Assembly (NCBI GenBank): GCA_964653765.1
Contig: CAZZGQ010000001.1
Location: 5,456-69,455 of the forward strand
Origin: an uncultured Elusimicrobia bacterium
GTDB taxonomy: Bacteria; Elusimicrobiota; Elusimicrobia; UBA1565; UBA9628
Direction: 5' to 3'
Length of the DNA: 64,000 nt
The notes beneath the pieces were generated by a model. It made no database searches and was not told the origin of the DNA. It saw nothing but the letters and a program-made list of their open reading frames with translations. Both the position numbers and the translations under genes were made by a program. Position 1 is the first letter of the stretch. Each line of letters opens with the position of its first letter. Positions 1 through 64,000 of this stretch are shown one piece after another.

Positions 1-8854: not shown

Positions 8855-9580
8855 ATGCATCCACTCCAGATTGCCGTGCTCGCGGGCGGCGCGCTGCTGG
8901 CGTCGACCTTGGCGGCCGTCACGGGGTTTGGCGGCGCTGCCGTGCTGCTTCCCCTGCTCGTGTGGGTCTTCGGATTGCGCGAGGCCGTCCCCATCTTGAC
9001 CGTTGCCCAGCTGATCGGGAATGCAAGCCGAGTCTGGTTCAACCGGAAGCTCATCGACTATCGCGTCGTCGGTTGGTTCGCTCTCGGCGGCGTGCCGCTG
9101 GCGCTGGCCGGCGGCTTCTTCTTCGCGCGCGCGCCACTCGCGGCGCTCACTAGGGTGCTCGGAGTTTTCCTGCTCGTGATCGTCCTCTTGCGGCATTGGA
9201 AGCGTCTAGCGTGGCCGAGGCCGTCGCTGCGTCAGTTCGCGCTCATCGGAGCCTGCTCGAGCTTCCTGTCGGCCCTCCTGGGCAGCGTCGGCCCGCTGAT
9301 GGCGCCTTTCTTCCTGGCGTATGGCCTGCTCAAGGGAGCGTATATCGGCACGGAGGCCCTCGCCACCGTGGTGATGCACGTCTTTAAGCTGATCGCTTAT
9401 CGGCGGTCGGATCTCTTGGAATGGCATAACATCCTCATCGGGCTTCTTCTTGGCCCAATCATGGTCTTCGGCTCCTTCTGCGGCAAGAAGATCGTCGACG
9501 CCCTGCCGGAGGAGGCTTTTGTCCTCATCATCGACATCACGCTCGCGGCGGCCGGCCTCCTCTTTCTCGTCCGCGGCTGA
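8855..9580 (+). CDS. TSUP (TauE/SafE) family membrane transporter
   Basis: 241 aa, ~8 TM, with Gly-rich repeats (GFGGAAVLLPLL / GSVGPLMAPFFL). Confidence 0.75.
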   Translation: MHPLQIAVLAGGALLASTLAAVTGFGGAAVLLPLLVWVFGLREAVPILTVAQLIGNASRVWFNRKLIDYRVVGWFALGGVPLALAGGFFFARAPLAALTRVLGVFLLVIVLLRHWKRLAWPRPSLRQFALIGACSSFLSALLGSVGPLMAPFFLAYGLLKGAYIGTEALATVVMHVFKLIAYRRSDLLEWHNILIGLLLGPIMVFGSFCGKKIVDALPEEAFVLIIDITLAAAGLLFLVRG

Positions 9581-9590
9581 GTTGACCGGC

Positions 9591-10157
9591 TCATTGTACA
9601 GCGCAGAGCAGGCGCGCGAGGAAGCCAATTCCGACGACGGCGAAGACGATCGCTGCCGCCCGGTGAAGGGCGTGCATTGGAAGCCGGGATTTCGAGTAAT
9701 GCCCGATCCATGACGCAAGGCCGGCGATGGACCAAAACGCCAGAGTTGCGGGAACCGCGACCGTCCCGGCGCCGTATTTCGCCGCGAGCGCGGCCGTCGC
9801 CAATTGGCTGGGGTCGCCCCATTGGGTCAAAAAGATCATCCCGAAGGCTGTTGCGAAGCCCGAACCTTTTCTAATCGGACGCTCGGTTCCGTCTGCCTGG
9901 CGCCAGGCCCAGACGGCGAGAGCGAGAAACAGCGTGCCGACGGCGCCGTGAACGAGCTTCGCAGGAAGCAGCGCTATCAGCTTTCCCAGGGCCAGCGCGA
10001 TGCCGACGTGAATGGTGAACGCGACGCCTGCCCCAAGGAACACCGCTCCCGGGTGAGAACCGGCGGCCAGCACGATGGTTGCCAGCGTCGTCTTTCCCGC
10101 CAGCTCGGCCAGGAAGATCAGCGAAAAGGAAGAAGCGGCCGCGCGATAGTCGATCAT
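9591..10157 (-). CDS. UPF0016/GDT1-like family membrane protein (putative cation transporter)
   Basis: 188 aa, 6 TM, with two degenerate E-x-G-(D)-K/P-(T/S) repeats (ELAGKTT, QWGDPSQ). Confidence 0.45.
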   Translation of the reverse strand: MIDYRAAASSFSLIFLAELAGKTTLATIVLAAGSHPGAVFLGAGVAFTIHVGIALALGKLIALLPAKLVHGAVGTLFLALAVWAWRQADGTERPIRKGSGFATAFGMIFLTQWGDPSQLATAALAAKYGAGTVAVPATLAFWSIAGLASWIGHYSKSRLPMHALHRAAAIVFAVVGIGFLARLLCAVQ

Positions 10158-10276
10158 AGGGACGCGAACATCGGTACGATCAAGCGTGCCAGGATGGCGG
10201 CCCGACCACCCAGTTCCTCCGGAAAATGATCCGGACCCTTGCCGACAGGAGATTGGACCATTTCAGCATGGAGTCT

Positions 10277-10786
10277 TCAACGCTTGGCGACGCTGCCCAA
10301 ATCCTGCGCAATGACGCGATCAAATTCGTCGTTGAGATTGAACAGACGCCGGAGTCGGCGCTGGATCCTTGCGTCGGGCTTGCTCAGGTCGGCCTCGTAG
10401 CGGATGATCGTGAACGGCTTCACGGCAAGCATCGCGGCGAGTTCTTTGAGCTTTAGGGCGCGGCGCGTCCTGAGGTTGCGCATCCAGCCCCCGAAGGTTT
10501 TGGGAGGAAAGACGAAGTCGTATGGGTCGCCGTTTGTCTCCGGGAATGCTTGGGTAAAGCGCCCTTTCAGCGCCGGGAGCAGCCTGCCGAGAATCCGAGG
10601 CATGCTCCGGACCCTGACCTTGTCGCGCTCGACGCGGGTCAGTATGCTCTCCCAGACGCCGCTCTTCTTGGCCAAGTCGCATTGGGTCATCCCCAAGCTT
10701 TTCCGCATGTAGCGAATGCGCTGGCCGAGAGAAGCGCGTGTCGGGTCCGGAAACACGAAAAAAACGGGTTTAACGCTCCGCTGCAA
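10277..10786 (-). CDS. XRE-family two-HTH transcriptional regulator (paralog of 2219-2743)
   Basis: ~80% aa identity to the regulator at 2219-2743, including conserved 5' DNA (TTGTTACCCGCTA motif at 10794). Confidence 0.6.
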   Translation of the reverse strand: MQRSVKPVFFVFPDPTRASLGQRIRYMRKSLGMTQCDLAKKSGVWESILTRVERDKVRVRSMPRILGRLLPALKGRFTQAFPETNGDPYDFVFPPKTFGGWMRNLRTRRALKLKELAAMLAVKPFTIIRYEADLSKPDARIQRRLRRLFNLNDEFDRVIAQDLGSVAKR

Positions 10787-10909
10787 AAGGGGTTTGTTAC
10801 CCGCTACATCCCTTCTGGGACCCCAGCTTTTTTCAGTTCTGCTACGCGGCTCCTCGCCGTCGACGCCATCTGGAGCGACGGCGAGGAATCGTATACGGGC
10901 GTACGCGAT

Positions 10910-11430
10910 TCAATGCGCCGGTGGAGGCGCTTGGACCAAGGCATAAGTCCGCGCTCCAAGCACGGTACCCGCGATGGGTGCTGCCCAATACAGCCAATGA
11001 TGCGCGAAGTTCAGCGACACGAGCGCGGGCGCGAACGAGCGTGCCGGATTCATCGAAGCGCCCGAGATCGGTCCACCGAACGCCGCTTCGAGCGCGATGA
11101 GACCGCCGATCGCGATCCCCGCCATCGCACCCTCCGCCCGGTCATCGGTGGCGACGCCCATGATCGTGAGCATGAGCATGAAACTCATGATGAGCTCGAG
11201 CAGAAAGCTCTGGCCTTCGGAACCGGCGGGCAGGGTCACGCCGAGGTTGTTCGGTTGTCCCGCGAAGAGCCACCGCAGAACGAGCGACGCGGCGACGGCG
11301 CCGGCAAGCTGCGCGGCGATGTACGGCAGAAGCTCCGCCGTCTTGTGCCGTCCGGCCGAATAGAACCTATGGTCACGGCTGGATTCATATGCGCCCGGGA
11401 GGCAACGCCGCGCATCTGCTCGTTTGGCAC
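10910..11430 (-). pseudogene. Aquaporin/aquaglyceroporin (MIP family) pseudogene: 5'-truncated and frameshifted
   Basis: First NPA (AHMNPAVTIG) is in one frame (11236-11430). The rest (FYSAGRHKTAELLPYIAAQLAGAV...GVATDDR...GASMNPARSFAPAL, second NPA) is in another frame. The two are joined by an apparent 1-bp loss in a T-run near 11365. No TM1-TM2 coding sequence exists upstream. Confidence 0.6.
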
Positions 11431-11652
11431 CTCTCGCCGATGCTGGTGGTGATCCTCGCTGCCGGCGTTTTCGGGCGGCAGCTACTCGGCGGCAGGTAGC
11501 CGGGCCTTGGAGTGCCGGCGTCCGACTTTACCCTTCCCGCGGCCGGAGGCGGACAGGTGCACCTCTTACCAGGTGTCGAGCGGAGCGTCGTTCAACTTTT
11601 ACGCAGCCGTTGTTTGATGCTAACGCCCCGCCGAATAGAATGACGCTTACCC

Positions 11653-12015
11653 ATGAGAAGGAGACAGGTCATCTGGACGCTCGTGCTCGCCATGCTGGCC
11701 TCGCCCTTGCACTGCCTCAGCGAGGAGATGGCGAAGCCGCCCGTTCTCCAGCCGACTGCCTCCTTGTCGATGCCGCGCCAGAATGCCCCGGTCGTGGGCA
11801 TCAGGATGTGCTGCCACCCCACCGAAGGCGTCGTTCCCGTTGACGCGTCTATTCAGGCTCTGAAACGCGCTGCCACGGCGCTGACGCCGGTGGCGCCGCC
11901 GGTCACGCGCGGGTTCCTTATCGAACGCCGCGTCATGAGCCGCTCGCCTGGGCCGCCGGGCGATAGACTGCTAGCTGCCCACATTACTCCTCTGGTCACT
12001 CCCCTCCTCATTTAA
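11653..12015 (+). CDS. Small secreted Cys/His-containing hypothetical protein
   Basis: Signal peptide. CC-H motif (IRMCCHPTEG). Upstream of the second RND gene. Weak evidence. Confidence 0.3.
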   Translation: MRRRQVIWTLVLAMLASPLHCLSEEMAKPPVLQPTASLSMPRQNAPVVGIRMCCHPTEGVVPVDASIQALKRAATALTPVAPPVTRGFLIERRVMSRSPGPPGDRLLAAHITPLVTPLLI

Positions 12016-12109
12016 GCGCCAGCCCGAGGGCGCCGTCTCGCCGCGCCCTCTTCCTCCCCGTCCGTAGGCCATCAAGTCCCCATCGTCGAAACCCGCTGAG
12101 AGGAGAGCC

Positions 12110-15100
12110 ATGCGCCTAGCGCGAATCGCCGTTCACAACCCATACTGGGTCGTCGTCTTGACGCTCATGACAGCGCTCTTGGGCGGCGTCTGCCTGAGCC
12201 TGCTGCCCAAAGACATACTGCCCACCTTCAAGACCTCGGCCGTTCAGGTTGTCACCTTCTACCCCGGCATGCCGGCCGAGGTCATGGAGAAGGACATCAC
12301 GACAAGGCTCGAGCGCTGGACGGGGCAGTCCAACGGCATCGCCCGCCAAGAATCCAAGTCCATGATCGGCGTCTCGATCGTCAAGGACTTCTTCCGTCCC
12401 GACATCGATCCCAATACGGCGATGTCGCAGGTGACGTCTTTCGCCATGTCGGACCTGTTCTACCTGCCGCCGGGGACCATCCCGCCGATGGTGATGCCGT
12501 TCGATCCGACGGCGGCCGTGCCCTTGGCGCTCATCACGGTGCAAAACCCGCGGATGGACGAATCCAAGCTCTACGACGTGGCCTACTTCGACCTGCGCAA
12601 CATGCTCCAAGGCATCCCCGGCGTCATCGCTCCGGCGGTCTATGGAGGGAAGCTGCGCCGCATCCTGGCCTACGTCGACCCCGCGAAGATGGCCGCGCGC
12701 GACCTCTCGAGCCTGGACGTCGTGCAAGCCCTGCGCCAGTCCAACGTGATGATCCCGACCGGCGACGTCAAGCTCGGCGACAAGGACGTGCAGGTCGTGA
12801 CGGACGCTCTCGTGCCCGACGTCGGGCGCATGAACGACTTCCCGATCCGGGCGCGCGAGGGCGTCGAGGTCAGGATGAAGGACGTGGCGACGGTCGAGGA
12901 CTCGCACCAGATCCAGACCAACATCGTCCGCATCAACGGCAAGCGTCAGGTCTACATCCCGATCTACCGCCAGCCCGGCGCCAACACGATCGCTGTCGTC
13001 GACGGGATCAAGAAGGCGCTCTCGCTGATCCTGGAGCGCCTGCCCCAGGGAATGAAGTTGGACGTCGCCGCCGACCAGTCCGTCTTCGTGAGGCGCGCCG
13101 TCGAGAGCCTGTCGCATGAGCTGGTCCTGGGCGGGCTGCTCGCGGCCTTGATGGTGCTTCTCTTCCTCCGTAGCCTGCGCTCTTCCCTGGCGATCTTCCT
13201 CGCGATGCCGCTCTCGATCTTCGCCTGCTTCATCGGGCTCTACGCCACCGGGGACACGCTCAACGCGATGACCCTAGGCGGACTGGCCCTGGCCGTGGGC
13301 CGACTCATCGACGACTCGATCGTGGTGCTCGAGAACATCACGCGCCACATCGAGTCGGGCTCGACGGCGCGCGAGGCGGCGTTGAGCGCCGCCGATGAGG
13401 TCGCCATGCCCGTGTTGGCCGCGACCATCACGACGCTGATCGTCTTTCTGCCGGTCTTCTTCCTGACGGGGATGGGCAAGTTTCTCTTCGCGCCGCTGGC
13501 CAGGGCGGTGGCCTTCTCGATCGGCGCCTCCTACGTCGTGGCGATGACCGTCGTGCCGGCGTTCTGCGACAAGTTCCTCAAGGCGCGCCCGCCCCGGCGG
13601 ACGGCCAGCTCCGATCGAAGGGTCCTTATCGAGCGAGCTATCCCTGCGGTCGAGCGTTGGCTCGAGCCGGCGGTCCGCTTCGTCAGGAGCTCGTTCGGCG
13701 TTCCCCTCCCCGCGCCGCTGGCCTCGCCCGAGCTCTGCGCGGCCGTCGACAGCGTCGCCATGCTGGCGCCCGAGCCGCGTGAATGGCCCCTCTCGTACGC
13801 GGGCTTTGTCCGCGGCTATCGCCGCCTGCTCGCGCGCTCGCTGCCCCGGCGCGGCTGGATCATCGCCGGGGCGTTTGGCGGGCTGCTGCTGTCGCTTCTC
13901 TTATACCCGCGGATCGGCAAGGAGCTTTTCCCGGCCGCCGACGTCGGCCACCTGACGATCCACGCGCGCATGCCGACGGGGACTCGCATCGAGCTGAGCG
14001 AGGCCAAAGCGGCCCAGATCGAACGCGGTCTCAGGGACGTCCTGGCTTCGGACGACCTCAAGCTCGTGATCGCCAACATCGGCGTCCTCAACGACTGGCC
14101 GGCCGCGTACACTCCCAATTCCGGGCCCGGCGACATGTTCTTCGAGGTGGAGGTGGGCGAAGGCCGGCGCCTTTCTACGCAGAGCTGCGCCGACGCGCTT
14201 CGAGCCTACTTTCGCAAGAGTTTCCCGGACGTCGAGATCAGCATCGAGACGGGCGGCATGCTCACAGCGGCTCTGAACATGGGGCTGGCCGCGCCGATCG
14301 ATATCCAGGTGGAAGGCCAGGACCTCAAGGCCGCCCACGAGATCGCGCGCTCGATCGTCGATCGCGTCAAGGGCGTGCCGGGGGCCGTCGACGTGGGCAT
14401 CCAGGAGAGCGTCGACTACCCGCAGATCGCTATCGAGCTTAACCGCCCGAAGATCGCGCGCCTGGGACTCACCGTCGATGAGGTGGTCAAGAGCGTCGTG
14501 ACGGCGCTCAATTCGAGCGTCAACTTCGCCCCCGCATTCTGGATCGACCCCAAGAACGGCAACCATTACTTCTTGGGTGCCCAATACCGCGAAGATGAGA
14601 TCCGCAGCCTCGACGCGCTCAAGGCGATCGGCGTCACTGGCAGCAACCAGGAGCGAACAGTGAGACTGGGCGAGCTCGCGGACTTTCGGACTACGGTCGC
14701 CCCTTCCGAAATACGCCACCTCGACATCAAGCGCGTGATCGACGTCTTCGCGAACGTGTCCGGGCGCGACGTGGGCGGCGTCGCCTCCGATATCGCGCGG
14801 CGGCTGCCAAAGCCCCAGGAGCTGCCGCAAGGCTATCGCATCAGGATGCGCGGCGAAGTCTCGTCAATGAGAGAGGCTTTCGCCAACCTGGGCTTCGGGC
14901 TGCTGCTGGCCGTCGCTCTCGTCTATCTCGTGCTGGCGGGCCAGTTCCGCTCCTTCTTGGATCCGCTTCTGATCCTGTTCGCCGTGCCGCTGGGCCTGAC
15001 GGGCGTCTTGGCGATGCTTTGGGCCACCCGGACGACTTTCAACATCCAGTCGTTCATGGGCGTCATCTTCATGGTCGGCATCGCCGTCTCGAACGGCATC

Positions 15101-16654
15101 CTGCTTGTGGAGTTCGCCAACCGCGAGCTGGCGCGAGGGAAGAGCCCGGATGAGGCTGTCATCGAGGCGGCGGCCGTCCGCCTGCGCCCGATCCTGATGA
15201 CCTCGCTGGCTACGCTGTTGGGCCTTCTGCCCATGGCCGTCGGTGGCGGCCGCGGCGCGCAGGCGAACGCGCCGCTGGCGCGCGCCGTGATCGGCGGCAT
15301 GATGGCCTCCACCGTCCTCGTGCTGCTGCTCGTGCCGCTGCTCTATAACGGGCTGCAAAGGCTCAAGGGGCCGAGGGGCCGGTCCGCGGCCACCGCAGCA
15401 TTGTTGCTCATCCTATTCGCAGCGCCCAAGGCCTCGGCCGAAACCGCCTCGTGGGCGCTGAGCTACGACGACGCCTTGGCCATGGCGCTCAAGGACAACC
15501 CTGGCCTGCTGGCCGCCGCGGCCAGGGTGGAGCAGGCCCGGGCGGCGGTCGTGGCGGCGCAAGCCTCCTACTACCCGCGGCTTGCCGCCTCGGCGATCGA
15601 CTCGTCAGGCATGGGCGGCTCCTCCTCGGCGCTGGGGATCACTGGTCTGGTCAATTCTCCCTACCGCAAGGGCGAGGCGGCCGGCCTGGACGCGGCGTGG
15701 AACGTCTACGACTTCGGACGCACCGCCTACGGGGCCAAGGCGGCGCGGGAGCAGCTCGAGGCCGCGCGGGCCGACGTCGAGGGCTTGAAGCTCGACGTCC
15801 GCGCCAAGGCGGCCGAGGCTTACTGCCGTTGCGCCGAGCTTCAAGGCCTTGGCGCGCTCTTCGAGCGCCAGGGAAGCGACCAGGCGAAGATCGTGGGCGA
15901 GCTGGAGGTCTACGTGCGCTCGGGTCTGCGCACCCCGGTCGAGCTCGGGCTCATGAAGGCCACGCTGGAGGGCATCGGAGCGCGCCGGCAGGAGGCGCGC
16001 GCGCTCGAGGCCGTGGCGCGCGAGGACCTCGCTGCTGTCATGGGCCATAGCGGGTCCGTTTCCTTCTCCTGCGTCTCGGATACCGCCGCGCCCGTGGTCC
16101 CGGCCATCGACGAGTCCTCCGCCCTGTCGCGCCGGCCCGAGCTCGCCGCCGCCCGGCTGCGGGCCGCCGCCGCGCAGGCGCGCTGGCGGGCGGCGGGCCG
16201 GGAACGCTGGCCCGTGTTGTCGGCCGTGGCGAGCGCCGGCGTTCTCTCCGAGACGAGCCTCGTGCCCAAGCAGGAGTGGAGCGCGGGCGTCGGCCTGCGG
16301 CTGCCGCTCTTCGAGGGCTTGCGCTTGGCGTCCGAGGAGAAGGCGGCGGCGCAAGCCGCGCGAGAATCCGAGTATCGCGTCGCGGTGGAGCAGCAAGCCG
16401 CGACGCGCGACGTCAGAGCAGCGGCGGCCTGGGCCGCCGGCGCGCGCGAGAAGCGGCTGCGGTTGGACGAGGAGGAGCGCACCGTCGAGCAAGCCTACCT
16501 GCTCGCCCGCCGGCGCTACTTGACCAAGGCCGGCAGCTTCGCCGACCTGCGCGACGCTCAAGGGATGTATTTTCGGATCGCCGAGGAGGATTTGGGGGCG
16601 GGCGAGGCCGAGCGGCTCGCTGTCGAGCAGCTCAAGATAGCGGCCGGAATGTAA
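12110..16654 (+). CDS. RND efflux permease (AcrB/HAE-type, ~1085 aa) continuing in frame into a TolC/OMF-like outer-membrane-factor domain (~430 aa)
   Basis: 12-TM RND body. After ...LLYNGLQRLKGPRGRS the frame continues without a stop into a signal-peptide-like segment (AALLLILFAAPKASA/ETAS) and OEP-family repeats. No MFP gene is adjacent. Confidence 0.7.
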   Translation: MRLARIAVHNPYWVVVLTLMTALLGGVCLSLLPKDILPTFKTSAVQVVTFYPGMPAEVMEKDITTRLERWTGQSNGIARQESKSMIGVSIVKDFFRPDIDPNTAMSQVTSFAMSDLFYLPPGTIPPMVMPFDPTAAVPLALITVQNPRMDESKLYDVAYFDLRNMLQGIPGVIAPAVYGGKLRRILAYVDPAKMAARDLSSLDVVQALRQSNVMIPTGDVKLGDKDVQVVTDALVPDVGRMNDFPIRAREGVEVRMKDVATVEDSHQIQTNIVRINGKRQVYIPIYRQPGANTIAVVDGIKKALSLILERLPQGMKLDVAADQSVFVRRAVESLSHELVLGGLLAALMVLLFLRSLRSSLAIFLAMPLSIFACFIGLYATGDTLNAMTLGGLALAVGRLIDDSIVVLENITRHIESGSTAREAALSAADEVAMPVLAATITTLIVFLPVFFLTGMGKFLFAPLARAVAFSIGASYVVAMTVVPAFCDKFLKARPPRRTASSDRRVLIERAIPAVERWLEPAVRFVRSSFGVPLPAPLASPELCAAVDSVAMLAPEPREWPLSYAGFVRGYRRLLARSLPRRGWIIAGAFGGLLLSLLLYPRIGKELFPAADVGHLTIHARMPTGTRIELSEAKAAQIERGLRDVLASDDLKLVIANIGVLNDWPAAYTPNSGPGDMFFEVEVGEGRRLSTQSCADALRAYFRKSFPDVEISIETGGMLTAALNMGLAAPIDIQVEGQDLKAAHEIARSIVDRVKGVPGAVDVGIQESVDYPQIAIELNRPKIARLGLTVDEVVKSVVTALNSSVNFAPAFWIDPKNGNHYFLGAQYREDEIRSLDALKAIGVTGSNQERTVRLGELADFRTTVAPSEIRHLDIKRVIDVFANVSGRDVGGVASDIARRLPKPQELPQGYRIRMRGEVSSMREAFANLGFGLLLAVALVYLVLAGQFRSFLDPLLILFAVPLGLTGVLAMLWATRTTFNIQSFMGVIFMVGIAVSNGILLVEFANRELARGKSPDEAVIEAAAVRLRPILMTSLATLLGLLPMAVGGGRGAQANAPLARAVIGGMMASTVLVLLLVPLLYNGLQRLKGPRGRSAATAALLLILFAAPKASAETASWALSYDDALAMALKDNPGLLAAAARVEQARAAVVAAQASYYPRLAASAIDSSGMGGSSSALGITGLVNSPYRKGEAAGLDAAWNVYDFGRTAYGAKAAREQLEAARADVEGLKLDVRAKAAEAYCRCAELQGLGALFERQGSDQAKIVGELEVYVRSGLRTPVELGLMKATLEGIGARRQEARALEAVAREDLAAVMGHSGSVSFSCVSDTAAPVVPAIDESSALSRRPELAAARLRAAAAQARWRAAGRERWPVLSAVASAGVLSETSLVPKQEWSAGVGLRLPLFEGLRLASEEKAAAQAARESEYRVAVEQQAATRDVRAAAAWAAGAREKRLRLDEEERTVEQAYLLARRRYLTKAGSFADLRDAQGMYFRIAEEDLGAGEAERLAVEQLKIAAGM

Positions 16655-16670
16655 ATCAAGGAGGAATATC

Positions 16671-17132
16671 ATGAGAAAGATGTCAGCGACAGGGTTGATG
16701 CTCGTCTGCGTGGTGGTTGGCGCGAGTTGTGCGGCGGCCCAGGGCGCGCAGGAGAAGATCGAAGCCAAGGCAGTGGGTTCGGATAGCTTTACCGGCGGCG
16801 ACACAAGCGATCTCGGCCCGTACCTGACGGTGAACGCGGCCGGCGATCGCGTCGGCGTTCAATTCCGCAAATGCGAGGAGTGGGCCGAGGAAGAGGCGAC
16901 GCCTCAATGCACGCCCGGGCAGCTCGTCTACATCTTCCCGCAGCTTCGCGTCGACCCGCAAAGCAAGCAGGTCATGCTGGGCGATACTCCCGTGGCTCAC
17001 CTTGCCCTGGGCGGCGGGGTCCGGATGTCCAGTGACTACCGCTTGGACTACGCGGTCGTCTCCAAGACCGAGGACACCGGCTTCGAGCGGCGCCCATCCA
17101 AGCACGTTGAGGTGTTCTTGGAGCATCGATAG
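16671..17132 (+). CDS. Secreted hypothetical protein
   Basis: Signal peptide MRKMSATGLMLVCVVVGASCAAAQG. RBS AAGGAGGA upstream. Confidence 0.4.
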   Translation: MRKMSATGLMLVCVVVGASCAAAQGAQEKIEAKAVGSDSFTGGDTSDLGPYLTVNAAGDRVGVQFRKCEEWAEEEATPQCTPGQLVYIFPQLRVDPQSKQVMLGDTPVAHLALGGGVRMSSDYRLDYAVVSKTEDTGFERRPSKHVEVFLEHR

Positions 17133-17230
17133 GAACAGCTATGGGGTCGTCGGCCGCCGCCCGCGCATGGGACGCGGGCGGCGGCTATGGCGAATATCCA
17201 ACGCCTCCCGCTTGTTATTCTAAGGGCACC

Positions 17231-18154
17231 ATGGTTGCGATGGCGGTTGGAGCGGCGCTTTTAACCGGCTCATGTGCCGCGGCCGGCTCGCGGGATTCTC
17301 GGCCGTTTTATGCCATGAGCGAGCCCGCGATCGCCGCAAGCCTCAAGGAAATCCAGGAGCGCGATCGCTCGCTCTCGGCGCGCGTGGAGGCGGTCAGCGC
17401 CCGCTTCCTGGGTACGCCGTACAAGCTAGGCCCGCTGGGCGAAGGGCCTTCAGGGGAGTTCGATCGCGACCCGCTAACGCGTTTCGACAAGGTGGACTGC
17501 ACGACCTTCGTTGAAGAGGTCATGGCCCTGGCTCTCGATCCCGACCTCGGCCAAGCGAAGCGGACTCTTCGGAAGATCCGCTATCGCAACGGGAATGTCT
17601 CGTACGAAACACGCAACCATTTCACGAGCGCCGACTGGGTCCCCAACAACGTCGCGGCGGGCTATCTCGTCGACATCACCAGAGACGTGGCGGGAGCGAA
17701 GACCCGGATCGCCGGCAAGGAGATCTCCAAGCGTGCCTGGTACGCCGGCAAGACGTTGGACGACCTCAAGGGCTGGCGGCCTTCCGATCAAGCCGAGCGG
17801 CGAAGCCGGCTGGAGCGCTTGCGCGCGCTGGGCCGGTCCATGCCCGACCAGCGCGCGGAGTTGCCCTACGTTCCCGTCGCCGACATTCCGCGGATGCTCC
17901 AGAACATCCCCTCCGGCGTCGTCGCCAACCTCGTGCGCGAGGACAGGCCCGACAAGCCGGTGCTGGTCTCCCACCAAGTGCTGCTCATTCGCCGCGGCCG
18001 GACCCTCTACGTACGGCATGCGCGCTACCAGCGCGCAGTCGAGGATAGGCCGTTGGTCGAGTACCTGGCGATCTTCGCCGGCTCGAAGTGGCCGTTGCTC
18101 GGCCTCAACCTCGACCGCATCACCCGGCCGAGCCAGGACGGCCCGAATAAATGA
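17231..18154 (+). CDS. Conserved lipoprotein, possibly DUF1460-like amidase-fold family
   Basis: Lipobox LLTGSC. Conserved core FLGTPYKLGPLGEG...FDKVDCTTFVEEVMALAL. Family assignment is from memory and tentative. Confidence 0.45.
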   Translation: MVAMAVGAALLTGSCAAAGSRDSRPFYAMSEPAIAASLKEIQERDRSLSARVEAVSARFLGTPYKLGPLGEGPSGEFDRDPLTRFDKVDCTTFVEEVMALALDPDLGQAKRTLRKIRYRNGNVSYETRNHFTSADWVPNNVAAGYLVDITRDVAGAKTRIAGKEISKRAWYAGKTLDDLKGWRPSDQAERRSRLERLRALGRSMPDQRAELPYVPVADIPRMLQNIPSGVVANLVREDRPDKPVLVSHQVLLIRRGRTLYVRHARYQRAVEDRPLVEYLAIFAGSKWPLLGLNLDRITRPSQDGPNK

Positions 18155-18187
18155 GGCCCCTCGTTTGTTGTTCAATGAGAAGACAGC

Positions 18188-18688
18188 ATGTTTCGACAAT
18201 CGCCTGAGGCATTCGAGGAACTGCTGCGCGAGCATCTGGATTTCCTGTATCGCTGCGCCCTGCGGTTGACGCGCCAGCGACTGGAAGCCGAGGATCTCGT
18301 GCAGGAGACGGCTGCCCGCGCCTTGCGCCACTTCGACCGTTATCGGCCGGGGACCAATGCCCGGGCTTGGCTGCTGACGGTCATGAGAAACATCTTCATC
18401 AACGGATACCGCCGGAAAGCCAAGGAGCGCGAGCTCATGCGGTCCATCGAGGCGGACGCGCGCGTGGTGAGAAAGACGACCGAGCTGCCGGAGCGCGTCG
18501 AAAGGACGCTCGACGCCCTTCCGGAGGAGCAGCGTCTGGCCTTGAGCCTCTTTTACGCGGAGGGCTTCTCCTACGCGGAGATCGCGCGCGCCATGGAGTG
18601 CCCCATCGGCACGGTGATGTCGCGACTCCATGCCGGGAGAAAGAAGCTGCTGGAACAGTCGCGGGATCTCAAGAACGATGAACTGTAA
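18188..18688 (+). CDS. ECF-subfamily RNA polymerase sigma-70 factor
   Basis: Region 2 (DLVQETAARALRHFDRY) and region 4 (EGFSYAEIARAMECPIGTVMSRLHAGRKKL). Confidence 0.85.
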   Translation: MFRQSPEAFEELLREHLDFLYRCALRLTRQRLEAEDLVQETAARALRHFDRYRPGTNARAWLLTVMRNIFINGYRRKAKERELMRSIEADARVVRKTTELPERVERTLDALPEEQRLALSLFYAEGFSYAEIARAMECPIGTVMSRLHAGRKKLLEQSRDLKNDEL

Positions 18689-19430
18689 AGACGCCGAGGT
18701 GCTGTTGTCGGGCCTCATCGACAGCGAGCTGGCCGCCGAGGACAGGCGGGCGATCGAAGAGCACCTGTCCATTTGCGACGCCTGCCGGCAGGCCCTAAAC
18801 GATGTGCGGGCGGCCGACGCGCTGCTCAAAGAGCATTTCCCTCGCGAGCAGCCTTCGCATTACCTGAGAGAGAAGGTCCTCGAAAGGGCGCGGCTGGCCA
18901 AGCTGGAGCTGCTGCTCGAGAAACGGCCGTCGGGGTGGCGGGCGGTCGTGGCCGCGGCCCTCTTGGCCGCTGTCGTCCTCGGGGTCTGGCGCTGGCCCCG
19001 GCCGGCCGCCGACGACATGACGAGGGCCGCCATCCTCAACCACATCAACTCTTTGTCGGGAAGGCTTCCGGCAGAGATTCAAAACAGCCATCCGCGGAAA
19101 GTGGCCGCCTGGTTCTCGGGCAAGCTCCCGTTTCGTATCGACGTCCCCGACATTTCGCCTGAAGGTTATCACCTTGTCGGCGGCCGCCTCTGCCAACTGA
19201 AGGGGCGTGACGTGGCTTACATCGTCTACAAACGCGGCGACGAAGTCGTCTCCCTCTTCGTGGCCGACTTCTCGGGCATCAAGGCTCCCGCTGGCCACGA
19301 GGCCATGCTGGCCTCGCTCAAGGGTTACAACGCCGCCTGCTGCCGGAAGGGCGACATCGGCTACATCTTCGTCTCGGGCGTCGACCGGGGCAGGCTCGAA
19401 GCCATCGCCAAGAGGGTCGGCAGCGCTTGA
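18678..19430 (+). CDS. Anti-sigma factor (zf-HC2 type, single TM, periplasmic C-terminal domain)
   Basis: ATG overlaps the sigma gene stop (ATGAACTGTAA). N-terminus HLSICDACRQ is the zf-HC2 motif. TM helix RAVVAAALLAAVVLGVW. Confidence 0.7.
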   Translation: MNCKDAEVLLSGLIDSELAAEDRRAIEEHLSICDACRQALNDVRAADALLKEHFPREQPSHYLREKVLERARLAKLELLLEKRPSGWRAVVAAALLAAVVLGVWRWPRPAADDMTRAAILNHINSLSGRLPAEIQNSHPRKVAAWFSGKLPFRIDVPDISPEGYHLVGGRLCQLKGRDVAYIVYKRGDEVVSLFVADFSGIKAPAGHEAMLASLKGYNAACCRKGDIGYIFVSGVDRGRLEAIAKRVGSA

Positions 19431-19443
19431 GAAGCAACTCTTA

Positions 19444-20316
19444 ATGAGCAGGGTGCTTTCGTGGCTCATCGCGGGGCGCTCGCAGAAGGCCAGCCACGCT
19501 CTTTTGGCGCCCGCCGCGTTATGGCTGCTTCTCTTTCTGGTGCTGCCGGTGGCGTTTTTGCTCACCATGTCGGCGGCGCAGAGGGGCGCCTACGGCGCGG
19601 TAATCTGGCACTTCACGACAGCCAACTTCGCCCGCGCTCTCCAGCCCAAGTATCTGCCCATCCTGGTCCGGACGATCGGCTACGCCTCGGCGACGACAGC
19701 GCTCTGTCTTACGCTAGGCTTTCCAGTCGCCTACTACCTGAGCTTCCACGCCGGCGACAAGCGCGAGTTGCTGCTGGCGGCATTGATGATCCCGTTTTGG
19801 ACCTCGGCACTGGTCGCGTTGTATTCGTGGATGATCATCCTCGGCCGGGAGGGGCTGCTCAACTCGATGCTCATGCGCGCGGGAGTCCTTCGCTCGCCTT
19901 TGCATATCCTCAACACGCCGTTCTCCGTGCTGCTGGGCATGGTCTACTTCTATATCCCTTTCATGGTGTTGCCGCTCTTCGGCTCGCTTGAGAAAATCCC
20001 GCGCCAATATCTCGAGGCGAGCTACGATCTCGGAGCGGGTCAAACGCGCACCTTCCTGAAGGTGACGCTGCCGCTTTCGTTGCCGGGCGTGTTCGCCGGC
20101 TGCATCCTCACGTTCGTGCCCTGCATGGGAGACTTCTTGACCGCCGATTTTCTCGGCGGACCGAGGACCTACCTGCTCGGGAACCTGATACAAAACCAGT
20201 TCTTGATGGCGCAGGACTGGCCGTTCGGCGCCGCGCTGACCTCGCTGCTTCTTTTTACCCTGGTCACCGGGCTCTATCTGTACCAGCGCGTCGAGAGGCG
20301 GGAGGAGCTCCTATGA
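19444..20316 (+). CDS. ABC transporter permease (PotB/BPD_transp_1 family), orphan
   Basis: 6 TM. EAA-like loop ([20 protein letters not shown]). No ATPase or SBP gene adjacent. Confidence 0.7.
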
Positions 20317-22508
20317 AAGCTGTCCTGGCGGTTTCGGTCTTCCTCGTCGCGGCTTTCGGTCAAGCCGGCGAGACGGGAAAGCCCAACCACCTCATCCACG
20401 AGAAGAGCCCCTACCTGCTGCAGCACGCCTACAACCCGGTGGACTGGTATCCCTGGGGTGACGAAGCCTTCGCGAAGGCCCGGCGCGAGAACAAGCCGAT
20501 CTTCCTGTCCATCGGCTACGCCACCTGCCATTGGTGCCACGTCATGGAGCGCGAGAGCTACTCCGACCCCAAGATCGCCGCCATCATGAACAAGTATTTC
20601 GTGTCGGTGAAGGTCGACCGCGAGGAGCGGCCGGACGTCGACAACCTTTACATGACGTTGGCCCAGGCCGCCGGATGGGGCGGCGGCTGGCCGCTCAACC
20701 TTTGGCTCACCCCCAGCCTCAAGCCCTTTTACGGCGGAACGTACTTTCCGCCCGAGAGCCGCTGGGGCCGGCCGGGTCTAGCCGAGACCGCCGAGCATAT
20801 AGGGCAGCTCTGGAAGACGCGCGGCGCCGAGATCGTGGCGTCGGGCGACGACCTCGTCGAGAAGGTCTCCGGCTACATGGCCGTCCAAGGACGCAGCGGC
20901 CCGCTCGACGCCGCCGCATTGGACAACGGCTTTAGGTCGCTCGAGAAAAACTTCGACCCGTCGCGGGGCGGCTTCGGCGGCGCGCCCAAGTTCCCGATGC
21001 CGATCCAATATAACTTCCTGCTGCGCTACTACGCCCGCACGGGCAACAAGAAGGCTCTCGACATGACCGCGCGCACGCTGCGGCAAATGGCGGCTGGCGG
21101 CCTCTACGATCAGGTCGGCGGTGGCTTTCACCGCTACTCCACCGACGACCATTGGCACATCCCGCACTTCGAGAAGATGCTCTACGACAACGCGCAGTTG
21201 GCGGTCAACTATCTGGAGGCCTATCAGCTCACCAAGGACCCGGACTTCGCGCGCGTGGCGCGCGAGACGCTCGACTACGTGCTGCGCGACATGACGCACC
21301 CGGACGGCGGCTTCTTCTCGGCGGAGGACGCCGACAGCCTCCGTCCCGGCGCCGAGGAGAAGGGCGAGGGCGCCTTCTACGTCTGGGAGAAGCCGGAGAT
21401 CCTCAAGCTCGCCGGAGCCGAGGCCGGCGAGATCTTCAGCTACCGCTACGGCGTCAAGGAGCACGGCAACGCCGAGTCCGATCCCCAAGGCGAGTTCCGC
21501 GAGAAGAACATCCTCTACGTCGCCCATTCCATCCCCGAGACGGCCAAGAGGTTCCACCGGACGCCGGCGGAGATTGAAAGTGTGTTAAGGGAGACCAAAA
21601 GCACGCTGTTCGAGGCGCGCGCCCGGCGTCCGCGCCCGCAGCGCGACGACAAGGTCCTGGCGGCCTGGAACGGCCTGATGATCTCCGCTCTGGCCAAGGG
21701 CAGCCAGGTTCTGGATGAGGCGCGGTACCGGCAGGCCGCGGAGAAGGCGGCGCGCTTTGTCCGCGAGCGGCTCTACGACGCCCAGAGCCGCCGGCTCTAC
21801 CGGCGCTGGCGCGACGGAGAGCGCAAGGTGCCGGGCAACGCTGATGACTACGCCTTCCTCGCGCAGGGGCTCATCGACCTCTACGAAGCTTCGTTCGATC
21901 CGCAATGGCTCCAATGGGCCCTCGAATTGACCGAGACGCAGGACCAGCTCTTCTACGACGCCAAGGACGGGGGCTTCTACTCCACGACTCAGGGCCAGGA
22001 CAAGAACCTGTTGGTCCGCAGCAAACAGGATTCGGACAACGTCGAGCCTTCCGCCAACTCAGTGGCCGCGCTGAACCTGCTCCGTTTGGCGCAGTTCACT
22101 GATCGCAAGGAGCTGCGCGCCATGGCCGAGAAGACGCTGACGCTCTTCGGCAAGCAGATGAAGGAGCAGCCCCAATCGCTCTTGCAGATGCTGGTCGCCT
22201 TGGATTTCGACCTCGCCAAGCCCCGGCAGATCGTGATCGCGGGCGATCCGCAGGCAGCCGACACGCGGAGGATGCTGCGGCTCGTCCAATCGCGCTTCAT
22301 CCCGGTCAAGATCTTGATGCTAGCCGACGGCGGCAAGGACCAGGCGGCGCTGACGCGGTGGCTGCCGTTCATGAATGGCGTCTCGCGCCTCAAGGGCAAG
22401 GCGACCGCCTACGTCTGCGTGGACTACGCTTGTAATCTGCCCACCAGCGATCCGGGCACGCTGGACAAGATTTTGGAGTCGAAGCCGCCTGTAACAAAAT
22501 CCCGCTAA
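20313..22508 (+). CDS. Thioredoxin-domain protein of the DUF255/YyaL (SSP411-like) family, secreted
   Basis: Signal peptide. [15 protein letters not shown] thioredoxin-like motif. Long alpha/alpha toroid C-terminal region (N-acyl-glucosamine-epimerase-like). Confidence 0.8.
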
Positions 22509-22578
22509 GACGGACCTATTTCGCACCTGATGGGTGAGGCGGAAGAATAGCGAGACATGCAAGGGAGGACGCAAGCGA

Positions 22579-22854
22579 ATGGAAAAACGAAGCATGCTGG
22601 TCAAGGCAGCCGTCGCCGGATTGATGGGCGCGGCGGTGGCGGCCACGCCGAGCTTCGCCAAGGACGCGAAGGCGAAGAAGAAGACGAAGGACGAGAACGT
22701 GAAGTGTTACGGGGTCAATTCGTGCGCCGGCCACGGCAAGGACAAGAACTCTTGCAAGGGTCTGGGCTGGCTGCCGATGCCGAAGGACTCCTGCCTGAAC
22801 ATCGAAGGCGGCTCTCTTGAGCCGAAGGCCGCCGCTCCAATGGAGAAGAAGTAG
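22579..22854 (+). CDS. Cys-rich secreted RiPP precursor of the DUF2282/bufferin (BufA) type
   Basis: RBS GGGAGG. Sec signal peptide. Core VKCYGVNSCAGHGKDKNSCKGLGWLPMPKDSC has 5 Cys with KCYG/SCAG/SCKG spacing. Immediately upstream of the DUF692 and DUF2063 genes. Confidence 0.6.
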   Translation: MEKRSMLVKAAVAGLMGAAVAATPSFAKDAKAKKKTKDENVKCYGVNSCAGHGKDKNSCKGLGWLPMPKDSCLNIEGGSLEPKAAAPMEKK

Positions 22855-22866
22855 CCGCGCGAGCGC

Positions 22867-23724
22867 ATGGCTCGTAAGGACTCCATCATGACGGCGGCAC
22901 GGGGCGTGGGGCTTGGCCTGCGTCCGGTCCACTACGAGCACGCGCTCAAAGGCCGCCCCGCGGTCCCTTGGTTCGAGGTGATCTCCGAGAACTACATGGG
23001 GCTGCGGGGCGGCTCGGGCGGGCGTCCGCTCGAGGTCCTGCTCGAGGTTCGGCGGGACTATCCGATTTCCCTTCACGGCGTGTCGATGAATCTGGGCTCG
23101 GCCGATCCGCTGGATCGCGCCTATTTGAACGGGCTCAAGGACTTGATCGCCAAGATCGAGCCGGCGCGCGTCTCGGATCACCTGTGCTGGACGGGCGTGA
23201 GAGGCCGGAACACGCACGATCTGCTGCCCTTGCCCTACGACGAGGCGACCGCGCGTCACGTCGCCTCCCGCGTCCGGCAGGCGCAGGATGTACTCGGCCG
23301 CCGGCTCTTGGTCGAGAACGTCTCGAGCTACCTATCCTACTCCCATTCGAAGATGGAGGAGTGGGAATTCCTGGCCGAAGTCGCCGAGCGCGCCGACTGC
23401 GGCATCCTGCTCGACGTCAACAACATCCACGTCAGCGCGACCAACCACGGATTCGACGCTCAGGACTACCTGGCCGGCATCCCGGCGTCGCGGGTGAGCG
23501 AGATTCATCTCGCGGGCTATTCTTCGCACGACGGCTTTCTGATCGACACGCACGACCACCCCGTCTCCGATCCCGTCTGGTCGCTTTACGCCGAGGCTGT
23601 CCGACGTTTTGGAGCCATCCCTGCTCTCATCGAGTGGGATGAAAAGATACCGGCCTTCGCGCGCTTGGAGCGCGAGGCCGCGCGCGCCCAGGAGGTGCAG
23701 GATGCCGTCCTCGCCGTCGCCTGA
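22867..23724 (+). CDS. DUF692 / MNIO (MbnB-like multinuclear non-heme iron oxidase) RiPP-modifying enzyme (BufB-like)
   Basis: GVGLGLRPVHYE..PWFEVISENYM..VSDHLCW..LLVENVSSY..LLDVNNIHVSATNHGFD..IHLAGY..GFLIDTHDHPV..LIEWDEK, collinear with MbnB-family TIM barrels. Confidence 0.8.
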   Translation: MARKDSIMTAARGVGLGLRPVHYEHALKGRPAVPWFEVISENYMGLRGGSGGRPLEVLLEVRRDYPISLHGVSMNLGSADPLDRAYLNGLKDLIAKIEPARVSDHLCWTGVRGRNTHDLLPLPYDEATARHVASRVRQAQDVLGRRLLVENVSSYLSYSHSKMEEWEFLAEVAERADCGILLDVNNIHVSATNHGFDAQDYLAGIPASRVSEIHLAGYSSHDGFLIDTHDHPVSDPVWSLYAEAVRRFGAIPALIEWDEKIPAFARLEREAARAQEVQDAVLAVA

Positions 23725-24514
23725 GCTGAGAACGCTGCAAAGGACGCTCTACGATGTCCTCACGGACCCGCGTGGCGCGCGCGCCGGCGTCGCCGCGCGC
23801 CCTCAGGCGCTCGCCTGGATACAGGAGGCGCCGCCTCTCGATCGGCCGACGCGCCTGAGCGTTTACGGCGACGGGTATTTTCTGCGGCTGCTGGATTGCT
23901 TGTCGGCTGACTATCCGGCCCTTCGCCGAGCCCTTGGGGAGCGGGATTTCCGAGCGCTTGCCGCCGAGTACGGGACGCGGCATCCGCCGGCCTCCTCATC
24001 GCTGGCGGACTTCGGGGACAGCTTGCCGGCGTTCTTGACGGGGCACCGCTTCTCGCGCCGATGGCCCTTCCTCGCTGATCTCGCGCGGCTCGAGCGCGCC
24101 GTGCTCGTAGCGCTGCTCACGGACAGGCTCCCCCCGCTTGATCCGAGCGTGGTAGCGCGACTGCGGCCTGAGGCCTGGGGGCGGTCGCGCCTCGTTTTTG
24201 ATCCAACCGCGCGCTTGCTTCGGTCGAAGTGGCCGCTGGCGAGACTGTGGCGCTCGCGCGACAAGCCCGCAGACGCTCCTGGATGGCGCCTGCGCCGCGA
24301 ACGCGTCGGGCGCCTGCTCGTCTGGCGCGCCCCGAGCTGGGTCCGAGTGAGGGAACTGCCCTACGCGGAGGGCGTCCTTCTGGAGCGAGCCCTCGCGGGA
24401 TATTCCCTCGCCGCCATCGTGTCGGCCGAGCCATCGACGCGACCCGCCGCCGTGCGCCGCTGGTTCTCACGCTGGATGCGAGACGGCTTGATCAAGGGGA
24501 TCGCCCCGGCCTAA
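23702..24514 (+). CDS. DUF2063-family partner protein (BufC-like) of MNIO enzymes
   Basis: Start MPSSPSPELRTLQRTLYDVLTDP overlaps the DUF692 gene end by 23 nt. The DUF2063 N-terminal LQxxFxxxLxDP pattern is present. Confidence 0.65.
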   Translation: MPSSPSPELRTLQRTLYDVLTDPRGARAGVAARPQALAWIQEAPPLDRPTRLSVYGDGYFLRLLDCLSADYPALRRALGERDFRALAAEYGTRHPPASSSLADFGDSLPAFLTGHRFSRRWPFLADLARLERAVLVALLTDRLPPLDPSVVARLRPEAWGRSRLVFDPTARLLRSKWPLARLWRSRDKPADAPGWRLRRERVGRLLVWRAPSWVRVRELPYAEGVLLERALAGYSLAAIVSAEPSTRPAAVRRWFSRWMRDGLIKGIAPA

Positions 24515-24574
24515 TGCACTTGTTCCCTTGGCGATAACAGCCCTGAGGGCCGGCCGGCGGCTGCGTCGCGCGTC

Positions 24575-25465
24575 TTAAGCCACGGGCACCCGGCGTTCCT
24601 TGGGCAGGAATCGTCCTATCAGCAACCCGAGTCTCGCGGCCGCTTCGGCGCTGATCTTGTCCGGCCGCGTGAACACGGCCCCCTCCAGCGCGCGGCCGCA
24701 TCGACAGGTTCGCGGCTGCGACGCCGCGGCCGGCAAGGCGACCTCGAGCAGGCGGATCGCGTCGGCCACGTTGGCGTTGAGTGTCTCCACGACGCGCGCC
24801 GCCTCCACCTCCTCGCCCTCCTTCCAGCAGTCGTAGTCCGTCACGAGGCCGGCGAGCGTGTAGCAGAGCTCGGCCTCCCGCGCGAGCTTGGCCTCCGGCA
24901 GCGCCGTCATGCCGATGATCGAGCAGCCGATGCTCCGGTGGAGCGCCGATTCCGCCTTCGTGGAGAACTGCGGGCCCTCCATGCAGAGATAGGCGCCGCC
25001 CGAGCGCGCCGAGATGCCCAGGGTCCGAGCCTTTTCGGCGATAAGCCCTGATAAGCCGCCGCAGAAGGGCCTGTCGAAGGCGACGTGGGCCACGACGCCT
25101 CCGCCGAAGAACGTGCTCGCGCGGCCCTTCGTCCGGTCCACAAGCTGATCGGGAAAGACGAACTGCCTGGGCGGGATATCCTCGGCGAGCGAGCCGACGG
25201 CGCTGACGGCCACGACGCGCTCCACCCCCAGAGACTTCAGCGCCCAGATGTTCGCGCGCGAGTTGATCTCCGAGGGCAGCAGCACGTGGCCCTGGCCATG
25301 GCGCGGCAAGAACGCGCAGCCGACGCCACCGAGGAGCCCGAGGGTTACCGGGCCCGACAGAGGGCCGAACGGCGTGTCGACCGTGATCCGGCGGACCTCG
25401 CTCAAGCCCCTGATCTCATAGAGCCCGCTTCCGCCGATGACGCCGATCTTCGCTTCCTGCATCAT
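24575..25465 (-). CDS. mtnP: S-methyl-5'-thioadenosine phosphorylase (PNP/MTAP family)
   Basis: IGVIGGSGLY...GVGCAFLPRHG...SIIGMTALPEAKLAREAELCY match MTAP signatures. Confidence 0.8.
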   Translation of the reverse strand: MMQEAKIGVIGGSGLYEIRGLSEVRRITVDTPFGPLSGPVTLGLLGGVGCAFLPRHGQGHVLLPSEINSRANIWALKSLGVERVVAVSAVGSLAEDIPPRQFVFPDQLVDRTKGRASTFFGGGVVAHVAFDRPFCGGLSGLIAEKARTLGISARSGGAYLCMEGPQFSTKAESALHRSIGCSIIGMTALPEAKLAREAELCYTLAGLVTDYDCWKEGEEVEAARVVETLNANVADAIRLLEVALPAAASQPRTCRCGRALEGAVFTRPDKISAEAAARLGLLIGRFLPKERRVPVA

Positions 25466-25473
25466 GGCTTGTC

Positions 25474-25926
25474 TCAGCTCCTGCCGCCGGATTGGAACGC
25501 GTACTTCGTCGTCTTGCCGCGCTTGTCCGTGTAGAGGGCCGTGGCCGTCATCTGATCGCCGTCGACCGCGCCCGTCCAGTCCATCGTCTCGCCGCGGACG
25601 TTCTTGGCGACGGAATGAAACGTCCTCTTGCCGCCGGCCGCTTCGGCCGTGTAGGGCGAGGGCTTGAAGCCGTAGTGTCGGCAGGCGACCGAGTCGAACG
25701 TGCCGTCCTTGAAGATGAGCGTGTCCTTGTCGCCCTTCTTCTTGCCCTCGGCCGTGAGCCTACCGACGAACCTCGTGCCGTCGAGCGGCCCGCGGCTCGG
25801 CGCCTGACCCATCGTCCCGCCCTGCATCGGCGGCGTCGTCTCCGTATCCGAGCCCTGAGCCGCGCAAATTCCCGCGGCGGCGAACGTCGCTGCGAACAGC
25901 GCCAGCGTCACCCAACCTTTCTTCAT
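25474..25926 (-). CDS. Secreted hypothetical protein
   Basis: Strong signal peptide MKKGWVTLALFAATFAAAGICAAQG. Confidence 0.4.
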   Translation of the reverse strand: MKKGWVTLALFAATFAAAGICAAQGSDTETTPPMQGGTMGQAPSRGPLDGTRFVGRLTAEGKKKGDKDTLIFKDGTFDSVACRHYGFKPSPYTAEAAGGKRTFHSVAKNVRGETMDWTGAVDGDQMTATALYTDKRGKTTKYAFQSGGRS

Positions 25927-26671
25927 TGTTCTCTCCTTTTGCGAATAGTGATCCCGTCAGATAGATGCGGCGAAGCGTCGCGGCGTCCGCCAGACCGGCG
26001 CGGTAAGCAGCCAAGATGAGCCCGTTGACGACGATACGGCGCAGCGGCCGCGGCTCGTAGCGTCGGGCCGAGACGCCGATCGGCCCGACCAACGCCTTCC
26101 AGCCTTCCTGCCGGGCCAGGAAATCCGAGAAGACGACGTCGTCCAGAAACCCGAGGTCTCCGAGCTCGGCGGCGAGCTCCTGGCGGAAGAACATTCCATT
26201 GGTCCAGACGAGCTGCCGGCCCCGGCGCAGCAGGACCGCGTTCTGGAGGAAGGCATAAAAGCGCATGAGCCAAGAGGGCGAGAGGTAGCGCTTGTCGAAG
26301 CCGCCACAGGCGGCGCCGTGGGCAGCCGCCTCCCGCCATTGCGCGAGCGCCGCCGCGTCCAGGGCGCAGTCGCACGGCAGGATCAACACCTGCTCGCCGG
26401 AGCGGCCCGCAAGTCCGGCCCGAATGGTCCGGGCGATCGACGGCTGTCGTAGATTTGCCTCCACGAGGGTCCACCCATGGCGGCGACAGAGACGGCGAGC
26501 GAGCTCGACGGTGCCGTCGCGGCTGCCGGCGTCGCAGACGGCGACGTCCCAAGCCGCCTCTGGGCCGGCGTCGCGGCAAACGCGCGCGAGCCGCTCCAGA
26601 GAGGCCTCGATGATTCGCGCTTCGTTGAGGACGGGGACGACGATCGAGAGCCGGGTCATGCGGCCACCCAT
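25760..26671 (-). CDS. Family-2 glycosyltransferase (the last ~55 codons overlap the next gene and may be untranslated or frameshifted)
   Basis: LSIVVPVLNEARIIE...VCDAGSRDGT is a GT2 N-terminus. The ORF tail after ~25930 is low-complexity. Confidence 0.65.
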   Translation of the reverse strand: MGGRMTRLSIVVPVLNEARIIEASLERLARVCRDAGPEAAWDVAVCDAGSRDGTVELARRLCRRHGWTLVEANLRQPSIARTIRAGLAGRSGEQVLILPCDCALDAAALAQWREAAAHGAACGGFDKRYLSPSWLMRFYAFLQNAVLLRRGRQLVWTNGMFFRQELAAELGDLGFLDDVVFSDFLARQEGWKALVGPIGVSARRYEPRPLRRIVVNGLILAAYRAGLADAATLRRIYLTGSLFAKGENNEERLGDAGAVRSDVRRRGNLRGSGLGYGDDAADAGRDDGSGAEPRAARRHEVRR

Positions 26672-27870
26672 CGCAATTCCGAGGCGGCGGACGCTTTCCG
26701 CCTCTTATCGAGCGCCAAGAGCGCGAAGAGCGCGCCGTACTCGATCACGCGCGCCGTCACGGCGAGCTGCTTGTCGAAGAACCATAGGTAGGCGAGCCCC
26801 ACGAGAGCCGAGAAGGCGAGCCAAGCCCGGCTTCGTTCCAGGCAGGCAAAGGGCAGCAGCCAAAGCGCGTACCAAGCATCGACGACCGGTGACAGCAGCA
26901 GCAGGGCCCCGAGCGAGGAGAGAGCCGCCGCCGGCAGTCGGTCGCGGCTCGTCAATGCCCTGCACTGCATTCCGATCCAGCCCGTCAGGACGACGGCCGC
27001 GCAGGCCTTGGCCCAGGGCGTGCCGAGCGCGCCGGCCATGACGGCGAACGCGCTCGGATTGAAGCGCCAGTAGAGCGCATAAGCGCCGAGCCCTCCCAAC
27101 AACGGCTTGCCGATCATTGCGAAAGGAGCGAAAAAGAGGAAGAGGACGGCGCCTAGAACGCCCAGGCCCCGCCAGCGCCGGTCGTCGATCTTGAAGAACA
27201 GCGGCACGAGCAAGACCGGGTAAAGCTTCGCCGCGACCGCCGCGCCAAGTAGAGCCCAGGCCCCCAGGCGGGCTCGCGAGCTTACGCTCTCCGACATGGC
27301 GAGAACCGCGGCCGCGCAGAAGAACACGGCGATCGAATCGAGATGAGCCGAGTTCGCGATCTCCTTGAGGACGAGCGGATTGAGCAGATACCATGCGGCT
27401 GCGGTTGCCGGCAGGCTGCGACGCCTCAAGGCGCTCGCGATCAGTACCCCAGTTGCGAGGTCGAAGGCCGTGAAGACCAGCTTGAGCGCGAGCAGCGAGT
27501 CCCTCCACGCCAAGTGCAGGCCTGCGAACACAACCTGGGCAAGCGGCGGATAGATCGTCGGGATGGCGCTCCAGCCGATGCTCGCGCGGTATGATGTCGC
27601 CACCGCGTCGAGCTCGGGCGCGTTCGGAGCGTAGCGATAGGGGTTGACGCCGTGCGCGAGAACCCGTCCGTCCCACAAATAGCGCAGATAATCGTTCTCG
27701 AGGACGGGCGTCGAGGGGAGGACGAGCAGCCGGGCGAGGACGGCCACGGCGAAAAGGCGCGCGAAGGAGGCCTTCGATAGCCGCGGCGCCAAGGCGGCGA
27801 GAAGGCACCACTGAGTCGCGAACACCGACAGCCAGGCCAGCGGCAGCGGAAGCCCCGCGTGCCCAAGCAT
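26656..27870 (-). CDS. Polytopic membrane protein, DUF2029/GT87-like putative glycosyl (mannosyl) transferase
   Basis: Multi-TM with a DYLRYLWDGRVLAHGVNPY loop. Start set at the first ATG after the PiT gene stop, because the upstream part of the track ORF is antisense of the PiT gene. Confidence 0.45.
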   Translation of the reverse strand: MLGHAGLPLPLAWLSVFATQWCLLAALAPRLSKASFARLFAVAVLARLLVLPSTPVLENDYLRYLWDGRVLAHGVNPYRYAPNAPELDAVATSYRASIGWSAIPTIYPPLAQVVFAGLHLAWRDSLLALKLVFTAFDLATGVLIASALRRRSLPATAAAWYLLNPLVLKEIANSAHLDSIAVFFCAAAVLAMSESVSSRARLGAWALLGAAVAAKLYPVLLVPLFFKIDDRRWRGLGVLGAVLFLFFAPFAMIGKPLLGGLGAYALYWRFNPSAFAVMAGALGTPWAKACAAVVLTGWIGMQCRALTSRDRLPAAALSSLGALLLLSPVVDAWYALWLLPFACLERSRAWLAFSALVGLAYLWFFDKQLAVTARVIEYGALFALLALDKRRKASAASELRWVAA

Positions 27871-27923
27871 GTTGTAGGCGGCGCAACTGGCGAGAAACGA
27901 CAGCTCGAGGGCGAGCGTGATCG

Positions 27924-29039
27924 CTAGAACCTCCTCAGCGCGGCGAAAGACGCGTACGCGAAGGCGGCGGCGACGGGCAGCGTCACGACCCATGCCAGCG
28001 CCATGTCGCGGATCGTCTTCCAGCGGAGGCTTCCGCCGCCCTCCGAAAGGCCGATCCCGACGATCGCTCCGGTGGAGACATGCGTCGTCGAGACGGGCAC
28101 CCCGAAGCGCGAGGCGACGGCGACAAGAAACGAGGTGACGAGATTGGCCGCGAAGCCGTCCTCCGGCTCGATGCGCGTGACCTTGTTGGCGAGGGTCTCG
28201 GTGACGCGCAGCCCACCGAGGAAGCTTCCCAGGCCCATAGCAGCCGCCACGAGGACGTAAAACCTCAGTCCCCCGTATCCTCCGGCCGCGGCGACGGCGA
28301 CTCCGAGGGCCAGGATCTTCGGCGTGTCGTTCAGGCCGCGCGCGAAGCTCGTCAGGCCCGAGGTCAGCCAGTGCATGCCGTCGATCAGGCGGATGCCGGA
28401 GACGACGCCGGCCGACGGCCGGCAAGCTTCGACGCGGTCGACGACGAGTCCCGGTTGGGCGTCATCCATAGCCACCGCGGCCGCGCCCGGCGCGCTCGTC
28501 AGCGAGAGCTTGAGCGCCGGCCGCACTTGCGCGCAGACGCAGTAGCCTTGGCAGACCGACAGCGCGCGGCGCATGCCGCGGTAGACGACGAGCGTCAGGA
28601 GGAGCGCCATGACGGGGCTGGCCAACAAGGGAAGCGCGAAGGTCTTGCCGAGCGCGGCCCACTTGAGCCCTCCTGCGCCCGCCGCGTAGAGGCCGGCCCC
28701 GAAAAGGGCCCCGGTCAGGGCATGCGTGGTCGAGACCGGAAGCCCCGTGGCGCTTGCGAAGGCGATCCACAGGAACGCCCCGATCGCCACGGCGATCAGG
28801 AACAGCGGGTCTTGCGTCGGCTGCACGAGCAGGCCCTTGCCGCTGAAGGCGGCCACGAGGCCCTGCGACGCGAAGGCCGCGGCGACGGCGCCCGCCACGG
28901 TCCAGAACGTCCCCCAGGCGACGGCCGCCCGAATGCGCGTAACCCCGCTGCCCACGAGAGTGGCGATTCCCTTGGAAACGTCGTTCGAGCCGTTGGCGAA
29001 GGCCAGGCCCAGCGTCAGCGCGACGAGTATCATGGTCAT
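27924..29039 (-). CDS. Inorganic phosphate transporter, PiT (PHO4) family
   Basis: ANGSNDVSKGIATLVGSG and a second GANDVANAIG-like repeat. 371 aa, ~10 TM. Confidence 0.8.
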   Translation of the reverse strand: MTMILVALTLGLAFANGSNDVSKGIATLVGSGVTRIRAAVAWGTFWTVAGAVAAAFASQGLVAAFSGKGLLVQPTQDPLFLIAVAIGAFLWIAFASATGLPVSTTHALTGALFGAGLYAAGAGGLKWAALGKTFALPLLASPVMALLLTLVVYRGMRRALSVCQGYCVCAQVRPALKLSLTSAPGAAAVAMDDAQPGLVVDRVEACRPSAGVVSGIRLIDGMHWLTSGLTSFARGLNDTPKILALGVAVAAAGGYGGLRFYVLVAAAMGLGSFLGGLRVTETLANKVTRIEPEDGFAANLVTSFLVAVASRFGVPVSTTHVSTGAIVGIGLSEGGGSLRWKTIRDMALAWVVTLPVAAAFAYASFAALRRF

Positions 29040-29099
29040 GCCCTATGTGCCTCAAGGCGCTCAAACGTTACAGCGGATTCGTTCCAGAGCGCGGGTTGC

Positions 29100-30509
29100 T
29101 TACTCCACGCAGCAGCTCATGTGGCGCACGTCGCGCTTAAAGGCTTGCGCGGCGATCTTGACGACCTCGGAGTAGGTCGGAAAAACGTGGACCAGGTCGA
29201 TGAGGTCGGAGGCCTTGAGGCCGTGCTGGATGGCGAGGGCCGGCTCATGGATGAGCTCGGCGGCGTTGGGCGAGATGACGTGAAAGCCCAGGACCTTGCC
29301 GTCCTTGGGATGGATCACCATCTTCGCGTAGCCGCGCAGCTCGTTGGTGATAGCGGCCTTGGACACGTACTTGAGCTCGACGCCGCGGCAGTCGCAAGCG
29401 CCGAAGCGCTCGATCGCCTGGGCCTCCGTGAGTCCGACCACGGCGATCTGCGGATCGGTGAAGACGGCGGCCGGCACGGCCTCGTAGTTGATCGTGAGCT
29501 TCTGGCCGCCCAACGCGTTCTTGACGGCGTTGGCGCCCTCGCGCGCGCCGACGGTCTCGAGCCACGGCGGCCCGGCCACGTCTCCGGCCGCGTAGACGTT
29601 GCCCGCGCGGGTGCGCAGGGTCTCGTCGACCTCGACGAAGCCGTTCTTGTCCGCCTTGAGGCCCACGGAGGACAGGTTCAGGTCCTCGGAGTTTCCTTTG
29701 ACCCCGACGGCGACAAACAGCTTCTCGGCGCGGAACTCGCGCGGCTTGCCGTCCACCTCCCCGGCCAAGACGACCTCCCGCCCTTCCTGACGGACGGCCT
29801 TGGGGGTCATCTTGGCGCACAGCTCGATGCCGTCTTCCTTAAAGACGTCCTCGATCACGCGCGAGACCTCTGGCTCGGTGAGCGAAAACGGCCGGTCGAG
29901 AGCCTCGACGCAGGCGATCTTCGTGCCGAAGCGGGCGAACATCTGGGCGACCTCGAGGCCGGTCGGCCCGGCGCCGATAACGATCATGCTCTTCGGCATT
30001 TCCCTCAAATCGAAGGCCGCGATGTTGTCGAGCACCGAGCCGGGCGCCAACGTCTCCAGCCCGGGCAGGAGCAACGGCTTGTTCGAGGAACCCGTGGCGA
30101 GGAGCACGTATTCGGCCTCGAAGAGCCGGTTGTCCGCCCGGATCCGCCCGGGGCCGTCCAGGCGCGCTCTCTTCTCGACGAGCTCTACGTGCTTGAAGCC
30201 GCGCATGATCTTCTCGTATTTGGCCTCGCGGCTAGCGTGGACGATCTCTTCCTTTTCGGCGATAGCCTCGGGAAACGAGAACTCCGGTGCCCGGCACTTG
30301 ATGGCCCGGAAGCGCGGCTTGAGGACGCGCCGGCGGTCAAAGCCCGCCTCCAGCAGGACTTTGCTCGGCACGCAGCCCACGTTGACGCAGGTCCCGCCCA
30401 GCGGCAGGCCTTTGTTGAAGACGACGGTCTTCGAGCCAAGCTCGTCGGCCGCCGCGGCGGCCGCGAACGCCGCGCCCCCTCCCCCGATGATGGCCAAGTC
30501 GTAGCTCAA
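29100..30509 (-). CDS. merA: Mercuric reductase MerA (core enzyme without N-terminal HMA domain)
   Basis: TTG start 5 nt after GAGGAGGGA. FAD site LGGTCVNVGCVPSK. C-terminal Cys pair ...RHMSCCVE. Start overlaps the stop of the upstream small mer transport gene. Confidence 0.8.
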   Translation of the reverse strand: MSYDLAIIGGGGAAFAAAAAADELGSKTVVFNKGLPLGGTCVNVGCVPSKVLLEAGFDRRRVLKPRFRAIKCRAPEFSFPEAIAEKEEIVHASREAKYEKIMRGFKHVELVEKRARLDGPGRIRADNRLFEAEYVLLATGSSNKPLLLPGLETLAPGSVLDNIAAFDLREMPKSMIVIGAGPTGLEVAQMFARFGTKIACVEALDRPFSLTEPEVSRVIEDVFKEDGIELCAKMTPKAVRQEGREVVLAGEVDGKPREFRAEKLFVAVGVKGNSEDLNLSSVGLKADKNGFVEVDETLRTRAGNVYAAGDVAGPPWLETVGAREGANAVKNALGGQKLTINYEAVPAAVFTDPQIAVVGLTEAQAIERFGACDCRGVELKYVSKAAITNELRGYAKMVIHPKDGKVLGFHVISPNAAELIHEPALAIQHGLKASDLIDLVHVFPTYSEVVKIAAQAFKRDVRHMSCCVE

Positions 30510-30709
30510 GGCTCCCTCCTCGTCCAGAGCCAAAACGCCAGGATCACGAGCCCGAACAGAACGGCGCCGATCCACCAGCGTCCGCTGGCCAATCCCGCCG
30601 CTCCTCCCGCGAGCAGCGCGGGAAAGAAGGCGCAGCAGATGACGCCCACAATGGCGATCACACCCGCCGCGATCGCGGCGAAAACGCCCAGCTTGCGCCC
30701 ATCGGCCAT
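30506..30709 (-). CDS. Small two-TM mercury-transport-like protein (MerF/MerT-like CC motif)
   Basis: 67 aa. TM1 IVGVICCAFFPALL (vicinal Cys + Pro) then a second TM. RBS CAGGAGGA. Divergent from merR. Confidence 0.5.
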   Translation of the reverse strand: MADGRKLGVFAAIAAGVIAIVGVICCAFFPALLAGGAAGLASGRWWIGAVLFGLVILAFWLWTRREP

Positions 30710-30809
30710 GAGTCCTCCTGTAGCGCCAGTTTATAGCCTGTACCACGGTCCAAGGTCGGTAGCGGACGAGTCTCCCCTCCGTCACGTCCTCGCGACGGGC
30801 GCAAAGGTC

Positions 30810-30842
30810 TTGACTCTATACCTGGGTATAGGCTGTAACATG
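30810..30842 (+). promoter_or_regulatory. MerR-type promoter: TTGACT - 19-bp spacer containing dyad CTATACC-tg-GGTATAG - GTAACA, ending at the merR start
   Basis: Seen in sequence. A 19-bp spacer with a centred dyad is the hallmark of MerR-family-regulated promoters. Confidence 0.55.
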
Positions 30843-31259
30843 AGGATGAACATGAACGAGAGTGTGACGATCGGAAGCGTGGCAAAGGCGGCGGGCGTGA
30901 ACATACAAACGGTGCGCTATTACGAGCGCCGGCGCCTGCTCGAGCCGGCGAGGCGCCTTGATTCCGGCTATCGCCTCTATTCCGGAGAGGCGGTGCGAAA
31001 GCTGCGCTTCATCAAGAACGCGCAGGCGCTGGGATTTTCTCTCGAGGAGATCCGCTCGCTGCTGCGGCTGCGCAGCGGCGGCCCGGCGTCGTGCGAGCGG
31101 GTCCGGCGCAGGGCGGCCAAGCATGCGGCGGACGTGCGCGAACGCATCGCGCGTCTGCGCGGCATGGAGCGGGTGCTCCGGCAGTTGATTCGGACCTGCC
31201 AGACGCGCGGCCGGACGGACGAGTGCCCGATCCTGAAGAGTCTCGAGGGAGAGAAATGA
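30840..31259 (+). CDS. merR: MerR-family Hg(II)-responsive transcriptional regulator
   Basis: TIGSVAKAAGVNIQTVRYYERRRLLEP HTH. Cys residues at MerR-like positions (CERV, CQTRGRTDECP). Three possible ATGs at 30840, 30846 and 30852. Confidence 0.85.
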   Translation: MRMNMNESVTIGSVAKAAGVNIQTVRYYERRRLLEPARRLDSGYRLYSGEAVRKLRFIKNAQALGFSLEEIRSLLRLRSGGPASCERVRRRAAKHAADVRERIARLRGMERVLRQLIRTCQTRGRTDECPILKSLEGEK

Positions 31260-31858
31260 ACAAGAACAGAATCCTCGGCCTATCCGCGGTGCTGTCCGCG
31301 GGGTTAGCCTCCATATGCTGCGTCGGGCCGCTGCTGGTCACGGCGCTGGGCTTAGGCAGCCTGCGTCTGGCGGCGGGTCTAGCCCGGTACCGGAGCTATT
31401 TCCTGGCGCTGACCGGCGCGATCTTGGCGGCGGGCTTTTACTTCGCCTATCGCAAACGTCCGGTGCAATGCGCGGATGGAAGCTGCCGGGTAGCCTCGGC
31501 GAGCCGCGTGGCGAAGGCGGGCCTGTGGCTGGCGACAGCCTTGGCCGCCGCCGTCGCGACGTTCCCGAACTGGTCGGCCCTCGCGCTGAGGAAAAGCGGG
31601 CCGGTGATCCCGGCGGGCGCTCAGGTCCTGACGCTCAATGTCTCCGGAATGGACTGCGCCGCTTGCGCCCCGGGCATCGAGAAGTCGGTCGAGAGAGTTC
31701 CAGGCGTGCTCTCGGCGCGCGTGGATTTCGAGCACGCCCGGGCAACGGTCGTCACCGACGGCAAGGCCGATCCCCGAGCGGTCGTCGCGTCGGTCAAATC
31801 GGCGGGTTATCAGGCGACCGTCGTCGGACTGGGTGCAAATGGAAAACCCCGCTCTTGA
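31256..31858 (+). CDS. merT: MerT-MerP fusion (mercuric transport protein with C-terminal HMA domain)
   Basis: ATGA overlap with the merR stop. TM1 SICCVGPLLVTALG (MerT). C-terminal GMDCAACAPGIEKSVERVPGV (GMxCxxC HMA). Confidence 0.8.
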   Translation: MNKNRILGLSAVLSAGLASICCVGPLLVTALGLGSLRLAAGLARYRSYFLALTGAILAAGFYFAYRKRPVQCADGSCRVASASRVAKAGLWLATALAAAVATFPNWSALALRKSGPVIPAGAQVLTLNVSGMDCAACAPGIEKSVERVPGVLSARVDFEHARATVVTDGKADPRAVVASVKSAGYQATVVGLGANGKPRS

Positions 31859-32333
31859 CCACGAGGCGTGTTGCAAGACCGTCGGCGGGGCTTGCCGGGC
31901 GCAGACCGGAATAGACACCTGCCCCCGTTGCGGGAAACAGGGCCGCAAGGTCGGCGGCGTCACTTTGGATCACCATCTGTCCCCTGCCGCGCGAGCCCGC
32001 TTCGGGCAACTCGCTGGATTCTGTCCAAATCCCAAATGCGCGGTCGTCTACTTCGACGGTAAGGCTGTCGCCTTGAGAGGCGAGACCGTGCTGCCCGTCA
32101 CCCAGAAGGACTCCAGCGACGACGTCCACGTCTGCTACTGCTTCAACTTCAAGCGTTCGGATATCCGGCGCGACCTCGTCCAGAAGGGAAGCACCGACAT
32201 CCCGCAGCAGGTCAAGAAAGGCATCGCCGAGGGCCGCTGCGACTGCGAGCGCAAGAATCCCCAGGGGGCCTGCTGCCTCGGGAACATCGCCGCGGCCGTC
32301 AAGGCCATTCAAGCGGAGGCACGCCGAAAATGA
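31839..32333 (+). CDS. Cys-rich metal-binding protein: N-terminal zinc-ribbon-like CxxC...CxxxxC plus C-terminal BFD-like [2Fe-2S]-type Cys motif
   Basis: 14 Cys in 164 aa: CCKTVGGAC, CPRCGKQG, FCPNPKC, VCYCFNFKRSDIRRDL...RCDCERKNPQGACCLGN. Overlaps the merTP 3' end by 20 nt. Confidence 0.5.
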   Translation: MENPALDHEACCKTVGGACRAQTGIDTCPRCGKQGRKVGGVTLDHHLSPAARARFGQLAGFCPNPKCAVVYFDGKAVALRGETVLPVTQKDSSDDVHVCYCFNFKRSDIRRDLVQKGSTDIPQQVKKGIAEGRCDCERKNPQGACCLGNIAAAVKAIQAEARRK

Positions 32334-32396
32334 GAGGCGGCTGGGTCCTGGCGGTGCTCTCGCTCCTTATCATGCTGCTCTGCTGTCTGAGGGACC

Positions 32397-32921
32397 TCAG
32401 TAGACGATGATCCGGTCGGCCGAATCGAACAATTCGACCATCTTCTTCAACGGCAGTGGCGTCACGGCCGGAGCCACCTTGGCCGGATCGATCTTGTAGA
32501 GCAGCATCATCGTCTTGTTCCCGTAGATCTCGACGCCTTTGCCCTTCAAGAAGTCGAGGTACTCGCCATAGTCATGCGGGACTTGCTCGAGCGGCAGCCC
32601 CATCTGCTCCGCGAGGCTCTGCCGCTCCCGGTCCGGGAGCTTCGCCCGGTCCATCGCGTCGGTCTTCGAGCGCTTGTGAAGAAGCCCGTATCCCCGTGTC
32701 ACGGAGGTGACCGCGCTCGCGTCGAAGAGTATCGTGACCTTATGACCGCTGGCGAGCTCCGCGAGGGCCACGTTGGGCGCGGCGCAAATCTGGGCGTCGT
32801 CCTTCGACAGAGCGGTCTTGACGTGGATCAATATTCGTTTGTCGTTCGATTGCGCCACGGCGGCGCCTCCCGTGGACAGAATGAATGCAGCCAACGGTAT
32901 CGCGATCCAGGGTTTTTGCAT
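32397..32921 (-). CDS. Periplasmic DsrE/DsrF-like family protein
   Basis: Signal peptide MQKPWIAIPLAAFILSTGGAAVA. ILIHVKT... DsrE-like fold signature. Expressed from a MerR-type promoter. Confidence 0.4.
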   Translation of the reverse strand: MQKPWIAIPLAAFILSTGGAAVAQSNDKRILIHVKTALSKDDAQICAAPNVALAELASGHKVTILFDASAVTSVTRGYGLLHKRSKTDAMDRAKLPDRERQSLAEQMGLPLEQVPHDYGEYLDFLKGKGVEIYGNKTMMLLYKIDPAKVAPAVTPLPLKKMVELFDSADRIIVY

Positions 32922-32924
32922 AGC

Positions 32925-33016
32925 GCACAGTTTACACCGAGGACCATGGTATAGAGTCAAGTAAAAATCTCGTGATCATGCCCTTGACTCTATACTTAGG
33001 TATAGGCTGTATTATT
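32925..33016. promoter_or_regulatory. Divergent pair of MerR-type promoters sharing the CTATACC half-site
   Basis: Plus strand 32982-33016: TTGACT-ctatacttaggtataggct-GTATTA, with dyad CTATAC-ttag-GTATAG. Minus strand 32960-32925: TTGACT-ctataccatggtcctcggt-GTAAAC. Same -35/operator as the merR promoter at 30810. Confidence 0.5.
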
Positions 33017-33021
33017 GAAGT

Positions 33022-33696
33022 ATGAAGATACAGTTGCTTTGTTTCGAAGGCTGCCCGAACATGGAGACAGCCCGCGCGAATCTGCGGGCGGCATTGGCGA
33101 GAGTTGGACTCGCCGCGCGCTGGGAGGAGGTCGACCTGCGCTCGGCCGGCTGTCCGGCACGATTGCGGGGATTCCCCTCCCCCACCGTGCTCGTTGACGG
33201 CGCAGATGTCTTCACCGGCGCGAAAGAGCAGCCGGGTCAGAGCGCGTGCCGCTTCGGGGGAGCGCCGGGCGTCGGGCCGATCGCGGCGGCGCTCAAGGCC
33301 CGTTCTTGGTCCTCGATGCTCGCCCCGCTTCCGGCCGCGCTGGCCGGTCTTCTGCCCGCCACGTTCTGCCCCGCCTGCTATCCGGCTCTGGGCGGACTGC
33401 TCGGCGCGATCGGGTTAGGCGCCTATGCCGAGCGGCTGCTCGCGCCGCTGACTCTCGTCCTGCTCGCCGCGGCGTTGGTCGGCCTCGGGTTTGAAGGACG
33501 GCGCGGCGGCGACTATCGCCCTCTGGCGCTCGGCGGGTTTGGCGCGGCAGCCATGTACGCGGGCCAGTTCCTGATCGCGTCGGCGCTCGTCAAGTTCGCC
33601 GGCATCGCGGTGCTTTTGGCGGCGTCGTTCTGGAACGTTTTCCCGCGCCTCAAGCGAAGCCGCGACAGCTGCCCCGCTTGCGCGGAAGGGAGGTGA
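33022..33696 (+). CDS. merC: Thioredoxin-like domain fused to MerC-type mercury transporter
   Basis: N-terminus LLCFEGCPN...PTVLVDGADV (Trx-like). C-terminus TFCPACYPALGGLLGAIGLGAY matches MerC MGCAACFPALASFGAAIGLGFL. A second CPAC lies near the C-terminus. Confidence 0.6.
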   Translation: MKIQLLCFEGCPNMETARANLRAALARVGLAARWEEVDLRSAGCPARLRGFPSPTVLVDGADVFTGAKEQPGQSACRFGGAPGVGPIAAALKARSWSSMLAPLPAALAGLLPATFCPACYPALGGLLGAIGLGAYAERLLAPLTLVLLAAALVGLGFEGRRGGDYRPLALGGFGAAAMYAGQFLIASALVKFAGIAVLLAASFWNVFPRLKRSRDSCPACAEGR

Positions 33697-33700
33697 CGCG

Positions 33701-33976
33701 ATGGCGAAGCGAACGGTGGAAGTGTTCACGGCCGGCTGTCCCGTGTGTGAGGACGCCGTCAAAAAGGTCAACTCGCTCGCGTGCCCGGACTGCGAGGTCA
33801 AGATATACGACCTCAACCGGGGTTGCGCGACCAACGAGTGCCGCGAGAGGGGCGAGAAGTACGGCGTCAAGCGCCTTCCGGCGGTGGCGGTCGACGGCAA
33901 GCTGCTCGACTGCTGCAGCCAGGGTGGCGTGGACGTCAAGAAGCTGCAGGCGGCCGGCGTGGGCAGGAGGGCGTGA
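33701..33976 (+). CDS. Small thioredoxin/glutaredoxin-like protein (CPVC active site, additional CC pair)
   Basis: [18 protein letters not shown]...[16 protein letters not shown], Thioredoxin_3-like. Confidence 0.5.
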
Positions 33977-34053
33977 AGCGCGGCCCGGCGAAAGCCGGGC
34001 CGCCGAATTGTGACGAGGCCGGCACGCGTTCGCCGTCGCCGCGCTCTGGGGAA

Positions 34054-36351
34054 ATGACTTCAATGGGCGGAGTGATTGGACAATTGGCCAAGGACCCCGT
34101 GTGCGGGATGAACGTTGATCCGAAGACGACACCCTATCGGCTCGCGCACGGCGGCTCCGATTGCTACTTCTGCGGGAAGCGCTGTCTGGAACGCTTCCAA
34201 GCGGCTCCGGAGCGGTTCCTAACTGCACGCCCGGCAGAGCCACGAGTGGGCGGCGAATACACGTGCCCGATGCATCCCGAGGTCCGTCAGCAAGGCCCCG
34301 GCGCCTGCTCGCTTTGCGGCATGGCCCTCGAACCGCTCGAAGTCTCGGTCGAGGAGCCGGAGAACGCCGAACTGGCCGACATGCGCCGGCGCTTCTTCGT
34401 CAGCGCCGCTCTCACGGTGCCGCTCGTCGGGCTCGCCATGGCGGACATGGCGACGCGCTTGCCGCTTTCGGCGCGGCCGCGCTCGATCATAGAGCTGGCG
34501 CTCGCGTCTCCGGTGGTGCTCTGGGGCGGAAAGCCCTTCTTCGAGCGCGGCTGGGCATCCGTCGTCACCCGTCATCTCAACATGTTCACGCTGATCGCGA
34601 TGGGCACCGCCGCCGCCTACCTGTTCAGCCTGGGAGCCGTCATCGCGCCGAGCCTGTTTCCCCCCTCCTTCCGCACGGCCGAAGGCCAGGTGCCGGTCTA
34701 CTTCGAGGCCGCAGCCGTCATCACGACGCTCGTGCTCTTGGGCCAGGTCCTCGAGATCAAGGCGCGCAGCAGGACGACGAGCGCCATCCGCTCGCTGCTT
34801 GGCATGGCGCCGAAGACGGCGCGCCTGGTCGAGGCCCAGGGCGAGCGCAACGTGCCGCTCGCCGAGGTCGTCAAGGGCCAGACGCTGCGGGTTCGGCCGG
34901 GTGAGCGCGTCCCGGTCGACGGCTGCATCATCGAAGGGCGCAGCTCCATCGACGAGTCGATGATCACGGGCGAGCCGATACCAGCCGAGCACGGCCAAGG
35001 AGAGCAGGTCAAGGCTGGGACGATCAACGGGACGGGGAGCTTCCTCATGCGCGCCGAGAACGTGGGCAGCGAGACGCTGCTCGCCCACATCGTGCGAATG
35101 GTGGGCGAAGCGCAGCGCTCCCGCGCACCGATCCAGAGGCTAGCCGACGTCGCGGCGTCGTACTTCGTGCCGGCGGTGGTCGCTGTGGCCGCTGCCGCTT
35201 TCATCGGCTGGACGCTCTTCGGCCCCGCGCCCAAGGCGCTTCACGGCCTGGTCTCGGCCGTCGCCGTCCTTCTCATCGCCTGCCCGTGCGCGCTAGGATT
35301 GGCCACGCCCATGTCCATCATGGTCGGCACGGGCCTTGGAGCCACGCGAGGCATCCTCATCAAGGACGCCGAAGCCCTCGAGACCTTCGGCCGCATCGAC
35401 ACGCTCGTCATCGACAAGACCGGAACGCTGACCGAAGGCAAGCCCCGGCTGACCGCCGTATCCCCGATCTCGCCGTTCACCGACGACGAGGCCCTGCGCG
35501 CGGCGGCAAGCCTCGAGCGTTACAGCGAGCATCCCCTCGGCCAAGCGATTGCTGCGGAAGCCGAGCGGCGAAAGCTCAGGCCGGGCTCCGTTGAAGGCTT
35601 CGAGTCCCGAACGGGCCTGGGCATCACCGGCCGTCTCGACGGTCGGCGCGTCGCGGTCGGAAGCCCGGCGCTCATGCGCGAGCTCCGAGTGGACGACCGC
35701 GCGATGGCCGACGCGGCGGCCAAGCTGCGGGCCGAAGGCCAGACCGCGCTTTTCGTCGCCGTGGACGGACAGCCCGCCGGCGTGCTCGGCGTCTCCGACC
35801 CTGTCAAGGAGAGCAGCGCGGAGGCGATCGCCGCTCTGCACCGCGAGGGCGTCCGCGTCATCATGATGACCGGCGATCATCCCGCGAGCGCCGAAGCGGT
35901 GGCCAAGCGCCTCGGCATCGACGACGTGCATGCCGAGGTGCTGCCGCAGGACAAGGCGCGCGTCGTCCAAGAGCTTCAGCGCCAGGGCCGCAAGGTCGCC
36001 ATGGCCGGCGACGGGATCAACGACGCGCCCGCGCTCTCCCAGGCCGACGTGGGCGTCGCCATGGGTACGGGCACCGATGTGGCCATCGAGAGCGCGGGGA
36101 TCACGCTCGTCAAAGGCGACCTGCGGGCGCTGTCGCGCGCGCGCCGGCTTAGCCGCGCGACGCTCAGAAACATCAAGCAGAACCTGTTCTTGGCCTTCGT
36201 CTACAACGGCCTCGGCATCCCCATCGCGGCGGGGGCGCTTTATCCGGTCTTCGGTATCCTGCTCAGCCCAATGATCGCGGCCGCGGCCATGACCTTCAGT
36301 TCCTTGTCTGTCGTGGGAAACGCTCTCAGGCTGCGGAGGCTCGCCCTATAG
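34054..36351 (+). CDS. P1B-type heavy-metal-translocating ATPase with N-terminal YHS/TRASH-like Cys domains (CPC transmembrane motif)
   Basis: DPVCGMNVD...YFCGKRC, CPMHPE, CSLCGM. TM6 [29 protein letters not shown]. 765 aa. Confidence 0.9.
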
Positions 36352-36379
36352 GCGCTCCGTAGCGGCCGAACCGAGAACA

Positions 36380-36445
36380 GTGGACACTGCCGCTTCGTGG
36401 ACAGCGCCGCTGCGCTTGGACGGCTCTTCGACCCGTGCGCCGGCA
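36380..36445 (+). repeat. ~65-bp fragment of the 5' end of the ~500-bp repeated element (copy D)
   Basis: Matches GTGGACAGCGCCGCTGCGCTTGGACGGCTCTTCGACCCG of copy B (39323-39375). Confidence 0.6.
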
Positions 36446-36567
36446 CCTTCGACGGCATCATCCTCACCGGGATACTGGCCGCCTACCTCGCTTAGCTCTA
36501 GCTTCGGCGACCGACGCTCAGGACCGCATCGGAAGCCCGCACCAAGCACGCGCGCCGTGCGAAAAAC

Positions 36568-36774
36568 CTACGCGTTCTTATGCCGCCCGTCCTCCATCAC
36601 CGGCTCCGTGTTCATTCCGCCGCAATCTGGGCACTCTTGAGGGATCGGCTTAGGATTCTTGAGCTTGCCGGTAGCTGGGTCGATATCGCCCACCTCGGCG
36701 AATGTAGCGTCCTCCGGCAAATCACTGAACTCCAGCTCGCAGTCGCGACAGCGGTACATCTTCAATATCCCCAT
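36568..36774 (-). CDS. FmdB-family zinc-ribbon protein
   Basis: MYRCRDCELEFSDL...ECPDCGG shows FmdB-like CxxC...CxxC spacing. Confidence 0.45.
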   Translation of the reverse strand: MGILKMYRCRDCELEFSDLPEDATFAEVGDIDPATGKLKNPKPIPQECPDCGGMNTEPVMEDGRHKNA

Positions 36775-36983
36775 GACGCCTCCCACGTCCCGCCTCCGAT
36801 GGCCAAGGATGGGGCAGCCTGAGACAAATTTCAAGCCCGCGCGCCGGCTTCTCATGGAACCAATCGGCATCTCGATCGTAGACGAGAAGACGATTTACGT
36901 TCTACGTCACGCTCGATCCGGCGAACGATCGCAACGCTGCCGTCGCTCCAAGGCCGCGGCATTTGTCAGACTCTTGTGCGCCA

Positions 36984-37832
36984 ATGCTCCGAATCTGTCC
37001 CGGCCTTCTACTTCTTGTCATCTTCTCAGGCTGCGCCTCATGGCGGAAGCACGGCGTACGCGTCCCCCCACCTCAGAAACTGAGGGTGGCGATCCTTCCC
37101 CTGGACCTCGATTTCAAGGTGAAGAGCCCAGCGGACCTGGAGACGGTCGTCTCTTCCGGGACCGTCGCGAAGTCGGAACAGAAGCGGCAGGCGGATGCAA
37201 TCAAGGCGCGGCTCAAAGAAGAGCTTGCGGCGGCATTCGAGCTGCGGGTGTCGTCGAGCTATATCCTCAGCCCGATCTCCCACGTCGACGTTGAAAGGGC
37301 CATGGTGGCGTTGAACATCAGCACGACTGCGGCGCTTTCCCCCACGCAGTATCAAGAGCTCGCCCGAAACCTGAATGCCGACGCTGTCTTGAGGGTCAAG
37401 GTTCATGGATACGGACGGATCAAGAAAAGCTGGCTGCTATTTCTCTGGGGGACCAGCTTCGTGGAAGGAGGGGCTCAGGGCGTGGTCGTCGCCGAGGCGG
37501 CGGCGAACGTCTGGGCGGCGGCCGCCGTCGCCGCCGAGGATGTCGTTCAAGAAGCGTTCGAGTGGTTCGGAGGCGGGTATTTGTTCAACCGCTATTATGC
37601 TCCCGTCATCATCGAGGGAGATCTCTACAGCGGGCGAACCGGCAAGAACATTTGGGGACGCTGGTTCGTCGTGACGAAGAACAAGAAGGCGGCCAAGAAG
37701 CTCTCGAAGGCCGAGCAAAAGAAGAGGGAGGTCCTGCTTTTCCTGACGTTTCAAAAGGCGCGCGATGAGATGATCAAGAAACTCGAGAAAACGGTGCTCA
37801 AGAACGAGGAAGTGGAGACGGGAAGTCAATGA
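36984..37832 (+). CDS. Hypothetical lipoprotein with Lys-rich C-terminal tail
   Basis: Lipobox LLVIFSGCAS. Confidence 0.45.
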   Translation: MLRICPGLLLLVIFSGCASWRKHGVRVPPPQKLRVAILPLDLDFKVKSPADLETVVSSGTVAKSEQKRQADAIKARLKEELAAAFELRVSSSYILSPISHVDVERAMVALNISTTAALSPTQYQELARNLNADAVLRVKVHGYGRIKKSWLLFLWGTSFVEGGAQGVVVAEAAANVWAAAAVAAEDVVQEAFEWFGGGYLFNRYYAPVIIEGDLYSGRTGKNIWGRWFVVTKNKKAAKKLSKAEQKKREVLLFLTFQKARDEMIKKLEKTVLKNEEVETGSQ

Positions 37833-37949
37833 GCGCCGCGCTCGTAAAGGCCCTGGTGGCGCTGGCGCAAGCCGGCTGCTTGTCTTGGGCTCGGCGCCGC
37901 GAATAGCAAGATACCGACAGGTCGTCTCCCGTCAACTTGAGCCGATCTC

Positions 37950-38443
37950 AGATGCAACGGTGGATACCGCCGCGGCTGTGGACGGCGTGGACAACACTCG
38001 CGCGTTGACGCACCCCGCCCACAGCCTCTTGAATTGCGCCCTGCCGGGGGCGGATCGTTCCGCCGGCGCTCCTCCCTGCTTACGGCCGCAGGGACCACGC
38101 AATTCACCGTACCCACCGCCGACGGTGGCGGTTCTCTCCGCTTCGTCCGGCTGATTCCGACTTCCTCTTCGTGCTCTCTCCGTTTTCGATGATGTTCGCA
38201 CCTCCCTTCGGGCCGGCCAGGAGCCAAGCCGGCCGCGCTGCGGCATAAACGAGTCAACCCCCTCCGGCGATCCGAAAGTTCGGCCCAACCCCCGCCGTGC
38301 CCCAAACTTTCGGACGGCTCGATCCTCGAGGCCGCCAGCGTGCTTCGCGCGGGCGATCGCCCCGTGGGGACCCACTGTTTATTCCTCGCTTCGGCCGTCT
38401 TGCTCGGCGGCCCTCACCCTCCGGGCGGGGTGGAGGTGCGAAC
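37950..38443 (+). repeat. ~500-bp conserved structured element, copy A (ends at the ATG of a small gene)
   Basis: Aligns along its length with 39305-39819 and 42228-42722. Contains hairpins CCGAAagTTCGG and CCACCGccgaCGGTGG. Confidence 0.75.
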
Positions 38444-38644
38444 ATGCACAAAAACTACGGGAGCACGAAGCGGTTCGGAAACGACGGCTGGCTCTTGACC
38501 ATCCAGATCAAGGGCACGACGCGCGATGAGGCGGCGAAGGCCTTGCACAAGGTCTGCCGGCTCATTAGGGCGGGCACGATGTCGGGGGCCGACAGCACGG
38601 ACGCCCAGGCGTATATCTTCAAGTTCCAGGAGGCGGCCCGATGA
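38444..38644 (+). CDS. Small protein with conserved N-terminal peptide (MxKxxxxxKRFGxxGW)
   Basis: 66 aa. N-terminus MHKNYGSTKRFGNDGW is shared with the genes starting at 39820 and 42723. ATGA coupling to the downstream RadC-like gene. Confidence 0.5.
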   Translation: MHKNYGSTKRFGNDGWLLTIQIKGTTRDEAAKALHKVCRLIRAGTMSGADSTDAQAYIFKFQEAAR

Positions 38645-39060
38645 AAATCCGCGTGATGGTCGTGCGGGAGGGCAAGCCGTCGAAGGCCGAACTGAACAAC
38701 CCGCTGGCGGTCTTCAACTTCATGAAGCGCCGGGCTCGCGGGCTCGACCGGGAGCATTTCTGGCGGATTGATGTCGATTCGAGGTCAAAGCCGATTTCCG
38801 TCGACACGGTCTCGGTCGGGACCCTTTCGGCAAGCCTCGTGCATCCGAGAGAATTCTTCCGGCCGGCGCTGGTCTTGCCGACGGCTGGCGTTATCGCGAT
38901 CCATAATCACCCTTCGGGCGAGACGACGCCGAGTCCGGAAGACAAGGACGCGACGAACCGGCTGCGCCGTGCTGGTGAGCTTCTCGGCGTTCCCTTGTTG
39001 GACCACGTGATCGTCTCGGACACGTCGTTCTTCAGCTTCAAGGAAGCCGGGCTGCTCTAG
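38641..39060 (+). CDS. RadC-like JAB/MPN-domain protein (UPF0758)
   Basis: HNHPSGETTPSPEDKDATNRL is the JAMM motif region of RadC/YeeS. Confidence 0.75.
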   Translation: MKIRVMVVREGKPSKAELNNPLAVFNFMKRRARGLDREHFWRIDVDSRSKPISVDTVSVGTLSASLVHPREFFRPALVLPTAGVIAIHNHPSGETTPSPEDKDATNRLRRAGELLGVPLLDHVIVSDTSFFSFKEAGLL

Positions 39061-39070
39061 GAGGCGATCA

Positions 39071-39274
39071 ATGAAACGCGATGACCAGGGCTGGCTGATC
39101 TACAACGCAAGCGATAGCGTCTACTTCGATCCGAGGACCTTCGCGACGAAGGAAGAGGCCTGGGCCGCAGCGGAAGAGCATCGCGCCGCCTACGCGACCC
39201 AAGGCTACTATCTGACGGCCGACGGCTTCCGAATCGATCCGGCCGACATCGAGCTCGAGATCGTGCCTGCCTGA
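39071..39274 (+). CDS. Small hypothetical protein
   Basis: 67 aa ORF with RBS-like GGAGG upstream. Confidence 0.3.
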   Translation: MKRDDQGWLIYNASDSVYFDPRTFATKEEAWAAAEEHRAAYATQGYYLTADGFRIDPADIELEIVPA

Positions 39275-39304
39275 CCATGCGGACTCGATACCCAACGGGC
39301 TTTA

Positions 39305-39819
39305 CGTGAAGCGGTGGATACCGCCGCTCCTGTGGACAGCGCCGCTGCGCTTGGACGGCTCTTCGACCCGCCCACTCTGCCCACAGGAGCTTGGACAACG
39401 CCCCTGCGGGGGCGGCGCGTTCCGCCGACGATCCTCCCCGCATGAGGCCGCGGGGACCGCGTTGCCCACCGTACCCACCGCCGACGGCGGCGGTTTCCTT
39501 CTGCTTCTTCCCCCACGGCGCCATTCCTCCTTCCCGACTTCCCTTTTCCGCTCTCGCAGGTCTTTTTCATTTGCCCCCTCGCCTCAGGACCCCAGGAGCG
39601 AAGACCCGATCGCTGCGGCTGAAACGGTCACCCCCTCCGGCGATCCGAAAATTCGGCCCAACCCCCGCCGTAGCCCCAAATTTTCGGACTGCTCGCTGCC
39701 GCGGGCCGCCAGGCCGATGGAATCGGCGGCGGTCGCCCGGTGGGGACCCACCATTTGAATCCTCGCTCAACGGATCTTCCTCGGGGTTCCTTCGCCCTCC
39801 GGGAGTGCGGGGGTGGCAA
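39305..39819 (+). repeat. ~500-bp conserved structured element, copy B
   Basis: See copy A. Hairpin variant CCGCCGaCGGCGG preserves base-pairing. Confidence 0.75.
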
Positions 39820-39966
39820 ATGAAAAAGACCTGCGAGAGCGCAAAACGGTTCGGGAAGGCGGAATGGCTGACGGCGCAACGGAAGCTTGGAACGCTCGAA
39901 CCGATCAAGCACGACGGGGCCGGAAGGGCCGCGAAGGCGATGCTGAGCGGCTACGTCTGGCGCTGA
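39820..39966 (+). CDS. Small protein with conserved N-terminal peptide (MKKTCESAKRFGKAEW)
   Basis: 48 aa. N-terminus homologous to the genes at 38444 and 42723. Confidence 0.45.
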   Translation: MKKTCESAKRFGKAEWLTAQRKLGTLEPIKHDGAGRAAKAMLSGYVWR

Positions 39967-39974
39967 GGTTGAAC

Positions 39975-40205
39975 ATGACCACCAAGGAGAAAACCATGAG
40001 CAAGAAGAACGAAGCGAAGAAGGACAGCCAGGCTCGGGAGGAGGAGTTCAAGGGCAAGCCGGTCCTCGGACTCTACCGGAGCGCGGACGACACGTACCCG
40101 CTCAAGTTCGGGCTGTCGAAGGCGGGGCTCATCCTCGCGCACGTCGAGGAGATAAAGGCCTTCCAGGCCAAGCACTCCGGCAAGGAGGCTTCCGCGACCG
40201 CCTGA
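39975..40205 (+). CDS. Small Lys-rich hypothetical protein
   Basis: 76 aa. Followed by the 75-bp structured repeat. Confidence 0.35.
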   Translation: MTTKEKTMSKKNEAKKDSQAREEEFKGKPVLGLYRSADDTYPLKFGLSKAGLILAHVEEIKAFQAKHSGKEASATA

Positions 40206-40275
40206 TTCGACCAGGGCCCTCGGGGTTTCGGCTCCGAGGGTCCGAGCCGGGTCAGGCCCGGAAATCAAACGCATG
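40195..40275 (+). repeat. ~75-bp structured repeat (copy 1): TGAtTCGACCAGGGCCC..hairpins..GGGTCAGGCCCGGAA
   Basis: Paired with the copy at 40565-40645. Stems retained with compensatory differences. Confidence 0.6.
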
Positions 40276-40575
40276 GAGGCATCACCGATGAAAACCGGAA
40301 AGGCGTTGGGCTTCAAGAAGGGCGACTTCGTTCACACCGGGGCGTTCCCCGGCATCATCATCAGCGACGTGCACTCGTTCGCGCCGTGTTGCGAGGTCTG
40401 GGGCTTCGAGCATGAGATGGGCTCGGCCTACGCCGAGGACCTGACGGCGATGACCTGGGAGGAGTTCAAGGCCGTGGCCGAGCGCTACGGCTTCGACGGG
40501 AGCGCCTACTCCGAGGTGGCCAAGGCCGCGATCCGGCAAGCGCGGGACGGCGCGGAGGTCGCCGCGACGGCCTGA
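40273..40575 (+). CDS. Small hypothetical protein (CC motif)
   Basis: 100 aa. Ends in ...VAATA* immediately before the second 75-bp repeat. Confidence 0.35.
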   Translation: MEASPMKTGKALGFKKGDFVHTGAFPGIIISDVHSFAPCCEVWGFEHEMGSAYAEDLTAMTWEEFKAVAERYGFDGSAYSEVAKAAIRQARDGAEVAATA

Positions 40576-40645
40576 ATCGACCAGGGCCCTTCGAGGCGAC
40601 TCGGAGGGCCCGCGCCGGGTCAGGCCCGGAATCAAAACACATGGA
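40565..40645 (+). repeat. ~75-bp structured repeat (copy 2)
   Basis: See 40195-40275. Confidence 0.6.
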
Positions 40646-42170
40646 GAACACGATGACCAACCAAGAAACGAAGCAGGAAGCCGTCGCCGTCAAGGAGGTC
40701 GCGCTCGAAAGCGTGGCCATCGAGAAGATCGAGATCGTCGAGAACGTCCGCAAGCACTTCGACGCCGCCGCCATGAAGGAACTGACCGAGAGCATCCGGC
40801 ACAACGGCATCCTTGTGCCCTTGCTCCTGGCCAAGAACGGCAAGCCCGGCGTCTACCGCCTCATCGCAGGGGAGCGCCGCTTGCGGGCAGCGAAGGCGCT
40901 GGACTTGAAGAGCGTCCCGGCGCAGATCGTGGAGGCCGACGCCGCCAAGCTCGAAGAGTTGCAAGTCCTGGAGAACCTCCACCGGGCCGACCTCGGGCCC
41001 ATCGAGGAGGCGCGCGCCTTCAAGAAGCTCCTCGACGGCGGCAAACACACCATCGAGGGCTTGGCGAAGCAAGTGGACAAGTCGGTCAAGTACGTCACGC
41101 GCTCCATCCGGCTCTTGGAGCTTCCGAAGAAGGCCGTCCTGGCCATCGAGAAGGGCACGATCACGCCCGAGCATGGCCACCAACTCCTGCGCGTCCCGGA
41201 GGATCGGCGCGAGAGCTTGGTCGAGTACGCGCTGACGCCCAAGTGGGGCGGCGTCATGCGCACCATCCACGAGCTGGTCTCCGAGATCGAGAACCGGGTC
41301 GAGAAGGACCTGGCGAAGGCTTGCTTTCCGAAGGACCGGGAGTACGCAGGCCAGACGGCTTGCTTGGCCTGCCCGTTCAACACCGGCAATCAGAACGTCC
41401 TCTTCGAAGGCGCGACGGCGGGCAAATGCACCAACAGCGGGTGCTTCACGAAGAAAACCAACCTCTTCTTGAAGGAGTTCAAGGAGAAAGCGGTCAAGCA
41501 GTTCAACGGCCTCAAGTGCGTCGGCATGGGCTCGGCGGGATGGAACGGCTTGCGCGAGGTCAAAGGAGCCGTCGTGCTGACCGCCGAGGAGGCGAAGAGC
41601 CCGAAGGTCAAGGCGATGATCGACAAGGAGCCCGAAAAGTTCGGCTTCGCCGTGGTCAAGCCGTCGGCCTACAGCGGCGCGAAGGCTCCGAGCGCGGTCC
41701 TGGTCTGCCAGGACAGGGAGCTTCTCGACAAGGAAATCCGCAAGCCCGCCGAGAGCGGCGAGCGACCGCTGACGCAGGAGGATCGGGAGCGCGAGCAGTT
41801 CCTCGAAGAGGCCAAGGTCCGGGCGCTGTTCGCCGAAGGAGCGCGAGTCCTCAAGAGCATCAAGAAAAAGCACCTGATCGGCATCGTCCTGGCTCTGCCC
41901 GGCACGGACGCCGCCTACGAGGCTATCGGCGTGGCGCAAGCGGAGAACCTCCCGGCAGCGCTGGCGAAGCTGTCGGAGAAAGACCTCCTGCGGCTGGCCT
42001 ACCTGTGCGCCATCGACGCCTACAACCTCGACGAGGAGTTCGAGGAGATCGGCGTGAGCGTTCCGAAGGTCCGCAGAGAGGCCCGCAAGGCGGCGCTGGC
42101 CGAGTGGGAGCAGGCCCTCAAGGCCAAGGCCGAGAAGCCCGAGGAGAAGGAGGTAGCCGCGACCAAGTAA
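40641..42170 (+). CDS. ParB/Spo0J-like N-terminal (nuclease/partition) domain protein with long Cys- and Lys-rich C-terminal region
   Basis: ESIRHNGILVPLLL...YRLIAGERRLRAAKAL is a ParB-N motif. 509 aa. Confidence 0.7.
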   Translation: MENTMTNQETKQEAVAVKEVALESVAIEKIEIVENVRKHFDAAAMKELTESIRHNGILVPLLLAKNGKPGVYRLIAGERRLRAAKALDLKSVPAQIVEADAAKLEELQVLENLHRADLGPIEEARAFKKLLDGGKHTIEGLAKQVDKSVKYVTRSIRLLELPKKAVLAIEKGTITPEHGHQLLRVPEDRRESLVEYALTPKWGGVMRTIHELVSEIENRVEKDLAKACFPKDREYAGQTACLACPFNTGNQNVLFEGATAGKCTNSGCFTKKTNLFLKEFKEKAVKQFNGLKCVGMGSAGWNGLREVKGAVVLTAEEAKSPKVKAMIDKEPEKFGFAVVKPSAYSGAKAPSAVLVCQDRELLDKEIRKPAESGERPLTQEDREREQFLEEAKVRALFAEGARVLKSIKKKHLIGIVLALPGTDAAYEAIGVAQAENLPAALAKLSEKDLLRLAYLCAIDAYNLDEEFEEIGVSVPKVRREARKAALAEWEQALKAKAEKPEEKEVAATK

Positions 42171-42227
42171 GAGGCCCGTTGACCTGGCCCATCCGGGCGA
42201 CCGGGTGGGCCAGAGTGAGCGGGTCTA

Positions 42228-42722
42228 CGACGCGGTGATACCGCCGCGCCTATGGACGGCGTGGACGAGCCTTCGGCATCGACGCACTCCGCCCACAGGC
42301 GCTTGAATTGCGGCCTGCGGGGGCGGTGCGTTCCGCCGGCGATCCTCCCTGCGGACGGCGGCAGGGACCCCGCAATTCACCGTACCCACCGCTGGCGGCG
42401 GCGGGTTCTTCTCTACTTCTTTCGCACGGCGTCGTCCTTGCCGACTTCCCGCTCTCGCCTCCTCGGCTTTTCATGTTCCACCCCACCTCAGGCCCCAGGA
42501 GTGAAGTCCACCTCGCTGCGGCTGAAACGGTTACCCCCTCCGACGATCCGAAAATTTGGCCCAACCCCCGCCGTAGCCCCTAATTTCCGGACTGCTCTCT
42601 GCCGCGAGGCCGCCGGCTCGGCTGTGCCGAGGGCGGTCGTCCTGTGGGGCCCCAGCCATTTGATCCTCGCTCGACGGATCTTCCTCGGGCGCCTTCGCCC
42701 TTCGGGTGGGCGGAGGTGGACC
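42228..42722 (+). repeat. ~500-bp conserved structured element, copy C
   Basis: See copy A. Hairpin variant CCGCtgGCGG. Confidence 0.75.
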
Positions 42723-43307
42723 ATGGAAAAGACCTACGGCGGCGCAAAACGGTTCAGCAAGGACGGCAACGGCACGGCGGCCAGGAACGAGACTCTGGAG
42801 AGCTTCATCCGGGATGCGGGCGACAAGGCGTATCGCTTCGCCTACGACCTCTCGGGCAACAGCGACGAGGCGCGGGAGCTTGTGCAAGAGACCTGCTATC
42901 GTCTCGCGCGGAGTTGGAAGAGCTTTCAGCCGTCGAGGCCGGTGAGTTCTTGGTTCTTCACGGTCCTGCGCAACGCCTTCCTTGACTCGCGACGGCGATT
43001 CGAGCGGCGCAAGGTCGTGTCGTTGGACCTGCCTCTGGAGGACGAGGACGGCGCGTCGTTCGAGGGCATTATCCCCGACGGCGCGGAAGGCATCCCGGAG
43101 AGCCTGGAGCGCGTCGAGACGGCCCAGACGGTAAGGCGGGCCATGAGGGGGTTGACGCGAGAGCATCGGGCGGTCTTGGAGCTGTGCGACATGGGCGGCA
43201 TGGCATACGAAGAGGTCGCGCGGAGCCTTGGCGTTTCAGTGGGGACGGTCCGCTCGCGCATCTTCTGGGCGCGGGCGGCTTTGCGCGGACAACTGGCGGC
43301 ATCTTAA
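42723..43307 (+). CDS. ECF-subfamily sigma-70 factor carrying the conserved repeat-associated N-terminal peptide
   Basis: N-terminus MEKTYGGAKRFSKDG. Region 2 (YRFAYDLSGNSDEARELVQET). Region 4 (EHRAVLELCDMGGMAYEEVARSLGVSVGTVRSRIFWARAAL). Confidence 0.75.
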   Translation: MEKTYGGAKRFSKDGNGTAARNETLESFIRDAGDKAYRFAYDLSGNSDEARELVQETCYRLARSWKSFQPSRPVSSWFFTVLRNAFLDSRRRFERRKVVSLDLPLEDEDGASFEGIIPDGAEGIPESLERVETAQTVRRAMRGLTREHRAVLELCDMGGMAYEEVARSLGVSVGTVRSRIFWARAALRGQLAAS

Positions 43308-43322
43308 CGAGGAGACAATCAC

Positions 43323-43493
43323 ATGAACGAGCAAGAGAGGGAACCGACGGGGCTGTGGGAGGACGCGGAGATCATTTCGGTCTACACGCGCGCGCAGGCG
43401 TTGGAGGACGGCGTTCTCGTGGCAAGGCAGGCTGTAAGCAACCGCGCCTACGCTCTTAGGGATGAAGCGCTCGCGGCAAGTGTTCCCGAATAA
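43323..43493 (+). CDS. Small ORF (56 aa) in the anti-sigma position after the ECF sigma gene
   Basis: ATG 15 nt after the sigma gene stop, AGGAGA RBS. Too short for the ORF track. Speculative. Confidence 0.25.
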   Translation: MNEQEREPTGLWEDAEIISVYTRAQALEDGVLVARQAVSNRAYALRDEALAASVPE

Positions 43494-43923
43494 CCCGTTC
43501 CGCTTGCCGATGGCGGTTGAACAACTGCGCGTGCAGCTTCGCGTCGGCGATGACCCTCCGACCGTCCAGGTTGTCGAGAAGATCCGCGAGTTTGACCCGC
43601 ATCGCGGCGACGTTCCCCGATTGGACCAGACGCCTGATATAGCGGCGATACGTGAGCCTGGTAGGCCGGGTGAGCAGGCGGACCGCGATGAGGACCTCCG
43701 CGTGAAACCCCGCCTTCTTGAGATCAGCAAAGCTCGTCGCGGTGTCCTCTACGACGTCGTGCAGGAGCGCAGCATGCTTTTCGATCATCGGCGCCGTACG
43801 CCCGAGGCGCGCCATGACGCGCACGGGATGCCGCCAATAGGGTTTGCCGCCTATGTCCTTCTGTCCCTTGTGGGCGCGTTTGATGAACTCGATCGCTGCC
43901 GAGACCGTTGAGATCTTCGCCAT
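43456..43923 (-). CDS. HD-domain phosphohydrolase (small alarmone (p)ppGpp hydrolase-like)
   Basis: AAIEFIKRAHKGQKDIGGKPYWRHPVRV...HDVVEDT is the RelA/SpoT HD motif. Start at the internal ATG (MAKIST). Confidence 0.7.
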   Translation of the reverse strand: MAKISTVSAAIEFIKRAHKGQKDIGGKPYWRHPVRVMARLGRTAPMIEKHAALLHDVVEDTATSFADLKKAGFHAEVLIAVRLLTRPTRLTYRRYIRRLVQSGNVAAMRVKLADLLDNLDGRRVIADAKLHAQLFNRHRQAERVIREHLPRALHP

Positions 43924-44693
43924 TATTGCGCCGTCAGCCCGCCATCGATGGAGAAGATGCCGCCGGTAACCCAGGATGATTCGTCCGATGCAAGGTAAAC
44001 GGCCAGCGCGGCTATCTCGTCGGGCGTCCCAGGTCGGCCGAGGGGGCACGTCGCGAGCACCGGCGCCGCGCGCTTCCGGTCGTTGAGCAGAGAGGCCGCC
44101 ATCTGTGTATCCACGAGCCCTGGGCACACGGCATTGAAGCGGATGCCCTGCTTAGCATAGTCAACGGCGAGACTCCGAGTCAACGCGTTGAGCGCCCCCT
44201 TCGTCGCGCTGTAGGCGGCGCCTCCCGGCACCGCGACGAGGCCTCCCGAAGATGAGATGTTGATGACCGATCCGCCGCGGCGCTTGAGCATCTCTGGGAC
44301 GGCTGCGCGCGTCACGCGAAAGACTCCGGTGACGTTGACGTCCAGCAGCTCGCGCCAGTCCCGATCTGAGGTCTTATGGAGCGGCGTGTCGAACAGCCCG
44401 CGCGCGGCGTTGTTGACGACGACGTTCAGGCCGCCGAAGGCCCGCCGGGCAGCAGAGACGACCGCCCGGACGTGGTGCTCATCCGTCACGCTGCCGGCGA
44501 CAGCTCGGGCCTTCCCCCCTTCCCGTTTGATCTCCGCGACAACTCGCGCAAGCGGCGCCTTGCGGCGTCCGGTGACTACGACGGCCGCCTCCTCGCGCGC
44601 GAAGGCCCGCGCGATCGCGGCGCCAATGCCCTCTCCCCCGCCCGTGACCCAGGCCACCTTGCCGGCGAGCCGGCCCGAGACCTTCATGCCCAT
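43923..44693 (-). CDS. SDR-family short-chain dehydrogenase/reductase
   Basis: TGGGEGIG Rossmann motif, NNAA, S...YSATK catalytic tetrad. Confidence 0.85.
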   Translation of the reverse strand: MGMKVSGRLAGKVAWVTGGGEGIGAAIARAFAREEAAVVVTGRRKAPLARVVAEIKREGGKARAVAGSVTDEHHVRAVVSAARRAFGGLNVVVNNAARGLFDTPLHKTSDRDWRELLDVNVTGVFRVTRAAVPEMLKRRGGSVINISSSGGLVAVPGGAAYSATKGALNALTRSLAVDYAKQGIRFNAVCPGLVDTQMAASLLNDRKRAAPVLATCPLGRPGTPDEIAALAVYLASDESSWVTGGIFSIDGGLTAQ

Positions 44694-45445
44694 TCCGACC
44701 TCAACGGCCTCACCAGCTCCACGACTTGGCCGACGACCAGATTGGTCGTGTCTGGTAGCAGGATCTGCCCCAGGATCAAAGACGCCGACGCAACGGCGAC
44801 CACGCTGTTGAAGGCCCAGAACGAATCGCCGAGCTTCATGGCGACGATCAGGTGCAGGAAGCTTCCGCTCACGACCAGGGCCGGATAAAGAGGCGTTATC
44901 TTCGGCGGCGTTCCTTCTCTCCTGTAGAGGTCGTAGGTCTTGATGATCTGGGGCACGTTCATCACGATCAGGAGCCCCATCGCCGCCGGGAAGAGAAGGT
45001 AGGCCCACGTCGTCCTCCCAACGAGCAGGCCGCCCAGCGCCAGGATGCCCGACAGGGCGGCGGCCACCGCGCTCAGCGCGCACTTTTTGATGGCGCCCTC
45101 GAGACGCGCGTAGGCGGCGACCTGAGCCAACAGCGCGGCGCTCTCGACCACCCCGGCGACGTTGAGCAGGATGTACCAGCCGCTCGACAGCCTGATCCAG
45201 GAGACCAGGGACAGGAAGAATGCCACGAAGAACCAGATCAGCGTGGTCTCCAGGGAGACGTCCTTGGCTGAGGCCCGCTCCCTGAAGTTCTTGACGAGCT
45301 GCGGGATTCCCAAGACGCTCAGCTCGGCGCTGCCGATGACGGCGGCGATCGTTGGATGCGTGACGGCGACCAGCACCGCGGCGGCCGCCAGGAAGACAAG
45401 GATCGTCAGAGCCGCCGCGCCCGGAATTTCGTTGGAATGTTTCAT
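44684..45445 (-). CDS. 7-TM PQ-loop repeat membrane protein
   Basis: Two PQ motifs (GIPQLVKNF and NVPQIIKTY) in a 253-aa 7-TM protein. Confidence 0.5.
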   Translation of the reverse strand: MKHSNEIPGAAALTILVFLAAAAVLVAVTHPTIAAVIGSAELSVLGIPQLVKNFRERASAKDVSLETTLIWFFVAFFLSLVSWIRLSSGWYILLNVAGVVESAALLAQVAAYARLEGAIKKCALSAVAAALSGILALGGLLVGRTTWAYLLFPAAMGLLIVMNVPQIIKTYDLYRREGTPPKITPLYPALVVSGSFLHLIVAMKLGDSFWAFNSVVAVASASLILGQILLPDTTNLVVGQVVELVRPLRSEWA

Positions 45446-45504
45446 GATTGGGGGCCCGGACCGCCCCGGAATAGCGTCCAGGACGGTCCGGTCGTATCCT
45501 CCGA

Positions 45505-46680
45505 TTAGGCTTTCGTGGCGGCTCTCTCGAGGAACCAGCGCAAGGCCAGGTTCTCCAACTCGTCAGGCACGCGGACGATCCCGCTGTTGTGCGTGTTGCG
45601 GCTGTTGTGCAGCCAGCCGAAGCACAGCGTCGAGAGCGCGAAGGTCAGGTCGATGTACTCCGTCGGCCAGCCGCCGCCGAAGGCGATGTTGACCAGCTCC
45701 CCGCTCTTGAGCAGGTGGATCGTCTTGTCCGCCATGTGATACGAGTCGATCCCCGGCCGGGGCTGGGACACGGAGACGGCCGCCTCGCGCAGCTCGGCCA
45801 AGGGCAGCTCGTTGCGGAAGCAGCCGACGTTGGCGAGCGTCGCCCCGTCCTTGAGGTCCTTGAAGGACGCCTTGCCGATGGTGTCGGTCGCTCCGGTGCT
45901 CGTGACGACGAGCTCGCAACTCCGAAGCAGCTCGGGCAGCTCGACGATGTGCATGCCGTCGAAGTGGGCGTAGGTCTTGCGCTTCATGTCGAGCTCCGCC
46001 ACGTAGACGATCGCGCCGAGCTGCCGCGCCAGATTCGCGAAGCCGCGGCCGACGGCGCCGTAGCCGATCACGCCGACGCGCGCGCCGGCGACGCTCTTGT
46101 TCGTCAGCGACATGATGGCTGAGAGGCCCGACTCGCCGGTCCCGCGCGGATTGCCGACCTCGTGCTTGCAGAAAGACCGCGCCATGTCCAGGATCGGCCA
46201 GCTCGAGATCTTGTCCACCTCGTTGATGCCCGAGGTCGTGAACTCGACGCAACCCTTCACGGACGGGAACTTCTCCCGCTGGGCCGCGACCTCCTTGATG
46301 AGGATCGCGCCGTCGTCGAAGACGATGGTCGGCGCGAAGGCCTCCACCTCCGCGAACGTCCCCTTGTCCACGCCGCGCTCGATGTCGAGCGCCGTCGCCA
46401 CGGGGATGCCGAACGAGCGCACGAGCTCGACGGCGTCCTGGTGGGTGGACTCGGCGTTCGAGGGCACGAACAGGACTTCGACGCCGTGCTCCTTGAGAAT
46501 GTTGGCCCAGACGGCGGCCTTGACCTCCAGATGGGTGCCCAGCACGACCTTCTTTGCTCCCGGCGCGCGCTCGGCCAGCCATTTGGCCGCGCGCTCGCAC
46601 AGCGGCAGCTCGACGGGCGAAGCCTTGGCGCCTCCGTTTTCCCCCGCTGCCGTGCGACTTTTCAGAACCTGACTCGTCAT
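45505..46680 (-). CDS. Adenosylhomocysteinase (AHCY)-family NAD-dependent hydrolase-like protein
   Basis: THLEVKAAVWANILKEHGVEV...EFTTSGINEV...GVIGYGAVGRGFANLARQLGAIVYVAELD is collinear with SAH hydrolase substrate and NAD domains. Confidence 0.7.
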   Translation of the reverse strand: MTSQVLKSRTAAGENGGAKASPVELPLCERAAKWLAERAPGAKKVVLGTHLEVKAAVWANILKEHGVEVLFVPSNAESTHQDAVELVRSFGIPVATALDIERGVDKGTFAEVEAFAPTIVFDDGAILIKEVAAQREKFPSVKGCVEFTTSGINEVDKISSWPILDMARSFCKHEVGNPRGTGESGLSAIMSLTNKSVAGARVGVIGYGAVGRGFANLARQLGAIVYVAELDMKRKTYAHFDGMHIVELPELLRSCELVVTSTGATDTIGKASFKDLKDGATLANVGCFRNELPLAELREAAVSVSQPRPGIDSYHMADKTIHLLKSGELVNIAFGGGWPTEYIDLTFALSTLCFGWLHNSRNTHNSGIVRVPDELENLALRWFLERAATKA

Positions 46681-47090
46681 GTATCCGCTCCTCCTGAATT
46701 CTCAGCGATTGTCCGTCTCGCTTTCCGGGAGCAATTTTCGTGCCGGCCTCCTTACGCGGTCTATTCGCGCGGGAAACGCCGGCGTCTTCTCGTTCGAGAG
46801 CATTTTCCTCTCACCCGAGCAGGGCGTGCTGCCCGGCGAGGCGTTCTCGACCGGGTGTATAGGTGTATAGAGGATACCGGCGGCCGGGCGCGGGCGCGCC
46901 AAAGCCGCCGCGCCGCTGGCACGAGAATTGCTCCCGCGGCTACAATCGCGAGGACTCTGCCGCTGCAAGACGCGAGCCAGGAGAGCATGATGGGAACGTG
47001 CGCGTTCTCGGAGAAAGAGGCCGTGGGCGTTGCGGGATGGAGGAGATGTATTTCACTTCGCAAAGTATGCTTTTCAAACGAGCAGACATT

Positions 47091-48464
47091 ATGCTAGGCT
47101 CTACCCCTATGGCGAAGCTCTCGATCCTCGTGGTGGAAGACGATCCTCTCGCGCGCAAGGTCATGCAGTCCCACCTCGGAGGCCACTCCGTCGAGTTCGC
47201 CCCGGACAAACGGAGCGCCCTCGAGGCTCTGGCGGCGCGCAACCACGACCTCTGCTTCATCGACCTCAACCTCGGCAAGAACGACGACTGCTCGGGCCTG
47301 GAGCTGATTCCGGTGGCGGCCTCGAAGGGCATCTACTCCGTCGTCATGTCGGGACACGACTCGGAGACCTACATCGACAAGGCCTATCAGCTCGGCTGCG
47401 ACGACTTCTACGCCAAGGGCAACGAGGCGGACAACATCGGCAGCGTCCTGGATCGTTTCCAGCAGAAGCGCGACAAGCTGGAGACGGGCCGGCTCTTCGC
47501 CGAGGAGTTCGTCACCCAGGACGCGGTCACGCGCGCGGCGGTTCTGGAGGCGCTCAAATACGCGGGCGCGGACTTGCCGATCCTGCTGCTGGGCCCCTCC
47601 GGGACCGGCAAGACGAGCCTGGCGAGGATCATCCACGAGCGCTCCGGCCGCCAAGGCCAGTTCGTGGCCATCAACTGCGCGGCCCAAAGCGAGGACCTGC
47701 TCGAAGCCGAGCTGTTCGGCTGCCGCAAAGGGGCCTTCACCGGCGCCCATAGCGACCGCAAAGGCAAGCTCTTGCTGGCCGATAAGGGAACGCTGTTCCT
47801 GGACGAAGTCGGCTCGATGAGCCTCAAGATGCAGTCGAAGCTCCTTAAGGCCATCGAGGAGAGGTCCTTTTTCCCCCTCGGGTCGGAAAAGCCCGAGACG
47901 TCCGGCTTCCGCATCGTCACGGCGACGCTGGAGGACGTGCAGGGCCTGATCAAGGCCGGCAAGATGCGCTTCGACTTCTTCCAGCGCATCCATGGCCTCG
48001 CCGTCACGCTCAGGTCTCTCGCGCAGCGAAAGGACGACCTCTTTCTGCTCATCGCCTTCTTCACGCGCGGGAGCAAGCGCCTGTCCTTCACGCCCGAGGC
48101 CAAGGAGGCGATCCTGGGTCACGATTGGCCGGGCAACACGCGGGAGCTCCGCCGCTTCGTGGATCTCCTCGTCGCCGGCAACGAGGGCAGGGTGTCGGCC
48201 GAGAAGGTGGCCGGCCTGCTCAAGTCGATGCGCGTCGAGGAAGGAGCCGGGAGCTTCGTCACTGACGAGCAGTTCCGCTTCGCGCTCAGCCAAGGGCTTG
48301 ACGACGCCGTCGAGCGCTTCGTCGACACCATCGTCAAGCGGGCCCTGGCCAAAAACGACGGCCACAAGACCAAGACCCTGTCCGATCTTCGGATATCGAC
48401 CCGGCTCCTGTATACGTCGCTCAAGCGCTTCCGCGAGGACGCCAAGCCGGAGGCGGCGGCATGA
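47091..48464 (+). CDS. Sigma-54-dependent response regulator (receiver + AAA+ sigma54-interaction + C-terminal HTH)
   Basis: Receiver domain with FIDLNL. Walker A GPSGTGKT. GAFTGA motif. R-finger region. Confidence 0.85.
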   Translation: MLGSTPMAKLSILVVEDDPLARKVMQSHLGGHSVEFAPDKRSALEALAARNHDLCFIDLNLGKNDDCSGLELIPVAASKGIYSVVMSGHDSETYIDKAYQLGCDDFYAKGNEADNIGSVLDRFQQKRDKLETGRLFAEEFVTQDAVTRAAVLEALKYAGADLPILLLGPSGTGKTSLARIIHERSGRQGQFVAINCAAQSEDLLEAELFGCRKGAFTGAHSDRKGKLLLADKGTLFLDEVGSMSLKMQSKLLKAIEERSFFPLGSEKPETSGFRIVTATLEDVQGLIKAGKMRFDFFQRIHGLAVTLRSLAQRKDDLFLLIAFFTRGSKRLSFTPEAKEAILGHDWPGNTRELRRFVDLLVAGNEGRVSAEKVAGLLKSMRVEEGAGSFVTDEQFRFALSQGLDDAVERFVDTIVKRALAKNDGHKTKTLSDLRISTRLLYTSLKRFREDAKPEAAA

Positions 48465-48658
48465 CGGAGGCCGGCAAGGAATTGCAGTCGCTGATCCACG
48501 ACATGAACTCGAAGTGCGGCAGCCTCAAGAGCGCCATCACGCTGCTGCGAACGGCTTCGCCTGAAGAGAGGCGCGAGCTGCTCGGCCTCATGAAGCAGCA
48601 GGCGCGCGGCATCGCCCAGGACATCGCGGCGTTCGAGGCCTTCGGGGAGACCCGGTGA
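48461..48658 (+). CDS. Small hypothetical protein between the sigma54 activator and the RpoN-like gene
   Basis: 65 aa. ATGA overlap with the upstream stop, and overlapped by the downstream start. Confidence 0.3.
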   Translation: MTEAGKELQSLIHDMNSKCGSLKSAITLLRTASPEERRELLGLMKQQARGIAQDIAAFEAFGETR

Positions 48659-49728
48659 ACCTCGCCGCCATCGCCTCGGCGCGCTCCTCGGTGCACGGGC
48701 AGCTCAAGCTCGCGAGCCTCTTCGAGATGCCCGAGCGCGAGTTCGAGACCCGCGTCCGGGCGATCGAGGAGCAAGAGCTCTTCCGGCGCCTCGTCGACCT
48801 CGGAGTGGTCTCTCGCAAGCCCTATGAGAACGCGTGCTTCGCCGCGCGCCGGGCGGCCGGGCGGGAGCTGTGCGCGGGCGGCCACGGCCTTCCCGGCGTT
48901 CTCGACGGCAACGGCGAGCTGGTCGCTCTGATCTCCAGGATCGGCCAAGAGCGTTTCGAGGAGTTCTTCCTCGGCGAGATTCCCCTCTCCGACGAGGCGC
49001 GCGCCGAGAGCTGCGGACTGTCTCTTTCCGAGACGCGGCGGCTGCGAGAATTCGTCGACCGGCTCTACGTCCAGGCCGAGTTCGAGAACCCCTCCACCGA
49101 GGCCGCGCCCGCGAAGACCTTCAGCGCCGTCGCCGGCATCGAGCTGGAGGGCGGCAAGCCCATCCTCGCCTTCTTCAACCGGGAGATATGGAAGGGGCGC
49201 TACCTCATCGATGAAGCTAAGAGCGCCGCGGCCCTCGACTCTCTCGGCCGCAGGCAAGCGGCCCGGGCCGAGCGCCTCCTGGCCGAGCTGGAGTTCCTCG
49301 AACGGCGCAAATCCACCCTGTATCGCGTCCTCGAAACCTTGATCGAGGTCCAAGCCGACTTTCTGACGAGCGGCCAGGCCGGCCGCCGCCGGCCGCTGAC
49401 TCAGCGGGCCGTGGCGGCGCGACTCGACGTCCTGCCGAGCGTCCTCAATCGGCTCATCTCGAACAAGTCGGTGCGCTTGCCCTGGGGGCTTGAAGCCCCG
49501 CTCAAGGTCTTCGTGCCCAGCGGCAAGCTCATCGCGCGAGACCGCCTCTACGAGCTGGCCGTGTCCTCTCCCGGCTTGTCGGACGAGGGGCTGCGGGGCG
49601 AGCTGCGGCGGGTGCACGGATTCTCTCTCTCGCGCCGGTCGATCACTCAGTACCGCAAGGAGCTGGGCCTCGAAACGCGCGGGCTCCGTCCGGGCGCGCC
49701 CATCTACGCCGTAGGAGCCGCCGCGTGA
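48655..49728 (+). CDS. RNA polymerase sigma-54 (RpoN)-like factor, short form (357 aa)
   Basis: C-terminal HTH and RpoN box: [26 protein letters not shown] resembles [40 protein letters not shown] resembles ARRTVAKYRE. Leu-rich region-I-like N-terminus. Confidence 0.6.
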   Translation: [357 protein letters not shown]

Positions 49729-50651
49729 GGCTCAGCTCCGGCTCCGCCGCCGCGCTCGCCGCCGCCGTGGCAGCCAACGTTCTCTGGGGGTCGACGTTCA
49801 TGGCCTCGAAGGTCGTGCTGCGCGAGTGCCCGGCGTCGATGGCCATCTTCATCCGGTTCGCGATCGCCCTGCTCGCGTTCGGCGTCGTCGCCTCGCTCAA
49901 GCCGGCGTCACGCCAGTGGGACGTGGCTCGCGCCAGGGCGCTCGAGCTGTTCGCCCTGGGCGCCGTCGGCTATACCGCCCTCTACCTCCTCCAGATGATC
50001 GGGCTCGAGAAGATCGCCTCGAGCCAGAGCGCGGCGATCATGCTGCTGGCTCCGGTCTTCACGTTGCTCTTGGAGTCGACGCAGCGCAAGAGCATGCGAT
50101 CGCGCGAGGTGGCCGCGACGGCCTTCGGCCTTGCCGGCGCCGCGGCCATCCTGCTCGACCGGCACGGCATCGACATGACCGGCCTGACGCTCCGGGGGCT
50201 TTGGATGACCGTGGCCGCCGCCGGCTGCCTCGGGGTGTCCGTCGTGCAGACGCGGCGGCTGCTCGCCGCCGATGAGAGCGGCCCCGGGTTCACCGTCTTT
50301 AACCTGACCCTCTATTCGATGGCGATCGGCGTCTGCGGCCTCTTGCCCTTCATCGCCTGGCGGGGCACGGACGGCTTCGACGTCGGGCGGCTGAGCGTGC
50401 AGTTCTGGCTGTGGTCGACCTATTTGGGAATGCTCTGCTCCGTCGCCGCCTTCTTGATGTGGAACTGGGCGATCAAGCACGTCTCCCCCGCCGCCGTTGC
50501 CGTCGCGATGTACCTCAAGACCCCCGTCGCGCTGGGCTTGGGCGCGGCGCTGCTCGGCGAGCGGCTGACGCCGGCCTTCTACGGAGGAACGACGCTGATC
50601 CTCGGATCGCTGTTCGTCAATCAGCTCGCGCAGGCGAGGGCGGCGCGATGA
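49725..50651 (+). CDS. DMT-superfamily EamA-like transporter
   Basis: 10 TM, two EamA repeats. Confidence 0.8.
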   Translation: MRLSSGSAAALAAAVAANVLWGSTFMASKVVLRECPASMAIFIRFAIALLAFGVVASLKPASRQWDVARARALELFALGAVGYTALYLLQMIGLEKIASSQSAAIMLLAPVFTLLLESTQRKSMRSREVAATAFGLAGAAAILLDRHGIDMTGLTLRGLWMTVAAAGCLGVSVVQTRRLLAADESGPGFTVFNLTLYSMAIGVCGLLPFIAWRGTDGFDVGRLSVQFWLWSTYLGMLCSVAAFLMWNWAIKHVSPAAVAVAMYLKTPVALGLGAALLGERLTPAFYGGTTLILGSLFVNQLAQARAAR

Positions 50652-51052
50652 TGGGAGCCGCGCTCGCCGCGCTGCTCGTCACCGGCCGGCCGGCGGCCTG
50701 CGTCGAGCTCGCCGGACCGCCGCGACCACCTGCAACGATCGGCCGCTTCTTCGCTGCCGCGAGGCTCGAGCCGACACCGATCTCGGCCGCGCTTGAGCGC
50801 GCCGTCGACAGCGCCGGCCGCGGCGCGGCGGAGGGCTCGGTCGCGCCGGCCAAGGTGGAGGCGCCGCGCGCGCCTTTCGTGGCGGCGGGGCCGATCCTAA
50901 GCGAACCGGCGCGCGCTGGGCTCGAGACCCGGATGACAACGCTGGCTGCTGCCCTGCGCCCGCCTTCCGAACCGGCTTACGAGCTCGTTGTCTCCGCGGC
51001 CCCGCCGGCCGATCCCGCTGGGCCCGCGCCGGAGCGCCCGGCCCTCCACGCT

Positions 51053-51673
51053 ATGAGCAACACCTATACCATGCGAACCGACGTCCGACTGTCTAGCGGA
51101 GCGCGGTTCACGGTGCGTCCCGCCGAGGCCTCCGACGTCTCGCCGGTGACCGCGCTGATCCATCACGCCTTCGAGGTCTGGAAGCGCGCCGGCCTGAGCC
51201 TTGGTCCGATGCGTCAGACCGACGCCGAGACCGCCCGCCATCTCCTCGGCAAGGGCTACGTCGTCGAGGACGAGCACGGGCGGCTCGCGGCCACCTTCAG
51301 CCTCGACGAGGGCGCGATCGCGCCCGCCGGGGCCGGGGCCGTCGACTTTTACGAAGGCGCAGACGCCGCCGTGCGTTTCGCGGCCGAGCCGGGCGCGCCC
51401 ACCGCTCCCGCCGGCCGTCTGCTCGTCTTCAAGAAGTTCGCCGTCCGGCCCGATCTGGCCCACACGGGGCTGGGCTCGCGCCTCTACGCGTTGGCGGAGC
51501 AATTCGGACGGGAAGCCTACCGAGGCATGGCTCTGGAGACGGTCAAAGAGGCGCGGTGGCTCTATGATTGGTATCGCCGCCTCGGCTATCAGACGCTCGG
51601 CGCGCATCGCTACGACGGGTCGGCGCTGGACACGGTCCTGATGGCCAAGCCGCTCGCGCAAAAGACGCCATGA
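51053..51673 (+). CDS. GNAT-family N-acetyltransferase (ORF is open from 50648, giving a possible 135-aa Ala/Pro-rich N-terminal extension)
   Basis: Acetyl-CoA binding motif LLVFKKFAVRPDLAHTGLGSRLY. Confidence 0.55.
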   Translation: MSNTYTMRTDVRLSSGARFTVRPAEASDVSPVTALIHHAFEVWKRAGLSLGPMRQTDAETARHLLGKGYVVEDEHGRLAATFSLDEGAIAPAGAGAVDFYEGADAAVRFAAEPGAPTAPAGRLLVFKKFAVRPDLAHTGLGSRLYALAEQFGREAYRGMALETVKEARWLYDWYRRLGYQTLGAHRYDGSALDTVLMAKPLAQKTP

Positions 51674-52296
51674 CCATGAGCCCCACCTTCGCTCCGGACC
51701 TGATCGTCGAGGCCACCAACGCCTGCGACAAGAACTGCCTCGGCTGCTACGCGCCCAACGTCCTGGTCGGCGAATCGGCCCGGCCGGCGCGGGGCGTCGA
51801 TCACCTCTCCGTCGAGGCGCTCGAGGGCGCCTGGCCGTCGGGCGAGCTCGTCGAGACCGTGGCCGTGCGCGGCGGCGAGCCGACGCTCAACCCAGCCTTC
51901 GCCGAGCTGCTCGCGGCGCTCTCTCGGCGAGCGCGGACCGTCTATGTCGAGACGCACGGCGGCTGGATCGCCTCCGGCCATCCCCTCCTGGCGGCCCTGC
52001 GCGCCTGCGGCGGCGTGGCCAAGGTCAGCCTCGACCGCATGCACGGCACGAACGCTGATTCCGCCAGGGCCATGCTCGCCGCTCTGGCCGACTCCGGCGT
52101 GAAGACCGTCGTCGCCGTCACGGCGCCGACCCTCGAGGCGTTCGAGTCCGCGCGCGAGCGTCTGCTCGAGGGTTTCGATGGCGAGGTCGTCTGGCAGAAG
52201 ACCGCGCTGTCCGCGGAAGAGCTCGTCTCGCCGCGCATAGGCGTGATCTCGGCCAAGGGCGCGCTGACGCGCGCCCTAACCCACCGCCTCGAATGA
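51670..52296 (+). CDS. Small radical-SAM-like protein (CxxxCxxC)
   Basis: VEATNACDKNCLGCYAP, 208 aa (QueE/activase-sized). Function unassigned. Confidence 0.45.
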   Translation: MTMSPTFAPDLIVEATNACDKNCLGCYAPNVLVGESARPARGVDHLSVEALEGAWPSGELVETVAVRGGEPTLNPAFAELLAALSRRARTVYVETHGGWIASGHPLLAALRACGGVAKVSLDRMHGTNADSARAMLAALADSGVKTVVAVTAPTLEAFESARERLLEGFDGEVVWQKTALSAEELVSPRIGVISAKGALTRALTHRLE

Positions 52297-53423
52297 TCGC
52301 CTGGGTCGTACTTTCGCTGCTGCTGCCGGCGCGCGCTCGCGCCCTTGAGAAGGTCACCGTCGGCATCGCCGCCAACTTCAGCGCGATGAGCGACAGCTCC
52401 TCGAACCCGTACGCGGACTACTTCCGCGACGCCATCGGCATGGCGTTCTCAGAGAGCCAGGCCGCCCTGTCGGCCAAGGGCGTGCGCGTCGAGCTCAAGG
52501 AGCTTGACTACGGCAATGACAAGCTCAAGGTGATCGAGACCGCCCGCGCGGCGGCCGCCTCGGACGCCGTCGCTGTCATCGGCTACATCTATTCCTCGGA
52601 CGCTCTCCTGGCGGGGCCCGTGTTCTCGCAGGCGCACCTGCTGCTCGTCACGCCAACGGCGACGGCCGAGCGCGTCGAGAAGCTCGGCCGCTACGTGCGG
52701 CGCACCTGCTTCGACGACGCCTACCAAGGAAGGATTCTCGCCGACTACGCCCACAACCGCGAGATCAGGACGGCCGGCATCGTCTATGCCGCCGACTGCG
52801 CCTACTGCAACAGCCTGCGCGCGGCGTTCAAGAAGCGCTTCGAGGCGCTTGGCGGCCGCGTGCTGGTCGAGCAAGCCGTGCTCTCGAGCGACGACCCCTA
52901 CGACTCGGCGGTTTCCGTTTTCAAGAATAATCCCGTTCAGGCGATTTTCGTGCCCAACTACGAACGCGTCTCGGCGACGATCATCTCAAGGCTCATCGAC
53001 GCTGGCATCCGACCGAAACTATGGCTGGGCGGCGACGGCTGGGGCGACTCGATAGACCTGTTCAGCCGCATCATCGGCGAGCGCCCCTTCAAGGGCTACG
53101 CCATCGCCCACTGGTACCGTGATGCAACCCCGCAGTCGAAAGACTTCGTCGAGAAGTTCACTCGCCTTTACGGCAAGCCGCCCGTCGACACGGCGGTCCT
53201 CGCCTACGACGCCGCGAAGCTCGTCATTCGCGGCCTGCTGGAGGCCAAGCGGCTCGACCGCGAGGGAGTGCTCGAGGCCGTCGAGAGCATCAAGACATTC
53301 GACGGGGTCACGGGGCGTCTCATCTATCCGGCCGGGGAACGTACGCCGATCAAGCCGGCCGTGCTCATGCGCGTCGAGACCGGCCGGGGCAACGCCGTGG
53401 AACGCCTCATTGGAGAACAGTGA
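52293..53423 (+). CDS. Periplasmic substrate-binding protein (LivK-like, Peripla_BP_6)
   Basis: Signal peptide. Branched-chain amino acid SBP-like fold signatures. Confidence 0.65.
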   Translation: MIAWVVLSLLLPARARALEKVTVGIAANFSAMSDSSSNPYADYFRDAIGMAFSESQAALSAKGVRVELKELDYGNDKLKVIETARAAAASDAVAVIGYIYSSDALLAGPVFSQAHLLLVTPTATAERVEKLGRYVRRTCFDDAYQGRILADYAHNREIRTAGIVYAADCAYCNSLRAAFKKRFEALGGRVLVEQAVLSSDDPYDSAVSVFKNNPVQAIFVPNYERVSATIISRLIDAGIRPKLWLGGDGWGDSIDLFSRIIGERPFKGYAIAHWYRDATPQSKDFVEKFTRLYGKPPVDTAVLAYDAAKLVIRGLLEAKRLDREGVLEAVESIKTFDGVTGRLIYPAGERTPIKPAVLMRVETGRGNAVERLIGEQ

Positions 53424-55504
53424 AGCGGGACTCACTTAAGGCGGTCATCCTGAAGTTTGGCGTCGTCGCCTTCCTGGCGATCTGCGCCTACGTCCTAGGC
53501 ACGTATTCCGTCATCCACTATCTCGACCAGAGGCAGGCTGTCGACCTCGAAGCGGCGGAGTTGACCGCGTCGGCGCCGAAACAGGCCGAGCAGATCGTTC
53601 CCGGCCTGCTTGTCCCGGAGGAATACGGCTCGATCTCCTTGCAGCTCGACAAGCTGCGGAAAAGCGAGGGGTTGGTCAGCGCGACCTTCGTGCGGGCCAG
53701 CGAGGCCGGGGCCTCGCAGTTCTTGAAATGTCCGCGCAATGAGCAGGGAAAGACCTACGTCTGCGCCCATTACCTGCGCAGCCAGGTCATCACGGCCAGC
53801 GACGTCGGTCTGCCGGGCTCTTTGATGGGCTACTTGGTCAAGCACAAGAGCCTGGCGAACAAGCGGCGCGACGATCCGCTCAAGCTGGCCTTGGCCGCGC
53901 TCTTCGCCGGCATCGCCCTTGGCTTCCTCGGCCTCATCGTCTCCATTCTCGTCTTCGTCGAGCGGCACGTGCGCCAGCCGCTGCTCAATCTCAACCAGAG
54001 CCTCGTTCCCGTGCTCGACGGCCGGGCGGGCGAGCAGCCTCCCAATTTCGAGCTGCTTGAGCTACGCTCGCTCGCGAGCCAGGTCGAGCAGCTCGTGCGG
54101 CGCTACGAGGAGAAGAAGGCCTCCGCCGCGACGGGAGAGCTCGCGGCCCAGGTCGCCCACGATATCCGCTCCCCGCTGGCGGCGCTGGACTCCATAGTGA
54201 GCGATATCTCGCATCTACCCGAAGAGAAGCGCCTGCTCGTGCGCAGCGCCGTCGGGCGCATCCGCGATATCGCCAACGACCTCATGAGGCTGCGCCGCGC
54301 CTCGGCCGACGCGGCCGGAGAGCCGCCCTCGGCGCGGATGCTCTTCAGCCTCGTCGACTCGCTCTTGACGGAAAAGCGGCTGCAGTTCCGCGCCAGACTC
54401 GGCATCAAGATCGAAGGTAGGTTCGAGTCCGCCTACGGCCTGTTCGCCGAAGTCCAGTCGATCGACTTCAAGCGCGCGTTGTCGAATCTCGTCGACAACA
54501 GCGTCGAGGCCCTCGGTGATAAGGGGAACGTGACTATTTCCATGGCCAGCCGAGAAGGCCAAGCCTTGATCACGGTCCGGGACGACGGGAAGGGAATCCC
54601 GCCCGAGGTCCTCTCCCGGCTCGGCGAGAGGGGCGTCACGCACGACAAGCCCGGCGGCTCGGGGCTCGGGCTCTACCACGCGCGTACGAGCGTGGAATCA
54701 TGGCGCGGACGGCTCGAGATCGACTCGGCGCCGGGACAAGGCACTACGGTCAGCATCTATCTGCCCAAGGTCCCCCCGCCCGACTGGTTCGTATCGAAGC
54801 TCATTTTGCCGTCGGCCGGCGCCGTAGTCATCCTGGACGACGACACCAGCATCCATCAGGTCTGGCAAGGTCGTCTGACGGCGGCGGCCAAGGACCGGGG
54901 TCTCGAAATAGTCGATGTTTCCACTCCCCAGGAGCTCCGGGGGTGGGTGGCGGAGAATTCTACGAAGGCCGCCCGGGCGCTCTATCTGCTCGATTACGAG
55001 CTCGTCGGCTACCAGGAGACCGGCCTGAGCCTCGCCGCGGAGCTTGCCATCGCCCGCAGGACGGTCTTGGTGACCAGCCGCTACGACGATCCCGGAATTC
55101 TAGCGGAATGTCGGCGACTCGAAGCCCGGATGATTCCGAAGTCGCTTGCCGGCCTGGTCCCCATCGAAGCGCCGTCGGGCAAGACGCGCTGGGACGCCGT
55201 GCTCATAGACGACGATCCCCTCGCGCAAGCGACTTGGCGGATGACAGCGTCGAAGCTGGGCAAGAGCTTCCGCGCCTTTTCCACAGCGGCGGAATTCCTG
55301 GCCGCCGTGGAAGAGATCGATCGAGGCACGCCGGTCTACGTGGACGCCGAGCTCGCCGGCGGCGTGAAGGGCTCGCTGGAATCCCGGCGCATCCGGGACA
55401 AGGGTTTCGCCGAAGTCTACCTCGCCACCGGCCACGATCCCGCGGCCTTCGCCGATCTGGAGTACCTGAGCGGCGTCGTCGGGAAGGAACCCCCATGGTC
55501 CTAG
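53420..55504 (+). CDS. Sensor histidine kinase with N-terminal TM/sensor region and C-terminal receiver-like domains (hybrid)
   Basis: H-box AHDIRSPLAAL. HATPase N-box LVDNSVEAL, G-boxes DDGKGIP and GGSGLGL. Confidence 0.8.
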   Translation: MKRDSLKAVILKFGVVAFLAICAYVLGTYSVIHYLDQRQAVDLEAAELTASAPKQAEQIVPGLLVPEEYGSISLQLDKLRKSEGLVSATFVRASEAGASQFLKCPRNEQGKTYVCAHYLRSQVITASDVGLPGSLMGYLVKHKSLANKRRDDPLKLALAALFAGIALGFLGLIVSILVFVERHVRQPLLNLNQSLVPVLDGRAGEQPPNFELLELRSLASQVEQLVRRYEEKKASAATGELAAQVAHDIRSPLAALDSIVSDISHLPEEKRLLVRSAVGRIRDIANDLMRLRRASADAAGEPPSARMLFSLVDSLLTEKRLQFRARLGIKIEGRFESAYGLFAEVQSIDFKRALSNLVDNSVEALGDKGNVTISMASREGQALITVRDDGKGIPPEVLSRLGERGVTHDKPGGSGLGLYHARTSVESWRGRLEIDSAPGQGTTVSIYLPKVPPPDWFVSKLILPSAGAVVILDDDTSIHQVWQGRLTAAAKDRGLEIVDVSTPQELRGWVAENSTKAARALYLLDYELVGYQETGLSLAAELAIARRTVLVTSRYDDPGILAECRRLEARMIPKSLAGLVPIEAPSGKTRWDAVLIDDDPLAQATWRMTASKLGKSFRAFSTAAEFLAAVEEIDRGTPVYVDAELAGGVKGSLESRRIRDKGFAEVYLATGHDPAAFADLEYLSGVVGKEPPWS

Positions 55505-55519
55505 GCTCTGGATGGAGCT

Positions 55520-56422
55520 ATGACCACCTTCCGGTACTCTAACCGCCACGGGCTCTACCTTCCCCAGCAAGAGGATCTCTCCGCCCGTAAGGTGCCGAAA
55601 GCGTCGCTTGGCGACGCCGCAAAGGCCATCAAGAAGTTCTTCGCCGACCACGGGCAGGCCCTAAATCCGCAGAGCGGCCTAGGAAAGATCGTGCAGGCGG
55701 CCGAAAAGGCCGCACGGCTGAAACCGGATGACATCGTTTTCCCGCGCGATGCTTTCGACTCGCAGCTCGTACTTGAGATTCAGCCGGCACTCGCCGTCTT
55801 GGAGGGCCATCCGAAGGTATCCGACTACCTGGCCAAACTGGTTACGGGCTGCTTCAGCACTTACGACAAGGGGCGGAGCATCGCCAAGGATACCTATTGG
55901 GAGATCGATGTCTGTCACAAGCTGCGGAAGGCCGGATTGTCGGTGAAGTTGGATGATCCCGACGTCATATGGACCGATCAGGAGGAGCCGGTCCCGATCG
56001 AATGCAAGAAGATCTACTCCCATGCCCGCCTTGAGAAAGCTCTCTCCAAGGGCGTGTCCCAGGTGGCCAAGCGAGCCGGGGTCGGCTTCGTCGCCGTGAA
56101 CATCGACGAGCTGGTCCCGGGCACGCTTCAGGTGAAGTCTTGGCAGGCGACGGACATCCAGCCTCAGAAGCTACTCTCCGACTTCTACGCCCGGCACGAC
56201 CGGCATTTCCGAAAGTATCTTCGGCAGGGCCGCCTATCCGGCACGGTCGTCGCCTGCTTCGTTCGCGTCGAGATCATCCAATCGAACGGCCGATTGGGAC
56301 GGTTCTATACCCAGCAGTGGCAGTATTTCACCAATCCCGAGTTGCCGGCGCAGCATAGCCGGCGCGCAACACTTCTGCGCGAGGCGATTGGACGCCTGAC
56401 GGCGCCGGACGAGAGGGCGTAA
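55520..56422 (+). CDS. Hypothetical protein with possible PD-(D/E)xK nuclease-like motif
   Basis: YWEIDVCHKL ... VPIECKKIY has D...E-x-K spacing. Weak. Confidence 0.3.
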   Translation: MTTFRYSNRHGLYLPQQEDLSARKVPKASLGDAAKAIKKFFADHGQALNPQSGLGKIVQAAEKAARLKPDDIVFPRDAFDSQLVLEIQPALAVLEGHPKVSDYLAKLVTGCFSTYDKGRSIAKDTYWEIDVCHKLRKAGLSVKLDDPDVIWTDQEEPVPIECKKIYSHARLEKALSKGVSQVAKRAGVGFVAVNIDELVPGTLQVKSWQATDIQPQKLLSDFYARHDRHFRKYLRQGRLSGTVVACFVRVEIIQSNGRLGRFYTQQWQYFTNPELPAQHSRRATLLREAIGRLTAPDERA

Positions 56423-56699
56423 CAGCCCATCACCAAAGCATTTTCAATCGGCTGCTCTCCTGAAAATACTCCAAGTCCTCCCTGCCCGTACACGACGATA
56501 ATTCGACGGCCCGGTGTTGGCACCGAAATTGCTCCCGGAATCCGGACGGCCGCGGAGGACCGTCCGCCGTGTAGCCCCGCGAATACGGCGCGGGGGCATC
56601 CACGACCTGGCCGCAACCGGGTGAGACCACGGGAAACGATGAGACATCGTCTCTCGTTCTGCGCCACGGTGGCGGGAGACGGGAGGCAGGAGAGACCGT

Positions 56700-57083
56700 A
56701 TGGAGCAGCGACTGGCCGAGGGTCGCGCAGCGAGCCGCTTGCCGGCGATATTGGCGGATCGCCGCCAAGTGCCGGAGAGCGGCCAGGAGGTCGGAAAGAA
56801 GTGGTTGGACTTGTTGTTCGTCGTTCACGCCGAGCATCCCGACTGCACGATGTACGGCGTGAACGTCCTCAACGGGAATATCGTGTCCTGCGCCAGAATC
56901 CAGCGCCACATGAGGTTCGGGCTGGAGCCGGCGAAGGACGCCTCGTACTTGTTCGACAGGACCTGGGAGGCGCTGGAGACGATGTGCCGCAAGATCGGGA
57001 CCGGCCGCATCGAGGAAATCGAGTTCTCCGAGGGCCGGCCGATCAAGGTGCGGGTCAACGCGAAGCGTCGGCGCCATTTTTGA
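56700..57083 (+). CDS. Hypothetical protein
   Basis: 127-aa ORF with reasonable codon usage. No recognised domain. Confidence 0.3.
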   Translation: MEQRLAEGRAASRLPAILADRRQVPESGQEVGKKWLDLLFVVHAEHPDCTMYGVNVLNGNIVSCARIQRHMRFGLEPAKDASYLFDRTWEALETMCRKIGTGRIEEIEFSEGRPIKVRVNAKRRRHF

Positions 57084-57373
57084 GCGCCGACGCCGCAGGA
57101 GCAAGGATGAAATAGCGCGATCAACGCCAGATCTGATAGCCAAGATCAATGTGTGCGTAACCCGTATCGGCTCCGGCCGATAGAATTCTCCGACAAGAGA
57201 AGAGGCAGGGTCCCTCGCGCCTTCCGGGCCGTCGCGGCCACAAGAAGGCAAGCCGGCCATCCCCGGGCTCACCGGGATCGGTAGCCGGACAGACCACATT
57301 CCTGGCCAAGGGCATCCAGGCTCGACCTGGAGTCCTCCAAAGCCGCCCTGCCCCCGGGCAGGGTCACAGGAAG

Positions 57374-58144
57374 GTGGTCCCCATGACCCCCGTCGCAACC
57401 GCCGTCGCCGCACAGCCGCAAAGTCGTGAAGCCGTTCTCGCCCAAGAGGCTGCGTCGAAGCTCGCGGCCAGCCTGCCCCACAAGCCCGCCAGCGAGGTCG
57501 TGGAGGACTTGCTCGCCCGCCTCGCAAGAAGGCGCCGCCTGCGGGACGCCTCCGGCCTCAACCACTGGGAGTCCTACTGCCCCTCCTACCTGGAGAAGCT
57601 CGTCCGGCGCTTCCAGACCGGCGATCCGCTGCGCCAGATCATCCGGTTCATCGTGGTCAACCACGCCTCCGCGGTGGAGTTCGCGACGCGGATCACCTGC
57701 GACGCCGACCTGGCCGAGAGCGCCGTCAGCCGGACCTACATCGAGCTTCTGAAGGGCGGCACGACCATCACGCTGTTCTACCACGCACTCAAGATGAACG
57801 CGCGCAATCTGCTCGAGGCGCGCGCCAGGGAATTGAAGCGGTTCGAGCCCCTGGAAGGCCTGACCTCGGCGGCCACCCCGATGCCTGCGCCTGACGAGCC
57901 TGGGTCGGAGACGCCCGAGGCCGCCGACTTTTCCTCGCCGCGCCTGGAGGACCAGGACCCCATGGACATCCTGATCGCCCGCCAGGAGCAGCGCGAGCGG
58001 ATCGACGAGCTCGACTACGCGCTCCGTGCCGTGCGATGCCGCGGCAGCCGTTGGATTCGGCAGCAGAAATGGTGGCGCGAGTCCACGCTGTGCGCCCTGG
58101 AGAAGCGGCTGGCTGGTAGTGATTTCGCGGGGTCCGCGGAATAG
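57374..58144 (+). CDS. Hypothetical protein
   Basis: 256-aa ORF. No confident domain. Confidence 0.3.
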   Translation: MVPMTPVATAVAAQPQSREAVLAQEAASKLAASLPHKPASEVVEDLLARLARRRRLRDASGLNHWESYCPSYLEKLVRRFQTGDPLRQIIRFIVVNHASAVEFATRITCDADLAESAVSRTYIELLKGGTTITLFYHALKMNARNLLEARARELKRFEPLEGLTSAATPMPAPDEPGSETPEAADFSSPRLEDQDPMDILIARQEQRERIDELDYALRAVRCRGSRWIRQQKWWRESTLCALEKRLAGSDFAGSAE

Positions 58145-58220
58145 AAAGTGCCGGGGCACGGGAGCCGCGCGGACGAGACCGGCAGACCGGTCATAGAGGT
58201 GTAAGCCGCGGTTCCTAAAC

Positions 58221-59084
58221 GTGCCCGGGCGATTTGCGGGCGGCCTGGTGGCCAGTCAGGGAGAAACCGGGGAGCCGATTCCCCACCCGCCCGGCAACGT
58301 GGCGAAGGAGACGAGGATGAAAGGTTCGTGCGAAGCGAGAGAGGACGGCTGGCGGGTCCGGAATGGGAATCCGGGGAGCGCCGACCTGGTCTGGACGCGA
58401 TCGAGACTCGCCGTGCCGGTCCGGCGCAGCTCGCAGGCCCCGCATGAGCGCGAGGCGCGACGGCCGATCCTGACCTGCGGCCAGCTCCTGGCCCGCGAGC
58501 GTTCGGCCGGCCGCACCGTGCCGGCGCTGCTCGAGCCGGGCGAGTTCTTGAGGGTCGTGGAGGCGCTGTCGGGCCACGCCGCCGACCGGCGCGTCGCACA
58601 GTTCTACAGCTCTCCCGGGCTGCGGTTGCTGCCCCTCCCGATCTATCGCTTCCGGCACGCGGCGCATTATCTGCATCCCGAGCACACGCTGCGTCTCGCC
58701 GTCGTCCTGCGGCTGCGTCGCAAGTATTTCCTCCCTCTCCGCATGCTGCGAGATGTCCTGCAGACGCTCCATCCGGCGCATTACGGCTTCATCCTGCGGG
58801 ACGCCTTGAGCGCGGAGGACATCGTCAAGCTGGCCCGCTCGGCTAGGTCGGGACTTGAGCCGGAGGACCTGATTTTTCGCCGCGTCGCGCGGCTGCTCGC
58901 GGCCGCGGATGCCTTGGAAGGGTGGGCCGCGGACGCTCAGGCCCAGCCGGGTTTGGCCGGAGCCTTCGCGAAGTTCACGGCCTTGCTGGACACCGACATC
59001 GGACGCTCGAGCCTGCAATTCGCCCGCGCCAGGGCCGCGCGGATCGCGGCCTCGCCGCGGGTTCCGGAGCAGGTGGACGCGTAG
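58221..59084 (+). CDS. Hypothetical protein (possible MerR-like HTH segment; start uncertain)
   Basis: LTCGQLLARERSAGRTVPAL...LRMLRDVL. Weak. Confidence 0.25.
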   Translation: MPGRFAGGLVASQGETGEPIPHPPGNVAKETRMKGSCEAREDGWRVRNGNPGSADLVWTRSRLAVPVRRSSQAPHEREARRPILTCGQLLARERSAGRTVPALLEPGEFLRVVEALSGHAADRRVAQFYSSPGLRLLPLPIYRFRHAAHYLHPEHTLRLAVVLRLRRKYFLPLRMLRDVLQTLHPAHYGFILRDALSAEDIVKLARSARSGLEPEDLIFRRVARLLAAADALEGWAADAQAQPGLAGAFAKFTALLDTDIGRSSLQFARARAARIAASPRVPEQVDA

Positions 59085-59126
59085 AAATCCGGCGCGACAG
59101 CGCCAAGAAAAACGGAGGCAAGAAGA

Positions 59127-59407
59127 TGGCGAACGACACGATGACGATCGAGGATGAGGCCGCGGCTGGCCATGTGGACGAGGCCGAGCCCGGGCAGCCG
59201 AGCAGGCCGGAGGGCCGCGCGGCCAAGCTCGCGCGCTTCATCAAGCTACAGACCTACCAGCCGCTCAAGGAGGTCGTGACGCTCGATGAGATCAAGCTCA
59301 AGTTCATGAAGCAGGGCGTGGACGTCAGCCGCAGCCGGCTGATCTCCGAGGCCATCAAGCTGCTCTCTCAAGCTGTCTCGGAAGGCAAATTCGAGCTTAG
59401 GGGGTAG
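59127..59407 (+). CDS. Small acidic hypothetical protein
   Basis: ATG with RBS AACGGAGG upstream. 93 aa. Confidence 0.3.
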
Positions 59408-59643
59408 CTAGACATCGTTTCTGGCGTCGCTTCTGGCGTTGCAGAAACGAACCGGAAGACCCGAACCATGAATTCCATCGAGATTCGCTGCCGTTTTCGG
59501 TCCGCCTCTTTGGCGCCGGGGGCGCCAAAGCCTCCTGACCACACCCCCACAACGATAGTGAAAAGTAGGGTTTGGAGTGGTGGTGTGGTCAGGAGGATGG
59601 CGGACTGTAAGGCAGCGAAAGGGAAAGATCAAGGAGTCAGACA

Positions 59644-60522
59644 GTGATCAAGTTCAAGGTCAATCGGGATGGGAAGGAGTTGGAAGTAGAGGTTGGTGAG
59701 AGGACTTTCAACATTCTGAGAGTTCTAGAGAAGTGGGGTGTATTGGGACTAGCCCAGGTAAAAGGACTGCTGTTTGGGGAAGGACTGAGTGAAATCGAAA
59801 GGATGAGGTTCTTCTTCAACTGGAAGTTCAAGGAGGAGTATACCGGGGCCTGCTACAAGGCGATGAAGGTGCTGGAGGAGCTAGGGCTGATCGAGACGCA
59901 GCACTACGTGAACATGCCTTGGCTGTTCTACCTGACTAGGGAAGGGCAGGCGGTCTTGAGAAGGGCCGGCTTTCAGCAACTCGGGGAGATCCGGCGCCCG
60001 TTGTTGGACTCCCTGGTCAAGCACGAAGTGCTGGTGACGGGCATCGGGTTGACGCTGACGGAGCTTCTGCGGCTTGACGTTTCGACCGAGTTCGAGCGAC
60101 AGGTCCTGAGCCGCGGCGGCGAGCAGGACGCGCGCCGGGAACCATTTCCGCTTCCCGATCTGTGGGTCTCCGATCCGGGGCAGCCCAAGGCGATCGAGGT
60201 CGAGCGGACGCTCAAGTCGATGGCCCGCTACCGCAAGCTCTGGACGTTCTACCGAAACAATCTGCCCGGCTCGGCGGTCGTTCTTTACATCACGGCCTTC
60301 GCCAACGGGCCGCGGTTGCTGCTGGCACGCGCGCGCAAACTGATGGCGGATTTCGTCTACGTCTGCGCGCTCGAAGACTTTCAGGCCAGCTTCGGCCGGT
60401 GCGCGTTCGTGGGCTATCGCGGCGCGGAAATCCGGCTCGCGCCGCGCGCCGGCCATTCCCATGCGCATCCCCATCCTCTGGCTCCTTCCCCGTCCCTGGA
60501 AGGAGAAGGAAGGCTTCGATGA
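59644..60522 (+). CDS. Winged-helix protein, possibly replication-relaxation (Replic_Relax-like) family, ATGA-coupled to the T4 coupling protein gene
   Basis: Lower-GC gene. Location and coupling to a VirD4/TraD gene are typical of Replic_Relax. Sequence assignment is tentative. Confidence 0.35.
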   Translation: MIKFKVNRDGKELEVEVGERTFNILRVLEKWGVLGLAQVKGLLFGEGLSEIERMRFFFNWKFKEEYTGACYKAMKVLEELGLIETQHYVNMPWLFYLTREGQAVLRRAGFQQLGEIRRPLLDSLVKHEVLVTGIGLTLTELLRLDVSTEFERQVLSRGGEQDARREPFPLPDLWVSDPGQPKAIEVERTLKSMARYRKLWTFYRNNLPGSAVVLYITAFANGPRLLLARARKLMADFVYVCALEDFQASFGRCAFVGYRGAEIRLAPRAGHSHAHPHPLAPSPSLEGEGRLR

Positions 60523-62279
60523 GCCAAGGCTTCTTCCTTTTTATAGCCGGTTTGGCCGGCGCCGGCCTCGGCCTGATGGGCGCCGGCTACCGCAAGAGCG
60601 GAGCTGTCCTTTTCGCCAAGGCGACGTTCCTCCTTCTGGCGTTCCTTCCTTGGAAGACAGTTGACGCCTTGGCTCAGAGGAACAAGGGTTTCCGCCACTG
60701 GACGGCCCCGCGCATGTGCCAGATCAAGCGCGACTGGTACGCGGCCTCGGGGCTTTTCAGCCTGGGCCTCGGGCTCTGCATGGCCTTGCGCAAGCCCAAG
60801 CAGGGCCGAAAGTCAAGCTGGGACGAGCCCGCCGAGCAGCGCGGCCTCGACCGCGCCCTCGCCGATCACCTGGACTCGCCGGCCGGCTCGCGCGATACCT
60901 TCCTCGGCTTGGCCCAGGGCGGCCGGCGGGTCTGCCTGACTCCGGTCAGTCGCGAGCGGCACATGCAGATCGTGGGGCCGACGCGGTCAGGCAAGTCGCA
61001 GCTGCTGTTCGCTCTGACGGCTCAGGACATGCGCGGCGGAATGCCGGTCTTCTTCATGGAAGCCAAGGGCGACCATGGCGACTTCGATCAGTTCCTCTCC
61101 CTGGCCGAGCGCGCCGGCCGCAAGACGGACGTGCGCTACTTCAACCCGCAAGACCCGCGCTCGATGACCTTCAACCCGATCCGGCGCATGCCCGGGCAGG
61201 ACGTGACGGCCCTGGCCAACCAGCTCTCGCGCATCCTCGGCCGCGAGCCGGCCTCCAGCGGCGAGGCCCAGGAGTATTACAAGTCGGTCGACTACGCGAA
61301 GATCCAGAACATGGCCGAGGTCTTCTGGGACACCGGCCTGCAGTGCACGCTGCGCGACTGCTTCTACTACTTCAGCTACAGCGAGTGCCGCGATAAGGCT
61401 TTCAGTCTCTGCAAGGACTCGGCCTTGGTGGACATGGCCCGCCGCGAGTTCGAGGAGAACCCGAACACGACGGCGCTGACGTCGGCGATCCGTCCATACA
61501 CGACCGGGCCGCTAGGCGAGCTGCTCAACACCTACGCGCCGCAGATCAAGCTCGAGGATGTCTTCGCGCAGAAGCAGCTTGCCTACTTCGCCATCCCGGT
61601 CGGGCATCTTCCTGTTCTGGCAAACCCGCTGGGCCGCATGCTGATCTCGGGGCTTCTGTCGGTGGCGACTTGGCGGCAGCAGGAGCGGGTTAAGCCTGAC
61701 CCGGCCTCGGTCATCCTGGACGAGTTCGCCGAGTTCGCGACGCCCGCGTTCAAGTCGTTCATCGCCACTGTCGGCTCGGCGCGGTTCTGGACCGTGCTGT
61801 CCCACCAGGACCTCGGCCAGCTTAAGAACATCCAGGGCATGGACAAGGAGGCGTTCGACTCGGCCGTGTTCAACAACACGTCCGGCTGCAAGGTCTGCTT
61901 CCGCGCGCCCGACCCGGATGACGCCGAGTTCTGGTCCTCGACCCTTGGGACCTACCAGACTTTCGAGGACACGGAGCGGTTCCAGAAGACTCTGCTGGGC
62001 TCGCGCGGCACGGGCGAGATGTCCCGGCGCAAGGTGGAGCACTTCAAAGTCCACCCGAACACGCTCAAGAACCTGAGGCCCGGCTCGGCGCTCGTCTTCG
62101 CGCCTGGCCATGAGGATTCCCTGGTCCGGACCGCGAGGGTCTTCAAGCTCGTCGACGGCAAGGCTCCGCGGCTTTCGCCGGTCGTGGCCGAAGCCGAGCC
62201 GGGACTGGATCTTGCTTCTCATGTCCGACCGTCTCAGAGAAGACCCGCCGCGGTCAACGAGCAAGGGGTGCGCGCGTGA
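60519..62279 (+). CDS. Type IV coupling protein (VirD4/TraD/TraG family ATPase)
   Basis: Two N-terminal TM helices. Walker A VGPTRSGKSQ. Walker B-like VILDEFAEF. TraD/TrwB-like C-terminal region. Confidence 0.75.
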   Translation: MSQGFFLFIAGLAGAGLGLMGAGYRKSGAVLFAKATFLLLAFLPWKTVDALAQRNKGFRHWTAPRMCQIKRDWYAASGLFSLGLGLCMALRKPKQGRKSSWDEPAEQRGLDRALADHLDSPAGSRDTFLGLAQGGRRVCLTPVSRERHMQIVGPTRSGKSQLLFALTAQDMRGGMPVFFMEAKGDHGDFDQFLSLAERAGRKTDVRYFNPQDPRSMTFNPIRRMPGQDVTALANQLSRILGREPASSGEAQEYYKSVDYAKIQNMAEVFWDTGLQCTLRDCFYYFSYSECRDKAFSLCKDSALVDMARREFEENPNTTALTSAIRPYTTGPLGELLNTYAPQIKLEDVFAQKQLAYFAIPVGHLPVLANPLGRMLISGLLSVATWRQQERVKPDPASVILDEFAEFATPAFKSFIATVGSARFWTVLSHQDLGQLKNIQGMDKEAFDSAVFNNTSGCKVCFRAPDPDDAEFWSSTLGTYQTFEDTERFQKTLLGSRGTGEMSRRKVEHFKVHPNTLKNLRPGSALVFAPGHEDSLVRTARVFKLVDGKAPRLSPVVAEAEPGLDLASHVRPSQRRPAAVNEQGVRA

Positions 62280-64000
62280 GACTGGGCGCGGCCCTCGTCC
62301 TGCTGGCCATCGTCGCGCCTTCGCCCCTCTTGGCGGGCGGCTATATCCCGCAGGCCACCTTCAACCTCCCAGCCTCGACGCTGACGGGCATGGATTCCGA
62401 CGCCGTGGGCAACCTCTACCTGCTCGGCATGGCGCAAGGCACCACGACCTACCAGATCACCGGAGAGGCGACTCAGGCCATCACTCCGCAGTTCTCCTTC
62501 GATACGGGCCTCTCCTCGCCGTCCGCGTTCGCAGTGGAGCCGTCGGGAGTCATCGACGTGCTCGACTCCAAGAACGGCTTCTCGCTCATGCGCTACACCA
62601 ACCCTGGGACGTTCGTGAGTTCGACTTCCTACCTCATCGGCTACGGCACGCCGAACATGGTCGCCACCGCCATCGACAAGGTCAACCAGCGCGTCTACAT
62701 AGCCTACCAATACACCTATCACCCGTTTTACCTCCAGTGCATCGGCTGCGCCTCCGGTCCGTCAACCGTCACCAAGACGACCGTCGATCAGTTCGATTTC
62801 AAAGGCAACCTGCTCCTCTATTACTCGATGCCCGGGTCCGACGCGACGGCGGGCAACTGCTACACGCCTACGGCAGCGACGGTCGATCCGCAAGGCAACC
62901 TCTATATCGCCGACGGCCTGTGCCAGAAGGTCTTGAAGTTCTCGCCAAGCGGCAGCCTGACGAGCTCCACGCCGGCCTCCAGCTGGAGCTATAGCTTCAA
63001 CCCGCGCGGGATGTGGACTGACCCCGCCTCCAATCTTTACATCAGCCAGCCGGTCTGCGGCCCGAGCGGATGCCCGCCCAGCATCGTCAAGCTCAACTCG
63101 GGCATGTCCTTCGTCACGAGCTTCGCCGCCGATTCGGCGGCCGGCGGCGCCTGGGACAGCCGCATCCTCTATCTCAGCAGCGCCGGCTCCCAACCGCTGC
63201 GGCGGTTCGTGTACGACAGCGCGCCGTCGGTCCCGGCCGAATCCGGCCCGTTCGGCATGGTCGTGCAACATTCCTCCGCGGCCGCGCTTTCCTGGCAGGC
63301 ATCGAGCGACCCGGATGGCGACCCGGTGACCTACACGGCATATTTGGGCACCAACCCGACCCAACTTTCCCCGGCCGGTTCGACGACGCAGGCGGCGTTC
63401 ACCACGCAGCCGCTGACTTTCGGCGTCACCTACTATTGGCAGATCGTCGCGCAGGACTCCTACCTCGGCCTGCCGCTCCAGCAGACGCCGGCCCCGGTCG
63501 AGAGCTTCAACCTTAACCTGGTCAATCATCCGCCGGGAGCTTTCAGCGTCATCAACGCGACGGGAACGGCCGCGACCCGAGCCACGTCGGTTAATCTCGC
63601 CTGGCAGGAGTCCATCGACCCGGATGGCGATTCCGTGGTCTACAACATTCTTTGGGGCTCTGCGCCACAGACGATGGCGCTTCAAGGCACGACGGCCGAG
63701 ACGAACTGGCAGATATCCGGCTTGGCGTTCGGCACTACCTATTACTGGTCCGTCTTCGCCCGCGATGTCTACAACGCCGCGACCGCGGTCACGGGAAGCA
63801 CGCAGACCTATTCCCAGGTCTTCTTGGACTCGCCGCCGCCCGCACCGTCGGTCCTCTCGGGAAGCGGCGCACTGGGCGAGCATACGATGGCGCCTTCGGC
63901 GACCTTGGCCTGGAGCGCGGTCTCGAATCCGCAGGGCGATCCCATCGCCTACCGCCTCTTTGCCGGCCCCGCGGCAAACGATCTAACGCTCGTTCAGGAC
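62276..64000 (+). CDS. Secreted surface protein with NHL-like beta-propeller repeats and tandem Fn3-like domains (partial, continues beyond window)
   Basis: GTG start. Signal peptide. Repeated LAWQ.S.DPDGD.V.Y....G...TYYW Fn3-like modules. The ORF has no stop to the window end and is therefore absent from the track. Confidence 0.5.
   Translation, partial: MRLGAALVLLAIVAPSPLLAGGYIPQATFNLPASTLTGMDSDAVGNLYLLGMAQGTTTYQITGEATQAITPQFSFDTGLSSPSAFAVEPSGVIDVLDSKNGFSLMRYTNPGTFVSSTSYLIGYGTPNMVATAIDKVNQRVYIAYQYTYHPFYLQCIGCASGPSTVTKTTVDQFDFKGNLLLYYSMPGSDATAGNCYTPTAATVDPQGNLYIADGLCQKVLKFSPSGSLTSSTPASSWSYSFNPRGMWTDPASNLYISQPVCGPSGCPPSIVKLNSGMSFVTSFAADSAAGGAWDSRILYLSSAGSQPLRRFVYDSAPSVPAESGPFGMVVQHSSAAALSWQASSDPDGDPVTYTAYLGTNPTQLSPAGSTTQAAFTTQPLTFGVTYYWQIVAQDSYLGLPLQQTPAPVESFNLNLVNHPPGAFSVINATGTAATRATSVNLAWQESIDPDGDSVVYNILWGSAPQTMALQGTTAETNWQISGLAFGTTYYWSVFARDVYNAATAVTGSTQTYSQVFLDSPPPAPSVLSGSGALGEHTMAPSATLAWSAVSNPQGDPIAYRLFAGPAANDLTLVQD

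Follow-up and report, generated by a model that had tools for sequence, protein, structure and literature searches.

The 64,000-nt stretch of Elusimicrobia DNA analysed here (the window) encodes a 357-aa short sigma-54-like protein, which we named sRpoN. It is probably (about 70%, in our estimate) a working minimal sigma-54-type factor with a family-specific replacement of its N-terminal region, placed in a self-activating two-component/activator circuit. We based this reading on domains, family conservation, synteny, promoter enrichment and the covariation of RpoN-box residues with the -24 promoter element. The features concerned are listed in Table 1.

Table 1. Features of the sRpoN module and its surroundings (positions in the window)
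Feature	Position	Strand	Description
HD gene	43456-43824		weak match; adjacent to AHCY-like region
SDR gene	43923-44690		adjacent to AHCY-like region
PQ-loop gene	44684-45445		adjacent to AHCY-like region
AHCY-like gene	45505..46680	-	391 aa; divergent, putative target gene; AdoHcyase_NAD 96.7 bits
Promoter 1	46730..46745	-	CGGCACGAAAATTGCT; -24/-12, ~50 nt 5' of AHCY-like ATG; kept in L006 as CGGCATTAAAATTGCT
Dyad TCTCG-TT-CGAGA	46788..46799	.	between divergent promoters 1 and 2; tentative candidate activator-binding site
Promoter 2	46917..46932	+	TGGCACGAGAATTGCT; perfect consensus; activator-orf65-sRpoN operon; kept in L006 as TGGCACGGAAATTGCT
Activator (bacterial enhancer-binding protein)	47109..48464	+	receiver + AAA+ (GAFTGA, Walker A) + degenerate Fis-like HTH
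orf65	48461..48658	+	65 aa; apparent stand-alone HisKA/DHp-like helical hairpin; invariant His13 (LIHDxNSKCxSLKSAA)
sRpoN	48655..49728	+	357-aa short sigma-54-like protein; family-specific N-terminal region 1-205, then sigma-54 DNA-binding domain
EamA/DMT transporter	49725..50651	+	sRpoN operon; 4-nt overlap
341-aa protein	50648..51673	+	sRpoN operon; weak C-terminal GNAT fold
Small radical-SAM protein	51670..52296	+	sRpoN operon; 208 aa
Periplasmic binding protein (Peripla_BP_6)	52293..53423	+	sRpoN operon; probable sensor partner of kinase
Membrane histidine kinase	53420..55504	+	HisKA-like H-box, HATPase_c, weak C-terminal receiver-like region
300-aa protein	55520..56422	+	no family assigned; final operon gene
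Promoter 3	56518..56533	+	TGGCACCGAAATTGCT; same promoter, same place in L006 (16732); in L014 (5598) as CGGCACAGAAATTGCT
Purine-class riboswitch aptamer (2dG-II model)	56564..56635	+	promoter 3 transcript leader; Rfam RF03165, 74.4 bits, E 2.6e-17
127-aa conserved protein	56700..57083	+	no family assigned; behind promoter 3 and riboswitch

The C-terminal domain of sRpoN consists of an ELH-HTH and the RpoN box SRRSITQYR. A preliminary description of this DNA had pointed out both, and the peptides that it quoted are present in the translation. The only Pfam domain matched was Sigma54_DBD (PF04552), at residues 213-339; its score of 57.3 bits is well above the cut-off (22.8). In hhalign, a canonical sigma-54 profile aligned with residues 211-350 (probability 99.5%, E 5e-23), a PDB profile match was to A. 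aeolicus RpoN (E 1.7e-15), and all significant Foldseek matches in the PDB were sigma-54 chains. The box corresponds to E. coli A454-R462 (ARRTVAKYR) and retains both arginines, the tyrosine and the final arginine. From these matches, the C-terminal half is most likely a normal sigma-54 DNA-binding module for -24/-12 promoters.

The first 200 aa matched no region I or core-binding model in Pfam or NCBIfam, and PF00309 (region I) and PF04963 (core-binding) gave 0 matches in 38 family members, even at E<=10. The canonical sigma-54 model TIGR02395 scored 59.2 bits against a cut-off of 277, with the match confined to residues 200-340, and when canonical fragments containing the end of the core-binding domain were aligned by hhalign, the sRpoN match ended at residue 211. 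We also compared the N-terminus by hhalign with E. coli sigma-54 and a region I profile; its best and sole local match was co-linear with E. coli residues 13-51 and non-significant (P 0.03-0.26). Judged by eye, an LL-x16-(N/D)PLF motif in this part resembles LL-x17-NPLL. Modelled by itself with AlphaFold, the N-terminal half gave a poor structure (pLDDT 58), in which no sigma-54 fold was found and the winged-helix-like matches were weak and non-significant. Across the family, the N-terminal 200 aa are conserved as strongly as the DNA-binding domain. Thus the domain-level comparison with RpoN proposed in the preliminary description found the DNA-binding domain retained and the core-binding models unmatched, and its estimate that the protein is ~120 aa shorter than canonical was correct against E. 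coli sigma-54 (477 aa). By these comparisons the size gap does not come from a plain deletion, since none of the first 200 aa can be recognised as region I or a core-binding domain. Given the missing region I and core-binding matches, the low TIGR02395 score and the poor N-terminal model, we treat binding of core RNA polymerase by sRpoN as putative.

On sequence grounds, sRpoN belongs to an undescribed ~350-aa sigma-54-like family of Elusimicrobiota, present also in Aerophobota. Clustering at 50% identity gave at least 272 family clusters (E<=1e-30), and almost all of the 150 listed are 330-395 aa long. Homologues are conserved over the full sRpoN length (50-80% identity), and invariant residues are spread through the entire sequence. 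An identical sRpoN is present on six independent contigs. The gene had been called a paralog, which was borne out in part: several divergent short-family copies occur per MAG, while paralogy to a canonical rpoN is conjectural. The window organism's nearest relative has two copies, at loci L006 and L014 (57% identical), and several single MAGs carry two or three old, divergent paralogous modules, each with its own activator-orf65 pair, binning errors being possible in principle. More distant members occupy places expected of rpoN, for example in a flagellar cluster beside fliA, and the Aerophobus copy is located among housekeeping genes. A mobile-element origin, also suggested earlier, found no support, as plasmid and phage collections contained no family members and the family, as far as its sequences indicate, is lineage-wide and specific to Elusimicrobiota together with candidate phyla related to it.

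The overlaps previously reported between activator and orf65 (48461-48464) and between orf65 and sRpoN (48655-48658) were confirmed and are 4 nt each. The activator ORF spans 46863-48464(+), with its probable real start at 47109, MAKLSILVVEDDP, as in identical public contigs, and Pfam assigned it Response_reg at 50 bits and Sigma54_activat at 178. GAFTGA is retained in 62 of 64 activator orthologues, which also share a conserved Fis-like motif at the C-terminus, LxENGGKKTKTLxDLKISTRLLY, with no Pfam score. In 80 related loci, the activator adjoins the short rpoN in 62 and orf65 is present in 57, in two arrangements, in agreement with the proposal of a dedicated activator; a histidine kinase lies nearby in 41. 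Extra activators were found at some loci (L029, L065), and certain sRpoN genes (L013, L039, L051) have no adjacent activator. The identity matrices of sRpoN and activator across relatives correlate at r=0.96.

Where present, orf65 is always directly 3' of the activator, and in the loci compared it tracks the activator rather than the sigma gene; in L009 it is fused to the activator. Set beside the HisKA H-box pattern H-(E/D)-x-(R/K)-(T/N)-P, its alignment shows HDxNSKC with the invariant His13, followed by D14, and S17 in most members. HisKA (PF00512) matched 9 of 22 members, with a best E of 4e-4 and no score reaching the gathering threshold, and a PDB sequence search with orf65 gave no kinase match. 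From its sequence, orf65 looks like a stand-alone HisKA/DHp-like hairpin; the anti-sigma or chaperone role suggested earlier found no support.

The module forms a nine-gene operon. On its other side, the divergent AHCY-like gene was located as described, as were the adjacent SDR, PQ-loop and HD genes. The AHCY-like protein fell below the NCBIfam equivalog cut-offs (245.9 vs 275 and 201 vs 498), its NAD domain was strong and its substrate domain weak, and it is family-related to adenosylhomocysteinase, probably with a different substrate. The riboswitch aptamer behind promoter 3 is also present in L006 and L014.

The -24/-12 search suggested in the preliminary description yielded three exact YGGCAY-N5-TTGCW sites in the window, compared with 0.18 expected. 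All are intergenic, in the correct orientation and less than 8 kb from sRpoN, with 0 in the remaining ~50 kb. A target promoter had been anticipated upstream of the AHCY-like or the DMT gene; one is present at the former, and no sigma-54-type promoter was found upstream of the latter, which is internal to the operon. No sigma-70-type consensus was found on the promoter 2 strand. The dyad between promoters 1 and 2 was read by eye, the repeat tool being silent, and its CTCG-NN-CGAG core is kept in L006. In 1.28 Mb of related loci we counted 62 TGGCAY-N5-TTGCW sites (1.4 expected). Their spacing is strict, with 0 sites at N4 and 1 at N6, and all 34 divergent-type loci have a promoter upstream of sRpoN. 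Density is maximal over the first kb upstream of sRpoN and still ~0.04 per kb at 8-10 kb, ~10x the shuffled expectation.

RpoN-box residues and -24 bases change together. Family members with an RR box had 109 GG-type promoters vs 1 and 1 of the two other types; those with the first Arg replaced by L/S/A had 0 GG-type, 13 C[A/T]GCAT and 0 of the third type; and those with the second Arg replaced by Q had 9 TGCCAT promoters. These counts are drawn from approximately three clades and thus represent few independent events. An RR orthologue (L081) has TGGCAT at the same site. Different dialects were found within single MAGs, between paralogous modules, and the positions agree with those of engineered E. 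coli R456 variants (PMC12096077). Since the substitutions track the -24 bases, the short sigma-54-like proteins most likely read the module promoters directly. The density peak at the module and the covariation between paralogous modules are also in line with the earlier view of a largely self-contained circuit.

The circuit that we infer from these sequences, including core RNA polymerase binding, activator dependence, the order of the phosphorelay and the role of orf65, would work as follows. The strongly conserved, family-specific N-terminal half of sRpoN would take the place of both region I and the core-binding domain. A signal may be sensed by the periplasmic binding protein and the membrane histidine kinase, leading to phosphorylation of the receiver of the adjacent GAFTGA activator, on which orf65 might act in phosphotransfer, as a phosphatase or as a docking partner. 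The active AAA+ ring would then remodel RNA polymerase-sRpoN closed complexes at the three local promoters, and the AHCY-like gene, the nine-gene operon itself (positive feedback) and the riboswitch-gated gene cluster would be switched on.

We considered it unlikely that sRpoN is no sigma factor and occupies -24/-12 elements through its sigma-54 DNA-binding domain as a regulator (repressor, competitor or adaptor) for a canonical sigma-54 from another part of the genome. The absence of a recognisable core-binding domain and region I would fit such a role, as would the weak, non-significant winged-helix-like matches of the N-terminal-only model and the position of the gene behind a sigma-54-type promoter, as for a feedback regulator. 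However, the C[A/T]GCAT and TGCCAT promoters match variant RpoN boxes, and they would have no other reader, because canonical RR sigma-54 should read such -24 elements poorly (PMC12096077). The cultivated relative Elusimicrobium minutum is without sigma-54 and its activators (PMC3162934), and lineages with GAFTGA activators have an adjoining sRpoN; moreover, the N-terminus is as strongly conserved as the DNA-binding domain.

Slightly less probable again is that sRpoN, its N-terminus having diverged, serves as the general, genome-wide sigma-54 of the lineage, the adjacent activator being only one of many and the circuit neither dedicated nor insulated. The promoters persisting at 8-10 kb, the loci with extra activators or with none adjacent, and the Aerophobus copy among housekeeping genes point in that direction; the two or three divergent copies per MAG with their own activator-orf65 pairs, the different dialects inside single MAGs and the confinement of the window promoters to the surroundings of sRpoN point away from it. 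We also considered a truncated rpoN pseudogene, which the preliminary description had raised, or an annotation artefact; the length below canonical sigma-54 and the score under the NCBIfam equivalog cut-off might suggest either. Hundreds of full-length homologues of equal length, the identical protein on six contigs, invariant residues along the whole sequence and translational coupling within the operon leave it hardly any probability, and we regard it as refuted by conservation.

Beyond the working sigma factor proposed for the window, we lean, with only modest confidence, towards a minimal sigma-54 lineage of Elusimicrobiota and allied candidate phyla, in which the activator-interacting and core-binding parts were rebuilt beyond recognition. 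By radiation it would have given each genome several paralogous sigma/activator/DHp-mini-protein modules that activate themselves. Some would be naturally orthogonal (RR/GG, [L/S/A]R/[A/T]G, RQ/GC), because changes at the RpoN-box arginines went along with changes in the -24 GG doublet. If true, this lineage would be a natural counterpart of engineered orthogonal sigma-54 systems and a counter-example to the view of sigma-54 promoter recognition as evolutionarily frozen.

Compared with canonical sigma-54 (TIGR02395; activator-interacting, core-binding and DNA-binding domains in Pfam), sRpoN shares the homologous ELH-HTH and RpoN-box domain, the -24/-12 consensus TGGCAC-N5-TTGC and GAFTGA AAA+ activators as partners. 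Unlike it, the family is 100-120 aa shorter than the E. coli protein and ~40 aa shorter than that of Aquifex aeolicus (398 aa), region I and the core-binding domain are undetectable by HMM or profile-profile comparison, and a sigma-54-type promoter precedes the gene itself, which is hard-wired to one activator. Rhodobacter sphaeroides has specialised RpoN1-4 paralogs that are activator- and promoter-specific, and the rpoN paralogs of Rhodobacter and Bradyrhizobium are canonical sigma-54 proteins of full length whose RpoN boxes are standard. Like the sRpoN family, these occur several per genome and are tied to given activators and gene sets, whereas sRpoN proteins are short, have the activator physically adjacent and, in some cases, a changed RpoN-box/-24 pair. 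The Bradyrhizobium pair is rpoN1/rpoN2 (cited in PMC3162934). In E. coli sigma-54 R456H/Y/L, engineered for orthogonality and paired with re-coded -24 elements (PMC12096077, NAR 2025), as apparently in sRpoN relatives, an RpoN-box Arg substitution shifts the preference at one -24 GG base, with mutually orthogonal sigma/promoter pairs as the outcome. The engineered factors are laboratory mutants of the canonical protein; the equivalents in sRpoN relatives are natural (R455 position to L/S/A with (A/T)G, R456 position to Q with GC), belong to a short family that has diverged, and seem to occur together within single genomes. By analogy only, ECF sigma/anti-sigma modules also form many autoregulated paralogous modules per genome, each with its own regulator and promoter dialect; ECF factors, however, belong to sigma-70 group 4 and are controlled by sequestration, whereas the sRpoN modules pair with an ATP-driven activator.

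The open reading frames on which the preliminary description was based were all present where it had placed them (table below); its observation therefore stood, while its interpretation held only in part. In Pfam and NCBIfam searches, the activator matched Response_reg and Sigma54_activat (178 bits) with the GAFTGA motif present, the AHCY-like protein fell under all equivalog cut-offs despite a strong AdoHcyase NAD domain, and the neighboring SDR, PQ-loop and weak HD genes were confirmed. The junctions between the activator and the 65-aa ORF (orf65), and between orf65 and the 357-aa short sigma-54-like protein (sRpoN), are 4-nt overlaps each. The coupling runs on downstream of sRpoN through genes for an EamA transporter, a 341-aa GNAT-like protein, a small radical-SAM protein, a periplasmic binding protein, a histidine kinase and a 300-aa protein, and the stretch from the activator through the 300-aa protein (47109-56422) is predicted to form a single nine-gene operon.

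Features of the sRpoN locus in the window
Feature	Position	Strand	Remarks
AHCY-like gene	45505-46680	-	ORF; strong AdoHcyase NAD domain
Promoter 1	46745-46730	-	CGGCACGAAAATTGCT; 50 nt upstream of the AHCY-like ATG
Promoter 2	46917-46932	+	TGGCACGAGAATTGCT; upstream of the sRpoN-containing operon
Receiver-AAA+ activator	end 48464	+	longest ORF from 46863; identical public contigs use start 47109
orf65	48461-48658	+	65-aa ORF
sRpoN	48655-49728	+	357-aa ORF
Promoter 3	56518-56533	+	TGGCACCGAAATTGCT; downstream of the operon
Purine-class riboswitch aptamer	56564-56635	+	RF03165 (2dG-II model), Rfam, 74 bits; 31 nt after promoter 3

Metal and efflux genes characterize the left half of the window, where a ParB-like gene and an ECF sigma factor are also located. 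The first 36 kb carry many efflux and metal genes (RND, HlyD, OEP, P-type ATPase with YHS/HMBD, MerR), including one 1514-aa ORF at 12110-16654(+) in which an RND pump (ACR_tran) is joined to an outer-membrane factor (OEP) region, and an nhaA-I RNA motif lies at 10192-10238(-) (Rfam RF03057; 42.8 bits, gathering score 37). The ParB-like protein (509 aa; ParB_N and HTH_ParB), followed by the ECF-type sigma-70 factor, occupies 40641-43307(+), directly upstream of the HD/SDR/PQ-loop genes.

Residues 213-339 of sRpoN match Pfam Sigma54_DBD (57 bits) and the rest has no match; its TIGR02395 score is 59 bits (cut-off 277), from a match confined to the last third of the model. In a profile search, the A. 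aeolicus and E. coli sigma-54 structures aligned to residues 205-347. With hhalign, residues 211-350 matched a profile of canonical fragments (99.5% probability, E 5e-23) and the alignment ended there, this profile being partial, as the A. aeolicus C-terminal fragment used as seed yielded short fragments only. The RpoN box SRRSITQYR corresponds to E. coli A454-R462 by alignment.

A database search returned at least 120 homologues of 322-384 aa (52-80% identity, 90-100% query coverage), and the named ones among the matches listed all come from Elusimicrobiota MAGs. At E<=1e-30, an exhaustive profile search gave 272 clusters (50% identity); among the 150 clusters listed, nearly all are 330-395 aa long and match end to end. 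Distant members belong to Aerophobota and other uncultured lineages. Invariant residues occur all along the N-terminal half (K18, E27, E38, F43, G69, G97, F101, F105, L106, S157, A160, F173, F174, W179 and Y183). Because homologues of the same length are abundant and the N-terminal half holds such residues, sRpoN is not a fragment, and the pseudogene that the preliminary description had allowed for is ruled out by this conservation. On sequence evidence, sRpoN belongs to a previously undescribed family of short sigma-54-like proteins. Two longer proteins, P0122 (914 aa) and P0123 (839 aa), combine a complete N-terminal sRpoN with about 500 extra residues, and are probably fusions or read-through products with a downstream histidine kinase.

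Neither region I (PF00309) nor the core-binding domain (PF04963) was matched in the 38 members tested, even at E<=10, and in sRpoN a canonical core-binding domain, as judged from these profiles, was not found. The full-length AlphaFold model (mean pLDDT 75) contains three short helices (13-48), a hairpin, a four-helix unit (88-143) and a three-stranded sheet (157-185), followed by a long helix, the HTH and a three-helix RpoN domain. Each of the 20 Foldseek matches in the PDB with E<=0.001 was a sigma-54 chain in an RNA polymerase complex, with low global TM-scores; the N-terminal 205 residues modelled alone gave a pLDDT of 58 and no significant Foldseek match. Family residues ~8-47 (KLARLLEMPExDFExRVRELExNPLFxRL) align co-linearly with E. 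coli sigma-54 13-51, and the same alignment was chosen every time, against both E. coli sigma-54 and a region I profile of 120 gammaproteobacterial fragments, with which the resemblance stayed non-significant. Since this recurrent match has a P of only 0.03-0.26, the N-terminus is no more than plausibly region-I-like. sRpoN has the DNA-binding, promoter and activator attributes of sigma-54, while a Pfam match to region I or to the core-binding domain and an equivalog-level score were not found.

A tblastn search with E. coli sigma-54 found no canonical rpoN in the fetched loci and the window, which cover <1% of each genome, so that this result is uninformative on absence. Neither sigma-54 nor its activators are present in the cultivated Elusimicrobium minutum (PMC3162934), and a 2025 survey that defined sigma-54 by three Pfam domains did not cover the phylum and listed no DBD-only architecture (PMC12316311); surveys of this design would therefore miss the sRpoN family. 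Two distant members lie where an rpoN gene is commonly located: a flagellar cluster holds one, flanked by fliA and fliN/O/P, and the other sits among housekeeping genes of a 1.38-Mb Aerophobus chromosome. Given E. minutum, the survey gap and these positions, the economical reading is that sRpoN would be the lineage's own sigma-54. The module of sRpoN, activator and orf65 had also been suggested to be possibly borne by a mobile element. This origin was rejected: plasmid and phage collections yielded no family member, only canonical rpoN genes matching residues 219-345 at ~30% identity, and the family is lineage-wide and syntenic, with nothing found to link its module to a mobile element. One related locus (L086) has conjugative-transfer genes (TraG/VirD4-like, TrbC, SSB; 14256-21020) 3-10 kb downstream of the sRpoN module, which were not seen in the window.

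To analyze the conservation of the module, one genome per GTDB species was scanned. About 71 Elusimicrobiota MAGs contributed 79 loci, and one contig fetched earlier brought the set to 80 loci, against all six-frame ORFs of which the window proteins were searched. An all-against-all clustering of neighboring ORFs was dropped, being dominated by spurious antisense ORFs in the high-GC DNA. An orthologous activator adjoins sRpoN in 62/80 loci, bearing out the proposal of a dedicated activator; an orf65 homologue lies beside it in 57/80, and a histidine kinase nearby in 41/80. Two arrangements exist, activator > orf65 > sRpoN as in the window, and a divergent one, orf65 < activator < | > sRpoN, with orf65 immediately after the activator in both. 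GAFTGA is present in 62 of 64 activators, and a Fis-like HTH is conserved at their C-terminus. Identities between pairs of sRpoN proteins correlate with those between the corresponding activators (r=0.96), a pattern compatible with joint inheritance, although a common phylogeny by itself would give the same.

orf65 carries the motif LIHDxNSKCxSLKSAA with an invariant His13, and 9/22 members have HisKA matches below threshold (best E 4e-4). Further, at 8589-9962 of locus L009, an activator without the C-terminal Fis-like DNA-binding domain continues in frame into a DHp hairpin resembling orf65. For these three reasons, orf65 looks like a stand-alone DHp-type hairpin working on the receiver of the activator, and not like an anti-sigma factor, a role that the preliminary description had put forward for testing. 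sRpoN is best described as hard-wired, by prediction, to an activator of its own and to a DHp-like mini-protein.

A search for -24/-12 promoters had been recommended, and the window contains exactly three YGGCAY-N5-TTGCW sites against 0.18 expected, a number reached in 0/100 shuffles. All three are kept in L006, one of two modules of the closest relative; the sRpoN copies of L006 and of the other module, L014, are 57% identical to each other. The guess of a promoter at the AHCY-like or the DMT gene proved right for the former; the latter has none of its own because it is internal to the operon. The RF03165 aptamer behind promoter 3 recurs at L006 16786-16856 and L014 5627-5698 (69-76 bits over all three), the promoter and riboswitch pair in L014, the second module of the same genome, also lying downstream of the kinase. 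Behind the riboswitch, the window and L006 both encode a conserved 127-aa protein with no assigned family. This suggests that the promoter 3 transcript may be controlled jointly by the activator and a nucleoside-like ligand. A short dyad between the window promoters, noted by eye, received no call from the inverted-repeat tool, and its support is its conservation in L006.

Over the window and 1.28 Mb of related loci, with expectations from shuffled sequence, TGGCAY-N5-TTGCW occurred 62 times (1.4 expected), TGGCAY-N5-TTGAW 22 times (0.8) and CGGCAY-N5-TTGCW 20 times (2.4), and the N4 and N6 spacings of TGGCAY/TTGCW 0 and 1 times (about 2 each). Promoter density was 0.44 per kb within 1 kb upstream of sRpoN versus ~0.04 per kb 8-10 kb away. 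All 34 divergent-type loci (34/34) have a TGGCAT(A/T)AAAATTGCTCT promoter upstream of sRpoN, and dyads (TTCTC-N4-GAGAA, TTTTC-N4-GAAAA) by the activator start with a TATAAT-like box just downstream. sRpoN is predicted to be autoregulated from sigma-54-type promoters. In some subfamilies the -12 element is TTGAT for TTGCT (e.g. L008 8292; L010 5760/5902/9583; L012 8363/11448; L017 4128/8019/8353; L057 4409/6561/8147); no protein residue tracking TTGC versus TTGA could be attributed, as phylogeny confounds the comparison.

Besides sRpoN, the promoters precede genes for small Cys- or Gly-rich peptides with ~450-aa radical-SAM genes behind them, and genes for secreted proteins and transporters. 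Cys-rich peptides of 30-76 aa and/or ~450-aa radical-SAM genes follow promoters at L044 2579, L053 11218, L056 16395, L065 1690, L069 3380, L070 2374, L073 11219, L076 1891 and L081 2977. By their gene content, these targets resemble RiPP-type (modified-peptide) loci equipped with a binding-protein/kinase sensor, and such loci appear to be a main target class of the family. Six loci (L042, L054, L061, L070, L073, L078) have Gly/aromatic-rich ORFs of 31-33 aa (e.g. MGFFNIQYLWVFSYFGGVFGGGGFGGLPGRFNV) between promoter and sRpoN start. In L031, L034 and L021, tandem 17-aa ORFs (MKLKKLDVVPLDIIKNI, MKLIKTQTAALDIIKGV) were seen by eye directly downstream of CAGCAT/CTGCAT variant promoters, ~200-400 nt upstream of the activator gene on the opposite strand.

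The RpoN box differs between sRpoN subfamilies, and the -24 element changes along with it; the two RpoN-box arginines align with E. coli R455 and R456.

RpoN-box classes and counts of -24 types; the rows represent about three clades with few events and are not independent trials
RpoN box	Loci	[T/C]GGCAY	C[A/T]GCAY	TGCCAY
Both Arg kept (RR)	61 loci, 992 kb	109	1	1
First Arg to L, S or A ([L/S/A]R)	8 loci, 144 kb	0	13	0
Second Arg to Q (RQ)	5 loci, 62 kb	4 (coding-sequence coincidence within sRpoN genes)	0	9

The proteins of L081 (RR) and L039 (RQ) share 83% identity, and the orthologous promoter is TTTTGGCATAAAAATTGCTC in L081 versus ATCTGCCATAAAAATTGCTC in RQ loci. sRpoN of the window is RR, with canonical promoters. 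This covariation is the signature expected were sRpoN itself the promoter reader, and it would mean that a canonical RR sigma-54 could not serve the variant promoters.

Eight MAGs hold two or three sRpoN copies. Copies in the same MAG are typically 48-70% identical, and for most of them a closer orthologue (80-94%) exists in another MAG, so they are old paralogs, not strain variants; the exceptions are the MGUL and DMES pairs (88-92% identical), which may be recent duplicates or strain variants. The closest relative of the window organism has two RR modules (L006, L014), and three MAGs combine copies with different RpoN-box/-24 pairings: GFS_5282 (RR+RR+LR), H52-bin097_1 (RR+LR) and SO_2016_GW1_47 (RQ+RR). 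Coexisting copies in one MAG may reflect binning errors; against this, the RR+LR combination recurs in two independent MAGs.

Sigma-54 is regarded as a single, highly uniform factor in which the three-domain architecture is fixed, the RpoN box almost invariant and the GG/GC promoter code invariant. Taken together, our predictions are that sRpoN works like sigma-54 and that, in relatives, the RpoN-box/-24 interface has been re-coded naturally. If functional as a sigma factor, sRpoN would be the smallest known sigma-54 scaffold, with a different answer to core binding and activator coupling, and in uncultured Elusimicrobiota enhancer-dependent control would extend to much of the secondary metabolism that involves peptides and radical-SAM enzymes. 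Insulated, re-coded sigma-54/promoter pairs, treated as absent from nature in a 2025 engineering study (PMC12096077), would then exist naturally, offering orthogonal parts (sigma, activator and promoter) ready for synthetic biology. In that study, E. coli R456 substitutions lost the GG promoter and gained GA, GC or GT promoters. The natural change at the R456 position (Q, with GC) hits the same base as the engineered ones, whereas the natural changes at the R455 position act on the neighboring G.
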